63,471 bases of DNA from Vicinamibacteria bacterium (GCA_016934575.1 JAFGSN010000107.1:1-63471), one strand, 5' to 3'; counted from the first letter of the stretch, positions 1-63,471 are shown. Notes: a model not told the origin generated them from the sequence alone. Numbers and translations: made by a program.

Positions 1-2
1 CC

Positions 3-1313
3 GCTCCGCCTCCGGCGCGGATTGCTCCCCCTCCACAGCCTCCGGCTCGACCCGCCTGGGAGCCTCGCCAAGCTCCGCCGACTCCGATCATGGAAGAGGA
101 GATAGCATTCGATGAGGAATCGCCCCTCCTGGATTCTCTCGGCCTTGGTTCTGCCGATGAGGCGTCCATTATGGAACAAGAGGAGGAGATACCGCTCGAA
201 GTCGAAGAAGCGACGCCACTTCCGCCCGCGTCAGGCGAGATTGCCGCGGAGTCCTTGTTGTCCGATCTCGGCTTCGGCGCTGAAAGCGAGGGGGAGCTGC
301 CCGAGCGTTTCCTCGATGAGCCTTCGGCGCCGCCCGAGCCGATTCTTCCGAAAGTCCAGGAGCCCCCGTCTGCGGCTGACACCGAAGGCGACTTTTTCGG
401 CGACCTAGGAGCCGCGCCTGCGCAGATCGACCAGGAGTTGGATCTCTTTGGTCTGGATCAGCAGCCCCAACAATTCACGGCGCCCCCCGCGCTCGCCAAC
501 GCGCCCTCCGATCTGTCACGGGCGCTTGGAGAGGTCGACCAGTTGGTCGCGCTGGGCTTCATCGATAACGCTTTGGAGACCATGCGCACGGTGGGCATGC
601 GATATCCCGGGCATCCCGCCGTTCTCGACAAGATTTCCCAGCTTGGCCTCGATCAGGAGGAAGCTGTTAGCGGCGTCAACGAGGCCTCCCACACCGCCCT
701 TCCGTCTGATCAATCAGGACTTGGGGAGGTTTTCGATTCTTTACCCGGCCTGGAAGCGCCTGTTTCGCCGCAGCCGGCCGAAGGAATCGATCTCGGAACG
801 GAGCTTGGCGATCTTTTTACGGCGCATGAAGCCGTAGAGGAACCCGCTCCCGCCTTGAGAACCGCCGACCTGGGAGACGTCAGCTTGGCGGAGATCTTCA
901 AGGAATTCAAGAAGGGCGTGGATCGCCAGCTCGGCCAGGAGGACTACGACACTCGATACAACCTCGGCATCGCATACAAAGAGATGGGACTGGTCGATGA
1001 AGCCATCGCTGAGTTCCAACTTGCCGTCAAAGACGAAAACCGACTGCTTGAGTGCAGCAGCATGCTCGGGCTGTGTTTTCTGGAAAAAGGCATACCCAAA
1101 CTTTCCGTCAAATGGTTCGAGAAGGGACTCTCCGCCCCTGGACGGCGTGAAGAGGAATACCAAGGACTCCGCTACGATCTGGCGACCGCCTACGAAGCCG
1201 CCGGAGAGACACAAAAGGCTTACAATCTCTACCTAGAGCTTTACTCTCAGGATGCAAGCTTTCGCGACGTGGCTGGCAAGGTGCAGCAGTTGCAGGCGCT
1301 GGCGGGCGGATGA
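3..1313 (+). CDS. TPR protein, 5'-truncated by the window edge; long acidic/Pro-rich linker and C-terminal TPR domain
   Basis: Frame is open from position 3 (APPPARIAPPPQ...), so the true start is probably upstream. C-terminal TPRs: YDTRYNLGIAYKEMGLVDEAIAEFQ, LRYDLATAYEAAGETQKA. Confidence 0.8.
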   Translation, partial: APPPARIAPPPQPPARPAWEPRQAPPTPIMEEEIAFDEESPLLDSLGLGSADEASIMEQEEEIPLEVEEATPLPPASGEIAAESLLSDLGFGAESEGELPERFLDEPSAPPEPILPKVQEPPSAADTEGDFFGDLGAAPAQIDQELDLFGLDQQPQQFTAPPALANAPSDLSRALGEVDQLVALGFIDNALETMRTVGMRYPGHPAVLDKISQLGLDQEEAVSGVNEASHTALPSDQSGLGEVFDSLPGLEAPVSPQPAEGIDLGTELGDLFTAHEAVEEPAPALRTADLGDVSLAEIFKEFKKGVDRQLGQEDYDTRYNLGIAYKEMGLVDEAIAEFQLAVKDENRLLECSSMLGLCFLEKGIPKLSVKWFEKGLSAPGRREEEYQGLRYDLATAYEAAGETQKAYNLYLELYSQDASFRDVAGKVQQLQALAGG

Positions 1314-1597
1314 GCGTGGCGATTGCGCCCGGGCTCTTCCGAGTGCGCTTACGATTGACGTTGTTGCTCTCGATCGTCAGCTCTGTGTTCGTCGGTTTTG
1401 GCCTTGTCTTGGTTCCATGGACGCAACTCTGGGAGTCGAATTGTCTTCTTCAATGGAATCCGGGCATGCGTGAGTTCATGCTGAGCGCCTACGTTCGTGG
1501 CGCAGTGAGTGGAGTCGGCCTCGTCAACGTCATTCTGGCGATCGAGGAGATCGGGCTGTACTGGAGGCATGTACATGGCGTCCGGAATGCTCAGTAA
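1310..1597 (+). CDS. Small membrane protein (two predicted TM helices)
   Basis: ATGA overlap with the upstream stop; hydrophobic segments LTLLLSIVSSVFVGFGLVLVPW and GAVSGVGLVNVILAI. Confidence 0.65.
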   Translation: MSVAIAPGLFRVRLRLTLLLSIVSSVFVGFGLVLVPWTQLWESNCLLQWNPGMREFMLSAYVRGAVSGVGLVNVILAIEEIGLYWRHVHGVRNAQ

Positions 1598-1730
1598 CGT
1601 CACGCCGCGGCCGACAACCGTGTTCGTCGGACCGTCGGAAACGTCGCCGGACGCGGGCGATTCACTCGATTGATTAGAGATTAGGGCGCCTGAAATGCCG
1701 TGTTGCCGGCGGCCGTTCCCGTGAGGGCGC

Positions 1731-2540
1731 ATGCGACAGGTCGCAAGCGAGTCCGAGATCGATCGGCTTTACTCTGAGATTCTGCTGGTCGGCGAGAGCG
1801 CGGCGGGCGTTCGGGAGTTTTTCGCGCGACACGAGATATCCGAAAGCGCGCTTCTATCGTTGTTGCGACGAATCGTGCCGCGGAAGTTTCTGGAACACGT
1901 GGCGACCACGCGGCCATGGTCCGAACGAGCGGTTGTCCTGGGCGTGGTGGCGATGAATCCGCGGATCCCGCGGTATCTAGCGTTGCATCTCGTTGCGTCG
2001 CTGACTTGGGTCGATCTCGTTCGTCTCGCCGCCACCCCCCGCGTGGACGCGGCGATGCGTAACCGCTGCGAGGAAGTTTTGCGCGAAAACCTTCCGGACA
2101 TGCGCCTAGGCGAACGAATTGCTCTCGCGAGACGAGCGACGCCGCGGATCCTCATGCTCTTGCTCCTCGACAGTGATCCTCGAGTCATTGACGCCGGACT
2201 GCTCAATCCACGGTTGAGGGAAGAGGACGTTCTTCATGCGATACGCAGGGACGAATCTTCCGGGACGCTGCTCGATCGCGTATCGGCGTGTTATTGTTGG
2301 CGCGACAACCATGCCGTCCGTCTGGCGCTGGTTCTCCACCTCCGGACTCCGTTGTCAGTGGCTTTGGCGCAGTTGAGCCATCTCGTCGACTCGGCCCTGG
2401 CTCGTCTGATCACGACGAAAACCCTTCCGCCTCTTATCCGGGCCGGCGCTGAACGAGTGCTGGAGGTTCGTAACGCTCAACGCCAAGGGCGATCCGATGA
2501 AATGGGGCCCCTTCAGATCGGACGTGATTCGGGGCATTGA
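1731..2540 (+). CDS. Hypothetical alpha-helical (HEAT/LRV-like) repeat protein
   Basis: Repeated motifs NPRIP, LLNPRL, HLRTPLSVAL; similar by eye to the C-terminal half of 3363..4454. Confidence 0.7.
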   Translation: MRQVASESEIDRLYSEILLVGESAAGVREFFARHEISESALLSLLRRIVPRKFLEHVATTRPWSERAVVLGVVAMNPRIPRYLALHLVASLTWVDLVRLAATPRVDAAMRNRCEEVLRENLPDMRLGERIALARRATPRILMLLLLDSDPRVIDAGLLNPRLREEDVLHAIRRDESSGTLLDRVSACYCWRDNHAVRLALVLHLRTPLSVALAQLSHLVDSALARLITTKTLPPLIRAGAERVLEVRNAQRQGRSDEMGPLQIGRDSGH

Positions 2541-2566
2541 CAGGGCCGCGGGCTATTCGATACTAT
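2537..2566 (+). promoter_or_regulatory. Putative sigma70 promoter for the rodZ-like gene
   Basis: TTGACA (2537-2542), 18-nt spacer, TACTAT; about 50 nt upstream of ATG 2615. Confidence 0.4.
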
Positions 2567-2614
2567 CTCCCGCGAAATCCAGCGTAGGCTGTGTGATAGA
2601 CTGCTGCTTCGACC

Positions 2615-3361
2615 ATGGCGTCTTTTGGTAGTCATCTTCGGACCGAGCGCGAGTTGCGGGGGATCCTTCTCACGGAGATCTCTCAGGCGACAAAAATAAG
2701 CCGCCGATTCCTCGAATATCTCGAGGAGGATCGCCTGGATCGTCTGCCCGGCGGTCTCTTCCCTCGTGCTTTTGTTCGTCAATATGCCAAATACATCGGG
2801 TTGGACGCCGATAAAGCTGTTTCCGAGTTCGTGTATGTTCACCACTCCGAGGCCGAACCTCCTGAGCCGTCCATTGATGTCGCCGATCCGAAGAGAAGCC
2901 GATCGTGGCTGGGAGTCGGAGCCGCTATCGGGCTGCTGGCCATGGTCTGGACTTGGTCTCGCTCGCGATCCGAAGGTCCGCCGGCCGCCGCGACTCCCGC
3001 GCCGGCAATGGTTGTTTCACCGACACCGCAGGCCGAACAGATCTTCAAAGCCGATCAAGCGGAGGAACAGGGGCTGGTGATGACGCTCAAGGCCAAGGAG
3101 AGTTGCTGGATCGAGGCCCGCGTGGACGGCGAGGTGATCATGAATCGAGTGCTCAATCAGGGAGAGACAACGACCCTGGAGGCGATCGGGGAAATACGTC
3201 TTTCGGTCGGCAACGCGGGCGGGCTGGCGTTCGATGTGAACGATCGCCCGGGTCTTCCCCTAGGGCGAAGCGGCGAGGTGAAACGCGACATTCGCATCAC
3301 GCGGGAGAATCTGCCGTCCTTGGTTCAGAGCAAGCCGTCCCCGGATTCTCTGAGTAGCTGA
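2615..3361 (+). CDS. rodZ: RodZ-like protein (HTH_25, TM helix, DUF4115)
   Basis: N-terminal FGSHLRTERELRGILLTEISQATKISRRFLEYLEE..LPGGLFPRAFVRQYAKYIGLD; single TM; C-terminal SCWIEARVDGE...VGNAGG...LGRSGEV. Confidence 0.85.
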   Translation: MASFGSHLRTERELRGILLTEISQATKISRRFLEYLEEDRLDRLPGGLFPRAFVRQYAKYIGLDADKAVSEFVYVHHSEAEPPEPSIDVADPKRSRSWLGVGAAIGLLAMVWTWSRSRSEGPPAAATPAPAMVVSPTPQAEQIFKADQAEEQGLVMTLKAKESCWIEARVDGEVIMNRVLNQGETTTLEAIGEIRLSVGNAGGLAFDVNDRPGLPLGRSGEVKRDIRITRENLPSLVQSKPSPDSLSS

Positions 3362-3362
3362 A

Positions 3363-4454
3363 ATGGCCGACGCCCGAATTCCCAATCCGCTCGTTGAACG
3401 TTTCTTTAAGGGTGGTATTCCGCTCGATCTCCGGATGATGGCCGCACAGGGCGCCCTGCCGTTGACGCCCGCCGACCTTGTCGAGTTGCTTCATCATTTA
3501 TTGCGGGATCCGGAAAGCGAGGTGCGAAGCACGGCATCAGCCACGATGATGGCGATGCCGGTCGAAGCGTTGTTGCCGATCCTCAAGGATCGCCTGACTC
3601 TTCAGGGCGTCCTGGATTGGGCGCTTTCATCTCGCCAGGAGGATCAGCTCCTCGAGGCCGTGCTTCAGAATCCCTCCACTTCGGACGTGGCGATCGAAGA
3701 GCGGGCGGCCCATTTGTCGATGGAGCTGGCCGAGTTGGTCGTGATCAATCAGGTTCGTCTATTGCGTCGAAACACGCTTCTCGATGCGATTGAATCGAAT
3801 TCTCGGCTGAATAATGACCAGCGCCGCCGATTACGGGAGTTGCGGGAGAACTTCAATATCGGCACGACTCCGGCGGTCGCGGTCGCTCCATCGCCGATCG
3901 TTGCGCCGGTCGTGCCTGAGGCGCCACCGCCGCTCGCTCCCGTCGAGTCGGAAGTCGACGAGCCGGCGCCGAGCACCGAGCAAGAGGCGTTTTTCCGATA
4001 CTTGACCGAGGAGGAGCGTCAAGAAGCCCAGAGGCTCACGACCGTTCAGAAGGTCTTCCGTCTCAACGTCGCCCAGAAAGTTATTTTGGCCTTGAAAGGC
4101 ACGCGCGAGGAGCGAACAGTGCTCGTGCGCGATCCCAATCGTATTGTCTCCACCGCGGTTCTGGGCAGTCCGCGGCTTACCGAGTCGGAGGTGGAGATCA
4201 TCGCGGGGATGCGCAACGTCTCGGACGAGGTTCTGCGCGTCATCGGCCAGCACAAGGGGTGGACCAAGCGCTATAATGTCGCGCTTCAGCTCGTCAAGAA
4301 TCCCCGCACGCCGCTCGCCATTTCGATCGGAATGGTCGCGCGTCTCAATCCGCGGGATATGAAGAGCGTGTCCGTCGATCGGAATGTCTCGGAAGTGATT
4401 CGCAATCACGCGCAGCGTTTCGTGCGCGAAAAGGCCACCGGAAAACGAGGCTAG
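3363..4454 (+). CDS. Hypothetical alpha-helical repeat protein
   Basis: 363-aa ORF starting 1 nt after the rodZ stop; motifs LQNPSTSD, LVRDPNRIVSTAVLGSPRLT, LVKNPRTPLAIS. Confidence 0.8.
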   Translation: MADARIPNPLVERFFKGGIPLDLRMMAAQGALPLTPADLVELLHHLLRDPESEVRSTASATMMAMPVEALLPILKDRLTLQGVLDWALSSRQEDQLLEAVLQNPSTSDVAIEERAAHLSMELAELVVINQVRLLRRNTLLDAIESNSRLNNDQRRRLRELRENFNIGTTPAVAVAPSPIVAPVVPEAPPPLAPVESEVDEPAPSTEQEAFFRYLTEEERQEAQRLTTVQKVFRLNVAQKVILALKGTREERTVLVRDPNRIVSTAVLGSPRLTESEVEIIAGMRNVSDEVLRVIGQHKGWTKRYNVALQLVKNPRTPLAISIGMVARLNPRDMKSVSVDRNVSEVIRNHAQRFVREKATGKRG

Positions 4455-4457
4455 GTT

Positions 4458-5120
4458 TTGCCGGACTATTATCAATTGCTCGGAGTGCGTCCGGATGCTT
4501 CGCCAGCGGAGATCCGCAGCGCTTACTTACGACTGGCCCGGGATCGACATCCTGACCGCCACACCGATCCCGCCGAGAAGGCGCACGCCGAGGAGAGCTT
4601 CAGGGAGATCACGACCGCTTTCAATACGCTGTCGAATGAACGGTCGCGAAGAGAATATGACGACGAACTCGCTCGACCCAAGGCGACGACTCCAGAAGAG
4701 CTGGCGCAGGAAGCCTATTTGCAGGGCATTGAAAGGCTGAAGGCGCAGGACCATCAAGAGGCGCTTGGTTTCTTTCGGGCCGCCGTACACCATTTGCCGG
4801 AACGCGCCGAGTATCAGGTCGCTCTTGGACGAGTTCTCGCGATGAATCCTTCGCTGGGACATGAGGCCGTGACAGTATTTGAAAAAGCGGCAACTCTCGA
4901 ACCGCAGAACGCCCAGATCTACGTGGAACTTGCCCGAATCCTGCACAACCAGGGCTTGCGCATTCGAGCGCGTAGAGCGGTCGAGGCCGCGCTCCGTCTT
5001 GCGCCCCATGATCCCGACGTCGCCCGAATACTCGCCGGGCTCGGCATGCGCCCGGATAAGGGGGGCGCCGCCGCACCACGAGGCTCCGGCCTTCTGGATC
5101 GACTGCGTGGCAAGTCGTAG
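4458..5120 (+). CDS. J-domain (DnaJ-like) protein with C-terminal TPRs
   Basis: DYYQLLGV...EIRSAYLRLARDRHPD (HPD motif)...AFNTLSNERSRREYD, followed by TPRs; TTG start. Confidence 0.9.
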   Translation: MPDYYQLLGVRPDASPAEIRSAYLRLARDRHPDRHTDPAEKAHAEESFREITTAFNTLSNERSRREYDDELARPKATTPEELAQEAYLQGIERLKAQDHQEALGFFRAAVHHLPERAEYQVALGRVLAMNPSLGHEAVTVFEKAATLEPQNAQIYVELARILHNQGLRIRARRAVEAALRLAPHDPDVARILAGLGMRPDKGGAAAPRGSGLLDRLRGKS

Positions 5121-5285
5121 CCTTGCCATACAACGGGAAGGAATTCCGCAGCCCCATGACGGCGCCACGCCTCGACTTGCCCCTCGACGCTTTGTGTTGT
5201 CTACTGGCATTGTCGTTGTTTCGTGTCGGAGTCGAGCCGTGACGTTGTCAATGGCGACACCCGAGAAGGGCGCGGTTTTCACGCC

Positions 5286-6050
5286 ATGAGATTTATCTAC
5301 GCTGCCGTTACAGACATCGGACGCAAGCGGAAGAGCAACGAGGACAATCTGTTTGCCAATTCAGACGATGGTCTTTTCATTGTCGCCGACGGCATGGGCG
5401 GACACGCGGCCGGTGAGGTGGCTTCGCGGGTCGCCGTCGAGGCGATCAATGAGTTCATTTGCATGACGAGTCGAGACAACGAGATCACCTGGCCGTTTGG
5501 GCTCGACGACACGATTTCCTACGACGGCAATCGTCTTAAAACCGCCATACGCTACGCCAATGAAAAGGTGCTGGATGCGATGCGGCGACAGGCCGAATAC
5601 GAGGGAATGGCCACTACGGTGGTCGCCGCCCTGATCGGCAATGGCAGGGTGAATCTGGCGCATGTTGGGGACAGCCGCATCTATTTGGCGCGCGACGCCG
5701 CGCTGCACCAGCTCACGTCGGATCATTCATGGGTCAATGAACAGATCCAAAACGGCATCATCTCGCCCGATCAGGCGCGGACGCATCCTCTACGCAACGT
5801 CGTGACGCGCGCGCTCGGGGGCAAGTCGGATATCGAAGTCGACGTCCAGGAGTTCGAAGCGCGGGAAGACGACGTGCTGCTTCTATGCTCCGACGGCCTG
5901 ACGACGATGCTTCCTGACGAAGAGATCGCCCGTCGCGTCGCGGAAGCCGCGTTGGACGTCGAGCGAGCCGCGAACGATCTGGTGGCAACCGCCAATGATC
6001 GCGGCGGTGAGGACAACATAACCGTGCTTCTGGTTCGTTTTCAGCCATGA
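5286..6050 (+). CDS. PP2C-family Ser/Thr protein phosphatase (Stp1/PrpC type)
   Basis: TDIGRKRKSNED, VADGMGGHAAGEVAS, HVGDSRIY, LLCSDGLT, GGEDNIT; start placed at ATG 5286. Confidence 0.95.
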   Translation: MRFIYAAVTDIGRKRKSNEDNLFANSDDGLFIVADGMGGHAAGEVASRVAVEAINEFICMTSRDNEITWPFGLDDTISYDGNRLKTAIRYANEKVLDAMRRQAEYEGMATTVVAALIGNGRVNLAHVGDSRIYLARDAALHQLTSDHSWVNEQIQNGIISPDQARTHPLRNVVTRALGGKSDIEVDVQEFEAREDDVLLLCSDGLTTMLPDEEIARRVAEAALDVERAANDLVATANDRGGEDNITVLLVRFQP

Positions 6051-6099
6051 ATGATTCCCGCCGACCGTCAACTTGACCGCCGCCACCCCATGGGCCCCC

Positions 6100-8064
6100 A
6101 TGTCTCCGGCTGATCAGACCGACGCGAATTCAGCCTTCCATATCGGTAAATATCGTGTTCTGGGACGCGTTGGACGCGGAGGCATGGGCGTCGTTTATCG
6201 CGCTTTTGACGAAACGCTCGAGCGCGAGGTGGCCCTCAAGGTGTTGGTTCTCGAGACCAATCTCGATCGAGAGATTCGCCGCCGGTTCGTGGTCGAGGCC
6301 AAGGCGGCCGCCAAGCTGCAGCATCCCAATATCGTCACCGTCTACGAGCTGGGAGAAGAGCGAGGGATTCCGTTCATCGCGATGGAATTCCTTTCCGGCA
6401 TGGACGTGGACATGCTTCTGCGCTCCGAGGAACCGCCGCTTCTCGAGGAATCGCTCGAGATCATGGCCCAGGTGTGCCAGGGCTTGGCTTATGCTCATTC
6501 CCGTCGCATCGTTCATCGCGATATCAAGCCCTCCAACGTTCGTGTCTTGGAAGACGGGACCGCCAAGATCCTTGATTTCGGCATTGCAAAGCTTGGCGAG
6601 CTCACGCTGACACAGAGCGGAATGGTGCTCGGCACCGTGCATTACATGAGCCCCGAGCAGGTTCGCGGACTTCCGCTTGACGGCCGTAGCGACGTCTTTT
6701 CCGCGGGCGTCATCCTCTATGAAATGTGCACGAAAAAGCGGCCCTTTACTGGACGCACGGCGACTGAAATATTCGACGGCATTCTGCACGCCGCCGCTCC
6801 ATCATTGCCTCAGGATCTTCTGAAGCGTGCGCCCCGTCTGCGGTCCGTGCTTGAACGGTCGCTGGCAAAGAACGCCGCTGATCGCTATCCCTCCGCATCC
6901 GTCTTGGCGCGCGACTTGACGTCGCTGCACGATGATGTTCTCGGCGCCCGCGGTTCGTATGAAACGATGGAGGCCGTCAAGCTCGTCGATCGCGCCGAGA
7001 AACTCGTCAAAGAAGGGCGCTGGGAAGATGCGATCGTCGACCTATCGTCCCAACTGACGCAACACACGGACTGTCTTGCGGTCCGCCGCGCGCTTCGCGC
7101 CGTGAAGCACGCGCAAACGCGGCGTCAAGACCACGCGGAGGAAGGATTTCCTGAGTTGCTCTCCGCCTTCGGGGCCGCGCTTCAGACCCAGAGGGCGACT
7201 GCAATCCTGACGAAGCCCGAGCCACGCATGAGGATCGGCGGCCGGAGCATGCTCCTGCTGGGCGCATTGCTGCTGATTTTCGCCATCACGGCCGCCGTGC
7301 TATTGCATTCGGACGCCTCGCGAAAACCAACGAGGGGCGCGGCGGTAAAACCGCCGGTCACGACGACGCAATCCGCGTCCGCGATCTCGCGGGACGGCGT
7401 TCCGGTTTCCGATGAGGCGCCAGCGTCTTTCGTGGCGCTGAGAATCGAATCGAATCCGCCGGGAGCGAACGTCTTTCTGAACGGCATCGCCGTGAAGGGA
7501 CTGACGCCGCTCTCCATCGAGGTCGAAAGGGATCAGGCGCACCGGATCGAACTGCGTTTGAGCGGCCATGTTCCTCACGAAACGACGATTGCCATGACGG
7601 AACCTATTACGGAGGAGCTTCGCTTCGATCTTCATTCAATCGGCCCTCTCACGGCCGTGGTCGTCACATCGTCTTATCCGCTCGACATTCATTGGAACGG
7701 CCGGGTCATGGCGCGCCGCGAAACGTCGCCGCGCATCGAAATCCCGCGCGGCCGACACGCTCTGAAAATCGAGGCGTCGGAGTACTTCTTACGTTGGGAT
7801 GTCGTGGTGGACGTCGCGGAAGCGCCGCTGAGCATCGCAGCGCCCGTATTGGGACGACTGAGCGCTCGCGCCAGCCCGGACAACTGCGCGATCTACATTG
7901 ACGGCGTCTTCGCGGATAATCCTCCCATGCATGGGCGGCCGGTCGCGTCGGGCACGCACGTCGTCGAGTTCCGCTGGCCCGACGGTTTCCGTACGCGCAA
8001 GACCGTCGACGTGACGGCGGACGGCGTCGCGTATGTTTTCGGTCGCAGAGAGGAGAATCCGTGA
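6100..8064 (+). CDS. Membrane Hanks-type Ser/Thr kinase with extracytoplasmic PEGA domains
   Basis: GRGGMG, VALK, HRDIKPSN, DFG, YMSPEQ, DGRSDVFS; TM MLLLGALLLIFAITAAVLL; PEGA IESNPPGANVFLNG. Start ATG 6100 (or TTG 6073). Confidence 0.93.
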   Translation: MSPADQTDANSAFHIGKYRVLGRVGRGGMGVVYRAFDETLEREVALKVLVLETNLDREIRRRFVVEAKAAAKLQHPNIVTVYELGEERGIPFIAMEFLSGMDVDMLLRSEEPPLLEESLEIMAQVCQGLAYAHSRRIVHRDIKPSNVRVLEDGTAKILDFGIAKLGELTLTQSGMVLGTVHYMSPEQVRGLPLDGRSDVFSAGVILYEMCTKKRPFTGRTATEIFDGILHAAAPSLPQDLLKRAPRLRSVLERSLAKNAADRYPSASVLARDLTSLHDDVLGARGSYETMEAVKLVDRAEKLVKEGRWEDAIVDLSSQLTQHTDCLAVRRALRAVKHAQTRRQDHAEEGFPELLSAFGAALQTQRATAILTKPEPRMRIGGRSMLLLGALLLIFAITAAVLLHSDASRKPTRGAAVKPPVTTTQSASAISRDGVPVSDEAPASFVALRIESNPPGANVFLNGIAVKGLTPLSIEVERDQAHRIELRLSGHVPHETTIAMTEPITEELRFDLHSIGPLTAVVVTSSYPLDIHWNGRVMARRETSPRIEIPRGRHALKIEASEYFLRWDVVVDVAEAPLSIAAPVLGRLSARASPDNCAIYIDGVFADNPPMHGRPVASGTHVVEFRWPDGFRTRKTVDVTADGVAYVFGRREENP

Positions 8065-9578
8065 AAGCGGTTTGGAAATCGAAGGGTTGCCTGAGGGGAA
8101 TGATCCGTGCCGCCGCCGCTGCCGCCGCTACTCTTGGTCTTGGGGCGAGCATGCTTCCGGCGCAGATTTTGCCCGACGAACAAGCCCGAAGACTGCTCGA
8201 GGACGGCCGATCCGCAATCCGACAGGGAAAGCTCAAGCAAGCTCTCGACAACCTGAACACCATCGTGACGGGTTTCGCGAACACGGATGTCGTTGACGAT
8301 GCACTGCTTGAAATCGGCCAGGCGCATTTTCGACTGGGAGATGACATTGAGAAGGCGCGCGCCGCTTTCGGCGAGGTGGCCCGCCGATATCCTCAGGGAA
8401 ACGCGGCCGCCGGAGCTTTCTACTACCTCGGATGGTTGACGCTGCGTAATGCCGCGACCCGCGCGCAGGTCGAGGAGGCCTTGGCGCAGTTCAGTCGTCT
8501 CTGCCGGCTCTATCCGAAAAGCGAGTGGGTTCCCAGAGCGCTTCATGCGAGCGGGCTCGCCCATCGTCGCGCTGGTCGTCATGCGGAGTGCGTTCAGTTC
8601 CAGCGCCGTGTTGTCTTCGAGTATCCTCGCGACGACGTCGCTCCGGCCGCGCAGTACGAAGTGGGCCGTTGTCTGGCCCTCGGGGGAAAACCGGCCCAGG
8701 CCTTGGAGGAGTACCAGCGCCTGCGCAATCAGCACCCAGCCGGCGAATGGGGCGTCCGCGCCCTCGATCGCACGACGGCTCTCTGGCGTCTTTATGGCGG
8801 CGAAACGCCGTCCTTTACGCTCGATCCGGGCTTCGCTTTCACCGCGGGGAACGTCACGAAGAACGTGCGCGACATGCTGATGACCGAGGATGGCGTTCTC
8901 TGGATCGCTTCGAGCAAGGCTGGAAGCGTCGCGGCGTTCGCGGACGGTCGTATGAGTCAGTCGCTGTCTTTGATGAAACCACAGGCTCTCGCATTCTCCG
9001 CGCAAGGCGATCTGATCGCGGCGGGCGAATCGGCGGTTCGTGTCGGCTCCAGGGACATCCACACTTTCGCGGTGCCCGACGATCGCGAGGAAATGAAGCC
9101 GCTCGATCGCATTTCAGCGGCGCTCTTGCTGATGAACGGCGAGTGGCTCGTCTCCGATTTGCGGCACAAGGCGATTTTCCGTTTCGATCCGGAGCACAAG
9201 CTGCTCGATCGTTTCGGCGGCAGGAGCGAACGCGTCGTCTCCCGTCTTCTGTTGGACGACGAAGGCGCCGTTGTCGTGCTTGACCAGCGGGAACGCTGCG
9301 TCGAGTTCTTCGATCCGTCGGGTCAGCGTTTGCGTCGGATTGATCTTAAAGGCGCAGGGTTTGATCTGCGACGCGTCGTGGACATGGCCATCGATCCTCA
9401 GCGTAATCTCAATATTCTTGATGAGCGGAGCGGCGTCTGGATTCTTACCCCCGAGGGTCGGCTCTTGGCGAGCATCGGCGGCGACTCGCTGGGCAAGCCC
9501 CAGGCTCTGGCGCTGTCGCCCGACGGCGCGATCTTGGTTTACGATGGGAAACTTGACAGAGTCGTGCGCTTTCAGTGA
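8061..9578 (+). CDS. Exported TPR (BamD/CpoB-like) plus NHL/beta-propeller protein
   Basis: GTGA overlap; signal-like AAAAAATLGLGASMLPAQ; TPRs (DDALLEIGQAHF, AAQYEVGRC); propeller repeats KPQALAFSAQGD, KPQALALSPDGAILVYD. Confidence 0.8.
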   Translation: MKAVWKSKGCLRGMIRAAAAAAATLGLGASMLPAQILPDEQARRLLEDGRSAIRQGKLKQALDNLNTIVTGFANTDVVDDALLEIGQAHFRLGDDIEKARAAFGEVARRYPQGNAAAGAFYYLGWLTLRNAATRAQVEEALAQFSRLCRLYPKSEWVPRALHASGLAHRRAGRHAECVQFQRRVVFEYPRDDVAPAAQYEVGRCLALGGKPAQALEEYQRLRNQHPAGEWGVRALDRTTALWRLYGGETPSFTLDPGFAFTAGNVTKNVRDMLMTEDGVLWIASSKAGSVAAFADGRMSQSLSLMKPQALAFSAQGDLIAAGESAVRVGSRDIHTFAVPDDREEMKPLDRISAALLLMNGEWLVSDLRHKAIFRFDPEHKLLDRFGGRSERVVSRLLLDDEGAVVVLDQRERCVEFFDPSGQRLRRIDLKGAGFDLRRVVDMAIDPQRNLNILDERSGVWILTPEGRLLASIGGDSLGKPQALALSPDGAILVYDGKLDRVVRFQ

Positions 9579-9579
9579 T

Positions 9580-11838
9580 ATGGAGGTCGCAGTGCTCGAT
9601 CACAGAAAACACGAGGAATCCAGGCTGCGGCGAGTTCATCGGCGTCGTCTTTGCATCGTGGCCTGGGCGTTCACGCTGATCAGCTCTATGCCGGAAGCGA
9701 GGGATTGTGCCGCTCAGCCGTCGTCGGCCTCGGATTCGGTCGTCCCCGAGTCCATACAGGCGGAGATGCAATCGGCTCAAGAGCTCCTGACGCACGCGAC
9801 CGTAGAATTCGAGGGGCCGAGTCAGAGCCGTTCCATAGTCCTTTTTGATCGTATTGTCGAAAAACTCGAGGGACTGAAACGACAAGAGCAGCTTCCTCTC
9901 CATGGGGAGGAGATTTTGGCCCAAGTCTACGATCTCCAGGGCCGCGCATACTTCAATATCGGTCTCCAAGAGAAAACGGCGCAGGTGTTTCGCCGGCTCA
10001 TCCAGATGAAACCGCAATACACGCTTCACAAGGATCAGGTCTCGCCCAAGATCGTCGCCTTCTTCAACTCCGTGAAAAAGGAGCTGGTGGGATATCTTGC
10101 GGTTTCGTCCAAACCGCCAGGAGCCAGAGTCGCTCTAGACGGAACTTTTCTGAGCATCACCGATTTTTTCCCAATAGAAGTCCTCGCCGGCGACTACTCG
10201 GTCGAGATTTCACGCGAGGGTTATCAAACCGAATCACGTAACGTGAGCATCGCTCCACGCATCACGGAGACCGTCGAGGTTGCTCTGACGCGTACCGCCG
10301 CCAGCGGTTTCTTCGTGACGCAACCGACCGGAGTCGAGATCTGGATTGACGGCGCTTTGCGGGTCGTCACGGGCGGATCATTGCATCCAGCGGCGCACGA
10401 GGAGTTCAAGGCGCTGGGTTTCGACCCGGCGCAGACTTCGGCGCGAACCGAGGCGCCCAATATCCTCCTTGGTCCGCATACGATCGAGTTTCGCAAGCGG
10501 TGTTTTGAGTCGATCCAGACAAGCTTCGACGTTGAGGAAGCCAAGGATTACGATATCGAGCCGGTCCGACTTCAGGAATCGCTGGCATCGCTTCGTCTGG
10601 TCTCGGATCCTCCGGGCGCGAAAATCATCCTTGACGGCGAGCCCAAGGGGGCGACGCCTGCGTATCTCGATGGGCTTTGCTCGGGATCTCACAATCTGGA
10701 GGTGAGGCATGCGGCCGGCAAGTTCGTTCAGGAGATCATTCTGGCGCGCAACGAGGAGCTGAGTCTTGACTGCCCGATACGACCCAGCCTGGCCTTTCTC
10801 GGGGTGCTAGCCGAGAGCTTCGCCGCCGAGAGATACCTGACCGAGGCCGATACGCGTGTCGGGATAAAACTCGCCGAGGTGCGCAGCCTGAACATCGTTC
10901 GTCCGCCAATCGAGCGCGTCAATCAGGCTCTCCGATCCGAGGGGCTGACGCTCGCCGATCTTTTGCCGAAAGCCGGCGGCGATCCTGAGCGGGTACGCAA
11001 GGCGACCGAGATGCTATCGGCCGCGCTCGACGTTCAGGGATTTCTTATCGCGGCGCTTTCGGAGCAGCAGATTTTGCGTAACGTTACCTTGAGCCTGCTT
11101 GCGGCGGGAAGCAGCCTGGCGGACACACGCGAAGCTTCCCTTGTCGACACGGACTCGAAGGCCGGTATCATTGAGGATCTCGATCATCTGGCCAGCCTCT
11201 CGCGCACATGGTCCGGGCTGATCACCATCGATGTAAAACACCAGCGAGGTCTTCCAGTGCTGCGAGTCGGGCAAGGCGGACCCGCCGAGCGGGCGGGCAT
11301 CCGCGCCGGTGAAATCCTCATCAGCGCCGACGGGAAAACGTTGGCAAGCACACACGAGCTTCTGGAGCTGGTCGCGGCGAAGAAACCCGACGCCGCGCTG
11401 CGTCTTATTGTGGAGCAGTCGGGGACGAGCCGCGTGGTCGAGCTGACGCTCGGGATGACTCCAGTCGAGGTGGCGCTGAACGATCAGGGTATTCTCTACA
11501 ACCGCCTCATGCTGGATCTGAGGCAGGAGCTTGACGGGCGGCCCGGCACGGAATCCGCCGCGTTCGCGCGTCTCAACCTGGGTCTGTGCGCGTTGCACTT
11601 CGGCGATCTCGCGGCGGCGCACGAACATTTCCTCGCGGCCGCCCGTGATCTTCCGCGGCGCCCAGGGTTGGGGCGCGGAACGGCTTTGTATCATCTCGGC
11701 GTCGTGTTGGAGCGACTTGGCTACTCGAAGGAGGCGCTGGAATCCTATCGCGCCGCCGCTGCCGTTGAAGGAGCGACCGTTATCGACAATGACGGCCCGC
11801 TTGTTAAAGACCTCGTGTCAGAAGCGCCAGGAGCGTGA
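9580..11838 (+). CDS. Exported multidomain PEGA + PDZ + TPR protein
   Basis: PEGA: VSSKPPGARVALDG, VTQPTGVEIWIDG, VSDPPGAKIILDG. PDZ: VLRVGQGGPAERAGIRAGEILISADG. Terminal TPRs. Start ATG 9580 or GTG 9592 (GGAGG RBS); the 9271 start overlaps the upstream gene. Confidence 0.82.
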   Translation: MEVAVLDHRKHEESRLRRVHRRRLCIVAWAFTLISSMPEARDCAAQPSSASDSVVPESIQAEMQSAQELLTHATVEFEGPSQSRSIVLFDRIVEKLEGLKRQEQLPLHGEEILAQVYDLQGRAYFNIGLQEKTAQVFRRLIQMKPQYTLHKDQVSPKIVAFFNSVKKELVGYLAVSSKPPGARVALDGTFLSITDFFPIEVLAGDYSVEISREGYQTESRNVSIAPRITETVEVALTRTAASGFFVTQPTGVEIWIDGALRVVTGGSLHPAAHEEFKALGFDPAQTSARTEAPNILLGPHTIEFRKRCFESIQTSFDVEEAKDYDIEPVRLQESLASLRLVSDPPGAKIILDGEPKGATPAYLDGLCSGSHNLEVRHAAGKFVQEIILARNEELSLDCPIRPSLAFLGVLAESFAAERYLTEADTRVGIKLAEVRSLNIVRPPIERVNQALRSEGLTLADLLPKAGGDPERVRKATEMLSAALDVQGFLIAALSEQQILRNVTLSLLAAGSSLADTREASLVDTDSKAGIIEDLDHLASLSRTWSGLITIDVKHQRGLPVLRVGQGGPAERAGIRAGEILISADGKTLASTHELLELVAAKKPDAALRLIVEQSGTSRVVELTLGMTPVEVALNDQGILYNRLMLDLRQELDGRPGTESAAFARLNLGLCALHFGDLAAAHEHFLAAARDLPRRPGLGRGTALYHLGVVLERLGYSKEALESYRAAAAVEGATVIDNDGPLVKDLVSEAPGA

Positions 11839-11841
11839 TCC

Positions 11842-12186
11842 ATGGCTGTGCTCGTTCATATGACCAAGGACGGCGGCCGGCGGCATTTCATCCTGGGCGA
11901 TCGTCCCGCGCGCATCGGCCGCGCCGATGACGCTGATATTCATCTGGAAGAGCCGCTCGTATCACGCACGCATGCGCGCATCGAAAAGAACGGCGACGTC
12001 TGGGTGCTTCAGGATCTCAACTCGCGGAACTCCACGCATGTCAACGGCGAGCGGATTCACGAGCATCGACTGATCCATGGAGACGAGATCCTGTTCGCCA
12101 GGGCTCGCTGCCTCTTCCTCGCCGTCGATGACAACGAGACGTCGGGGTCCTTGCGCGACGATGGGCTCATCGTCGAGGAACCATAA
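11842..12186 (+). CDS. FHA domain protein
   Basis: IGR...VSRTHARI...DLNSRNSTHVNG...LIHGDEI, the canonical FHA G-R, S-x-x-H and N motifs. Confidence 0.92.
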   Translation: MAVLVHMTKDGGRRHFILGDRPARIGRADDADIHLEEPLVSRTHARIEKNGDVWVLQDLNSRNSTHVNGERIHEHRLIHGDEILFARARCLFLAVDDNETSGSLRDDGLIVEEP

Positions 12187-12229
12187 GCTGAAGCTGGCAA
12201 TCGAAACCGTTTGCATCGGAGCTCGCACC

Positions 12230-12258
12230 TTGACATCCTTCCTCGACCTTGGTAGCCT
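12230..12258 (+). promoter_or_regulatory. Putative sigma70 promoter for the DUF4388 gene
   Basis: TTGACA (12230-12235), 17 nt, TAGCCT (12253-12258) with an extended -10 TG. Confidence 0.55.
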
Positions 12259-12362
12259 GGCCTCGCTAATTCGAAGTATTCGCGGGATTTAGCGGCATGG
12301 GCCGCCAGTGATCGCTCTCGCGAGTCTTCGGATTACGATATAGGCTCCGGAGCGCCGGAAAC

Positions 12363-13205
12363 ATGGCCTTTCAAGGGTCGCTGGCGGAATTACATCTGCC
12401 CGACATTATTCAACTCATCAGTGTCAGCGGAAAGACGGGCGTCTTTCACATGACTGACGGCGTTAACCGCGGGCAGATTTACCTGCACGACGGGCAGATC
12501 GTTCATGCTCAGCTTGAAGATCTGAAAGGCGAGGAGGCGGTTTACGCGCTGGCGATCTGGCGTCAAGGAGAGTTTCGTTTCGATCCGGGCGTGGACACGC
12601 CCGAGCGAACGATTTCGAAGAACAACACCAACCTGCTGATGGAAGCCGCCCGCCGCCTCGACGAATGGCGCGTGCTTTCGAAAAGGATTCCTTCCACCGA
12701 CACGATTCCCGAGTTCGTGGTTCCGGGAAGTCGGGAAGGACAGATCAATCTCAACACGAGCGAGTGGCTGATTCTCTCGAAAATCGACGGCCACCGGACG
12801 ATCAAGGCCATCGCCGCGGGCTGCGCCCTGTCCGATTTCGACGTATCCAAGATCCTCTACGGCTTGATCACCACGGGACTCATCCGCTTGAGGGAGCCTT
12901 CTTCGCGGCCGCCTGCTCAAACGCTCACGCCGGCGCCTCAGCCGGCTCCGGCATCCGCGCGCTCCACGGCGGTCGATTTGCTCGCCCGTCTCAATCGCGT
13001 GCGCGAGGTGTGCAACTCCGTGTTGGGCAGCGTGGGCGAGAGCGTCATTACCAAGCACTATCTCAAGGCGCGCTCGGATCTGGAGAATGGCGCCGGCGGC
13101 GAAGTTATTGACGAGGCGGTTCAGCAGATCGCGCGCGCCGCGTCGATACTAAAGGGGCCGCAGATGACCGAAGCCCTTTTGACGCAAATCGCCAAACTAC
13201 GCTGA
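12363..13205 (+). CDS. DUF4388 (PATAN-like) domain protein
   Basis: MAFQGSLAELHLPDIIQLISVSGKTGVF...GQIYLHDGQIVHA...W..GEFRF...LLMEAARRLDEW, followed by a winged-helix-like segment. Confidence 0.9.
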   Translation: MAFQGSLAELHLPDIIQLISVSGKTGVFHMTDGVNRGQIYLHDGQIVHAQLEDLKGEEAVYALAIWRQGEFRFDPGVDTPERTISKNNTNLLMEAARRLDEWRVLSKRIPSTDTIPEFVVPGSREGQINLNTSEWLILSKIDGHRTIKAIAAGCALSDFDVSKILYGLITTGLIRLREPSSRPPAQTLTPAPQPAPASARSTAVDLLARLNRVREVCNSVLGSVGESVITKHYLKARSDLENGAGGEVIDEAVQQIARAASILKGPQMTEALLTQIAKLR

Positions 13206-13226
13206 ATTCTCTTGCGCATCGTTTCT

Positions 13227-14420
13227 TCAGACAACCATGGATGCGACGGCCTCGTTGTAACGCGCGATCACGACGGGCCATGAGTAGTTTTGGGTGACAT
13301 AACGCCGTCCGCGCTCTCCAAGCGCGTGGCGCAGGCGTTTTTCACTGACGAGCAGGCGTAGCTCTTCTACGAACTCGTCAGCGTCCTTGTAGTACAGGCC
13401 GGAGTTGGATCTGCGGCAATGGTCCACGAGGACCGGCGAGCGAGCGCTCGCCAGCACGGGCGTTCCCAGGCAGAGGCTCTCGAGGAGCACGATTGACAGG
13501 CTTTCATATGGGCTAGGGCAGATGACGGCGCACGCTCCCGCCATGGCCGCGCGTTTCTCCGTCTCGTCGAGAAATCCGAGATACCGGACGCCGGGGATAC
13601 GCGGCAGCTTCATGGCGAGCTTGCCGATGAGAATGAGCTCGGCTCCGCCGTTGACGCCGCGCCTGTACTTGATGTAATGATCGAGCATTTCGCGGCAACC
13701 CTTGCCGGCGTCGATGCGTCCCGCATAGAGCGCATATGCGCCATGCAGGTCGTGTCGGATACGGAACGCTTCGATATCGAGAGGCGGAGGCTCTTCGACG
13801 CCGATACCCGCCACCCAGCAGGGTCGAGCGCCCAGGGAGAAACGCGCCCGCACAAGCTCCCGTTCGGCATGTGAGCAGAAGACGAAGGCGCGCGGGGCGG
13901 CGAAGACATGCGTGAAAACACGCAGACGAAGCGCCGGCTCGTCGTGCGCCGTCGGCACGAGGATGGCTCGTTCCGGAGCCGCACGTAGGCCCCAATATGT
14001 GGGGTAGTAAAGATAGGTAAAAAACAGCACGGCAGCGTATTCATCCCGTGTTTCCGCAAGATACTTGACGAGGTCCGGTACGATCGGTCCCTGCCGGCGA
14101 AGAAACTCCAACTCCGCCTCGTCGTCGTGAGGCCGGCCGTAGAGGGACTCGGCGAAGGCGTTGAAAGACGCGAGATCGCGTTCCTCACGGCTTGTGAATC
14201 GAAGGATCCTCACTCCGTTGATTCGCGATTCGCCGGCGGGCAACTCGTTGCGCCATGTGACGTAATCCCGCGCGCAGGACGTGAGGACGGTAACGCGACG
14301 GTTGTTCGTCAGTCGCTCGGCGACGGCTCGAGCCAGGCTCTCCGAACCGCCGGCAACGTCTTCACCATAACGTTGAACGACGATCGCGATCTCTCGTTGA
14401 TCCCCGGCCATTCGACCCAT
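13227..14420 (-). CDS. Glycosyltransferase family 4
   Basis: VVQRYG..AGGSE, YAGRIDAGKG, PSPYESLSIVLLES (EX7E). Start may be ATG 14411 by RBS spacing. Confidence 0.92.
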   Translation of the reverse strand: MGRMAGDQREIAIVVQRYGEDVAGGSESLARAVAERLTNNRRVTVLTSCARDYVTWRNELPAGESRINGVRILRFTSREERDLASFNAFAESLYGRPHDDEAELEFLRRQGPIVPDLVKYLAETRDEYAAVLFFTYLYYPTYWGLRAAPERAILVPTAHDEPALRLRVFTHVFAAPRAFVFCSHAERELVRARFSLGARPCWVAGIGVEEPPPLDIEAFRIRHDLHGAYALYAGRIDAGKGCREMLDHYIKYRRGVNGGAELILIGKLAMKLPRIPGVRYLGFLDETEKRAAMAGACAVICPSPYESLSIVLLESLCLGTPVLASARSPVLVDHCRRSNSGLYYKDADEFVEELRLLVSEKRLRHALGERGRRYVTQNYSWPVVIARYNEAVASMVV

Positions 14421-14487
14421 GCTCCTATTTACAGGATCTCGCTAATGCGGCAACGTACTAATAAGCGCTGCCGCATGAACAAGAATT

Positions 14488-14647
14488 TAACGCAAAGACT
14501 CCAAGACGCATAGTCGCAAAGATGGCAGGAGCTTGCTCAACGGACTTCATAGACCATTCACCGCGCGTATATGCTCTTGAATAACCGGACCGACCAAGGC
14601 TCGATGTGCGTCAGTGTCCATGTCCACGACGCCGCGCCTCTGCGTTA
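14488..14647. repeat. Degenerate ~160-bp element with imperfect inverted ends built from 8-bp tandem units (REP/MITE-like remnant)
   Basis: Left end TAA-CGCAAAGA-CTCCAAGA-CGCATAGT-CGCAAAGA; right end reads TAA-CGCAGAGG-CGCGGC on the minus strand. Confidence 0.4.
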
Positions 14648-14771
14648 GTTCTAAAGGTCATCCGCGAGTCTCGATCGTGAGCGTTCGGTTCGAACGCGTC
14701 GCTTGGGAGCGCCTTCCATGCGACCTCCGATGAGTGATCCTATGCGAAGCGCTTGAGGCGTCATCGTCTGA

Positions 14772-15833
14772 TCACAGGGATTCGATATGGCGGCGCAGAA
14801 GGGACGCTACGTTTTCCGGCGCAAACGCCCGGACGCGTCGTCGCTGTCCCGCGAGCACCGATTCGCGCAGGGCAGCGTTCGTCACCAGCAAATAGGCCGT
14901 CTCGGCCACTTCGGCGACTTCTTTACGAGTGAAGGCCAACCCCGCGCCGCCCAGTGTCTCTCCCACGGCGGCCGCTTTGTAGGCGAGAACCGGAACATCG
15001 AGCAGCATGGCCTCAAGAAACGGCACGCCAAAACCTTCATGGGCGCTCATCGAGAGAAACACGTCCGCGCCGGTGTAATACGCGAGAAGATCGTCATGCT
15101 CCACATGGCCGGTGAAAACGATTTCCCATGGCGTGAAGCCGAGTTCGTAAAAGAAGGACTGAAGGGCGTCGAAATAGCGTCTGAATCGAGGGAGCTTGCC
15201 GACAAGCAACAGGCGGACGTTCGGCGCGATGTATCTCTTCCAGTACGCGGCCACTCGAATGAGATCCGCGTGGCATTTATTGGGCGAAACGCGTCCGACA
15301 AACAGGATATTGACGAGGCCGTCGTCGAGCGTTCTGCGCAGGATGGGATTGGGCGGCTTTCGGTAGCGCGCGAAGTCGAGTTGGATCGGCAACACCGCGG
15401 TGCGTCCAAAGCCGGCCTGGACAAGGTCTCTCCGATTGAACTCACTGACCGCGAGGGCCAGATCGACGTCATCCTTGAGGCTCGCCAGATCTCGCCGGCC
15501 CTGGATGCAGATGCGCGCCATTTCCTCGTCGAATCCTAGAAAGGACTCGGGCGGAGTGATGTTGTGGTATAGCAAAACGCGGCGACCGCCATGCCGTTTG
15601 AGCGCCGGCGTCAAAGGCGATGGCAGCGCGTAATGCAGGATGACGATGTCGTCAGTTCCGCTATCCCGCCATTCGGCGAAGCGGCGTCCATCGCCTTCGA
15701 GGCATTGATCGATCTCGAGCGCGTAGACGTCGGCATCGAGGCCCCAGCGCCGGATCGTGTCGCGCATCAGGAGCGCCGAGTCGCCGACAGCGTCACCCTT
15801 ATGGAGCGCCGGAATCCATTGATCGATTCTCAT
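14772..15833 (-). CDS. Glycosyltransferase family 4
   Basis: GDAVG, YHNITP, LFVGRVSPNK, SAHEGFGVPFLEAM. Confidence 0.92.
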   Translation of the reverse strand: MRIDQWIPALHKGDAVGDSALLMRDTIRRWGLDADVYALEIDQCLEGDGRRFAEWRDSGTDDIVILHYALPSPLTPALKRHGGRRVLLYHNITPPESFLGFDEEMARICIQGRRDLASLKDDVDLALAVSEFNRRDLVQAGFGRTAVLPIQLDFARYRKPPNPILRRTLDDGLVNILFVGRVSPNKCHADLIRVAAYWKRYIAPNVRLLLVGKLPRFRRYFDALQSFFYELGFTPWEIVFTGHVEHDDLLAYYTGADVFLSMSAHEGFGVPFLEAMLLDVPVLAYKAAAVGETLGGAGLAFTRKEVAEVAETAYLLVTNAALRESVLAGQRRRVRAFAPENVASLLRRHIESL

Positions 15834-16900
15834 GATTCAATGACCGTCCGGAGCGCATCGAGCACGAGCGCGCCGAAGTCAGTCTCCGTGATGCGACTTA
15901 CGGCGTTTCTTTGCGTGGCTAGGACGGCGGAACGTAGAGCCGCGTCATCGATGAGACGATGGAGAAGCTCGGCGACGGTCTCCGGTCGTTTCTCCCGGAG
16001 CAGCACGCCGCCGCCGCGGAGCGTTTCGGCCACCGCGCCGGCGTCGTAGGCGATCACGGGCACGTCAAGGAGCATCGCTTCCACGAGAGGCACGCAGTAG
16101 CCTTCGTGCTCCGAAAGGCAGAGGAACGCGTCGGCGACGGAATAATAGGCGAGCAGGTCGGATTGGTCCACGTGTCCGGTGAAGACGATCTCGTCGAGGC
16201 GGAGCGCTTGCGCCATCTCTCGAAGACGGTCGAAATAACGCTCATGGCCGCGATGATCGCCGACAAGCAGCAGGCGGCTGCGCGGCTCGATGTATCTCTG
16301 GTATACGGCGAAGACGCGAATGAGGTCGTCGATTCTCTTGTTGGGGATGATGCGACCGACGAACAGGACGTTTCGGCGACCATCGCGATAGAAACGCCGG
16401 ATGAGCGGCGCGGGCGGTTGACGATATCGCTGGACGTCAAGCACGATCGGCAACACTCCGGTGCGCCGGAAACCGGCGGCGTCAAGCTCGCGACGGTTGA
16501 ATTCGCTGTCGCCCAGCGCCAGCTCGGCTCGTCCGGCGAAGGCATCAAGCTCGCGTCTGCCGTTGTGGCACAGGCCGGCCAGGTGCGGGTGGAAGCCGAG
16601 GAACCAGTGCGCTGGCGTGATGTTGTGGTAGATGATGACGAGACGATCCGGGGCGTGAAAGATCATGGGTCCGGCGGCGCTTCCGATCGAGAAATGAAAC
16701 AGACACACGGTGCCGGCCGAAGAACGGCCGGGATATTCCCAGAGCGGTCGTGCTTCGCCCGACATGCGGGGATGCACGCCCTCGGCGAAGATGTCCGATG
16801 CCAAGCCGGCCTCGCGCAGATGCCCGCGAATCGTGAGCGCCTCGTCCGAAATGGCGTCACCATACGAGAGCGCCGCGAGCAACTGATGGACGGCCGTCAT
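15830..16900 (-). CDS. Glycosyltransferase family 4
   Basis: GDAIS, YHNITP, LFVGRIIPNK, SEHEGYCVPLVEAM; 4-nt overlaps with both neighbours. Confidence 0.92.
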   Translation of the reverse strand: MTAVHQLLAALSYGDAISDEALTIRGHLREAGLASDIFAEGVHPRMSGEARPLWEYPGRSSAGTVCLFHFSIGSAAGPMIFHAPDRLVIIYHNITPAHWFLGFHPHLAGLCHNGRRELDAFAGRAELALGDSEFNRRELDAAGFRRTGVLPIVLDVQRYRQPPAPLIRRFYRDGRRNVLFVGRIIPNKRIDDLIRVFAVYQRYIEPRSRLLLVGDHRGHERYFDRLREMAQALRLDEIVFTGHVDQSDLLAYYSVADAFLCLSEHEGYCVPLVEAMLLDVPVIAYDAGAVAETLRGGGVLLREKRPETVAELLHRLIDDAALRSAVLATQRNAVSRITETDFGALVLDALRTVIES

Positions 16901-18120
16901 GCCCTGGCGGACTCCGGCGGTCTCGTCGCCGGCGGATTCTGCGCCGCCGATTGTCGCGCGATGATCGAGAAAAGCCGCAGATACTTCTCCTCAATGACCT
17001 CCCAGGAGTAATGGCGGTCGTAGTACGCACGGCCGTTGCGGCCGAGCGCATGACGCAATTCCGGGTTCTGATCGAGCAACGTCAACGCCTCGGAGAACTC
17101 GTCATAATTCGAGTAGTATAGGCCGGCGTTCGAGCGCAGGCACTGGCCGCGCAGGACCGCGCATTTAGCGTTGGCCAGGACCGGCCGTTCCGCCCACCAG
17201 GCCTCAAGCGTCACGATTGATAGGCTCTCGAGCGCGGAAGGCATGATGAGGAGATCGGCGGCGGCGAGAGCGTCCCACTTGTCCTGATCGGCGAGAAATC
17301 CGAGAGGCAGGACCGCCTCGTTTTCAGGAATGCCGACGATTGCCTGGCCGATGAGCACCAACCGCAGTTGTGAACCGCGATCGCGCCTGAAGCGCAGAAA
17401 ATAATCGAGCATTTGCGGGCAACCCTTGTTGCGATCGATCCGTCCGACGTACAACGCGAAGTGGTCCTTGACGCCGAAGCGATCGCGAAAACGAGCGGGA
17501 TCATATTGCGCGGGCAGGGCCGAGCCGACACCGACAACGTCTCCAAGAACATGCTCGTTTTGCGCGCTCTTCACGATCATGTCCCGTTCCTCGGGGCTGT
17601 TGTAGACGATGGCGCGGGGGCGGCGGAACAGGGGCGGAAAGATCGAGAGACGATAGACGCCGTCATCCTCCGCGGTGGGCACGAGCATCGCCTTGTGCGG
17701 CGCCGCCAAGACGCCGTGGTAGGTCGTGTAGTAACGATACGAGAAGAAGACGATGTGGTCATAGCTTTCGGCGTGGCGCTGGAGAAAACGGATGAGCCGC
17801 GGCGAGAACGGGCCCTCCGCCTCCAGCCAACGCAACTCGTCTCCGGGAGCATGGCTTTCGTCGAAGACCCGCCGGCTCCAGGCGGCGAATTTCTCCGGAT
17901 CGCGCGTGCGTTTGACCTTGAAACGTCGCACCGTGACGCCGTTGATCGTCTCGATTCCTTCGGCGTATTCGTTGGCCCATCGGATGTAGTCTTTGGCGCA
18001 GGTCGTCAGCACCTCGACCCGAGCATGGCGAGCGAGATGCTCGGCGATGAGCCGGCAGTGATACTCCGCGCCGCCGGCGATCTCGAGCCCATAACGCTGG
18101 ACGACGAACGCAAGCCTCAA
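16897..18120 (-). CDS. Glycosyltransferase family 4
   Basis: VVQRYG..AGGAE, YVGRIDRNKG, PSALESLSIVTLEA; TTG start overlapping the upstream stop. Confidence 0.92.
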   Translation of the reverse strand: MRLAFVVQRYGLEIAGGAEYHCRLIAEHLARHARVEVLTTCAKDYIRWANEYAEGIETINGVTVRRFKVKRTRDPEKFAAWSRRVFDESHAPGDELRWLEAEGPFSPRLIRFLQRHAESYDHIVFFSYRYYTTYHGVLAAPHKAMLVPTAEDDGVYRLSIFPPLFRRPRAIVYNSPEERDMIVKSAQNEHVLGDVVGVGSALPAQYDPARFRDRFGVKDHFALYVGRIDRNKGCPQMLDYFLRFRRDRGSQLRLVLIGQAIVGIPENEAVLPLGFLADQDKWDALAAADLLIMPSALESLSIVTLEAWWAERPVLANAKCAVLRGQCLRSNAGLYYSNYDEFSEALTLLDQNPELRHALGRNGRAYYDRHYSWEVIEEKYLRLFSIIARQSAAQNPPATRPPESARA

Positions 18121-18674
18121 CCCCGAGGCTCCTCCCGCGGCCGCGGAGGAGCGTCCGCGGGTTCGTCGCGCAGAACCATTGTCTCGAGTGTTTTCTCACG
18201 GCGGATCTGGAATTCGAGCCGTCCTTGCAGCTCGAGCACGCGGTTCTTGAGGTTCTGGACCTCGAGGTTCAGCTTGGTGACCTCCTGAACGAGGTTGTGG
18301 AAGATCTGGATGTAAAACGCGTTGAGATCCGACTGCCGCGAGAGCGCGGCGATCATCGGGTTGGGGTTCCAGAAGAGCTTCTGTACGGGCCGCAGCAGGC
18401 CGCGCGTCGACTCGAGCAGTCGGCCGACGACTCCGCGGCTGCTCTCGTAGATCGTGCGCGGGTCAAAGCGGAAGTTCCAGCGCGAGGAGCGGAAGTCGTC
18501 GATCAGATCGCTGTTGAACTCGTGCGCGTCGAGAACGGCGTCGAGACGATGCTCGGCGATCTCGCGGATCTCCTCGTCGGTGTAAAGACCCTGCCTCTTC
18601 TCCTCGATGCGTTTTCGAATCAAGCGCATGATCTCTTCGACGTCGACGTCTGTGGATTGGATCTCGAAGCTCAT
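18117..18674 (-). CDS. Hypothetical coiled-coil protein in the glycosyltransferase operon
   Basis: ATG 18674 after an AAGGAAGGA RBS; DVDVEEIMRLIRKRIEEK; heptads LVQEVTKLNLEVQNLKNRVLELQGRLE. Confidence 0.8.
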   Translation of the reverse strand: MSFEIQSTDVDVEEIMRLIRKRIEEKRQGLYTDEEIREIAEHRLDAVLDAHEFNSDLIDDFRSSRWNFRFDPRTIYESSRGVVGRLLESTRGLLRPVQKLFWNPNPMIAALSRQSDLNAFYIQIFHNLVQEVTKLNLEVQNLKNRVLELQGRLEFQIRREKTLETMVLRDEPADAPPRPREEPRG

Positions 18675-18690
18675 GTGTCCTTCCTTGCCC

Positions 18691-19596
18691 TCAGTGCGCC
18701 CAGGGCCAGCTCGGCTCGCCCGCCGTGTAGAGGATGAGCACGACAGCAAGTCCCCAGAGAGCCACATTGATCATCAGCGGCCGGTCAGCGAGCAGAAGAT
18801 CCGTCGGGCTGCCGCCTTGATCTTTGCGATGAACGAGATACAGATAGCGGAAGATGCCGTATAGAACGAAAGGAATCGTCCATGTCAGTCGGTGCGTCTG
18901 GAACTTCTCGATCGTCGCGGGCGCCGTGGTGTAGATGGCATACGCGGTCACGCTCGATGCGGTCACGACGGCGATCATTTGATCCAGGAAGTAGGGGTCG
19001 TATTCCGACAGGATGGCGCGGTGTTCCATCGCCCCGGCGTTGAGCAGCGTGAGCTCGTGCCTTCTCTTGCACATCGTCAAGAAGAGGGCTAGGAGCAGGG
19101 CGCAGATCAGCAGCCAGTCGCTGATCGCCACCGGAATGGCGACGGCGCCAGCCACGGGCCGGATCACGAATCCAAAGCTGACGCTGATGGCGTCCATGAT
19201 GACGATGTTTTTCAGCTTGAAAGAATAGAGGATGTTGAGCAGGACATAGGCCGCGGAACACAGGACGAAGATCGATCCCAGATACGCCGACGCCAGGAGG
19301 GCGGTCGCGATTAGCGCGACGGCCGCCGCGGTCGCCGTTCCCGGAGAGAGCGCGCCGCGCGCGATGGGCCGCAGTCTCTTGCGCGGATGTTGGCGGTCGC
19401 GTTCGATGTCGGCGATATCGTTGATGAGATAAACAGCTCCCGACAGCGCGCAGAACAGCAAGAAGGCCAGGAAAGTACGCAGAACCGCCGGCAGGACGAA
19501 CAGATGTTTATCGAAGATCAGCGCGGCGAAGACAAAAAGATTTTTCGTCCACTGATGAGGTCGGAGCGAGATGAGCAGAGCGCTGAGCTTCGACAT
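18691..19596 (-). CDS. UbiA-family decaprenyl-phosphate phosphoribosyltransferase
   Basis: LRPHQWTKN, YLINDIADIERDRQHPRKRLRPIARG, KRRHEL, YGIFRYLYL..GGSPT; multiple TM helices. Confidence 0.9.
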   Translation of the reverse strand: MSKLSALLISLRPHQWTKNLFVFAALIFDKHLFVLPAVLRTFLAFLLFCALSGAVYLINDIADIERDRQHPRKRLRPIARGALSPGTATAAAVALIATALLASAYLGSIFVLCSAAYVLLNILYSFKLKNIVIMDAISVSFGFVIRPVAGAVAIPVAISDWLLICALLLALFLTMCKRRHELTLLNAGAMEHRAILSEYDPYFLDQMIAVVTASSVTAYAIYTTAPATIEKFQTHRLTWTIPFVLYGIFRYLYLVHRKDQGGSPTDLLLADRPLMINVALWGLAVVLILYTAGEPSWPWAH

Positions 19597-19695
19597 CCGC
19601 AGCCTTCCAGCCCCGATAAGATACCATTGCGAGAAACCCCGGCCCCTGTTTCATCAGGGAGACGACGCTTCTCAAGCGATGCCAGGCGCCTTGGC

Positions 19696-20031
19696 TCAGA
19701 AGCTCTTGACGGCTTCGTTCTCGGATTCGAAGGTCTCGAAAACCGTCAATAGCTTCGTGATCGCCAGGAGGTCCCGGATCTTCTTGGTCAGATTGACGAG
19801 TTTCAACCGGCCGCCCTTCCGGAGGACCATCGTATAGCAGCGGACGATCTCGCCCAGGCCTGCGGAGTCCACGTACGGCACGTCGGCGAGATTCAGAAGA
19901 ATCTTGGTCTTGCCGGAGTCGACTAGTTTCGCCACGGCCTCCCGAAGCGCCTCGTCGCTTTCTCCAATCTGTATCTTTCCGGATACGTCTAGGACGTGAA
20001 CATCCTCGATCTGCCGTTCTGTGATCTTCAT
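19696..20031 (-). CDS. STAS-domain anti-sigma factor antagonist
   Basis: ILLNLADVPYVDSAGLGEIV with the phosphorylatable Ser in DSAG. Confidence 0.93.
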   Translation of the reverse strand: MKITERQIEDVHVLDVSGKIQIGESDEALREAVAKLVDSGKTKILLNLADVPYVDSAGLGEIVRCYTMVLRKGGRLKLVNLTKKIRDLLAITKLLTVFETFESENEAVKSF

Positions 20032-20184
20032 GTCCGGCTCTTCTCCCTGTCTTGAGCTATTCGCGTCATTTTTTGAGCTTCGCGTGGCCCGCTCCTCGAC
20101 TCTTCCGATCTCTTTCGGAACGCCGCTTGCGGGCTCGCTTTCACTGCGTGAGAACGTTTTCCTCTCGCGAGGCCGTCCGCGCCG

Positions 20185-20382
20185 CTAACTGGCCTCTCGA
20201 CGACTCTTCTTTCGGCTGCGTTTGCGGGCAAGAGCCTGCTTGGCTCGGCGTTTATCGCCGGGCTTCATGTAGAAACTGTGCTTTTTGATTTCCTTGATGA
20301 TGTCTTCCTGCTGCACTTTGCGCTTGAATCGGCGCAAAGCATTCTCGATCGACTCTCCGTCCTGCATCCTGATTTCGGCCAA
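20185..20382 (-). CDS. rpsU: 30S ribosomal protein S21
   Basis: ESIENALRRFKRKV..EDIIKEIKKHSFYMKPG; TTG start. Confidence 0.96.
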   Translation of the reverse strand: MAEIRMQDGESIENALRRFKRKVQQEDIIKEIKKHSFYMKPGDKRRAKQALARKRSRKKSRREAS

Positions 20383-20486
20383 AACTCGCTCAACCCCCCC
20401 CTCGATACTCTTTTTGAAGAGACACTGCTTGCCGATCCGGCGGCCTCTGGATGAAAAACCCTCGTCCGAAGACCCCGGAACATGAG

Positions 20487-20515
20487 ATGCTAGGTCATGG
20501 CCTTCTGGGTGTCAA
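20487..20515 (-). promoter_or_regulatory. Putative sigma70 promoter for rpsU
   Basis: Minus strand TTGACA (20515-20510), 17 nt, TAGCAT (20492-20487). Confidence 0.6.
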
Positions 20516-20593
20516 GGAGGGCGGTCTTGTCCGATTTCGGGCGTCTCCAGTCACGGCCCGCCATGCCGGTTTCAAAGAGGACCATCTTCTAGC

Positions 20594-21544
20594 ATGGCGG
20601 GCGATGATTCGACGCGATGTGTCGTCCATCAACAGAACGGCGCGGGACGATTATTCGTCGTAGCCACGCCGCTGGGCAATCTCGAGGACATCAGTCTCAG
20701 GGCGCTGCGCGTGTTGCGCGAGGTTCATCTCATCGCTTGTGAAGACACCCGGCGGACGGGGCGCCTGCTCCGTCATTTTCGCATTCGAACGCTAACGACG
20801 TCTTTCTTCGAGCACAACGAACGCGCGAAGTGCGGGCGCATCATCGAGGTCCTTGGCGACGGCCATGACGTCGCCCTCGTCAGCGACGCTGGAACGCCTG
20901 GAATCTCGGATCCGGGATATCGACTGGTCCGTTCGGCTCGCGCCGCGGGTTTCGCCGTTTTTCCCGTGCCCGGACCCAACGCCGCAGTCACCGCCCTGTC
21001 CGTTTCCGGATTGCCGACGGATCATTTCCTCTTCGTCGGATTTCTTCCCGTCCGGTTCGCCGCGCGGCGTCAGGCCGCGGAGGATCTGGGGTTGCGACGT
21101 GAAACGTTCGTTCTCTACGAGAGTCCGGTTCGAATCCTCTCTCTTCTGGATCTTCTGATCGCCACGGCCGGAGACAGGGAGGCCTTCCTCTGTCGAGAGG
21201 CCACCAAGCTTCATGAAGAGCATGCTCGCGGCCGGCTATCCGATATCCGTCGTTCCTTGTCGGATCGGCCGGAGATCAAGGGCGAGATCGTTCTCGTCGT
21301 TTCCGGCGCCAGGGATGCCGAGCCGCGGCCCGAGGTCTCTCCCGAGGAGCTTTATGCTCAGATCGTCGGCTCGGGCCTCAGGAGACGTCAGGCGGTGAAA
21401 GAAGTGGCGCGTCGGCTTGGATTGCCGGCTCGCGATGTATACCGGCGCACTCTGCCCGCGCCTATCTCCAAGGGAACCGACGGTGAGGAAAAAGCTCCTG
21501 AGGGTCCACCTTGCGGGAAAGGCGATGGAGCACCGGTCGAGTGA
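20594..21544 (+). CDS. rsmI: 16S rRNA (cytidine(1402)-2'-O)-methyltransferase
   Basis: LFVVATPLGNLEDISLRAL, ACEDTRRT, VSDAGTPGISDPG, YESP, REATKLHEE, KGEIVLVV. Confidence 0.95.
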   Translation: MAGDDSTRCVVHQQNGAGRLFVVATPLGNLEDISLRALRVLREVHLIACEDTRRTGRLLRHFRIRTLTTSFFEHNERAKCGRIIEVLGDGHDVALVSDAGTPGISDPGYRLVRSARAAGFAVFPVPGPNAAVTALSVSGLPTDHFLFVGFLPVRFAARRQAAEDLGLRRETFVLYESPVRILSLLDLLIATAGDREAFLCREATKLHEEHARGRLSDIRRSLSDRPEIKGEIVLVVSGARDAEPRPEVSPEELYAQIVGSGLRRRQAVKEVARRLGLPARDVYRRTLPAPISKGTDGEEKAPEGPPCGKGDGAPVE

Positions 21545-23204
21545 GATTCGTGCGCTGATAACTCACGCCGAGTCGGCCGAGCCGGCGCTCGATCTTGGCG
21601 GCCGCCGCCAGGTTGATCGGCACGAAAGCCGCTTCGGACGCGGCTTCAACGGCGCGGCGATGCTCGAAGAAGTACTCGGTCGTCGTTGGGCCGAGCTTCG
21701 CCGAGCAGATGATCCGCTCTTCGGAAAGAAAACCGATGATCGGAGCCAGGCTGAAATCCGTGTAACAGTGATGCACGCCCAGCCGCTCCATGCCCGTTAC
21801 GAGCCGCCGTCGCTCCTGATCCCTGTGACGAGCGGCCGGCCAGAGCGCCCACGAGCCCGCGGCGCCAAAAAGTATGAGCGTCGTGAGCCAGATTCGCGCT
21901 CGACGGCCGTTGAACGCCGTGGCGATGAAAACGGCGCCGGGCGTGATGAGAAAGAGGATATAGCGCGGGATGCCCGGAACGTGCGGCAACGCGCAGACGC
22001 AGACGCCGATGTTGACCATTGCGAAGGCGATCAACACGCGATCCGGGCGGGATCCCCGCCAGGCGCGAGCGCCGGCCTGGACGAGCGCGAAGACGACGCT
22101 GGCGATCGCCAGCCAGGCGATCACTCTGCGCGATACGTCGAGCCAAGACGGCTCGATCGGCTCATAGCCCATGAGAACGGGGAATTGCTCGTGGAGCAAC
22201 AATCCGAGTCGCTCGATAACGCCGGGTCCTTGCGACAGTTCGCCGACCGCCTTGTTTCCGAATATGTACGAAAAACTGCGCCAATCGTGACTGGCGTTCC
22301 AGATGATCCCCGGCATGTACCCGAGAGTCGCTCCGAAACCAAAATTCAGCCACGATTTCCAGACCCGTGGTCCGGAGATCGCCAGAACGAGCCCGAATGT
22401 CGCGATGTAGTAGAGGGCCAGGATATGGCACCAGAACGCCAGGCCCAGCAAGACGCCGGCGGCAAGGGCGCGATGGGGTCGTCGCGCCTGGTTTTGGGCA
22501 AAAAGGCAGGCCAAGACGAGAGCCCAGGCACCGAGCGCCAGCACTTCCACGTAGTTCCCGTCATTGCTCAGGCTATAACGCGTGATGAATGGAGGAGCGA
22601 AGGCGACGAGCAGACCCGCGGCGAGCAGGGAAATTCGCGTCTTCGTTTGATCAAGGAATCCGGCGAGCCGGCAGACGGCGGCGACGAACAGGACGTAGAA
22701 GAACGTGGAAGTTAGCGCGAAAGCGCGCGGCGCGTCGATCACGAGCGCCATCATCGCCGTGATGTGCGCTTTGAGGCTGCCGCTGTACGGCACTCGAGGC
22801 ACGAAGACGAGGTGATCGACTCCGTCGCGGATGTGAATCGATAGGAGGCCCGATAAGGCTCCATCAGGCGTGAGATATCCTGCCGCGCCTTGCCATGCCA
22901 TGGGCAGTCGGAAAAACAATGCCAGTCCGCATGCTAAAAACGTCAAGATCCGGTCGGAGCGGGTCGGTAAAACCCGGAGCGAGCGCCAGCGATTTTTCAA
23001 CCAGAATGCGCAGGAGGCGGCAAACACAATGAATATCGGCAGGGGCGATACGGCGGAAAGAACGGCCGGCCGCCATGGCGATCCATCATCGAACCATCGC
23101 AAGCACAGCGTGACCCATGACGATGCGGCGATCCAGCCCGCGATGGAGATCAGGATCGCACGACTGTTTCGTGTTCGCGGGGCGTGGGCGTCTTCGTGTT
23201 TCAT
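21462..23204 (-). CDS. Polytopic membrane protein, GT-C (GT39/ArnT-like) glycosyltransferase-like
   Basis: Many TM helices, an acidic residue in an early loop (YLTPDG), GVLLGLAFWCH, PGIIWNASHDW, soluble C-terminal tail. Confidence 0.6.
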   Translation of the reverse strand: MKHEDAHAPRTRNSRAILISIAGWIAASSWVTLCLRWFDDGSPWRPAVLSAVSPLPIFIVFAASCAFWLKNRWRSLRVLPTRSDRILTFLACGLALFFRLPMAWQGAAGYLTPDGALSGLLSIHIRDGVDHLVFVPRVPYSGSLKAHITAMMALVIDAPRAFALTSTFFYVLFVAAVCRLAGFLDQTKTRISLLAAGLLVAFAPPFITRYSLSNDGNYVEVLALGAWALVLACLFAQNQARRPHRALAAGVLLGLAFWCHILALYYIATFGLVLAISGPRVWKSWLNFGFGATLGYMPGIIWNASHDWRSFSYIFGNKAVGELSQGPGVIERLGLLLHEQFPVLMGYEPIEPSWLDVSRRVIAWLAIASVVFALVQAGARAWRGSRPDRVLIAFAMVNIGVCVCALPHVPGIPRYILFLITPGAVFIATAFNGRRARIWLTTLILFGAAGSWALWPAARHRDQERRRLVTGMERLGVHHCYTDFSLAPIIGFLSEERIICSAKLGPTTTEYFFEHRRAVEAASEAAFVPINLAAAAKIERRLGRLGVSYQRTNLTRPVLHRLSRKVDPQELFPHRRFPWR

Positions 23205-23226
23205 GTCCGGGAGAAACGGCTCCGTG

Positions 23227-24621
23227 TCAGGGCGCGGTTCGCGTGGCGCCGCTCTTGCGCAAGGGCAGAAGGCCGAAGGCCTTCATCTTGCGATAGAGAT
23301 TCGAGCGCTCGACCTTGAGCGCCTCGGCGGTGCGGCTCATGTTGCCGCCGCACGCCTGATAGGTCTTCCAGATATGTTGTCGCTCGAAGGCATCACGAGC
23401 CTCCGCCAGCGTCGCGCCGCTTGTTTTCTGTGGCACGCATGGCGCCGGCGGCTCTGGTCGGGAGAAAGACGGCTGCGGGACGTCCTCGGCGCGGATCCTC
23501 TCTCCGGGCGACATGATGAACAGCCGTTCGATGACGTTGTGCAGCTCGCGAACGTTGCCCGGCCACGGCAGCGCCGAGAGGACACCGAGAGCTTCCGTCG
23601 TCAGCTCCTTCGGACGGCGGCCGTATTCCAGAGCCAGTCGCGCGACGAAATGACGCGCGAGCAGCGGGATATCCGAACGCCGTTCGCGCAGCGGCGGCAC
23701 ATGAAAGGGGATGACGTTCAGTCGGAAAAAGAGATCATCCCGAAAGAGGCGCTTCTCGATTTGCTGAAGAAGGTCCTTGTTGGTCGCGGCGATGACACGG
23801 ACGTCGATTGGAGTCGCCGGGCCGCCTCCCAGCGGCTCGACCCGCTGCTCTTGAAGGGCTCGCAGCACCTTGGCTTGCGTCTTCAAGCTCATGTCGCCGA
23901 CCTCGTCGAGAAAAAGCGTGCCGCCGTCGGCCTGCTCGAACTTGCCCTTGCGCGCCATATGAGCTCCGGTGAAGGCGCCACGCGCGTGCCCGAACAGCTC
24001 GCTCTCGATCAGTTCCTCCGGAATCGCCGCGCAATTCACCTCGATGAAAGGGCCGCTCGAGCGCCGGCTGTGCAGGTGGATGTTGCGGGCCACCAGCTCC
24101 TTGCCGGTTCCGTTCTCGCCGAAAATGAGCGCTCGACCGTGAGACGGCGCCGCCCGCATGATATCCGCGCGCAAGCCGCAAATGGCCGGGCTCTCGCCCA
24201 CCATCAGCCATTTTTGCTCGACTTCACGACGCAGGCTTCGCACTTCCCATTCGAGGCGGCGTTGATGCAACGCGTTGCGCACCGCGACGAGAGTCTTCTC
24301 GAGCGAGAGCGGTTTCTCGATGAAATCGAGCGCGCCCAGGCGCACGGCCTTGACCGCCGTCTCGATCGTGCCGTGGCCCGAAATCATGACGATCGGCAGG
24401 TCGGGTTCTAGCTCACGGACTCGGGAGAGAGTCGTGAGGCCGTCCATTCCAGGCAGCCAGACGTCGAGCAGCACGAGGTCGTGATGTCCTCTCGCCAGTC
24501 GTGTCAGGCAATCCTCGCCTGAGTCCGCCGTCTCGACGCTGTAACCCTCGTCGCCTAGTATGCCCGACAGCGAGGCCCGCACGCCTGATTCGTCGTCAAC
24601 GATCAGTATGCTTTCGCTCAT
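23227..24621 (-). CDS. ntrX: Sigma54-dependent response regulator (NtrX/NtrC family)
   Basis: REC (ILIVDDE, LLDVWLPGMDG), AAA+ GENGTGKE, ESELFGH..GAFTGA, WPGNVREL, Fis-type HTH. Confidence 0.92.
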   Translation of the reverse strand: MSESILIVDDESGVRASLSGILGDEGYSVETADSGEDCLTRLARGHHDLVLLDVWLPGMDGLTTLSRVRELEPDLPIVMISGHGTIETAVKAVRLGALDFIEKPLSLEKTLVAVRNALHQRRLEWEVRSLRREVEQKWLMVGESPAICGLRADIMRAAPSHGRALIFGENGTGKELVARNIHLHSRRSSGPFIEVNCAAIPEELIESELFGHARGAFTGAHMARKGKFEQADGGTLFLDEVGDMSLKTQAKVLRALQEQRVEPLGGGPATPIDVRVIAATNKDLLQQIEKRLFRDDLFFRLNVIPFHVPPLRERRSDIPLLARHFVARLALEYGRRPKELTTEALGVLSALPWPGNVRELHNVIERLFIMSPGERIRAEDVPQPSFSRPEPPAPCVPQKTSGATLAEARDAFERQHIWKTYQACGGNMSRTAEALKVERSNLYRKMKAFGLLPLRKSGATRTAP

Positions 24622-24681
24622 CGTCTCTCCGTGTAACAGCCGTCATGAGCATTGACGTGCCGTGAGCCTTCCCGTGGCGCG

Positions 24682-26877
24682 TCACAGCGGAAACTCGACC
24701 ACGAAACATGCGCCTCTGGGTTGATGCGCCTCCACGCGGATCGTCGCCTGATGCTCTTCGAGAATCCGGCTGACGACCGCTAAACCGAGGCCGCCGCCGC
24801 GTTTCTTGGTTGAGAAATGCGGAACGAAGAGCTTGTCGCGACGCTCCTCCGATATCCCTGGGCCGTCATCGACGACCATCAAACGAAGACGTCCGTTTTG
24901 CCGATCGACCTCGGTACGGATGCGGATCCTTCCTTTGCGGTTCATGGCCTCGATCGCGTTGTCCACGAGATTGATGAGCACCCGTTTGAGCTGACTCGGA
25001 TCCAGCCGGACCCGAGGAGTCTCGGTCGCATACTCTCGCTCGAAGTGAACGCCTCCGAACAATCCATCGTAAAGCGCGAGCGTCTGCTCGATGAGCTCGT
25101 GAAGATCGGTCGGCACCGGCCTCACGTCCGGCAACCGTGCGAACTGCGCGAATTCGTCCACGAGATTCCTGAGAGCCGCGACTTCGTCGACGATCGTCCG
25201 CGTCGCGTCCGTGACGATTTTCTCGAGATCCGGCGCTGAACGGAGATAGGCTTTGCGAATGCGCTGCGCCGAGAGCTGGATCGGCGTCAGCGGATTCTTG
25301 ATCTCGTGCGCGAGCTTCCGCGCCACTTCGCCCCACGCCGCGACGCGTTGAGCGCGAACGAGCGTCGTGAGGTCGTCGAGGACGATCACGACCCCGGGTC
25401 GCGAGGTCAGGGAAGCGTAGAGCGGAACGCCGGTGACGGCCATGTGCCGTTCGCCCGATGGAACGGGGACGCGGATCTCCTTTTCTGCCCGCGTCATGCG
25501 TCCGGAGAGCACGCGCCGAGCGAGATCGGCGATCTCCTCGCGCCCTGGTCCTGTCAGAACATCGGAGACGCGGCGTCCCGCGGCGCCGGAATCGAGGTCG
25601 AGCAATCGGCATGCGGCGGCGTTGACGACCGTCGCCGTGCCCTCCACGTCGGCTACGAGAATGCCTGTGCCCACCGCCTCGAGCACCGTCTCCATGACAC
25701 GCTGTCGTTCCTCCAACTCCTGGTTTTTCCGAGAGAGGCTCTCGCGGTTGTATTCCACCTCCTCCTCGCTGCGCGTCAAGCGCTCGGACATGCGGTTGAA
25801 GGATGCGATCAGGTTGGCAAACTCGTCGTCGCCCGGAGGAAAATCAAGGCGCACGCTTCTCTCGCCGGCGGTGATGCGCTCGGCGCCGCTTGCGGCGAGC
25901 CGGACGGGAGTCGTGATCCGACGCGACAAATATAGGGCGAGCCATACCGCGCCGAACAGCACCAGCAAAGCTGGGAATATGTAAACTGACACGTAGAACG
26001 CCTTGATCGGCTCTTTGAACGTGAGCGCTTGCTGGTAGCTCACGTAGTGTCGTTCCACCTCCCGGACCTCGCCGGCGATCTCGCCCGGCAGAAACGTCGA
26101 GACGACGACCGCTCCGGCGACGTCGGCGTCCGGCGTCGTCACCGGAACCGCCACGCGGATGAGCTCGCCGGAAGCGTAAGGAATCGAGTCTTCGGTTTCC
26201 CGTCCGAGCAGCGCAATCTCGGCCAGAGGATCGCTGCCGGCGCGTCCGAACGGCCCGGTGGGAATCGTGGGATTCATCACGGCCACGAGCTCTCCATCTT
26301 GTCCGAAAACGTTCACGGCATCGATTTGAAGCTCGCGCGCGCGCCGCGTGACCACGCCGCGCAATCGAGACTGATAAGCGGGATCGAGCAGCCGGCGCGC
26401 TCTGATCTCGCGCGCCAGGACTCGGGCATGAATGCGGGAGCGAACCGCCACGGATTCCCTTAAAGCGGAACCGAGCGTTTGCGAGGAGGAGAGGATCCTC
26501 TCCACGTCCACGTTGAACCAGCGATCCACCGTGTGTTGGATCAGATCGCTGCCGATCAAGAGCATGAGCAGCGCCGGCCCGACGGCCATGATCAGGAAGA
26601 CGAGAAGAAGGCGCATCTGCAATCGGGCGCCGAGAACGCCTCGTCGTCTTTCCATCAGGATGCGAATGAGATTGCGGCCGAGAACGAGCAGCAGGATCAG
26701 CAGCAGGATCAGATTGAGAACGGTCAGGCCGAGGAGCACCGCCGAGACGAGGAAGTCCGGCGCGAAGGCCCGGCTCGAGCGCAGGAGCTGAGGGATGCCG
26801 ATGAGCAAGAGCGCCGCCCCCACGGCGATCGCCAGAATCGCCAGCGCGTTGTTGCGAAGAGGAATACGACGAGTCAT
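24682..26877 (-). CDS. ntrY: NtrY-like sensor histidine kinase (TM, HAMP, PAS, HisKA, HATPase)
   Basis: AAWGEVARKLAHEIKNPLTPIQLSAQR, NLVDNA, DDGPG, FSTK..GGGLGL. Confidence 0.92.
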   Translation of the reverse strand: MTRRIPLRNNALAILAIAVGAALLLIGIPQLLRSSRAFAPDFLVSAVLLGLTVLNLILLLILLLVLGRNLIRILMERRRGVLGARLQMRLLLVFLIMAVGPALLMLLIGSDLIQHTVDRWFNVDVERILSSSQTLGSALRESVAVRSRIHARVLAREIRARRLLDPAYQSRLRGVVTRRARELQIDAVNVFGQDGELVAVMNPTIPTGPFGRAGSDPLAEIALLGRETEDSIPYASGELIRVAVPVTTPDADVAGAVVVSTFLPGEIAGEVREVERHYVSYQQALTFKEPIKAFYVSVYIFPALLVLFGAVWLALYLSRRITTPVRLAASGAERITAGERSVRLDFPPGDDEFANLIASFNRMSERLTRSEEEVEYNRESLSRKNQELEERQRVMETVLEAVGTGILVADVEGTATVVNAAACRLLDLDSGAAGRRVSDVLTGPGREEIADLARRVLSGRMTRAEKEIRVPVPSGERHMAVTGVPLYASLTSRPGVVIVLDDLTTLVRAQRVAAWGEVARKLAHEIKNPLTPIQLSAQRIRKAYLRSAPDLEKIVTDATRTIVDEVAALRNLVDEFAQFARLPDVRPVPTDLHELIEQTLALYDGLFGGVHFEREYATETPRVRLDPSQLKRVLINLVDNAIEAMNRKGRIRIRTEVDRQNGRLRLMVVDDGPGISEERRDKLFVPHFSTKKRGGGLGLAVVSRILEEHQATIRVEAHQPRGACFVVEFPL

Positions 26878-27006
26878 TTCAACATGTGAATCCGCGTCCG
26901 CTTCCTTTCACTCGTCACGGTCGCGTCGGCGGGTTCTTAATCGCTCCGAGGCCGAAGTATTGTAGCGTGGCGGCCACACGCCGCCCAATTCTTCCAACAG
27001 GGACGG

Positions 27007-28185
27007 TCACGCCAGAAACAACAGGTCTTTCTGGATCGCGCCCGTAACTTCGGCCGCGTCCTCGCCGAAGTAAAGGTCGATTTCGCTGCGGACGCCGAAC
27101 TCGGGCAGGTACACGCCGGGCTCGATGGAAAAACACAGCCCCGGGATGATCCGCCGCTCGTCGCGAGTTTCGAAGTTGTCGATGTTGACGCCGTTGCCGT
27201 GAACCTCCGTGCCGATCGAATGGCCGGTGCGGTGAATGAAGTAATCGCCATAGCCGCGTTGCTCGATTACGCTTCGGGCGACGTCGTCCACGTCGCACCC
27301 GCGAATCGCCCGACGCGACGTCGCGGCGGACTGAACGAACGCGATCGCGGCATCCCGCGCGTCACGCACGGCTTCCCATGCCGCGCGCATTCTCTCGGGG
27401 GCCTCGTCCCCGCAGAAGGCCATCCAGGTCGTGTCGTAATAGACGGCCTCGGGCGGTTCCGCCAGCTTGGCCCAGAGATCGACGAGCAGCAGGTCTCCGC
27501 GTCGGATCGGTCGATCACGCTCGCCCGGACAGGTCTCGAAATGGGGATTCGAGGCGTGCTCGTTGACGGCCACGATAGGCGGATGATCGAAGGCGAGACG
27601 CCTGCGACCGAACTCTTCAATGATGAATTTTTGAACCTCGCTTTCGGAAATCGACGCTTTGCCTTTCAAGCGCATACGAACGAGGTCAAACGCGGCGTTT
27701 TTCGCCGCGAGCACTCCTTCCGCCGCTCGATCGTGCAAATCCTTCTGATCTTTCGTCCATCGCGCCTCGAAGATTTGCACGAGGTCGGCCGAGCTGACGA
27801 TGTCGGGTCCGAGCGCGCGCGCCATCTCGATCGTTCCCGCATCCACGCGTCCGACATACGGCAGAGCGCCTCCAGGGCTGTACTCCATCGCGATACGATG
27901 TTTGTCCTTGAGGCAGCGGCCGAGGACGCTTTCGAGATCGCGATAGGAGCGATACACCGCGGCCGTTCCCGGTAGATTGCCGAGACTCCGGGACTCCACG
28001 GCATGAACGACGGCGGTGGGCGCGCCCTTTCGCGGAATGAAATAGAACCAGCGCCGGGTGGTGTGCCGCTCGGGGGCCAGGCCGACGATGCGCCGCGCGA
28101 TCGGATTGGATCCGCGGAAATCGTAGAGCAACCAGCCGTCAAGATTTGCCGCGGATAACGCTTCCTGCAAGATTTCGAGATCCAT
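27007..28185 (-). CDS. M24 family metallopeptidase (Xaa-Pro aminopeptidase-like)
   Basis: NPH, LLVDLWAK, YYDTTW, FIHRTGHSIG.EVHG, FSIEPGVY, GVRSE. Confidence 0.92.
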   Translation of the reverse strand: MDLEILQEALSAANLDGWLLYDFRGSNPIARRIVGLAPERHTTRRWFYFIPRKGAPTAVVHAVESRSLGNLPGTAAVYRSYRDLESVLGRCLKDKHRIAMEYSPGGALPYVGRVDAGTIEMARALGPDIVSSADLVQIFEARWTKDQKDLHDRAAEGVLAAKNAAFDLVRMRLKGKASISESEVQKFIIEEFGRRRLAFDHPPIVAVNEHASNPHFETCPGERDRPIRRGDLLLVDLWAKLAEPPEAVYYDTTWMAFCGDEAPERMRAAWEAVRDARDAAIAFVQSAATSRRAIRGCDVDDVARSVIEQRGYGDYFIHRTGHSIGTEVHGNGVNIDNFETRDERRIIPGLCFSIEPGVYLPEFGVRSEIDLYFGEDAAEVTGAIQKDLLFLA

Positions 28186-28504
28186 GTTTCCCCTCAAGTA
28201 TCTTCAACCGATGCGACGGTTGATTGTAAAAGAATGTAAAAAGTCCTGGGGCGCGTCAACCGCTCGCGGGCACAAAGGAGGGATCGTTCCCCTCAGTGGG
28301 GGCGGAAGGAGTTTTCAGCGGGTCGCGTAATCGGCGGGATTGGCCACAGGAAAGCGCGTCAGCATGGCCTTCTTACTCATTTATACGCACGAGACATGCC
28401 TTTGGTTTCATGAAAATGACAATCCAAGCGGCGGCGGTTTCCCGGAGCGCGCGCTTGTTGTATGATCTTGTCCTAGCGTCCTATATTTCCCGAGGAAGAA
28501 TCCG

Positions 28505-30592
28505 ATGAGAATACTGATCGTAGCCGCCACAGCCCTGATCATGGCCGCCGGGCCCACTCTGGCGGAAGACAAGGTCGAGGAAACCGTCGCCAAGGCCAAG
28601 ATGAGGGTCGAAAAGGGCAAGCCCTTGGACGCCGTGAAAATGCTACAGAAACTCGTGGAAAAAAATCCGGCGTCCATCGAGGCGCGACGGGCTTTGTTCG
28701 ACGTACAGATTCGTGCGCGCCAGCGAAACGAAGCCGGCGCCGCGGTCCAGGCCTGGGCTCAAAGCGCGCAAGGAGTGGCGCGTTCTCACGCCCTGGCGAC
28801 CTTGGCGTCCTACGAGCTTCTCCGCGGCCCGGCGTCCGCGGCCCTGGCGCATGCGCAAGAGGCCGTGAAGATCGATCCGAACGCCGCCGCGCTCGCTGTC
28901 CTGGCTCGCGCGCAGGCTCGAATCGACGATCCCAAGATCGCTCTCGAGACGGCCCAGAGGGCGCTGCAGGTTTCGCCTCAGTCCGCCGACGCTCATGAAG
29001 CTCATGGCGCGGCGCTGCTCGTTCTCGGGCGGACCGGAGAAGCGGTCGCGGCTTTCCGCAAAGCCGCCGAGCTTGTTCCCGATTGCTCGCGCTTGAGGGC
29101 GAATCTCGCGCTGGCGCTGGTTGCGGCTGGAAAGGCGGCCGAAGCCGTGGAAACAGCTCAGGCCGCCGTCGACGCCGACACGGACACGGCCGAGGGTTAC
29201 GCGGCCCTTGCATTGGCGCTTGTCAGCGCGAACAAGAACACCTGGGGAGACGCCATCGGCAAGGCTCAGGAAGCCAAGCTCATCGACGGATCCAGTCCTC
29301 TGGCGCTGACGATTTTGGGCAAAATCTTTTACGAGGGAGCGAACGTTCCCTGGGCCAAGGGAGCTTTCGAGGATGCTCTCAAGGTCGATCCGAATTACGC
29401 CGACGCCGCGGTGGCGCTCGTCTCGCTTTTGCAGCGCGACGGCAAGACGGATGAAGCGCTTGTTTTGGCCCAGAAGTACGCCCAGGCGATGCCGCACGCG
29501 GGCCCAATGCAAAAAAGATATGGCGAGCTTCTGCTGCGCAAAGCGGATGCGCTTCTGGAGAAGGGCGATCCCAACGGGGCTGTCGAGAAGCGCACCGCGG
29601 CCGTCGAGCCTCTCGAGGCCGCGATCAAGAAACTTCCCGACGATCATGAACTGCAGTTCGAGATGGGGCTCGCGTACTCGTTCACGGGCGAGGTCGACAA
29701 GGCGGTGTCCCCGTTCGCCCGCGCCGTGTCGCTGGCGCCGGCGAACCTTGACTACCGTATCGCCTACGGCCTGGCTCTCGGACGAAACGATCAGTATGCG
29801 GAGGGAATCGCCGAGTTGCAGAAGGTCGTCGCGAATCCTCAATACAAGGGAGCCGAGGCGTGGATCAACCTCGGTTATCTCTACCGGGAGATGACCCCCA
29901 AGCAAACTGCCGACGCCGTGGATGCTTACAGGAAGGCGCTCACGATCGATGCGAAGAGCGTTCCGGCCAGCCAGGGGCTGGCGTGGTCGCTTTTCTATGC
30001 AAAGCGTTATGACGAGGCCATCACGGCCGCACGTCAAGCCGTGGTCCTCGATAAAACGTTCGAGAGGACCGAAGCCTTGCTCGTTGCATCCTCGATTTAC
30101 TTCCGTGACGCTCCTTCGAAGAGGATGGCGGAGGCCCAAAAAGCTCTGGATCGGGCCAGGTCGATTATTGGAGCCGACAATGCCCTGATCAAACAGATCG
30201 CCGACGCCATTGACATCGCTAAAAGAGGCGGCATAACGAAAGTCAAAGAGCTTCAGGACGTGATTCCGATCGATATGCTCATGAAAGGACTTCAGAGAGG
30301 GAGTGTCGCCGACAAGCGGAGGGCGCTGTTCGAGCTCAAGAAGCATGGATGCGACGGTGCTCCCTACGTTGCATTCGGATGTCGCGATCCCGATATCGGT
30401 GTCCGTGAAACGGCGCTTCGCGTGCTCAAATCCATGGGCCGGCAGGCGTGCAACGCGGACGCGCTCAAACAGATGGAGAACGCTCTTGCCGTCCCGCCGC
30501 CTTGTCCGCAGTGCAAGCCGGCCGACGAAGCGCGCGTCATCGACGTCACGCGCGGTCTGCGCGATATCGTCATCATGTGCAAGGGCGGCTGA
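28505..30592 (+). CDS. Exported TPR-repeat protein with a C-terminal HEAT-like Cys-rich segment
   Basis: Signal peptide MRILIVAATALIMAAGPTLA; many TPRs; C-terminal CRDPDIGVRETALRVL, CPQC. Confidence 0.85.
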   Translation: MRILIVAATALIMAAGPTLAEDKVEETVAKAKMRVEKGKPLDAVKMLQKLVEKNPASIEARRALFDVQIRARQRNEAGAAVQAWAQSAQGVARSHALATLASYELLRGPASAALAHAQEAVKIDPNAAALAVLARAQARIDDPKIALETAQRALQVSPQSADAHEAHGAALLVLGRTGEAVAAFRKAAELVPDCSRLRANLALALVAAGKAAEAVETAQAAVDADTDTAEGYAALALALVSANKNTWGDAIGKAQEAKLIDGSSPLALTILGKIFYEGANVPWAKGAFEDALKVDPNYADAAVALVSLLQRDGKTDEALVLAQKYAQAMPHAGPMQKRYGELLLRKADALLEKGDPNGAVEKRTAAVEPLEAAIKKLPDDHELQFEMGLAYSFTGEVDKAVSPFARAVSLAPANLDYRIAYGLALGRNDQYAEGIAELQKVVANPQYKGAEAWINLGYLYREMTPKQTADAVDAYRKALTIDAKSVPASQGLAWSLFYAKRYDEAITAARQAVVLDKTFERTEALLVASSIYFRDAPSKRMAEAQKALDRARSIIGADNALIKQIADAIDIAKRGGITKVKELQDVIPIDMLMKGLQRGSVADKRRALFELKKHGCDGAPYVAFGCRDPDIGVRETALRVLKSMGRQACNADALKQMENALAVPPPCPQCKPADEARVIDVTRGLRDIVIMCKGG

Positions 30593-30629
30593 GCGCTCGG
30601 CCACGTTCCATCGTTTCAGCGGGCCTTAT

Positions 30630-31085
30630 TCACGGCTCGATCCCGCGTCGGCTGTCGAGCAGCAGCGTGACCGGCCCGTCATTGACCAGCTCAACGTTCA
30701 TCATGGCGCGGAACACGCCTTCATCGACAGGCAGGCCGTATGCTCGGCATCGGACCACGAAGGCGCGATACAACCGTTCCGCCGAATCGGGGTCGGCCGC
30801 CTGTGAATAGCTGGGACGATGTCCTTTACGGCAGTCGCCGAAGAGCGTGAACTGCGAAACGACAAGCAGCGCTCCGCCGGCTTCGAGCGCCGAGCGGTTC
30901 ATTCGGCCGTTCTCGTCCGGGAAAACGCGCAAGTAAGCCGTCTTTTCAGCGAGGTATGCGGCGTCCTGTTCGGTGTCATCCCGATCGACGCCGAGGAGAA
31001 CGAGCAATCCGCGGCCGATTGCCGCCACGCGTTTCCCCTCAATCGAGACATGAGCGCGGGAAACGCGTTGGATGACGGCGCGCAT
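30630..31085 (-). CDS. dtd: D-aminoacyl-tRNA deacylase
   Basis: [21 protein letters not shown]. Confidence 0.96.
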
Positions 31086-31140
31086 CAAGCAGCGAGACTA
31101 TGCAAATCGGGACGGACCGTCAAGCGATTGAAGGTGCGGT

Positions 31141-32685
31141 ATGATGCCTCACGTGGCGCATCCCGCCCAGATTGGACGTTATCAGGTGATCGAGTTCCTC
31201 GGCCAGGGCTCGATGGGCGTCGTTTACCGCGGTCGCGACGAAACGCTCGAACGCGACGTTGCTCTCAAGGTCATGTCTCTGGCCCAGAGCACGGCCGAGG
31301 AAGCGCAGAAGCGCTTTCGTCGTGAGGCGCAAGCAGCCGCCAGGCTCCAACATCCGAACATCGTGACGATCTACGAGTTGGGCGTGCATCAAGGCGCGCC
31401 GTTCATCGCCATGGAGCTTCTCGCGGGCATGGATCTGGCGCGAGCCATCGCGGCGGGTCTTCGTCCCGATCCCCGAGCGACGTTGCCGATTGTTTTGCAG
31501 ATTCTCGCCGGCCTCGGACATGCCCACGAACACGGGATCGTTCATCGGGATATCAAACCCTCGAACGTCTTTCTTCCCATGGGGCTGCCGGTGAAGATCA
31601 TGGATTTTGGCGTGGCGCGTCTCGTCGATGCGGCTTCGACCGGAACCGGGAGCGGCATCGTCGGCAGCCCGAGTTACATGTCGCCGGAGCAGATCCGCGG
31701 CGACGGCGTGGACGGACGAAGCGATCTCTTTTCCGTGGGGCTCATTCTTTTTGAGCTTGTGACCGGAGAGCGGGCGTTCAAGGCCGATTCGGTGGCGGCC
31801 GTGTTGTACAAGATCACCAACGAGACGCCTGATTTCAGAACGCTTCCGCAGAATGACGAATGGACCCGCTTGCGCGCGGTGCTCTCACGGGCTCTGGCGC
31901 GCGATTCGTGTGAGCGCTATGCCGACGCGCGGTCGATGGCGGCGGATCTCGTGCAGGCCCTGCTCGATCTGGGGGGATCGTCAGACTGGATGAGCGCCTC
32001 GGACCGGGGCCTGCTCGTGCGCTCGACGCCGCGGCCACGCGCGCTGGCGGTCGATCTGGAGTCGGAAGCGCCGACGCTTTCCGATGCTCTGGCGGCGCGG
32101 ATCGAGAAGCGCGCGGCTCGATTCGTGCCGCCGCGATGGCTCCTCGTGGTGATCGTGATCGGTCTGTCCATTCTCCTGGGCGGGCTGGGTTTGATTCTTC
32201 TTGGCCGCGCTCGGACAAGACCGACGCCGATAACGACGATGGAATCGTCATCGCCTTCAGAGCCGAGCATCATGCCGGTTCCGGCTCCTTCGGCACGGAT
32301 CGCCTCACCCTCTCCTCCGCCGGTTTCTTTGCGAAGTCCATCGACGCCACGGCTTGTTTTGTCGCCGGCGGCCCTGGCGCCGCTTCCGACTCGCGCGCGC
32401 GCCAGCATTGCGCGCGCTGAAGCATTCTTGACTCAGGGGCACTACCAGCGTGCGATGGATGAGGCGCGAGCCGTATTGGCGCTCGATCCATACGACACGG
32501 AAGCCCGTACGCTGCTCGAAGACGCCGAGGCCGCCCTGGTCGTCGAGAGCCGTCTCCGGAAAGCCCGCGAGGCCATGCAACTGGGCGATCGCGAAGCGGC
32601 GCTGGAAGAGGTTCGCGCCGGGCTGGCGGTGGCTCCGAACGATGGGCGCCTGCTCCAGCTTTTTCGTGAGTTGACACAGGACTGA
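31141..32685 (+). CDS. Membrane Hanks-type Ser/Thr kinase with Pro/Ser linker and C-terminal TPR-like domain
   Basis: GQGSMG, VALK, HRDIKPSN, DFG, YMSPEQ; TM WLLVVIVIGLSILLGGLGLILL. Confidence 0.93.
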   Translation: MMPHVAHPAQIGRYQVIEFLGQGSMGVVYRGRDETLERDVALKVMSLAQSTAEEAQKRFRREAQAAARLQHPNIVTIYELGVHQGAPFIAMELLAGMDLARAIAAGLRPDPRATLPIVLQILAGLGHAHEHGIVHRDIKPSNVFLPMGLPVKIMDFGVARLVDAASTGTGSGIVGSPSYMSPEQIRGDGVDGRSDLFSVGLILFELVTGERAFKADSVAAVLYKITNETPDFRTLPQNDEWTRLRAVLSRALARDSCERYADARSMAADLVQALLDLGGSSDWMSASDRGLLVRSTPRPRALAVDLESEAPTLSDALAARIEKRAARFVPPRWLLVVIVIGLSILLGGLGLILLGRARTRPTPITTMESSSPSEPSIMPVPAPSARIASPSPPPVSLRSPSTPRLVLSPAALAPLPTRARASIARAEAFLTQGHYQRAMDEARAVLALDPYDTEARTLLEDAEAALVVESRLRKAREAMQLGDREAALEEVRAGLAVAPNDGRLLQLFRELTQD

Positions 32686-32783
32686 CCTGATTGACGTCAA
32701 GGAGCGGAGCGTAGTACAGTCACACCCCAGACGTCATAACGCAAATCGATCAAGGGCAAAGACTTGCGGAAAGTGATCACGCC

Positions 32784-33827
32784 GTGCTGAGGAGCAGGAA
32801 GGCCCGTCTCGCGATAGGCGTCGGTCTCGCCGCGCTCTTGCTCGTCCTGTTCTTTCGCGGTATCGATTTGTCCCGGTTGAGCACGGCTCTCGCCTCCGCG
32901 CGGCCTGCCTGGCTGCTTGGGGTTTTCATTACAACGCTTCTCACTTACATGATCCGTGCCTGGCGTTGGGGTTTCCTGCTCGCGCCGCTGAGCCGAGTTC
33001 GGTTCGCGCGCCTTTTTTCGGTGACGATCATCGGATTCTCCGCCGCCCTGGTGTTTCCACGGGCGGGCGAGATACTTCGTCCCTACTTGATTGGCCGGGA
33101 ACGAGGGATACGTATTTCAAGCGCCTTTGCGACGATCATTCTCGAGCGACTCTTCGATCTCCTAACGATGCTGTTGCTCTTCGGTCTTTATCTCTATGTC
33201 TTGCCTTTGCCGGCCGCGCAGGCGCGGGGCGTGTTGCTCGATCTCCTGAAGCGTGGCGGCCTGCTTGTCGGTTTCTTGGCGTTGGCGGTTCTGATCGTTC
33301 TCGTTCTGTTCCATGTGTATGCGGAACGGGCGTTGCGTTTTTTTGATGGTCTCTTCGGGCGTCTGCCCGCGCGTATCGCCCGGCCGCTGACGCACGCGCT
33401 CGCGTCCTTCGGCGACGGCCTGGCGGTGCTCAAGGCGCCTGCGCCCCAACTGCTCGTCATCGCCGGACAGTCGCTGCTCCTGTGGTTGACGATCGCGCTC
33501 GGCTTTCATTTCGCGAACGCGGCATTCGACTTGCGCCTGCCGTTTCACGCGACGTTCTTGATGATGGCCTTCCTCACCGTGGGAGTCGCGATACCCACGC
33601 CCGGCATGGTGGGCGGCTTTCACGAGTTCTACCTGTTGTCGCTCACACACGGCTTCGGCATCGAAAAGAGCACCGCGGCGGCGGCCGGGATCGCGGCTCA
33701 TGCGCTCGTCAGCTTGCCCGTGCTCGCTCTCGGACTGTTCTTCCTCGGTCGCGAGGGGCTGTCCATGGGCCGCGTTGCCGAGATCACGGACTCCTCGCCC
33801 GAGGCGTCCATGGAGAGAACGACGTGA
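32784..33827 (+). CDS. Lysylphosphatidylglycerol synthase TM-domain / flippase-like protein (UPF0104)
   Basis: IRAWRW, PRAGEILR, ERLFD, PTPGMVG; multiple TM helices; GTG start. Confidence 0.9.
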   Translation: MLRSRKARLAIGVGLAALLLVLFFRGIDLSRLSTALASARPAWLLGVFITTLLTYMIRAWRWGFLLAPLSRVRFARLFSVTIIGFSAALVFPRAGEILRPYLIGRERGIRISSAFATIILERLFDLLTMLLLFGLYLYVLPLPAAQARGVLLDLLKRGGLLVGFLALAVLIVLVLFHVYAERALRFFDGLFGRLPARIARPLTHALASFGDGLAVLKAPAPQLLVIAGQSLLLWLTIALGFHFANAAFDLRLPFHATFLMMAFLTVGVAIPTPGMVGGFHEFYLLSLTHGFGIEKSTAAAAGIAAHALVSLPVLALGLFFLGREGLSMGRVAEITDSSPEASMERTT

Positions 33828-34276
33828 AGTGCCCTTTCTGTGGTCAAGTCGAGGATCGGGTCGTCGATTCGCGCGAGAGCAAGGAGGGCGAGGTCATTCG
33901 CCGCCGCCGGCAGTGCCTGGGCTGCGGCAAGCGTTTCACATCCTACGAGAGGATCGATCAGATCCCCCATCTCATCGTCAAGAAAGACGGCCGGCGCGAA
34001 CGGTTCGATCGGGAGAAAGTCCTGGCCGGGCTGCTCAAGGCCTGCGAGAAACGGCCCGTCTCGGTCAAAGAGCTCGAGAGCATCGTCGATCATGTCGAGA
34101 CCATGGTGCACGAAAGCCCTGATCATGAAGTGCCGAGCGTGCAAGTGGGCGAATATCTGATGGAAAGGCTTTGCGATATCGACAAGGTCGCTTTCATTCG
34201 TTTCGCCTCGGTTTATCGCGACTTCAAGGACGTCGATCAATTCATGGCCACGCTCAAAGGGCTGCTCGAAACATAA
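33824..34276 (+). CDS. nrdR: Transcriptional repressor NrdR
   Basis: GTG start overlapping the upstream TGA; KCPFCG...DSRE...IRRRRQCLGCGKRFTSYE, ATP-cone, VAFIRFASVYRDF. Confidence 0.96.
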   Translation: MKCPFCGQVEDRVVDSRESKEGEVIRRRRQCLGCGKRFTSYERIDQIPHLIVKKDGRRERFDREKVLAGLLKACEKRPVSVKELESIVDHVETMVHESPDHEVPSVQVGEYLMERLCDIDKVAFIRFASVYRDFKDVDQFMATLKGLLET

Positions 34277-34373
34277 CAAAAAAACCGACAGCCGTGCACG
34301 ACCGCCAGAAACGAGAATGCGGCGAGGCGCGGATCACTCGCTCAACCGAAGCGCGGTCGTCGTTCCCATGGCG

Positions 34374-37300
34374 TCAGTCGCGTTCTTCGGTCGGGATTGT
34401 GATCTCGATGCGCGGCACCGACGCCCCGACGACGCGGGTATGGGTTTGCTCAAGGTCGCGACGGTGGTCGTCCGTCATGGGGTAGGACTCCGATGAGTCG
34501 TAAGGGTAACGCGTCATGCCGTGGAACGGCAGGGGCGTCACCGTGTCCGGGCTGGCCGAGTTGATGTCCATTTCCTTGCTGAAACCGTCGGCGTGCAGCA
34601 GAAATGTCCGCGTTTGGCCGGCGGGCGGCGGAAGGAGCGCCTCGAACGCCAGGGCGATCTCGTCGCCCGGTCGCGCGATGACGAAGCGATCGTCGATCGC
34701 GGCAAGCAGGTCGTTCACGTCGCCCGCGCGCGTATAGCTGCCGCGCATGACCTTCCAGGGCGAGACCGCGGAGACGCGCTCATAGTCATAGCCGTACGGT
34801 TCTCGGCCGTCCGGCGTGACTTCGGCCGAGAAGCCGCGCCAGCGAAGCTCGGCTTGAGAGATCGATATCCGTCGAGTCTCGATCACGTCACGCTCGTCCT
34901 CGGCGCCGACGAGTATCTGATCCCAGTAGATCCTCATGTTCGTTCTGATGCGCACTTCGCGACTCGTCGGAGAGATCGCGTCGGTGACGTCGAGCACGAT
35001 CGTTTGCGGGCGTCCGACCGGAACGCCGATCTCGGGCACGACGACTTGCCAGCCGCCGGACGCGTCACGGACCTCGAGAACGGGAGGCGCAAGCTGCAAT
35101 CCCGACTGATGCGCGGCGACGTTGTCGCTCGAAAAGGCGTAATCCGTCCAACCGGTGAGCAGCAGAAGCGTGCGTCCCTGGCGGGGAGCGCCGAGATCAA
35201 GGATCAGCCCGTGCTCCTCGGCGTATCCACGTACTGGATGGAGCGCGAAGCCTTCGGCAAATAGGCGATCGATGCGCGCGATTGCATCGCTCAAGTCATT
35301 GCCGTGATCGTCGCAGGCGCGAACCGGAGGGCGGGCGTCGCGTACGCCATAAATCCGAAAGGGCCGGCCGGGAGGGCTCACCATGCCTTCGTTCGGAAAC
35401 ACCAGGACGTCGTCCGGATGCGTTACGACGAGAAGCTCGGCGTGGTCGAGAAAAACGGCTTCTTCCAGCTCATTGTTGATGCGAAGCTCGTATCGTCCGT
35501 CGCGTTCCTGAAGCTTGTCGCCCGGGATACGCACGTATTCGTCCGGGTCAGGGTGATTGAACACGCCGGGCGCCTCCCAGTATCCCAGCTCACCGGCGCC
35601 CAGAAAGTCGCTGATGAACTCGAAGGCGGCGCCGTTCCAGGCGAAGAGATATGGACAGGATGAAGGCTTGCGATCCAGTTCCTTGATCATGAACGAGAGG
35701 ACGGCGTCGTCCTTGGGCGTGTCGGTCTCGGCCTGGAGAATGCCCGCCGGCCAGAGCACGCGGACGGCGTCTACGGTTTTTCGGTTCCCGAGGCCGACCC
35801 GCACGTCCGCCGGAGCCGGCGCGGGGAATGCGACGTACGTTTCGAACTTCTGGTGCAGGCTGCCGGCGCGGATCTCGATCTTGGCGCTGACGCCGTCCTT
35901 GTTGCTGACTCTGCCCAAAAGGCGCACTTGCAGGGAGCGGTGGCGGTTTCCGCCTTCGTTGCGCCCGATGAGCAGGCGGCCGTCGTTTTCGCGCAAAACG
36001 AAGTCGGCGTCGCCGTCGCCGTCAAGATCGCCGAGAGCAATATCGCTAGCCGCGCCCGCGCCCTTCTCCACGCCCCAGACGGGCTTCCATGACGCACCAA
36101 GGTTGCGCAGCACATAACTGCTTGTCGCCGTAAAGCCGATGATATCGAGCAGCCCGTCATTGTCATGGTCGACGAACTGCGCCGCCGTCGTCCCGGCGGT
36201 CGCGGGAGGCGCTTCCGTGACCTGGAAATGGCCGCGTCCGTCGCTCATGGCGAAAAGCGCGGGCGCCCCGATCCGGCCGAGGAAGAAGTCCGTGAAGCCG
36301 TCCTTGTTGGCGTCGGCGGCCGCTGCGTGCGTGAATCGGCCCGCGGCTTCGAGGCCCGCGCTGGATGTGACGTCATTGAACGATCCGTCACGGAGGTTGG
36401 CAAAGAGCGACGGTCCGCTCTCGGACAGGAACAGCACGTCTATGTCGCGACGATTGTCGTAGTCGGTGGCCACGACCGCCCGCACGATGCCGCTGGCGGT
36501 CCAACCCGTCTTGTCCGTCACGTCGGTGAAGGCGCCGTCGCCGTTGTTTCGCAGAAGGCGGGGCCTGGACGGAGCGTTTGCTTTTTCTTCCCCTGTCGCG
36601 GGCTCTTCCACGCCAGCGAGAAGGATATCGAGATCGCCGTCGTGGTCAATGTCCACGAGCGCCGCCGCGGCCGACGCCAGCTTGAGAGCCGGCAACGCCG
36701 CCTTCGCCGTGACGTCGATGTAACTCTCGCCGTTTCCGCGAAATAAAAGGATTCCGCTCTTCTGCAGCAGGACGAGGTCCGGCTTGCCGTCATTGTCGAG
36801 ATCGCCCGGCAGGGCGCCGATGCCGTCGAGCAGAGACGCCGGCAAGTTCGACGCTTTCGTGATGTCGGAGAAAGCTCCGCGCCCGTCGTTTCGCAGAAGC
36901 TTCAGCGAAGCGTTCCCGACAACGAGCAGATCCAGATCGCCGTCGCCGTCCGCGTCCAAAAGAACGATGCCGCCCTGGCCCGACTCCGCGGCCGTTCGCT
37001 CCGGAGCGGGTTGATCCACGGACAATGAAGCGACGTCGAATCTTACGTCGGGCGCGCGCGTATCGACGAGCGCCGGCTCCAATCCCGACGACACGAGCGC
37101 TTCGGCGTAGCGGCCCTGATCGGGATAGGTCTGGCCGAGGTTGCTGGCCAAGCCGGTCGCGCGCAGCTCGCGAAAACGTTCGATCAACCGCCGCGCTTCT
37201 TCCGCGGCGCCTTTCCGGTTGAGAGTCAGCGCGAGGTTGTACAAGGACGTGGCGTTGTAAGGCTCCGTTTTCAGCGCGCGCCGGAAGGCCGCCTCCGCCT

Positions 37301-37778
37301 CTTCGTAGCGGCGTTCCTGCAGATGCAGTTGTCCCAGATTGACGATCGCGCCGATGTCCTCCGGATCGAACGCGAGCACGCGCCTGAACTCGTTGATCGC
37401 GTCTTCGACCCGGTTTTCAGCGCGCGCCGAAAGCGCCGCGATGTAATGAGCGTTCGGGAAGCTCGGCGACGTCTCGACGGCGCGCCGCGCTTCGGCGACG
37501 GCGGCCGGCAGATCGGGAAGGTTGAGGAGCGCGATGGCGAGATTGATGCGCGCGATCGTCAACGTGGGATCGAGGGCGAGAGCCTCGCGGAAAACCTCCA
37601 CGGCCTGGGCATAGGCGAACTGCTCGAGCAAGGCCACTCCTCGGTTGTTGGCGCGATGGGCCGCCTCGATCGATTCCCCGGACGGTTTCTTGCTCGTCGC
37701 TTCCGGCGCGGCTGGAACGATCGCGGCGCCGCCGAGGGCGATCGTGATCATCAAGGCAAGAAGCAGTCGTGTGTTCAT
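34374..37778 (-). CDS. Exported TPR + FG-GAP/VCBS repeat + ASPIC/UnbV (CRTAC1-like) protein
   Basis: Signal peptide MNTRLLLALM..; TPRs; repeated DxDxDGxxD loops (DADGDGDLD, DLDNDGKPD, DIDHDGDLD); VRVLWPAG; SSCPYLFAWNG C-terminal domain. Start ATG 37778 after GAGGAG. Confidence 0.88.
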   Translation of the reverse strand: MNTRLLLALMITIALGGAAIVPAAPEATSKKPSGESIEAAHRANNRGVALLEQFAYAQAVEVFREALALDPTLTIARINLAIALLNLPDLPAAVAEARRAVETSPSFPNAHYIAALSARAENRVEDAINEFRRVLAFDPEDIGAIVNLGQLHLQERRYEEAEAAFRRALKTEPYNATSLYNLALTLNRKGAAEEARRLIERFRELRATGLASNLGQTYPDQGRYAEALVSSGLEPALVDTRAPDVRFDVASLSVDQPAPERTAAESGQGGIVLLDADGDGDLDLLVVGNASLKLLRNDGRGAFSDITKASNLPASLLDGIGALPGDLDNDGKPDLVLLQKSGILLFRGNGESYIDVTAKAALPALKLASAAAALVDIDHDGDLDILLAGVEEPATGEEKANAPSRPRLLRNNGDGAFTDVTDKTGWTASGIVRAVVATDYDNRRDIDVLFLSESGPSLFANLRDGSFNDVTSSAGLEAAGRFTHAAAADANKDGFTDFFLGRIGAPALFAMSDGRGHFQVTEAPPATAGTTAAQFVDHDNDGLLDIIGFTATSSYVLRNLGASWKPVWGVEKGAGAASDIALGDLDGDGDADFVLRENDGRLLIGRNEGGNRHRSLQVRLLGRVSNKDGVSAKIEIRAGSLHQKFETYVAFPAPAPADVRVGLGNRKTVDAVRVLWPAGILQAETDTPKDDAVLSFMIKELDRKPSSCPYLFAWNGAAFEFISDFLGAGELGYWEAPGVFNHPDPDEYVRIPGDKLQERDGRYELRINNELEEAVFLDHAELLVVTHPDDVLVFPNEGMVSPPGRPFRIYGVRDARPPVRACDDHGNDLSDAIARIDRLFAEGFALHPVRGYAEEHGLILDLGAPRQGRTLLLLTGWTDYAFSSDNVAAHQSGLQLAPPVLEVRDASGGWQVVVPEIGVPVGRPQTIVLDVTDAISPTSREVRIRTNMRIYWDQILVGAEDERDVIETRRISISQAELRWRGFSAEVTPDGREPYGYDYERVSAVSPWKVMRGSYTRAGDVNDLLAAIDDRFVIARPGDEIALAFEALLPPPAGQTRTFLLHADGFSKEMDINSASPDTVTPLPFHGMTRYPYDSSESYPMTDDHRRDLEQTHTRVVGASVPRIEITIPTEERD

Positions 37779-38097
37779 TGCTCTCCTCTTCCCGTGGACG
37801 TCGTTTGTCAAGGCGTTCACCGACGTCATAGGTTACTCCAAACGCTCGTCGATCGCGCAATCCAAAAAGGTTCGATCGGCCTTGACGCTCGTCGCTATCG
37901 GACGTGGCCTGTTTGGGCCGTGGCGTTCTGTTCGAGGAATGAGTGAATGTCGACGCGGCCGATGTCTAAACGGCCGTCTCGATCACGGTCGGGCGTTTCA
38001 CTAACGTGCGGGAATGAACGCAATGACGCAGCCCTCATCAATACGGCGTTGTCGTATTCATGGAGTTTTTGTTGCAGGAAGGCCTGCGGCTCACGAT

Positions 38098-39330
38098 TCA
38101 CGTCGCGAGACGTTCCAGTCGTTCGGCGGCCTCGATGCACATGCGGCCGTTGTGGTACGGACATTTCCACTCGGAGATTTTGGGCTGATTCGGATCCGGC
38201 GCGCCGTCACGCGACACGCGCCAGAACCATTCGCCGTGACGCCGGTCTATGATGCGATTCTCGATGAAACGCCATGAAGCCAGGGCGGCCTCGAAGAAGC
38301 GCGTCTCTTTCGACAGCTCGAAAGCATTGAGGAATCCGACCACCGCTTCCGCCTGCGGCCACCAGTGCTTGTCGCTGTCCTTGACGCCCCGCGAACTGGC
38401 CGCATAGAACAGACCGCCGTCCGCGTCCCGGCCTTCGCGCCAGACGGCATCGGCCATGGCCAGGGCCTGCTCGCGTACGCGATCGAGCAGCCGCGGATTG
38501 CCGATGACCTCGGCCGCTTCGCAGAGAAGCCAGCTTCCCTCGATGTCGTGACCAAACGAAATGTGGTCGGACTTCACGGTCCATGCTTCGTCGAAGAAGA
38601 GCCGGAATTGACGCCCTCGCGGATCAAGGATGTGTCGCATGAAGAGGTCGATCAGGGCCGTCAAGCGCGCGCGGAGCCGCGTGTCCGGCCAGACACGCAG
38701 AAGGTTCGTATAAGCTTCCATGACGTGCAGGTGCGTGTTCATGGATTTCTTCTCGTTGAGGTCGTCGTCGCTCAGGCGCAAATCCTCGGCCGGTTGCCAG
38801 TCGCGTTCAAAGGTCTCGAGATAACCGTCGTGATCCACGTCGCGGGCGTGCGCCTCGACGAGCTCGAAAACCTCCCGCGCCCGACAAAGCGCCTTCTCCG
38901 AGCCCGTGGCGCGGTGATACTCCGATAACGCGTATACAAGAAAGGCCTGTCCGTAGATCTTCTTCTTCATATCACGCGGTTGTCCGTCGGGATCGAGCAG
39001 CCAGAATGCGCCCCCGTGTTCGACGTCCCAGAAGCGCTCTTCAATATAATCGTATGCGCGTCGCGCGATTGCGAGGCAAGACTCGTCGCCGAGATGCAGG
39101 TAGAACGCCGCGAACGACCAGAGCAACCGCGCGTTCAGAATGAGACCCTTGGAGGCCGCTTGATCGACCTTCAGGTCGTTGCTCATTTGGCCGATGAAGC
39201 CGCCGCGCTCGGCGTCCGGACCATGCGTGCGCCAGAAAGGGATGATGTCGTTCCGCAGCTCTTCCATGAGCGCGCGGGAGAGTTTCCGCCGTGTCGTGCC
39301 GTTCTTCGTTTGAGACTCTTCTCCGCGCAT
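38098..39330 (-). CDS. Cellobiose 2-epimerase (AGE family)
   Basis: LNARLLWSF, KSMNTHLHVMEAYTNL, SFGHDIEGSWLL, WWPQAEAVVG, WKCPYHNGRMC. Start ATG 39330, 1 nt after the GH94 stop. Confidence 0.9.
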   Translation of the reverse strand: MRGEESQTKNGTTRRKLSRALMEELRNDIIPFWRTHGPDAERGGFIGQMSNDLKVDQAASKGLILNARLLWSFAAFYLHLGDESCLAIARRAYDYIEERFWDVEHGGAFWLLDPDGQPRDMKKKIYGQAFLVYALSEYHRATGSEKALCRAREVFELVEAHARDVDHDGYLETFERDWQPAEDLRLSDDDLNEKKSMNTHLHVMEAYTNLLRVWPDTRLRARLTALIDLFMRHILDPRGRQFRLFFDEAWTVKSDHISFGHDIEGSWLLCEAAEVIGNPRLLDRVREQALAMADAVWREGRDADGGLFYAASSRGVKDSDKHWWPQAEAVVGFLNAFELSKETRFFEAALASWRFIENRIIDRRHGEWFWRVSRDGAPDPNQPKISEWKCPYHNGRMCIEAAERLERLAT

Positions 39331-39331
39331 C

Positions 39332-41728
39332 TCAGCCCATCTCGACGGCGACATCGTTGACGTCCCGCAATCGTTCGGCGGGGATGAAGTCATGGGGTAT
39401 CTGCTCGCCGTTGAGCTCGATCCGCCGAACGCCTCGCGACACTTTCTTTTCGTTGCGCACAAGAATGCGCAGGACTTTCCCGCGGAAGCGTCGCTCGATG
39501 CGCAACAGATCCCATGCCTTGGGTATGCAGGGGTCAATCCGCAAGCCGTCGTATTCAGGCCGGATTCCCAGGATGTATTGAGTGACGGCGTGGTAGGTCC
39601 ACGCGGCCGAGCCGCTGAGCCAGGGGATGCGCGAGGCGCCGTGTTTGGGGCTGGCCTTGCCATGCGTCGACTGACAAACGACGTATGGCTCAATCTCGCG
39701 AATCTCGGCCTTCGTGTTGTACGCGGCCGGAAGATAGGCGCGCAAATAGCGATAAGCCTCATCGCCGTTTCCTAGAACGGCTTCGGCCATGACCGCCCAT
39801 CCTTGCGTGTGGATGAAGACGCCGCCGTTTTCCTTGAGCCCGGGATTGAAGAGCGCGGCGCGCACGATGTTGTAATCGGTTTTGGTGAACGGCGGGTCGC
39901 ATAGAGCCAGGCCATAGTCGGAGGCCAGGCGTTCACGGACGCGGCGCATCGCGATTCGCGCCTGTTCCGGTTTGGCGGCTCCGCTCAGGACGGCCCATGT
40001 CTGTGGATTCAAGAAAATCTGTCCTTCGGGGCATTCCCTGGATCCGAACTTCATTCCGTCATGACGATATCCACGGAGGAACCACTCGCCGTCCCATGCG
40101 TGTTTTTGCAGGTTGTCGTCCAGCCGAGACAGCGTTGCCCGGCCCCAGGCCGATTCGCCAGCTTGGTCCAATCGTTCGGCCACCTCTACGTAGACGGCCA
40201 GCGCGAGACGAAGTTGCATGGCCACGAAAACCGACTCTCCGTCATGGCCGAAACGCAGGCAGTCGTTCCAGTCGGCGTGCAACCCGCACGGCAGGCCGTG
40301 CGCGCCCAGGCGATCGAGATTGAACTGGATGGCGCGTCTCAAGTGACCGAAAACCGTGTCTTCGCCCCTGTCCGCATAGGGTAGGATCTTTTCGAAGAAA
40401 GCGATGTCGCCCGTCTCCTTGACGTATGCCGGAACGGCGTTGAAAAGCCAAAGCGCGTCGTCAGAACGATAGTCTTCTTCCCTGGGAGCGGCCTCGTGCC
40501 CCGGTCGATGGCTGAACGGGAGCACGACCGGCAACGCCCCGCCGGTCGACGCCTGACCCGTGATCATCAGCTCCAAACGCTCGCGAGCCTCGTCGGGGAT
40601 GGCGTGCACCACACCCAGGATGTCCTGCGCCGTGTCGCGATAGCCGAGCCCGTCTCGATCGATGCCCGAGTAGATGAGGCTGGCCGCGCGGGACCAGGTG
40701 TAAGTCATCAGGCAGTTGTAGATCCCCCAGGCGTTGATGGTGCTGTTCAGCTCGGCGTCGGGGGTGTGAGCCGAGAATCCCTGGAGACGCGCGTGCCAAT
40801 GGTCTCTCAGTCGCGCAAGCTCGCGATCGGCCCGACGCACGTCGGCGTACTCCGCGATCGCTTGCCGGCCCTCCCGATCCGCGCCGCCGACGCCGACGAG
40901 CACGAGAAACTCGCGCGTTGCCTGCGCGTCGATCGACAGCTCCACCTGCAGGCAACCGCACGGATTGTCGCCCCAGGCCAGAGAGTTCGAACACTCTCCG
41001 CGCTCGACCGTAACGGGATTGGCATACGTGCGATAAGGCCCGAGAAACGCCTCGCGATCCGTGTCGTATCCGGTGACCCGGGCTCCCGCCACGCCTTGGA
41101 AAGTGTGACGTCCCTGATCCTTCTCCTTGAAGTTGTCGGGCATCGCGGGGATGTTGACGTTGGTGCCGTGGTCGATGATCCCGTCCACTACTTTCATCTG
41201 CGTTGTGTATTGCACGTACTGGATGTTGAGCAGGTCGTCGATGGCGTTCCAGTTGCCGGCATATTCCAGATAAGTGAAACCGCTCAGACGGCGTCTTCGT
41301 CCGGATCGGTTCGTCAGTCGGATCTTCCACACCTCGAATAGGCGATCGAGCGGCACGAAATAGGTGATCTCCGCGTCGATGCCGTCATATGCGGAAGAGA
41401 TGCTGGTGTATGCCGTGCCATGACGACAGACAGAACGAAATCGATCCAGCGGTTTGCCCACGGGTTGCCAGGAAACGGACCAATAATCCCCGGAATCGTG
41501 ATCGTGGAGGTACAGGTAGCGGCCCGGTTGATCCATGGGGATCGAGTTGAAGCGCAGGCGAATGAAGCGACCCATCCCTCCGGACCTGTAAAAGCCGTAA
41601 CCGCCGGCGTTGTTCGTGATGATGGCGCCGTATTCGGTGGAGCCTAGATAGTTGCTCCAGGATTTGGGCGTGTCGGGGCGGGTAATGACGTACTCATGCC
41701 GCTCGTCGTCGAAGTGACCGTATTGCAT
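39332..41728 (-). CDS. GH94 glycoside phosphorylase (chitobiose/cellodextrin phosphorylase-like; specificity uncertain)
   Basis: YGHFDD..EYVITRPDTP..WSNYLG, GLGYRDTAQD, ADWNDCL, KENGGVFIH, WLSGSAAW. Confidence 0.92.
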   Translation of the reverse strand: MQYGHFDDERHEYVITRPDTPKSWSNYLGSTEYGAIITNNAGGYGFYRSGGMGRFIRLRFNSIPMDQPGRYLYLHDHDSGDYWSVSWQPVGKPLDRFRSVCRHGTAYTSISSAYDGIDAEITYFVPLDRLFEVWKIRLTNRSGRRRRLSGFTYLEYAGNWNAIDDLLNIQYVQYTTQMKVVDGIIDHGTNVNIPAMPDNFKEKDQGRHTFQGVAGARVTGYDTDREAFLGPYRTYANPVTVERGECSNSLAWGDNPCGCLQVELSIDAQATREFLVLVGVGGADREGRQAIAEYADVRRADRELARLRDHWHARLQGFSAHTPDAELNSTINAWGIYNCLMTYTWSRAASLIYSGIDRDGLGYRDTAQDILGVVHAIPDEARERLELMITGQASTGGALPVVLPFSHRPGHEAAPREEDYRSDDALWLFNAVPAYVKETGDIAFFEKILPYADRGEDTVFGHLRRAIQFNLDRLGAHGLPCGLHADWNDCLRFGHDGESVFVAMQLRLALAVYVEVAERLDQAGESAWGRATLSRLDDNLQKHAWDGEWFLRGYRHDGMKFGSRECPEGQIFLNPQTWAVLSGAAKPEQARIAMRRVRERLASDYGLALCDPPFTKTDYNIVRAALFNPGLKENGGVFIHTQGWAVMAEAVLGNGDEAYRYLRAYLPAAYNTKAEIREIEPYVVCQSTHGKASPKHGASRIPWLSGSAAWTYHAVTQYILGIRPEYDGLRIDPCIPKAWDLLRIERRFRGKVLRILVRNEKKVSRGVRRIELNGEQIPHDFIPAERLRDVNDVAVEMG

Positions 41729-41757
41729 GATCGAGTCCCGCGCGTCTCGTCTGCCGG

Positions 41758-41786
41758 ACGATATTCCGTGGATCGTCTTTCGTCAA
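41758..41786 (-). promoter_or_regulatory. Putative sigma70 promoter for the GH94-epimerase pair
   Basis: Minus strand TTGACG (41786-41781), 17 nt, TATCGT (41763-41758), about 30 nt from the start codon. Confidence 0.5.
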
Positions 41787-41890
41787 GCCAGCGGAACTTT
41801 ATAACGCGCCCTGTTTAGTGGGACTCGCGGCTTGGCTGTATCCCGGCCTCGCCCGTCGTCGCTTGAAGCGAAGCGATCCTCGGCGCTTCA

Positions 41891-42991
41891 TTACTCGAGC
41901 GACGCCAATGCGAAGGAGTAGGCGCCGATGGAAATGGCCCGGCTCGTTCCAAGGCGGGAGACTCCGACTCCGATGCGTTGCAGCGGATCGTACGACACTT
42001 TCCGGCTTGTGCCGGGAACGGCAATCTCGCGCGTCTCGCCACGAAGGAAGCGCCGTAGATCGGCCGGGTCCTCGAGATTGAAGGTTTTCGTTTCGAGGCG
42101 AGGCGTCTGACCGCCCTGGGGATTGATGAACGGCGTGTTCATCTCTTGAACGAGAGCCGGCAGGAAGAGCGGATGTGCGCCGCTCAGTCCCCCGCCGATG
42201 ACGATGAGCCCGTCGATGAGAGCGACGGCGTTGGCCAGAGCGTCGCCAGCGACCTCGCCCAGACGGCGAAAGGCCTCGATTGCCGCTGAACGCTGTCCGG
42301 CGACCTCGCCTGTTCCGATTTGATAAATCTCACGAGGCTCCGGCGCGTTTCCCATGGCGATGCCGGCCTTGGCGGCGAAAACGCGGCGTACGGCTCGGAT
42401 GCTGACGCCTTCCTCGACGTTCGTTTCACGTTCGATCTTGTGGCGCGCCACCCAGATTTCGGCGCCGGCGGAGTTGTCGCCGAGAAAGAGCTTGCCGTTG
42501 TGCACGATGCCGCCGCCGAAGCCCGTGCCGAAGGTGACGCCCAGAAGATTGGCGAAGCGTTTTGGGCTTCCCGCTTGAGCAAGACGCGCGTTGATCTCCG
42601 GAAGGAGGCCGGCGATGGCTTCGCCCAAGGCAAAGAGATCGCCGTCGTTGTTGATGAAAGCGGGCAACTGGAAACAGTCCGTGAGCATCGGTCCCAGGGC
42701 CACGCCTCCGCGAAAAGCCGGGAGATTGGGGAGGTCGCCGATGATCCCGCGCGGATAATCGGCGGGTCCCGGGAAGGCGAAGCTGATGGCGACCGGAGGC
42801 TCCGGAGCCCTGGCGCGGGCTTCGGCAAAACCTCGCACGATGTTATCGAGACAGGCCTGAAGCTTGTCGCCGTACGTGGGCAAGGTGATCGGATCGACGA
42901 CTTCTTGGCCGCCCTGGATGGCCGAGAAGACGAGATTGGTGCCGCCGGCATCGAGCGTCAGCACGCAGCGAGCGTCGTTTGCCGGATCCAT
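41891..42991 (-). CDS. ROK family sugar kinase
   Basis: LDAGGTN, AFPGPADY, INNDGD, TFGTGFGGGIV, GAEI. Confidence 0.9.
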   Translation of the reverse strand: MDPANDARCVLTLDAGGTNLVFSAIQGGQEVVDPITLPTYGDKLQACLDNIVRGFAEARARAPEPPVAISFAFPGPADYPRGIIGDLPNLPAFRGGVALGPMLTDCFQLPAFINNDGDLFALGEAIAGLLPEINARLAQAGSPKRFANLLGVTFGTGFGGGIVHNGKLFLGDNSAGAEIWVARHKIERETNVEEGVSIRAVRRVFAAKAGIAMGNAPEPREIYQIGTGEVAGQRSAAIEAFRRLGEVAGDALANAVALIDGLIVIGGGLSGAHPLFLPALVQEMNTPFINPQGGQTPRLETKTFNLEDPADLRRFLRGETREIAVPGTSRKVSYDPLQRIGVGVSRLGTSRAISIGAYSFALASLE

Positions 42992-42992
42992 T

Positions 42993-44135
42993 TCAGGCGT
43001 CCTGTCGTCCGCCGTCTCTAGTCAGCGAAAGGACCATGAGATATCCGAACGATAAAAGCGGCACGATGAACGCGATTCTTAAACCGGCCGTATCGACCAG
43101 CCAGCCCATGACCGGCGGCAGGATCGCGCCTCCGAAGATCGCCATGCACATGAGCCCCGACAGCTCGGCGCTACGTTCGGGAGCTTTCTCAACGGTGAGG
43201 GAGAAGAGCACCGGCCAGATGTTCGCGAAGCCCAGTCCACAGCAGACCACGCCGGCGATGGCGAGTTGCGGGATCCCCGCGAGCAGCATCAAGAGACCGA
43301 TGATTCCGAGACCGGAGCTGATGCGGAAGAGGGATCGCGGCGAGAGGACCCGCAGCATGGCCCCTCCCAGTAGACGGCCCGCGGTCAATCCGGCAAAGAA
43401 TAGCGTGGGACCCATGAAGCCCGACGGACCGTCTTCGAACCCAACGCCCTTGAGGTGAGGTTTCAACCAGGTGCTCAGGCCGACCTCGGCGCCTACATAG
43501 AGAAAGATCCCGAGAACCGCCAGACCGAAATCAGGCCGTCCGAGCAGGGAGAGACTGCTTCTCATGCTCGGCGGCTCGGCGATTCGAGTCTCCTTCACCT
43601 TGAGCAGCAGCACCGTCAGCAGGCACGCGAGCGTCAGCGCCAGAAACACGGGGAAGACGCGTCTCCAACCCGTCTCGCCCAGCGCCAGGCGCGTGACGAG
43701 AGCCGTACTGGCCACGCTTCCCGCCCCTTTCACGAATTGCGCGAAGCTGAGGTTGCTGGCAAAGCGGCCCTCGGCGCTCACGTCCCGCATGATCGGATTA
43801 CCGGCGACCTGAAGCAGCGTCGTGCCGACTCCCAGAACGAACACGGCCGCCAAAAGAAGCGCGTAACCCGGGACAGCGACGGTCGGTACGAGCACGCCGG
43901 CGGCGTTGAGCGCAAGCGCGACGAGCAGCAGGTTTCGTTTGCCGATCCTCGTCGCCAGCAATCCACCGGGCACGCTGAAGGCGGCGAAAGCGACGAACGC
44001 AAAGGCCGGCAGCAACGCGGCCATGAAGCCGGAGAGCTGATACTGCTTCTGGATGGTCGTGGCCAAAGGCCCCAGCGCATCGACGAAGCCCATGACGAAG
44101 AAACAGAAGAGAATCGGCGGTACGCGGAGCTTCAC
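42993..44135 (-). CDS. MFS sugar transporter (FucP/GluP-like)
   Basis: About 12 TM helices; LLQVAGNP, GIFLYVGAEVG, AIFGGAILP. GTG start 44135 after AAAGGAG. Confidence 0.88.
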   Translation of the reverse strand: MKLRVPPILFCFFVMGFVDALGPLATTIQKQYQLSGFMAALLPAFAFVAFAAFSVPGGLLATRIGKRNLLLVALALNAAGVLVPTVAVPGYALLLAAVFVLGVGTTLLQVAGNPIMRDVSAEGRFASNLSFAQFVKGAGSVASTALVTRLALGETGWRRVFPVFLALTLACLLTVLLLKVKETRIAEPPSMRSSLSLLGRPDFGLAVLGIFLYVGAEVGLSTWLKPHLKGVGFEDGPSGFMGPTLFFAGLTAGRLLGGAMLRVLSPRSLFRISSGLGIIGLLMLLAGIPQLAIAGVVCCGLGFANIWPVLFSLTVEKAPERSAELSGLMCMAIFGGAILPPVMGWLVDTAGLRIAFIVPLLSFGYLMVLSLTRDGGRQDA

Positions 44136-44221
44136 GGGTCGCGCTCCTTTGAAGGCGGGAGACTCATTCCTGATCGCATCCGAATATTGGCGCAGAATAG
44201 TCCTGCGATGATACCGCCAAG

Positions 44222-45214
44222 TCAATGGACGTCCTCATGATGTTTCTTGATGAAGTCGATGACTTCATCCACCCTGCAGAACGCGAGAGCCGTGAAAGTG
44301 TCGGCGGCGCCGTAGTATATGGCGATCCGTCCGCTGGGCGCGTCATAGAGATTCTGACAGGGAAAGACGACGTTCGGCACGTAACCGCTCGTTTCGTAAT
44401 CCTTCTCCGGCGTGAGCAAATAATCGCCGCCGCGGTAGAGCACCTTGTGCGGCTCCTCGAGATCGAGCAACGCGGCGCCGAAACTGTAGACGAAGCCGTT
44501 ACAGGTGCCGGATACTCCGTGATAGAAAAGCAGCCACCCGTCCTTCGTTTCGATGGGAGTCGGTCCGGCGCCGATCTTCGTGCCCTGCCACCATCCTCGA
44601 CCGCCCCGGCCCATCACGAATCTGTGTTTTCCCCAGTGGATGAGATCGGGGCTTTCGCTCACGAAGACGTCTCCGAACGGCGTATGTCCGCTGTCGCTGG
44701 GCCGGCTCAGAAGCTTATAGGTGTTCTTGATCTTGCGCGGAAACAGCACGCCGTTGCGATTGAACGGCAGGAGCGGGTTGGGTAAACGAATCCACGTTCG
44801 GAAGTCCTTCGTTTTTCCGAGGCCGATAGAGGCGCCGCGCATGTCGTCGCACCATACGACGTAGTGCCAGTCGTCGATCTTGACGAAGCGCGGGTCATAG
44901 GCGTAACTCACGGGGCATGGCGCGCCGGTCTCGTCCTGCCAGGGGAGGATCTTGTCTTCGATCCGAAAGTTGATACCGTCCTTGCTGGCGCCGAAGTGCA
45001 GATTGGCTCGGCCGTTTCTGTGGTCGGCGCGGAAGACCCCAACGAATTCGCCTTGATATGGCAGGACGGCGCTGTTGAAGACTCGTGCCGTTGAGGGGCT
45101 CGGATTCCATCCGATGATTGGATTTCGGCTATAGCGCCAGACGATTTGGTCACTGTCCGCGGGTCTTTCTTCCCAAGGAAGATTCTGTAAAGGCTCTCCG
45201 ACGATGGTGGTCAT
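44222..45214 (-). CDS. GH130 (subfamily 2) beta-1,4-mannooligosaccharide phosphorylase
   Basis: PWEERP...WRYSRNPII, FNSAV, YAYDPR, PFNRNGVLFPRKI, RPSDSGHTPFGD, KIGAGP, YYGAADT. From memory, resembles Thermotoga TM1225 / RaMP2-type enzymes. Confidence 0.92.
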   Translation of the reverse strand: MTTIVGEPLQNLPWEERPADSDQIVWRYSRNPIIGWNPSPSTARVFNSAVLPYQGEFVGVFRADHRNGRANLHFGASKDGINFRIEDKILPWQDETGAPCPVSYAYDPRFVKIDDWHYVVWCDDMRGASIGLGKTKDFRTWIRLPNPLLPFNRNGVLFPRKIKNTYKLLSRPSDSGHTPFGDVFVSESPDLIHWGKHRFVMGRGGRGWWQGTKIGAGPTPIETKDGWLLFYHGVSGTCNGFVYSFGAALLDLEEPHKVLYRGGDYLLTPEKDYETSGYVPNVVFPCQNLYDAPSGRIAIYYGAADTFTALAFCRVDEVIDFIKKHHEDVH

Positions 45215-45384
45215 GCTCGCCCCCTGGTCTTTGCCGCCAGCAATCGCTCGCGGAATATCTTCTGAATTATAGCGATGGGACGTTCTTGTTTGCTCCGCAG
45301 TCGCGGCGGGCCGACGGATTCCTGGACGGCGACTTCAGGTTGTGTCATCTTTTATTCGGACACGGCTTTAGATGAGATCCTCTC

Positions 45385-46188
45385 ATGCGACTTTTAGAGA
45401 TGGTGAATCACATGATGCTCTATAGCCCGACCCACAGAGCGTTTCTCTCGTGCAATCGGCGCGTCAAACTCGCCGGCCTGGCGTTCGTGCTGGCCCTGGC
45501 GCCCGCGTCGCCGGGGCATGCGGTTGCGGGTGAGAATTCCTCCCTGGTTTGTGCGGCGCGCCGGGGTAGGACCGATGAAGTGCTGTCTCTGCTGCGTGCC
45601 GGCGCCGACGTGGATTCTCGCGATACGCAGGGTCGAACCGCGTTGTTACGCGCCACGACCGCCGGGCGCCGGGATGTCGTGAAAATCCTCATCAGCGCCG
45701 AGGCTGACGTCGACGCGGCCGATCGCAACGGCCTCACGCCCCTGTTCGAGGCGGTCCGACTCGGTCATATCGAAGCGGCAAGAGATCTGCTCGAAGCCGG
45801 CGCCGATCCGGACCCGCGTTATCGCGAGATCGGCACGCCCCTGGACGTCGCCGAGCGGCAAGGCGATCGGGATCTGTCGGCGCTCTTACGGTCTCACGGC
45901 GCGCGAGGCTCGGGCAAATCGACCGGCGATGTTGTCTGCGTGCGACCGTGGGATGGAGAGGGCTATTGCGGCACGGTGACGGCCGTCGAGATATCGCATT
46001 GGATGTTGCGAGTGACGAAAATCGTCGGCTGCCTGAAGGGATGCACGCCCGGCGATTGCTCGATGGGCCGTCCGGTCGGCGGAGACCAGGCGGACAGAGT
46101 GCGTATTGGCGACGAAGTGCGCGTGGAAGGCGCCTGTCTCACGCATACGGGTCTGGGCTCCGAAGAACAGCGGACGAGACAGCCATGA
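45385..46188 (+). CDS. Exported ankyrin-repeat protein with a Cys-rich C-terminal domain
   Basis: Signal-like LAGLAFVLALAPASPGHAVA; GRTALLRA, GLTPLFEA, GTPLDVA ankyrin motifs; exact start uncertain. Confidence 0.82.
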   Translation: MRLLEMVNHMMLYSPTHRAFLSCNRRVKLAGLAFVLALAPASPGHAVAGENSSLVCAARRGRTDEVLSLLRAGADVDSRDTQGRTALLRATTAGRRDVVKILISAEADVDAADRNGLTPLFEAVRLGHIEAARDLLEAGADPDPRYREIGTPLDVAERQGDRDLSALLRSHGARGSGKSTGDVVCVRPWDGEGYCGTVTAVEISHWMLRVTKIVGCLKGCTPGDCSMGRPVGGDQADRVRIGDEVRVEGACLTHTGLGSEEQRTRQP

Positions 46189-47294
46189 AGCGAACAAGGC
46201 ATGGTTTACGTCGCATGCACGGACACGCGTGGACCGGCGCGCTTGGCATCTTCGTCACGCTCTCCGTCGGATGTGGCGGCGGCGGCGACTCCGCGCCCTC
46301 GCCGACGCCCGAGCCCGCGCCGAGCCTGTCGGGAGTCTTCGAATACGAAGGAATCACTCATGTTTCCTGGTGGTTCGATGAGTACCAGGGAGCGGCAGGG
46401 GCGAGCTCGCGCCAGGCGCTGGACGCGACCGGCGCCAACTGGGCCGGCCTTCTCTTGACCTGGTACATGGATGATCGCAATGCCACGGCAATACGTCCCG
46501 ACGCCCAGCGAACGCCCAGTGACAGCGCGGTCGTTGAAGCCATCCGGAGCTTTCATGGCCTGGGTCTCAAGGTCATGCTCAAGCCGCATGTCGATTCCAA
46601 AGATGGAACCTGGCGCGGCAGCGTGCGCCCTCCGGACGCCGACGCCTGGTTCGCGAGTTATTCCGCGTTTATCGCCGACATGGCGCGCCTCGCGGACGCG
46701 GAAGGCGTCGAGATGCTCTGCGTGGGCACGGAGCTCGCGCGCTTATCGGGCACGGATCTCAGGCGTCAATGGGCGGACCTCATCGCGGCTGTGCGGGCTA
46801 CATATCACGGCCCGATCACTTATGCCGCGAACGCGAACTCGGCGGCCGACGAGTTCACGAGCATCGACTTCTGGGACCTCGTCGATTTCGCCGGCCTCGA
46901 CGTGTACGTTCCGCTCACGAATCGTGACGATCCCTCTCCGGCGGACCTGATCGCCGGCTGGACGCGGAATCGCAACGGCGACAACATGCTGGCGGCATAT
47001 CGCAACTGGCAACGGAGCCACGGCAAGCCGGTCATCTTCACGGAGATCGGCTATCGCAGCGCGAACGGAACGAATCGCGCTCCCTGGGAATTCAGCACAA
47101 CGTTGTCGTACGACGGCGTCGAGCAGGCCGACTGCTACCGCGCCGCCTTTACGGTGTGGCTTAACGAGCGCTCCTGGATGAAGGGCGTCTTCTGGTGGAG
47201 CTGGGACGTGCCGGCGCCGGCGCCGAACGACACGAGTTACACGCCGCGCACCAAACCCGCCGGCGATTTTCTGCGCGAACGCTACTCCAGTTGA
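46185..47294 (+). CDS. GH113-like glycoside hydrolase (beta-mannanase family), predicted lipoprotein
   Basis: ATGA overlap; lipobox-like LSVGC; GANW, GLKVMLKPHVD, CVGTEL (acid/base), YHGPITYAAN, FWDLVD, VIFTEIGYRS (nucleophile). Confidence 0.87.
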   Translation: MKRTRHGLRRMHGHAWTGALGIFVTLSVGCGGGGDSAPSPTPEPAPSLSGVFEYEGITHVSWWFDEYQGAAGASSRQALDATGANWAGLLLTWYMDDRNATAIRPDAQRTPSDSAVVEAIRSFHGLGLKVMLKPHVDSKDGTWRGSVRPPDADAWFASYSAFIADMARLADAEGVEMLCVGTELARLSGTDLRRQWADLIAAVRATYHGPITYAANANSAADEFTSIDFWDLVDFAGLDVYVPLTNRDDPSPADLIAGWTRNRNGDNMLAAYRNWQRSHGKPVIFTEIGYRSANGTNRAPWEFSTTLSYDGVEQADCYRAAFTVWLNERSWMKGVFWWSWDVPAPAPNDTSYTPRTKPAGDFLRERYSS

Positions 47295-47557
47295 GACCTT
47301 TCGGCGCGATACGGCATCGGACGCCGAATCCAAGATTTTGTTGACTGGTTGATCGTCGTCGCTTAGGCTGACGACGGACGTGAGTTTTCGTGACGAGATG
47401 AGCGGCGCCGAGCATCGCGTTTCTCTAGCGTCCGGACGTGCCGCGCTCTTGTTGGTTTTACGCGACGGCGTCGTCGCCGCCGGCTATAACTTGTCGGAAA
47501 ACGAATGATCGACCACCGACTCGTCATGCGGCGAATCTTCAATGGAAACCGCCGCTC

Positions 47558-48427
47558 ATGAATTCGGACGACGTGCTGCGCCTCGCCCCGAACCTGCGAC
47601 GGCTTCCGAACGGCGTCCTCGTCGCTGACAGCTCTCGGCCGATTTCCTATCCGACCGACGGGAATCGTCTTTATTTCGAGATCGAAGACGGATCTTTCTG
47701 GTTTCGGCACCGTAACGACTTGCTAATCGACACATTGAATCGATTCCCGCCCGCGGGCGTACTGGTGGACGTCGGCGGCGGTAACGGGTTCGTCACGAAA
47801 GCGTTACAGAACGCGGGCTGGGACGTGATTCTGCTCGAGCCTGGGCTTGAGGGGGCGCTGAACGCTCAGAGAAGAGGCGTGCGAAACATCGTCAACGCCG
47901 CCTGGGAGGAAGCGGCATTCTCGTCGCGGGTTCTTGGTGCGATCGGTCTCTTCGACGTTCTTGAGCACGTGGCCGACGATCTGGCATTCTTGAGATCTCT
48001 CGCTCGCCGGCTCATGCCGGGAGGCCGCCTCTTCGTCACGGTTCCCGCGCATCGCTGGCTATGGTCTTTCGAGGACGATCGCGCGGGTCACGTTCGGCGC
48101 TACACGCGAAAGACAATCCGCCGACTCATGTTGCAGGCGGGACTTGACGTGGAAAGGGTTTCTCACTTTTTCACATTCCTGACGTTGCCGGTGCTCTTGA
48201 TGCGGCGCCTGGCGTTCCCGGGTCGCAGAGCGCGGAAAATGTCTCTTCAAGCTCGACAGGACCACGCTCCGGCACAAAACGCCGCGCTGAGATCCGTCCT
48301 TGCAGGGTTGTGCGCCGGGGAGCGGATGTTGCTCAGACACGGATGGTCTCCGCCCTTGGGCACGAGCCTGCTGCTCGTCGCGCGGGCGCCTTCAATCGAA
48401 AACGGAGGACGCCCTCCGCGGGAATGA
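47558..48427 (+). CDS. Class I SAM-dependent methyltransferase
   Basis: SFWFRHRN, VDVGGGNG, FDVLEH, TVPAHRWLWS..D..AGHVRRY; start placed at ATG 47558. Confidence 0.88.
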   Translation: MNSDDVLRLAPNLRRLPNGVLVADSSRPISYPTDGNRLYFEIEDGSFWFRHRNDLLIDTLNRFPPAGVLVDVGGGNGFVTKALQNAGWDVILLEPGLEGALNAQRRGVRNIVNAAWEEAAFSSRVLGAIGLFDVLEHVADDLAFLRSLARRLMPGGRLFVTVPAHRWLWSFEDDRAGHVRRYTRKTIRRLMLQAGLDVERVSHFFTFLTLPVLLMRRLAFPGRRARKMSLQARQDHAPAQNAALRSVLAGLCAGERMLLRHGWSPPLGTSLLLVARAPSIENGGRPPRE

Positions 48428-48707
48428 AGTTCGTCGTACTACGACGAGCGGAATGAAGTCGTTGGCGGCCGTGATGAGATTCGAAACGAACACGGGCGGC
48501 GAATCGCGCCAACCCATGGATTCGTTGCGCCGGATCGTATCCTGCGCGCAGACTTCGTCTTCAGAAAGCATCGTGTCTTCGATCAAGCATACGCGTTCAT
48601 TTTCTGACGGTCAAGGAAACGTGGCATGTGTCGGGCGATGGGCCTGAATATTTTCAGGTATCATGAATCTCACGGGCGCCGGCTTTGAACAGGAGGAGAC
48701 AACACCG

Positions 48708-49958
48708 ATGGCCAATGTGAGGTTTGAATCCGTGTTGCGACGAAAAATTGCGGCGCACCGCGGGCTCATCGCCCGTAAAAACACGAAAATCGCTTTGAGC
48801 AACGGCGTCTTCGAACGCTATCGATACCCGGTGTTGACGGCGGAGCACACGCCGCTCGAGTGGCGTTACGACCTCGATCCCGCCGCCAATCCTTTCTGCA
48901 TGGAGCGCCTGGGCGTCAACTCCGCCTTCAATGTCGGCGCGATCGAGTGGAATGGACGTTTCGTTCTCGTCGCGCGCGTCGAAGGCTTGGACCGCAAGTC
49001 GTTCTTCGCCGTGGCCGAGAGCAAGACCGGCGTCGACGGGTTTCGCTTCTGGCCGCGACCCGTGCTCTTGCCACAGACGGAAAATCCGGACGTGAACGTC
49101 TACGACATGCGCCTGACACGGCATGCGGACGGCTGGATCTACGGTCTGTTCTGCGTCGAACGGAAGGATGAAAGCGCCCCTCCCGGAGACGCCTCAATAG
49201 CCGTCGCCGCTTGCGGGATCGCGCGTACCCGGGACCTCGTCGCATGGGAGCGGTTGCCCGACCTTTCTTCGGATTCGCCGCAGCAACGCAACGTCGTGCT
49301 CCATCCCGAATTCGTTCACGGCAAGTACGCTTTATACACACGTCCGCAGGACGGCTTCATCGAGGCCGGCAAGGGCGGCGGCATCGGCTGGGCGCTCTGC
49401 GACGACATCACGCGCGCCGTCATTCACGAAGAGACGATCGTCGATCCCAAGGTCTATCACACGATCATGGAATCGAAGAACGGCCTGGGTCCGCCCCCGA
49501 TCAAGACCGGCGCGGGCTGGCTTCATCTCGCCCACGGCGTGCGCGGAACGGCGGCCGGATTGCGGTACGTCCTGTACGCCTTTCTCTGTGATCTCGATGC
49601 GCCGTGGCGAGTGATACGCCGTCCCGGGGGATATTTGATGGCGCCCGAGGGCGAGGAACGCGTCGGCGACGTCTCGAACGTTCTTTTCTGCAATGGTTGG
49701 ATCCTGCGAAATAACGGCGACTTGTTCATCTATTACTGCAGCTCGGACACGCGCGCTCATGTCGCGACGACCACAGTCGATCGATTGCTTGACTACGTGC
49801 GCAACACGCCCGAGGACCCGCTTCGATCGCAGGCCTGCGTGGAGCAGCGACTCCAGTTGATCGAGAAGAATCTCGCGTTTCGCGGGAAGGTCAAGCGCCA
49901 AGCCTACTGCGGAATGCGCAGGCGACCCGGCTTCGCCAAAGATCGATGCGCGAGCTGA
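48708..49958 (+). CDS. GH130 (subfamily 1) 4-O-beta-D-mannosyl-D-glucose phosphorylase
   Basis: [20 protein letters not shown]...[65 protein letters not shown]; ATG after AGGAGG. Confidence 0.93.
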
Positions 49959-50956
49959 AGCGGCAATGCACGATCCATGACATCGCGCGCCGGGCGGGAG
50001 TCTCGCCCAGCACCGTCTCGCGCGTTCTCAACCAGACCTCCCCTGTCCGGCCCGAAAAGCGTCGCTCCGTGATCGAGGCCGTTGAGGCGCTCAAATATCG
50101 GCCAAGCATCGTGGCGCAGGGACTGGCGCGCGGGCGCTCGCCCGCCGTGGGCGTGCTCGTCCAGGACATCAGCAGTCCGTTTTACAGCCGGATTCTTTTG
50201 GGCATCGAGGGACGCCTGGTCGGAACGGGCCTGTATCCGATCTTCGCCAGCGGCGTCGAGAAGCGGCAAACCGCACAGGCATTGCAGCTTCTCAACGACA
50301 ATCGTGTCGGATCAATGATCGTCGTCGGCGGCCGGATGTTTGACGCGGACATCATCCGGATGTCAGCGCGCATGCCGGTGGTCGTCGTCGGTCGCGCCAT
50401 CGCGGGAATGGAGGAGCGCTGCTTGCGTGTCGAGAACATCGAGGGAGGTTGTCGCGCGACGCGTCATCTGCTCGATCTGGGACACAGACGCATCGCGCAT
50501 CTGACGGGCGTTCACAATCATCCCGACGCCATCGATCGACGTGAGGGCTATGCGCGCGCGCTTTCCGAGCGGGGCATCGACGTGGATCCGGCGCTCATCG
50601 TTACCGGAGATTTCGAGGAGATTTCCGGCCTGCGCGGCGTCGAAGCGCTCGTGAGCGACGGCGTCGGCTTCAGCGCGATATTCGCCGGCAACGATCAGAT
50701 GGCATATGGAGCCCAGCTTGCCTTGCACCGGCACGGCTTGCGCGTGCCGCAGGACGTCTCGCTCGTCGGATTCGACGATCTGCCCCACTCCACCTTCACC
50801 GTTCCGGCCTTGACGACCATCCGCCAGCCGACAATCGCGATTGGCGCCGCCGCGGTCGACGCCTTGATCGGCTTGTTGCAGGGACAACCGCTTTGCCTGC
50901 CGGTTTTTCCCACCGAACTTGTCGTTCGCGATTCAACCGCGCCCTTTTTCGGCTGA
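49946..50956 (+). CDS. LacI family transcriptional regulator
   Basis: [51 protein letters not shown]. Confidence 0.95.
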
Positions 50957-51003
50957 CGGAGGCTCGAGCGGCATTCGATCGGCGTCGCGCGTTCGGCGAA
51001 TCC

Positions 51004-51056
51004 TTGACAGGGGCGAAGGCCTGACCGTAGTCTTGCCTCGCGCCGAAGCGCTCCCG
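51004..51056 (+). promoter_or_regulatory. Putative promoter and weak LacI-type operator upstream of the SSS transporter
   Basis: TTGACA (51004-51009), 18 nt, TAGTCT; then CGAAGCGCTCCC containing a central AGCGCT palindrome. Confidence 0.35.
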
Positions 51057-51099
51057 GTCGTGCGGGACGTTCGGCGCGCCGCACAGGAGAGGTCGAGCC

Positions 51100-52926
51100 A
51101 TGAAACTGCATCCGATCGACGTCGGCGTGATCGTCGTCTACTTCATGGCGATGCTGGCCATCGGCGTCGCCGTCATGAAGCGGGCCTCGAAAAGCATGGA
51201 CAGTTATTTTCTGGCGGGGAACAAGCTTCCCTGGTGGATCCTGGGCGTCTCCAACGCCTCGGCCATGTGGGACATCACGGGCACGATGTGGCTTGTATAC
51301 AACCTTTTTGTTTACGGTCTCAAGGGAACGTGGCTTCCCTGGCTCTGGCCGACGTTCAATCAGGTCATCCTGATGATCTACTTGGCGTCCTGGGTGCGAC
51401 GCTCGGGCGTGCTCACGGGCGCCGAATGGATCACGACGCGCTTCGGGGCGGGGCGGGGCGGAGAGCTGTCACGGGTCATCATCGTGATCTTCGCGCTCGT
51501 CAGCGTGGTGGGATTCGTCGCCTACGATTTCGCGGGCATGGGCAAGTTTTCCAAGACCTTTCTGCCCTGGGACCTTTCGCCGAACACCTATGCCGTGATC
51601 GTCATGAGCATCACGGCGATCTACGTTCTCCTGGGAGGCATGATCAGCGTGGTCATCACCGATCTGGCGCAGTTCATCATCATGGCGCTGTGCGCGGTGA
51701 TCGTGGCCGGGATCGCAATGGTCAGGGTCTCGGGGGCCGAGGCTGCCGCGCTTCTGCCCGCCGGGTGGGAAAACATCTCCTTCGGTTGGAAGATGGACCT
51801 GGACTGGTCGCATCTCATCCCCGCTCTCACGCAGAACATGGTCGACGACGGTTATGGCTGGTTCGGGCTCTTCTTCGTCGCGATGCTCCTGAAAGGCGTC
51901 TTCATCAGCATCGCCGGACCGGCGCCGAACTACGACATGCAGCGCGTGTTGGCCGCCAGGACTCCGCGCGAGGCCAGCTTCATGAGCGCCGTCGTCTCGG
52001 CGGCGCTTTTTCCGCGCTGGATTCTCGTTGCCGGCATCACTCTTCTCGGCGTCAAGTTCCTGAGCCCGCACTTCGCCGCCCAGGCCGGCAAGGTCGACTT
52101 CGAGATGGTCCTTCCGTACGTCATCAGTCATTTCATTCCAGTTGGAGTGATTGGATTGCTGCTGGCCGGACTGCTGGCCGCCTTCATGTCGACGTTCTCG
52201 GCCACGCTTAATGCCGGCGGCGCCTACCTGGTGAACGATCTCTACAAGCGTTACGTCAAGAAGGACGCTTCGGCGAAGCACTACGTCGTCGCGAGTTACG
52301 TGGCGCAAGCGGCCATCCTGGTCCTGGGCTTCGGGTTTGGACTCATGGCGTCCTCCGTCAATCAGGCGACGCAGTGGATCGTTAATTACTTGTGGGGCGG
52401 GTACACGGCGGCCAACGTGCTCAAGTGGCACTGGCACCGCTTCAACGGCTTCGGATATTTCTGGGGCATGATGGTCGGCCTGGGCGCGGTGGCGGTCGTG
52501 CCGCTTCTCGTGCCGCAGTCCGGGCTTGGTTCGCTGGGTGGATTTGCGATCATCTTCGTTGCTTCGCTCTTCGGGTGCGTCCTTGGCAGTCTGTTGACTG
52601 CGCCCGAGGATGACGAGATTCTCAAGAAGTTCTACAAGCAAGTTCGTCCCTGGGGTTTCTGGGGTCCCATCCACGAGCTCGTCGTCAAAGAGGATCCAAA
52701 GTTCGAACGCAACAAGAGTTTTCCGCGTGACATGCTGAACTGCGGCGTCGCCATACTCTGGCAGATCCCTCTGTGCGTCATCCCCATCTACGCGGTGTTC
52801 CGCGACTGGGAGGCGCTGTGGATTTCGATCGGCGTGTTCCTCGTCGCGAGCTTCGTCCTCAAGCGCAACTGGCTCGACAAGCTTGGCCGTGAAGACGCTC
52901 TGGCTGTCGCGCGCCCAGGCGCCTGA
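51100..52926 (+). CDS. Sodium:solute symporter family (SSS) protein
   Basis: SYFLAGNKLPWW, TGAEWITTRFG, DMQRVLAA, GLLAAFMST, YLVNDLYKRY; many TM helices. Confidence 0.92.
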   Translation: MKLHPIDVGVIVVYFMAMLAIGVAVMKRASKSMDSYFLAGNKLPWWILGVSNASAMWDITGTMWLVYNLFVYGLKGTWLPWLWPTFNQVILMIYLASWVRRSGVLTGAEWITTRFGAGRGGELSRVIIVIFALVSVVGFVAYDFAGMGKFSKTFLPWDLSPNTYAVIVMSITAIYVLLGGMISVVITDLAQFIIMALCAVIVAGIAMVRVSGAEAAALLPAGWENISFGWKMDLDWSHLIPALTQNMVDDGYGWFGLFFVAMLLKGVFISIAGPAPNYDMQRVLAARTPREASFMSAVVSAALFPRWILVAGITLLGVKFLSPHFAAQAGKVDFEMVLPYVISHFIPVGVIGLLLAGLLAAFMSTFSATLNAGGAYLVNDLYKRYVKKDASAKHYVVASYVAQAAILVLGFGFGLMASSVNQATQWIVNYLWGGYTAANVLKWHWHRFNGFGYFWGMMVGLGAVAVVPLLVPQSGLGSLGGFAIIFVASLFGCVLGSLLTAPEDDEILKKFYKQVRPWGFWGPIHELVVKEDPKFERNKSFPRDMLNCGVAILWQIPLCVIPIYAVFRDWEALWISIGVFLVASFVLKRNWLDKLGREDALAVARPGA

Positions 52927-53124
52927 GCGACGCGGCCGGGCGTGACGCGCCAGCGTCCAGGTTTGACGGTCCTCCGTGGTCGGTGATAGTGTTCATTCGC
53001 TCAAATCAAGGCCATTGAATGTCAAGCAGTTACGATCGAGCGGGCCGGACGCTGAATTCGCCTTCGAAAGAACGACGCCGTCGATTGTGGGCGTCGTCGT
53101 ATGCGTGAGAAAGATGAGCGACTT

Positions 53125-54498
53125 ATGAGTGAAAGTCCGTCGGGCAAGATCAAGATCGCGGAGAAGATCGGATACGCCGTGGGAGACACGGCATCGTGCC
53201 TCTATTTCCAGACGATGCAGATGTTCCTCATGTATTTCTACACGGACACGTTCGGCATCTCGGCCGCCGCGGTCGGCACGATGCTGTTGGTCACTCGGAT
53301 TTGGGACACCGCCAACGATCCTCTCATGGGCATGATCGCCGACCGCACGAGCACGCGTTTCGGCAAGTTCCGTCCCTGGATTCTCTGGATGATCGCCCCC
53401 TACGCCATCGTCGGCGTGCTGACGTTCGTGACGCCGAATCTCAGCCTGGCCGGAAAACTGATCTACGCCTATATCACCTACGCCTTGCTGACCATGGCGT
53501 ACACCGCGATCAACATTCCGTACGGCGCGTTGCTCGGCGTCATGACGGCCAACGGCGATGAGCGCACGCAGCTTTCCAGCTTTCGTTTTCTCGGCGCTTT
53601 CAGCGGTAACCTGATCGTCCAGGGCACGCTGATTCTCCTCGTCGAAAAGCTCGGCCGCGGCAATGACCAGTTGGGTTACCCGTTGGCCATCGGCGTCTTT
53701 GCTCTCGTCGCGTCCGGTCTCTGGTTCTTCACGTTCTCATCGACGAAAGAGCGTATTCAACCGCCCAGGAATCAGAAAACGAGCGTATCGCGGGATCTGA
53801 ACGATCTTCTGCATAACCGTCCCTGGTTGGTTCTGTGTCTGATGGGCGTTCTCACGCTTGTCTGGGTCTCGCTGCGAAACGGCGCCATGATGTATTACTT
53901 CGACTACTACGTCGGCGACCGGAGCAAGGCCGCGATTTTCATGGTCGCCGGAACGATCTGCAGCCTCATCGGCGTCTCGTTGACGACGTTCGTGACGAGG
54001 GCGCTTGGAGGAAAGAAGAAAGCGTTCATCATTCTCTCGGCCGCCAATGCGGCCCTGACCGCCGTCTTTTTCATCGCCCGACCGACGGATTTCGTGTTGA
54101 TGTACGCCTCGCATCTTGTCGGATCATTGAGCAGCGGTCCGCTGATGCCCTTGACCTGGTCGATGTACGCGGACACGGCCGACTACGGCGAATGGAAGTT
54201 CGGCCGGCGCGCGACGGGGCTGGTCTTCTCCGCGGCCACTTTCAGTCAGAAGATGGGATGGACGATCGGCGGCGCGGCGGCCGGTTGGGTGCTGGCCTTT
54301 TTCCAGTATCAACCCAACATGCCGCAGACCGAGTTCACGCTGGTCGGCATTCGCCTCATGATGAGCATCCTGCCGGCCATTGGGAGCTCGCTGGTATGCG
54401 TCGCGGCCTTGTTCTACAACTTGACCGAGAAAAATCTCGAACAAATCGAGACGGATCTGGCGTCACGACGTCGCGCTGCGGCGGCGTCCAGTCAATAA
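53125..54498 (+). CDS. MFS glycoside-pentoside-hexuronide (GPH):cation symporter
   Basis: EKIGYAVGD, WDTANDPLMG.IADRT.TRFGKFRPW, NIPYGAL, MYADTADYGEWK.G.RATG. Start ATG 53125 (or 53101). Confidence 0.93.
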   Translation: MSESPSGKIKIAEKIGYAVGDTASCLYFQTMQMFLMYFYTDTFGISAAAVGTMLLVTRIWDTANDPLMGMIADRTSTRFGKFRPWILWMIAPYAIVGVLTFVTPNLSLAGKLIYAYITYALLTMAYTAINIPYGALLGVMTANGDERTQLSSFRFLGAFSGNLIVQGTLILLVEKLGRGNDQLGYPLAIGVFALVASGLWFFTFSSTKERIQPPRNQKTSVSRDLNDLLHNRPWLVLCLMGVLTLVWVSLRNGAMMYYFDYYVGDRSKAAIFMVAGTICSLIGVSLTTFVTRALGGKKKAFIILSAANAALTAVFFIARPTDFVLMYASHLVGSLSSGPLMPLTWSMYADTADYGEWKFGRRATGLVFSAATFSQKMGWTIGGAAAGWVLAFFQYQPNMPQTEFTLVGIRLMMSILPAIGSSLVCVAALFYNLTEKNLEQIETDLASRRRAAAASSQ

Positions 54499-54592
54499 CG
54501 CAAGGACGCCAAGGACGCCGCGGGACAAGATCCGACCGGGAGCGTTCATTCTTGTATGGAATCTGTGCTTGTTCCGTTTGCAGTGCCGGTCG

Positions 54593-57004
54593 TCATCCCA
54601 GCTCGACGTCGACTTCGTGCTCGGCGTCCTTTTCGAACGCCGGAACGACGTTTCCTTCGAGCCAGTTCCCGTCGATTCGAAGCGCGCGGACGCCACGGCA
54701 TACGTGGGACGGATTTCGGATCGTGATGCGGTACGTGGCGCCGCGAAAAACGCGTTTGACCTTGAAGCCGTCCCAGGCCGAGGGAATGCATGGATCCACG
54801 CGCAGGCCGCCATGCTCGGGTCGCACGCCAAGGATGTGTTGGGTTCCCGCGACGTACATCCAGGCGGCCGTGCCGGTGAGCCAGCTATTGCGCGCCAGCC
54901 CGAACTGCGGGTGCTCGTCGCCGGCGACGTTCTGGCAATAAACGAAGGGTTCGCACTGGTATTCGTCGATACGTTCGTTTTTGGCCGCTGGATTGATCTG
55001 GCGGTAATACTCATATGCCCGCTCGCCGTTTCCCAGGATCGTCTCGGCGATGATCGCCCAGGGGTTGGCGTGCAGGAAAATACCGCAGTTCTCCTTGGCG
55101 CCCGGCGGAAAAGTGGTGATGCCGCCCTTGCGCGGATCGTAGCCGTTGAATCCTGGCGTGCTGAGCTTGATGCCCTTGGGCGTGTTCAATCTTCCGTAGA
55201 CGGCCGCCATTGAAACGCGCGCGCGCTCGGGCGTGGCAAAGCCCGAAATCACCGGCCAAGACTGTCCGTTGACGTAGATCTGGCTTTGGTTGTTGCTATG
55301 CGAGCCGAGAGGCGTCCCTTCGGCGTCGAAGTAGCGGACGTACCATTCGCCGTCCCAGGCGTGCTTGTTGACGGACGCGCGCATGCTTTCGTAGCTTGCC
55401 TGCAAAAGCTCCGCGGTCGCGTCATCGCCGCGATATCGGCATAGGGAGATCAGCTCGCAGAGCGCCTTGCCGTAGAGGTTGGCGGTGAAGAGCGATTCGG
55501 CGCCGGCCGGCAGATTCGTCGGGTCGTTCCAGTCGGCAAAGCCGAGAAGCGGCAGCCCGTGCGCGCCGACGTCGCCCCTCGTGAAGTGGATGGCGCGGGA
55601 GAGATGATCGATCACGGTTCCGGACTCGAGCGGGCGGCCATCCCGGTCTTTCTCGTAGTATGGGATCGTCTCCTCGAGGAATGCGAAATCGCCGGTCTCC
55701 TTGAGATACGCGCAGACCGCCAGCACGCTCCAGAGATGGTCGTCGCTGTAGTACTGCGGTCGATTGGGGATGTCGGCCGCGTCGCCCACCGACGCCTCGA
55801 GGCTCAACGGATTGAACTGGTGCATGGCCGAGCCGTTGCGCTTCTGGACGGCGAGCAGTTTCTTGAGGAGCTCCTTGGCTCGCTCGGGCGCGCTCGGGAG
55901 CACGCCCAGAACATCCTGCGAGCTGTCGCGAAAGCCGATGCCGCGCGAGCCGTAACCGGGCTGATAGATCGAGAGGTAACGCGACCAGTTGAGCGTGATG
56001 AAGCACTGGCGCGGATTGTGAACGTTGAGCATGTGGTCGAGGTCGGGATCCGGGGTGGTTGCGTTCTGTTTCTCGAGATAATCGTCCCAGAAGCGGCCGA
56101 TTTCTTGAAACGCCTGATCGGCGCGCGCGGGATTCCAGTAATCACGGATGCCGGCGATCCCATTCCGAATGCTCTCGCATTGGCCGAGTTGCGTCACGAC
56201 GCGGCGGTTTTCGCCGGGTGACAGAGTCCCGAGGCGGAGCATCAAGGCTCCGACGTTGTCGCCGCGGCGCGCTTCGTTGTCGCCCAGCTCCGGCGCGCCG
56301 AGGGAGAGCGGGGCCGCCCATGTGCCGTATTCGTTGTCTCCCAAGAATCGCGGTCGTTCGGTCTCGAAGGAAGAGGCCGGCCAGCTTGCGGTAAGAAAAT
56401 TGACGCTCGTATCACGGTGCATGAAGGCGTATTGAGCGAGAATCTTGCGCCCGTCCTCATAGTGGTGCGCGCGGCTCTGCATTGTCTGCGGCACCCAGTC
56501 GGCGTTGGTGAACTGAAGAGTCGCGAGGAAATGACTGTACTCGACCACCGGGACAAGATCGATCTCCCGCGGATGATCGGCGAGGTTCGTCAGGCGTATG
56601 TCGTGAATCAGGCGCTCGTCGTCGACCGGGACGAAGACCGTGATCTCGGAGCGGATCCCGTGAAATTCCGTGATCCAGCGCGAAAAGCCGAGGCCAACGT
56701 GGCATTCGAAGCGATCATAGGGATCGAGCGTCGGCACGAAAAAGGGCGAGAAGACGCGATAGCCGTCGTTTTGCTTCATGCGTACGTAGAGCGTCGAACC
56801 CCGAAACTCGGAGGCGGGAAGAATGCCGATGTAGCGTGTGATGCGGTTTGTCGCGGGATCGCCCTTGCAGATCATGGCGCCGCCCGTGTGATCGACGAAG
56901 CCGCCGAAGGCCAACGTGCCCACATAGTTGATCCACTTCACCGGAGTGCGCGGGTTGGTGATCACGTACTCCTTGTGCGCGTCGTCGAAGTGACCGTAGA
57001 TCAT
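54593..57004 (-). CDS. GH94 glycoside phosphorylase (cellodextrin phosphorylase-like; specificity uncertain)
   Basis: [60 protein letters not shown]; start placed at ATG 57004. Confidence 0.92.
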   Translation of the reverse strand: MIYGHFDDAHKEYVITNPRTPVKWINYVGTLAFGGFVDHTGGAMICKGDPATNRITRYIGILPASEFRGSTLYVRMKQNDGYRVFSPFFVPTLDPYDRFECHVGLGFSRWITEFHGIRSEITVFVPVDDERLIHDIRLTNLADHPREIDLVPVVEYSHFLATLQFTNADWVPQTMQSRAHHYEDGRKILAQYAFMHRDTSVNFLTASWPASSFETERPRFLGDNEYGTWAAPLSLGAPELGDNEARRGDNVGALMLRLGTLSPGENRRVVTQLGQCESIRNGIAGIRDYWNPARADQAFQEIGRFWDDYLEKQNATTPDPDLDHMLNVHNPRQCFITLNWSRYLSIYQPGYGSRGIGFRDSSQDVLGVLPSAPERAKELLKKLLAVQKRNGSAMHQFNPLSLEASVGDAADIPNRPQYYSDDHLWSVLAVCAYLKETGDFAFLEETIPYYEKDRDGRPLESGTVIDHLSRAIHFTRGDVGAHGLPLLGFADWNDPTNLPAGAESLFTANLYGKALCELISLCRYRGDDATAELLQASYESMRASVNKHAWDGEWYVRYFDAEGTPLGSHSNNQSQIYVNGQSWPVISGFATPERARVSMAAVYGRLNTPKGIKLSTPGFNGYDPRKGGITTFPPGAKENCGIFLHANPWAIIAETILGNGERAYEYYRQINPAAKNERIDEYQCEPFVYCQNVAGDEHPQFGLARNSWLTGTAAWMYVAGTQHILGVRPEHGGLRVDPCIPSAWDGFKVKRVFRGATYRITIRNPSHVCRGVRALRIDGNWLEGNVVPAFEKDAEHEVDVELG

Positions 57005-57120
57005 CGCTCTCATGCTCCTTGCGGTTCTTTTAAGGCGCTCTCGCCCGGAAATGATGTCATGCATGCGGCGTATGAATTCATCACGCGAGTATTGTAGTCG
57101 GTTCGGTCGGCGGCGGAGAT

Positions 57121-57134
57121 TGAAAGCGTTTTCA
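57121..57134. promoter_or_regulatory. LacI-family operator between the divergent GH94 genes
   Basis: TGAAAGCGTTTTCA, a one-mismatch palindrome matching the LacI/cre consensus TGWAANCGNTTWCA. Confidence 0.65.
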
Positions 57135-57246
57135 GCGCAGTTTCACGGGATTCGTCCGGCGATAAACGGGGACGCGCGCGGCGAAGCGCGTCTTGATCGT
57201 GATAATCTTCACGGACGTTCGTCGCACGAACAGGAGGAGCGCGAAC

Positions 57247-59673
57247 ATGCGATTTGGACGGTTCGACGATGAGATGCGCGAATACGTGATCACGACGCCG
57301 ATGACGCCGTATCCGTGGATCAATTATCTCGGCTGCGAGAGATTTTTCTCGCTGATCTCGCATCTTGCGGGCGGATACTGTTTCCATCAGGATGCGCGCC
57401 TGCGCCGAATCACGCGCTATCGCTATAACAACGTCCCGATCGACGCCGGAGGGCGCTACTTCTACATCCGTGAAGGCGATGATTTCTGGAATCCGAGCTT
57501 CATGCCCGCCAAGCGCGCGCTGGATCGGTTCGAGTGCCGTCATGGTCTGGGATACACGAAGATCGTCGGGCGACGATCGGATCTCGAGGCCGAATCGCTT
57601 TTTCTGGTGCCACTGGGCGTCGACGCTGAGGTGCAGCGCCTGCGGTTGCGCAACCTCGCGCGCCGGCCGCGGGAGCTGCGCGTTTTTTCATTCGTCGAGT
57701 TCTGTCTGTGGAACGCCTATGACGACATGACGAATTTCCAGCGTAACTTTTCGACCGGCGAGGTCGAGGTCGAAGGCCGCGTCATTTATCACAAGACCGA
57801 GTATCGCGAGCGCCGAGATCACTATGCGTTCTACGGCGTGAACGCCGACCTGGAGGGTTTCGACACCGATCGGGAGTCGTTTTTGGGCATGTACAACGGT
57901 TTTCACGAGCCGGAGGCCGTCATTGAAGGCCGCGCGCGCAACTCGATCGCCAGCGGTTGGGCGCCGATCGGCTCGCACTGTGTCTCGTTGCGCCTGGAGC
58001 CGGGCGAGGAGCGGACGTTCGTCTTCGTCCTGGGCTACGTGGAGAATCCGCCGGACGGCAAATGGGAACGGCCGGGCGTGATCGAAAAAGAGCCGGCGCG
58101 CCGCGTCCTGGCGCGCTTCGCCGACTGCGCGCGGGTCGATCAGGCGATGGCGGATCTCCGCGCCTATTGGGACGAACTGCTCTCGGTCTATCGCGTCGAG
58201 TCGCCCGATGAACGTCTGGACCGCATGGTGAACGCCTGGAATCCCTATCAGTGCATGGTCACGTTCAATATCTCGCGCAGCGCCTCGTATTTCGAGAGCG
58301 GCATCGGGCGCGGCATGGGATTTCGCGACTCGAACCAGGATTTGCTCGGTTTCGTTCACCTCGTGCCCGCGCGTGCGAGGGAGAGAATTCTCGACATCGC
58401 GGCCACTCAATTCCCGGACGGAAGCGCCTATCACCAGTATCAGCCGCTCACGAAGCGCGGCAACAACGAGGTCGGCTCCGGTTTCAACGACGACCCGCTG
58501 TGGCTGATCCAGGGCGTTGCGGCCTACGTCAAGGAGACCGGCGACTTCGAGATCTTGAGGGCGGAGGTTCCGTTCGACAACGACCCGGCGAACGTCGCCA
58601 CGCTGTTCGAGCACCTCAAGCGCTCCTTCATGCATGTGCCGAGAAACCTCGGTCCGCACGGCCTGCCGCTCATCGGACGCGCCGACTGGAACGATTGCCT
58701 GAATCTCAACTGCTTTTCCGAGACTCCCGACGAGTCCTATCAGACGACCGCGAACCGCGAAGGCCGAACGGCCGAGTCGGTTTTCATCGCCGGATTGTTT
58801 CTGTTCGTGACGCCGGATTACGTCGCGTTGGCCGAGCGTCTGGGCTTTTCGGACGAAGCCCAGGCGGCTCGCGATCACGCGCAACGCATGCGCGCGGCGT
58901 TGATCACGCACGGCTGGGACGGCGAGTGGTTTTTGCGCGCCTACGACTTCTTCGGTCGCAAGGTCGGCAGTCGCGAGAACGACGAGGGGCAGATCTTCAT
59001 CGAGCCGCAGGGTTATTGCGTCATGGCCGGCGTGGGCGTCGATGATGGACGCGCACGAAAAGCGTTGGACTCGGTCAAGCGGCGTCTCGATACGCCCTGG
59101 GGAATCGTGGTGCACAATCCGGCGTACACCAAGTATCGCGTCGAGCTCGGCGAGATCTCCTCATATCCGCCGGGTTACAAGGAGAATGCCGGGGTGTTCT
59201 GCCACAACAATCCATGGATCATGATCGCGGAGACCATGATCGGACGCGGGGATCGCGCTTTCGAGTACTACAAGAAGATCACGCCGTCATATCTGGAAGA
59301 CATGAGCGAGATCCATCGCACCGAGCCTTATGCTTATTCGCAGATGATCGCAGGCAAGGACGCGGCGCGCAAGGGTGAGGCCAAGAACTCGTGGCTCACC
59401 GGAACCGCGGCCTGGAACTTCGTCGCCATCACGCAGTACATGCTCGGCGTTCGTCCGGAGCTGGATGGTTTGCGGGTGGAGCCGCGTATCGATCGGGAGA
59501 TCGCCGAATTCACCGTCACGCGCAAGTGTCGTGGCGCCGTTTATCGCATACGCGTGAAGAACGGCGGCGGCGCCGGTCCGGCACGCCTTCAGGTGAACGG
59601 CCGTCCGATATCGGGCACTCTGGTCCCGTACGCATCCCCAGGAGAGACGATCGAGATCGATTGCGAGGCTTGA
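57247..59673 (+). CDS. Cellobiose phosphorylase (GH94)
   Basis: [94 protein letters not shown]; ATG after AGGAGG. Confidence 0.94.
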
Positions 59674-60833
59674 AGCGGAGGATCAATACAAACTTGTTCG
59701 TCAGTGAGCAACCGGGAGACCTTCTCTTTCTGAGCATCGCGCCTCCGAGCGCCACGGCCCTCGACGCCGAATCGTTCGCCCGGCAGGCGTACGAGCCGCT
59801 CGGGCGCCTGCTCGAGGAGCGGAACGCGGTCGTTCTAGGCGAGCGGATCTACGGAAGCCTTGCCGTGGCTCAGCGCGTGCTTGCGGCGCGCCGCGCGGCG
59901 CTGGCCGATGCCGTTGAGCGCGCGGCCGTAGCGCCGACCTACGTCGAGGGCGCTCCCGGCCGGGGCGAGGGCGTAGCGGGTTTTCACGCCATCGCCGTGA
60001 GGATGGCCGACAGCGAAGATCGCCTCATCGTAGAGGGCGGAACCGCCTGTGGCCGCATGGTGCGCGGGCGCGACGCCTGGTTTCTCGGCGTCTCTGACGC
60101 CGGTTGCCTCGCTCGTGACGGCGCGGCTCGCGCGGCGCAAGAGGAGACGCGCCGCACGTTAATCGCCGTCGAGCGTCTTCTCGACAGACTCGGTTGGTCT
60201 TTCACGCAAATCCAACGGACCTGGTTCTATCTCGATCGAATTCTCGACTGGTATGGAGATTTCAATCGAGTTCGTAACGCGACCTTCCGCCGGCTCGGCA
60301 TGCTCGGCCGTGAATCGTTGACGCCGATTCCCGCCAGCACCGGCATTCGCGGTCGAAATCTCATGGGAGGATTCTGCACCCTGGACCTCATCGCCACGGC
60401 TCCGATCGACGGACGGCGGCACGTTGCGCGTCGCCTCATGCATCAAGGGCAGAATGAAGCCACCGATTATGGCTCGGCGTTCGCGCGCGGCCGAGAGCTT
60501 TCCCTCGAAAGCTGTCGCTATGTGTTTGTTTCGGGGACGGCCTCGATCGACGAGCGTGGCGTGAGCGTATGCGTCGGCGATTTCGAGGCGCAGATGCGCC
60601 GGACGCTTGCGGCCGTGAGAAGTCTGCTGGCGACGGCGGACGCGGAGGCGAGCGACATACGTCAGGCCACGGCGTTCTTGAAGCGCCGCGAGGATCGCGA
60701 TGCATATTGCAGGATTCTCGAGGACGAGGGGCTGGCGTCGCTGCCGATCGTTTGCACGCTTGCCGATGTGTGCCGGGCCGAGCTTTTGTTTGAGCTCGAC
60801 GCCACCGCCGTTCTTCCACGACGCGCGCGCTGA
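59670..60833 (+). CDS. Multi-domain Rid/YjgF-fold protein (FkbO/Hyg5 chorismatase-like)
   Basis: [48 protein letters not shown]; TTG start overlapping the CBP stop (start uncertain). Confidence 0.78.
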
Positions 60834-60920
60834 AGTCGTTCGGGACTTATCGAAATCGGCCGCCGAGTATGCTCGCCAATGAGAGACGGGCGTCTGCTGT
60901 GATAAGATCGTGCCGGTTCA

Positions 60921-61652
60921 ATGAACCCCGATCTTGAGAAGCTGATACGTCTTCAACAGACAGAAAACGACATTCGCGCGGTGGAAGCGAGCCTTGCGGA
61001 GATTCCCCGCCAGAAAGCCTCGATTGACGCCGAGTTGACCGAAGGCGGTCGGCGCGTGGCGCAAGAGCGCGAAGCTCTCGCCGACTCACAGAAGAATCGG
61101 CGCCGCCGGGAGGGCGAGTTGCAGGATCTCGAGAACCGGCGCTCCAGGTACAAGGGCCAACTCATGGAGGTGAAGACCAACAAGGAGTATTCCGCGATGC
61201 TGCATGAGATCGAGGCCGTGGAGCGCGAAGTCCGAGGACTGGAAGACCTGATTCTGGCGGATCTTGAAGCGGCCGATGATCTAACGGCCAGTCTGTCCCA
61301 TATGGAAAGGCTTTTCCACGAGACCGAGGAACGCGCACGATCGGCGCACGATCGCCTCGATGTCGAGGCCGCCGCGCTCGAGAAAAAGCGGGGAGCGCTG
61401 ACTGTCGAACGAGACGCGATCGCCGGCTCGCTCAATGCGGATTTGCTGACGCTGTTCCAGCGCGTGGCGCATGTCCGTGGCGGAGTGGCCATGGCCCCCG
61501 CTCAAGAGGAGAGCTGTCAAGTCTGTCATATGCGGTTGCGGCCGCAGATGTTCGTGGACGTCAAGAGGAACGACGCGATCCGCCAGTGTCCCTCGTGCAG
61601 CCGCATCCTGTACTTCGCGCCTCCGGTGCCCGTCGTTGTTCCGGAACCATAA
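60921..61652 (+). CDS. Coiled-coil C4-type zinc-ribbon domain protein (CT398/HP0958-like)
   Basis: LIRLQ, KTNKEYSAMLHEI, CQVCHM...CPSCSRILY. Confidence 0.92.
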   Translation: MNPDLEKLIRLQQTENDIRAVEASLAEIPRQKASIDAELTEGGRRVAQEREALADSQKNRRRREGELQDLENRRSRYKGQLMEVKTNKEYSAMLHEIEAVEREVRGLEDLILADLEAADDLTASLSHMERLFHETEERARSAHDRLDVEAAALEKKRGALTVERDAIAGSLNADLLTLFQRVAHVRGGVAMAPAQEESCQVCHMRLRPQMFVDVKRNDAIRQCPSCSRILYFAPPVPVVVPEP

Positions 61653-62083
61653 CCGGCTCGAAAGACGCGCTCTCGACGCTGGTCCTTCATGTTGACGGCG
61701 CCAGTCGCGGCAACCCCGGAAACGCTGGATACGGCGTCCACGCACAATACCAGCGAAGTCACGGAGCTTTTCGGCCACCTCGGAAAAACAACGAACAACG
61801 TCGCGGAATATCAGGCGTTGCTGCACGCGTTGCGTTTCGCACGCGACCGTGGCGCGCGGCGCATCGAAGTCTTCTACGACTCCGAGCTTCTCGCCCGTCC
61901 AGTGAACGGCGATGACCGCGTTAGGTTAGGAGTCCCGGAATCGTGCCGTTGCACGGCGAGTCGCGAAAACTGCTCGGCGGATTCGAGAGCGCTCGCGTCG
62001 TCCACGTCGGCCGTGAAAGAAACGTCAAGGCGGACCGGCTCGCCAACAGGGCGATCGACGAGAAAAGCTCAAGTCCCGGCTGA
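61649..62083 (+). pseudogene. rnhA: Ribonuclease HI family pseudogene (lost start codon, two frameshifts)
   Basis: Three segments: LVLHVDGASRGNPGNAGYG (frame of 61649), TNNVAEYQALL...YDSELL (frame of 61689), HVGRERNVKADRLANRAIDE* (back in the first frame). There is a TGA at 61913-61915 in the first frame. Confidence 0.85.
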
Positions 62084-62782
62084 AATCGCCCATCCGATAT
62101 AGCTGATCATCCGTCCGGCGCGCGGACCGTCGCGACGATAGGAGTGATAAGAGTCCGCCCGGCAGCACGTGCATTCGGAGACGTGGTGTATTCTTGTCGC
62201 GGGCACGCCTGCGCGCTCGAGTTGCCGCTGATTGACGGCACGCAAGTCGAGGCGATGCCGGCCGTCTTCATGGCGCCGCGCGAAAGGCGCTTCGAAAGGG
62301 CCGGTCGGCGAAAGAAGCTCTTCGCCGATTTCATAACAGCACGGTCCGATGCAGGGTCCGAGCGCGGCCATGACGCGCGAGGACGAGCCGCAGGCGCCAA
62401 GAACCTCCCCGAGCGCGCGTACGGCGATGCGCGCCGCCGTTCCGCGCCATCCGGCATGAACGATCGCCGCCGCTCGACTCAGGGGTTCCACGAGCATGAT
62501 TGGCAGGCAGTCCGCCGTTTCCACGGCGATCAGGAAACCCCGCGCAGTCACGATCGCCCCATCCGCCCGAGGCGTTTGCGTGAAGGGCGCGCGCACGATG
62601 CGATCGCCGTGTATTTGCGTGAGGAAGTGAACGGGCCCGAACGTCGTGAGACGAAGCGCACAGCGCTGGCGCGCATCGGCGCGCGACTCGGGCTCGGGCG
62701 CGCGTTTCCCGAAGCCGTGGACCAGGCCCGGGATCTCATCCAGGGCCTGTATTCGCGTATCGAAATCGGTCGTTCGCTGCAC
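62069..62782 (-). CDS. pgeF: PgeF/YfiH laccase-domain (purine nucleoside phosphorylase) protein
   Basis: QIHG, ADG, TADCLP, HAGWRG, GPCIGPCCYEIG, CT, SYRRDG...GRM; GTG start. Confidence 0.93.
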   Translation of the reverse strand: MQRTTDFDTRIQALDEIPGLVHGFGKRAPEPESRADARQRCALRLTTFGPVHFLTQIHGDRIVRAPFTQTPRADGAIVTARGFLIAVETADCLPIMLVEPLSRAAAIVHAGWRGTAARIAVRALGEVLGACGSSSRVMAALGPCIGPCCYEIGEELLSPTGPFEAPFARRHEDGRHRLDLRAVNQRQLERAGVPATRIHHVSECTCCRADSYHSYRRDGPRAGRMISYIGWAISAGT

Positions 62783-62819
62783 GGACTCATCGTACCTTCG
62801 AACGATCGTCTTGGTTCGC

Positions 62820-62848
62820 TTGACTTACTTCGGCGAATAGGGCATAGT
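62820..62848 (+). promoter_or_regulatory. Putative rrn P1 promoter
   Basis: TTGACT, 17 nt, CATAGT. Confidence 0.5.
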
Positions 62849-62918
62849 CTCAAGTCCGGTTGGCAATGACGGTTCTGGCCCCGTGACCGGCGAATGAAAT
62901 GTCTGGGGCGCCGGATGC

Positions 62919-62947
62919 TTGACAAAAAGTAACGACTCCGTCATACT
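62919..62947 (+). promoter_or_regulatory. Putative rrn P2 promoter
   Basis: TTGACA, 17 nt, CATACT, upstream of boxA and the 16S gene. Confidence 0.7.
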
Positions 62948-62953
62948 GGTCGA

Positions 62954-62983
62954 GTCCCCTAAAGAGGGACGGCTCTTTGAAAA
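62954..62983 (+). promoter_or_regulatory. rrn antitermination boxB-like hairpin and boxA
   Basis: GTCCC-CTAAAGA-GGGAC hairpin directly followed by GCTCTTTGAAAA (boxA consensus GCTCTTTAACAA). Confidence 0.7.
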
Positions 62984-63108
62984 CTAGATAGCGCGCAAGA
63001 ATACAAAGCGAGATTTTCGGCCTTTTGGACAAATAGTACTTCAGTTTCGCGGGACCGTCGATGTCGGCCGTCATCATGACCGGCAGGGGCGTGTTTCGCA
63101 AAAAGCTA

Positions 63109-63471
<363 letters not shown>

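Follow-up and report, generated by a model that had tools for sequence, protein, structure and literature searches.

The window, 63,471 nucleotides of a Vicinamibacteria bacterium contig, opens with a run of twelve ORFs (g1 to g12; positions 3 to 13205), all judged real and all on the plus strand. The intergenic gaps from g1 to g12 are, in order, -4, 133, 74, 1, 3, 165, 22, -4, 1, 3, and 176 nt, so that 6 of 11 junctions measure 4 nt or less. A sequence-only reading of this DNA had described twelve co-oriented, often nearly abutting genes, and its domain assignments were confirmed: HTH_25 and RodZ_C; DnaJ and TPR; PP2C; Pkinase and PEGA with one transmembrane (TM) helix; TPR; PEGA, PDZ, and TPR; FHA; and DUF4388. 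The run is nevertheless a patchwork of three pieces rather than one system. Module A comprises an SgmX-like TPR gene (g1), g3, g5, rodZ, a J-domain/TPR (J-TPR) gene, and the PP2C and FHA genes; module B is a kinase trio, consisting of a membrane RD kinase with a PEGA ectodomain (g8) and two proteins predicted to be exported (g9 and g10); the third piece, g12, is a neighbor without relation to either. Both modules are undescribed, and both are of known kinds.

Gene g1 (3..1313) encodes an SgmX-like TPR protein, of which the C-terminal 436 aa are present here (NF052243, E 1.3e-34, profile positions 767-1015). It is truncated by the contig start, and its N-terminal half lies at the end of another contig (C55), after ffh-rpsP-rimM-trmD-rplS-rnhB; SgmX is the best NCBIfam model at both ends. 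In most relatives g1 is full length, about 1030-1070 aa, and a relative of 1068 aa matched NF052243 with an E value of 1.9e-79 and 268 bits, short of the curated family cut-off of 1800. The size and layout of SgmX (∼1060 aa, N-terminal TPRs, C-terminal TPR unit) are found in this relative, and both halves here match the same model. In Myxococcus xanthus the C-terminal TPR unit of SgmX binds MglA-GTP, and g1 ends in the corresponding unit. Across 301 Acidobacteriota genomes this unit tracks MglA: it was undetected in all 57 MglA-negative genomes of other classes, and its best score in MglA-lacking class-mates was 6e-23, whereas 202 MglA-positive genomes at greater distance gave a median of 1e-35. 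The host genome contains MglA-like, MglB-like, and pilOPQ genes; pilOPQ lies on a 3.5-kb contig, and pilM was not found in the assembly. An NCBIfam search gave no MglA match for the MglA-like gene, which we take to be MglA from a sequence motif and the adjoining MglB-like gene. The next gene, g2 (1310..1597), encodes a 95-aa protein of no known family with two TM segments by hydropathy; it follows the SgmX-like gene, is present at 14 of 21 loci, all of which also carry g1, and is found after g1 in six class-mates as well. The nature of g2, the identity and truncation of g1, and the paralogy of g3 and g5 had been missed or left unnamed by the sequence-only reading.

The helical-repeat protein g3 (1731..2540) is a paralogue of g5 (BLASTP E 8e-07), and 12 of 39 distant g5 loci have its gene upstream of rodZ; neither protein matched a Pfam family over the cut-off. 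Genes g1 to g3 stand upstream of the rodZ promoter, and in most other classes they are located elsewhere. This sigma-70-type promoter-like site (TTGACA-N18-TACTAT, 2537..2566, plus strand) is the predicted start of a g4-g11 transcript, and scored at least 9/12 upstream of rodZ in 19 of 20 genomes, compared with 0 of 75 control upstream regions. Gene g4 (2615..3361) encodes RodZ, with HTH_25, TM, and RodZ_C segments; the assembly contains no other full-length RodZ-like gene, MreB is present in the genome, and the alignment revealed no conserved Ser/Thr in the cytoplasmic linker. The core of module A, g5 (3363..4454), belongs to no named family and comprises two alpha-helical repeat domains and a flexible Pro/acidic linker. 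Its AF2 model (pLDDT 91.3, pTM 0.54) gave no Foldseek match at an E value of 0.001 or better and no clear PDB match; the best structural match, in VIA, had a Z score of 7.5, and the match to the leucine-rich repeat variant (LRV) 1lrv (Z 7.0, rmsd 5.0 over 108 residues) was tied with unrelated helical repeats. Among 64 sequences, Thr273 and Thr316 of g5 are conserved as Ser/Thr in 92% and 86%, respectively, and the family extends to 1624 clusters at an E value of 1e-30 or better, Myxococcota among them. Gene g6 (4458..5120) encodes a J domain with an intact HPD motif, together with TPRs.

The remaining members of module A flank the kinase trio. An Stp1/PP2C Ser/Thr phosphatase is encoded by g7 (5286..6050; Stp1 model NF033484, 264.5 bits, cut-off 230), with PP2C motifs intact in 17 of 17 sequences, and a stand-alone 114-aa FHA protein by g11 (11842..12186), which scored 40.4 bits with the TagH-type model TIGR03354, below its cut-off of 120. 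A GarA/OdhI-like phosphorylated tail on g11 was considered and rejected, as 21 sequences revealed no conserved phosphorylatable tail. The kinase, PP2C, and FHA proteins all retain catalytic or binding motifs, which supports the writer, eraser, and reader assignments of the sequence-only reading; genome-wide, there are 20 kinase-domain and 13 FHA matches.

The kinase g8 (6073..8064) is of the RD Hanks type, with one TM helix (aa 393-411) and a PEGA ectodomain. Its match to NF033483 (303.7 bits, cut-off 450) covers the kinase domain only, a search of the locus proteins detected no PASTA domain, and the ectodomain profile found no relative among solved structures. The g9 protein (8061..9578), predicted to be exported, combines CpoB/BamD-like TPRs with an NHL beta-propeller, and by profile comparison it resembles the sensor domain of PknD (1rwi, E 5e-30). 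The g10 protein (9580..11838), likewise predicted to be exported, consists of TPRs, PEGA repeats, an alpha/beta domain, an HtrA/DegS-type PDZ domain without a protease domain beside it, and further TPRs. Its AF2 model has a pLDDT of 95.7, and the PDZ domain superimposes on HtrA/DegS PDZs with a Z score of 15.4 and an rmsd of 1.6 over 87 residues, in a search with the whole model that barely covered the alpha/beta and PEGA parts. A hydrophobic leader is present in 27 of 29 g9 orthologues and 65 of 66 g10 sequences; a pair of Cys residues in g10 is either complete (69 sequences) or absent (9), and never single. Assignment of g9 and g10 as lipoproteins was rejected, since a lipobox-like motif occurs in 0 of 29 and 1 of 66 sequences, respectively.

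Gene g12 (12363..13205), a DUF4388/PATAN protein, lies outside the block. It is missing from 20 of 20 relative loci, its orthologues adjoin a PDZ-histidine kinase and GT4 cluster in all 8 examined, it has a promoter-like site of its own (9/12), and the genome has 19 DUF4388 matches, g12 included. We therefore rejected DUF4388 as a member of the system in which it had been placed. According to one report, PATAN and DUF4388 are the same domain (10.1101/2021.06.11.447907); g12 thus shares its domain with the PATAN regulators of cyanobacterial type IV pilus motors, but it lacks a receiver domain and is no conserved part of the block.

Synteny was compared in 21 loci (20 relatives and the host) and in 39 distant g5 loci and 40 distant g10 loci of Acidobacteriota, chosen from best and spread matches rather than randomly. 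Gene order from g4 to g11 is identical in 17 of the 21 (16 relatives and the host) and one locus is truncated; three lack exactly g8-g9-g10, and there the FHA gene stays beside the PP2C gene, at a distance of 20-45 nt. No full-length match to the g8 ectodomain, g9, or g10 was found anywhere in these three genomes, one of which is a single contig. Because one trio-less genome is sister to a trio-bearing one (UFBoot 97), the trio was lost at least twice independently. Both modules occur together in 16 of 19 relatives with full DNA, all from the host's taxonomic order, and are unlinked in almost all other lineages. At the 39 distant g5 loci, rodZ is adjacent in 35, PP2C is downstream in 19, J-TPR follows immediately in 7 (with 6 more partial TPR matches), and g10 and a downstream kinase occur once each. 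At the 40 distant g10 loci, g9 adjoins in 38, the kinase is upstream in 27, FHA follows directly in 1, and neither rodZ nor g5 is found; PP2C precedes the trio in 7, and these phosphatases group with the host's other PP2C (SH-aLRT 90) in a midpoint-rooted, fast-search tree of 36 sequences. Outside the host's order the modules meet in genome G081, where the trio lies inverted beside module A, and two further genomes of its family carry g5 and g10 on one contig, ∼1-2 kb apart. In two families rodZ-g5-J-TPR-PP2C runs directly into pilM, which adjoins only 2 of the 39 g5 loci fetched. A genome scan aimed at synteny beyond Acidobacteriota yielded 2 loci, and a plasmid search gave no match. The single system proposed earlier thus keeps its g4-g11 order and promoter among relatives, but the trio is lost alone and the modules are separate in almost all other Acidobacteriota lineages; the kinase and its two exported partners do form a conserved unit.

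The 301 genomes, which are related and so not independent counts, include 215 with g5: 196 also have MglA and 19 have g5 only, while 22 have MglA only and 64 neither. The 19 are class-mates without MglA; in all 5 that were aligned, an internal deletion shortens the N-domain of g5, probably as the result of one event. Among 42 PilM-positive, MglA-negative genomes, g5 is found in none but these class-mates, and within one family (f38) g5 and MglA are jointly present (6 genomes) or jointly missing (G071, G087, and G098). The association may go back to a small number of events in which an entire motility suite disappeared together. The trio does not track MglA, PilM, or g5 (phi for g10 of 0.14, 0.17, and 0.20, respectively): g10 has no match in 121 of the 215 genomes with g5, and g5 is lacking in 19 of the 113 with g10. 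Of the suggested link to shape or polarity, the polarity part survives through SgmX and MglA.

Gene content, gene order, separate inheritance, and co-occurrence form the observed part of this account. We consider it probable (about 0.6) that the region is a lineage-specific junction between a rodZ block that likely works with MglA and type IV pili, a separately inherited trio that likely relays a periplasmic signal, and one unrelated gene. By analogy with SgmX, MglA-GTP would bind the C-terminal TPRs of g1; g5, with g3, would be a cytoplasmic scaffold coupling RodZ/MreB to the polar machinery; J-TPR could recruit DnaK, PP2C would reset the scaffold, and FHA would read phospho-Thr on it. In module B, g9 and g10 would be Sec exported and assemble on the PEGA ectodomain of g8, where binding of an envelope ligand by the propeller or the DegS-type PDZ domain could cluster the kinase and lead to activation-loop autophosphorylation. 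In the host's order both modules are likely cotranscribed from the rodZ promoter, and the kinase may therefore act on module A here, as an optional input only. A fuller version of this reading, which we regard as tentative and rather doubtful, would make g5 and g3 undescribed MglA-pathway scaffolds that, in most Acidobacteriota, link MglA and SgmX with both RodZ-MreB and type IVa pili; in the host's order, the PEGA kinase and the two periplasmic proteins that carry its sensor domains would form a three-protein receptor plugged into this scaffold as an envelope input.

The same data bear on three other explanations. One trans-envelope phospho-switch, without DUF4388, would have g9 and g10 activate g8 to phosphorylate RodZ or g5 and thereby adjust polarity or the MreB elongasome; g7 would remove the phosphate marks and g11 would recognize them. 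The perfect gene order and single conserved promoter throughout the host's order fit this proposal, as do the meeting of the modules in the G081 family, the two conserved Thr positions of g5, and a precedent in Bacillus subtilis, where PrkC is reported to phosphorylate RodZ (10.1101/2020.08.28.272336). We nevertheless consider it unlikely: the trio is lost alone in three genomes and often occurs without g5, or g5 without it, in the counts above, neither the RodZ linker nor the FHA tail offers a conserved phosphorylatable site, and the genome offers other kinases and FHA proteins with which g7 and g11 could work. Within the host's order a single kinase-to-shape switch is possible, but it has no phylum-wide support.

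Alternatively, module A may be a RodZ-MreB cell shape accessory block, with the match to MglA arising incidentally where a few lineages shed many genes at once. The rodZ-g5 link is the tightest at the distant loci, g4 is the sole full RodZ in a genome with MreB, and 19 genomes retain a short g5 without MglA; g5, however, follows MglA more closely than PilM, and the joint presence or absence of g5 and MglA in family f38 also argues against this explanation, which we judge improbable. That the genes are functionally unconnected and merely hitch-hike downstream of the ffh-rplS-rnhB operon is very improbable indeed. The block does follow this housekeeping operon in the host's class, and g12 shows that chance neighbors happen, but both rodZ-g5-PP2C and g8-g9-g10 remain adjacent in other classes, where the genes around them are entirely different, and when the trio is lost its three genes go together; hitch-hiking within modules is thus largely refuted.

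Most of what is known about the connection of MglA to the MreB cytoskeleton and pili comes from Myxococcus; few studies have addressed surface motility in Acidobacteriota, a phylum that is abundant in soil and for the most part uncultured. As a large unnamed family that lies beside rodZ and tracks MglA, g5 is a testable candidate for the missing link from MglA to MreB or pili; the trio is a candidate route for periplasmic signals to reach a Hanks kinase in a diderm that lacks PASTA domains. DUF4388 drops out as a false member, and the outcome as a whole cautions against treating the run as a single pathway. A literature search among freely accessible articles found nothing on either module or the locus; it judged items on RodZ with MglA by title and the start of the abstract.

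The closest described relatives of g1 are SgmX (MXAN_5766, M. xanthus) and Bd2492 (Bdellovibrio), which are TPR proteins that activate type IVa pili as effectors of MglA-GTP, so the concern that the cluster is a fragment of a described secretion or pilus system applies in part, through homology of g1 to a pilus regulator. In size and in its layout of N-terminal TPRs, linker, and C-terminal TPR unit g1 equals them, but it scores far under the SgmX cut-off. In one report, tamAB-like genes are described downstream of SgmX and Bd2492 (PMC3983030), whereas g1 is followed by g2-g3-rodZ-g5. Comparison of the kinase genes with the PpkA-PppA-Fha1 and TagQRST proteins of the Pseudomonas H1-T6SS shows a common plan: both sets have an FHA protein, a PP2C phosphatase, and a membrane kinase served by accessory proteins in the periplasm. 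Here, in contrast, the FHA protein is a 114-aa stand-alone domain, not TagH, and the partners are of the TPR/NHL and PEGA/PDZ types; a T6SS link was rejected, because TssC/VipB (PF05943), the single marker searched, had no match in the 98% complete draft, which agrees with the earlier statement that no T6SS genes are visible. The PknB/PstP/FhaAB system of Actinobacteria and PrkC/PrpC (Stk1/Stp1) of Firmicutes likewise resemble the present locus, where the gene for a membrane RD Hanks kinase with one TM helix comes directly after that for an Stp1-type PP2C (an adjacency found at only 7 of 40 trio loci in other lineages), with an FHA protein nearby and a cell shape gene in the same predicted transcript. 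PknB, PrkC, and Stk1 sense lipid II or muropeptides. Unlike these kinases, g8 has PEGA in place of PASTA repeats, two dedicated exported partners, and a diderm host, and in most lineages it is expendable and lies apart from rodZ. The propeller of g9 matches the NHL sensor of PknD (Mycobacterium tuberculosis), and the PDZ domain of g10 matches the sensors of DegS/HtrA; here, in contrast, propeller and PDZ domain reside on separate exported proteins rather than on the kinase, and no protease domain is present.

The twelve plus-strand ORFs g1 to g12, at positions 3 to 13205, are best read, with a probability of about 0.6, as two modules and a bystander: module A (the SgmX-like TPR gene g1, helical-repeat genes g3 and g5, rodZ [g4], J-TPR [g6], PP2C [g7] and FHA [g11]), module B (the trio of Hanks kinase g8, TPR/NHL gene g9 and TPR-PEGA-PDZ-TPR gene g10), and the DUF4388 gene g12. 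The close packing claimed by the sequence-only reading was confirmed (junctions of 4 nt or less at 6 of 11), and domain profile searches upheld its domain assignments. Contig C87, whose first base opens the window, belongs to a draft assembly (3.98 Mb, 247 contigs, 98% complete), and close relatives of the encoded proteins carry the label Acidobacteriota, class Vicinamibacteria. The contig start cuts g1, and its first half ends contig C55, following ffh-rpsP-rimM-trmD-rplS-rnhB; the join was therefore inferred from relatives. The kinase g8, of the RD type, is intact and has a Thr in its activation loop, PP2C motifs of g7 are intact in 17/17 orthologues and the J-domain HPD of g6 in 16/16, and g3 and g5 are paralogous. 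Kinase-domain matches in the genome number 20; a second Hanks kinase gene in the window (514 aa) lies at 31141-32685. A sugar-utilisation region at 39332-59673, its genes named by eye from translations, holds three GH94-like phosphorylases, two GH130-like genes, a ROK kinase, transporters and a LacI regulator.

Within the taxonomic order, g4-g11 are identically arranged in 17 of 21 loci, source locus counted; one locus is truncated by its contig, and three (G003, G010 and G011) lack exactly g8-g9-g10, with a PP2C-FHA gap of 20 to 45 nt. Searched genome-wide for the g8 ectodomain, g9 and g10, these three yielded nothing beyond weak matches of partial length, with positive controls at 1e-67 or better; the G010 assembly consists of one contig (94% complete), and G003 and G011 are drafts. 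A tree built from four proteins of module A at 25 loci pairs G003 with the trio-bearing G023 as its sister (UFBoot 97), and its deeper nodes are weakly supported, which argues for at least two, perhaps three, independent losses. Full-length or near full-length g10 occurs in 38/41 genomes. A sigma-70-type site upstream of rodZ scores 9 of 12 or better in 19/20 genomes and 10 or better in 14, and was found in 0/75 control regions upstream of g3, g5, g7 and g8; its conservation points to g4-g11 as the predicted transcription unit.

Across 301 Acidobacteriota genomes (tallies include the unpublished G063), g5 matched in 215 and g10 in 113. Neighbourhoods were compared at distant loci taken from among the top matches and spread matches, 39 of them for g5 and 40 for g10. 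Around g5, rodZ lay directly upstream at 35, with g3 at 12, PP2C at 19, J-TPR at 7 (plus 6 partial TPR matches), and a downstream kinase and g10 at one each. Around g10, g9 was adjacent at 38, a kinase domain lay within 4.5 kb upstream at 27 and a matching PEGA ectodomain at 27 (one locus had only 1.6 kb of upstream sequence), PP2C was present at 7 and an adjacent FHA at one. These seven PP2Cs group with the source genome's second PP2C, not with g7 (SH-aLRT 90). The separate neighbourhoods and PP2Cs argue for two modules that lie together in this order and, with an inverted trio, in the family of G081. The expected conservation of gene order holds for g4-g11 within the order and fails phylum-wide, with rodZ and g5 beside g10 in 0/40 distant g10 loci. 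That separation, and the loci keeping PP2C and FHA without the trio, weigh against a single kinase-to-shape switch, an unlikely reading that would suit the shared predicted transcript and recalls B. subtilis, in which PrkC is reported to phosphorylate RodZ (10.1101/2020.08.28.272336). In several lineages, g9-g10 pairs lack an adjoining kinase. Mere hitch-hiking of genes sits poorly with the recurrent rodZ-g5 and g9-g10 pairings and is highly improbable.

Several distant loci carry further genes. In ∼10 distant genomes (L114:8121-10040 and nine further g5 loci), PP2C is followed by an unnamed 480- to 710-aa protein with no Pfam match, often before argS. In one family (L203, L204 and L207), the kinase's place upstream of g9-g10 is taken by a 900-aa HEAT-repeat gene, with a 130-aa pilin-like ORF following; at L192:12274-16561 (G255), the trio comes after a T2SSE-family ATPase gene and a pair of FHA genes.

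Membership of g12 in the system, as originally proposed, was not borne out: it is present in 0/20 relative loci, and an orthologue lies elsewhere in the genome in 37/41 genomes, with a PDZ-histidine kinase and a GT4 cluster alongside in 8/8 loci examined, and usually also a sigma-54-type regulator and a TonB-receptor-like gene. The same cluster, which accompanies g12 orthologues in relatives, lies 3' of g12 (13227-19596: four genes for GT4-like glycosyltransferases, plus a 216-aa ORF and a UbiA-like ORF on the minus strand), which places a rearrangement breakpoint between g11 and g12. Three source-genome ORFs (C199:5272-7035, C80:5656-7239 and C85:23901-25415) are DUF4388-J-TPR fusions matching the DUF4388 and g6 J-TPR profiles; it is their C-terminal part that g6 resembles. 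In two distant genomes, g10 is followed by a DUF4388 protein other than g12 (L190:5416-6120 and L194:12167-12913), so PATAN-type neighbours of the trio occur occasionally.

For both ends of g1 the best model is SgmX, far below the SgmX cut-off. In Myxococcus xanthus, SgmX is reported to bind MglA-GTP through its last three TPRs and to be required for pilus activation (PMC7668184, PMC7519303, PMC9811614). The source genome contains an mglB-mglA-like pair, further MglA-like genes, pilOPQ and 13 T2SSE-family ATPase matches; no pilM was found in this 98% complete draft, probably because the assembly has a gap next to the 3.5-kb contig that carries pilOPQ. The g1 C-terminal unit matched in 205/218 MglA-positive genomes and 0/57 MglA-negative genomes of other classes; 11/26 MglA-negative class-mates gave weak matches (best 6e-23), a score bettered in 186/202 more distant MglA-positive genomes. 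The distribution of g5 follows the same pattern (both g5 and MglA in 196 of 301 genomes, g5 only in 19, MglA only in 22, neither in 64). Among the MglA-only genomes, 18/22 have only a divergent MglA match; the g5-only genomes are all class-mates of the source genome, and three of them, with two g5-negative genomes, gave no MglA match at E 1e-4. In five aligned g5-only class-mates the N-domain of g5 has an internal deletion, and the six g5 loci compared from this group lack g3, J-TPR and PP2C. By these profiles, which come from related genomes and are not independent trials, the match of g5 is closer to MglA than to PilM (phi 0.66 versus 0.59; 0.84 versus 0.51 when, by post hoc choice, the 19 g5-only genomes are scored as lacking g5). 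The module A block leads directly into pilM and pilO in G213 and G303, and, judging by coordinates, a further four members of G213's family share this block-to-pilM spacing. These associations speak against a purely cell-shape function for module A, which the close company of rodZ would favour and which we hold to be quite unlikely.

In the AF2 model, g5 folds into two domains of helical repeats joined by a flexible linker; a structure search gave no clear relative among solved structures, and g5 may act as a scaffold. Two g5 relatives (P0121 and P0158, 650 to 670 aa) have a duplicated N-terminal domain, which is therefore a modular unit. Many Acidobacteriota have 3 to 6 MglA-like GTPases per genome; in the source genome several (4 matches) lie on C131, C74 and C90, and two of them form the N-terminal domain of a longer ORF. 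In two relatives, the stretch that precedes ffh (L034:10401-15990) holds FHA-GAF-cyclase, Cache-HAMP-HD, TPR and 117-aa Roadblock genes and ftsY, the last four with apparent counterparts on C115 of the source genome (L056); the Roadblock gene thus provides a second MglB/MglC-like gene ∼9 kb before the SgmX-like gene.

Module B does not follow the distribution of module A or its putative partners: phi of g10 with MglA, PilM or g5 is 0.14 to 0.20. A hydrophobic leader is present in 27/29 g9 and 65/66 g10 orthologues and in 0/58 cytoplasmic controls. The g9 product combines a CpoB/BamD-like TPR with an NHL propeller akin to that of the PknD sensor. A confident model of g10 comprises a TPR, a beta-sandwich PEGA run, an alpha/beta domain, an HtrA/DegS-type PDZ and a TPR; its Atlas clusters are unnamed and mostly from Acidobacteriota, and its strictly covarying Cys pair would fit a disulfide formed in the periplasm. 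The PEGA repeats in common, the predicted export and the joint loss point to a possible receptor complex of the kinase with the g9 and g10 products.

Literature searches turned up no account of either g5 or the trio. Identity with the T6SS phospho-switch was rejected on one marker, TssC/VipB (PF05943), which has no match in the 98% complete draft. With PP2C and FHA, the trio resembles PrkC/PknB modules in its manner of working but falls outside them, having no PASTA domains. Likewise, g1 would work like SgmX, but stands outside the tamAB context reported for sgmX (PMC3983030).
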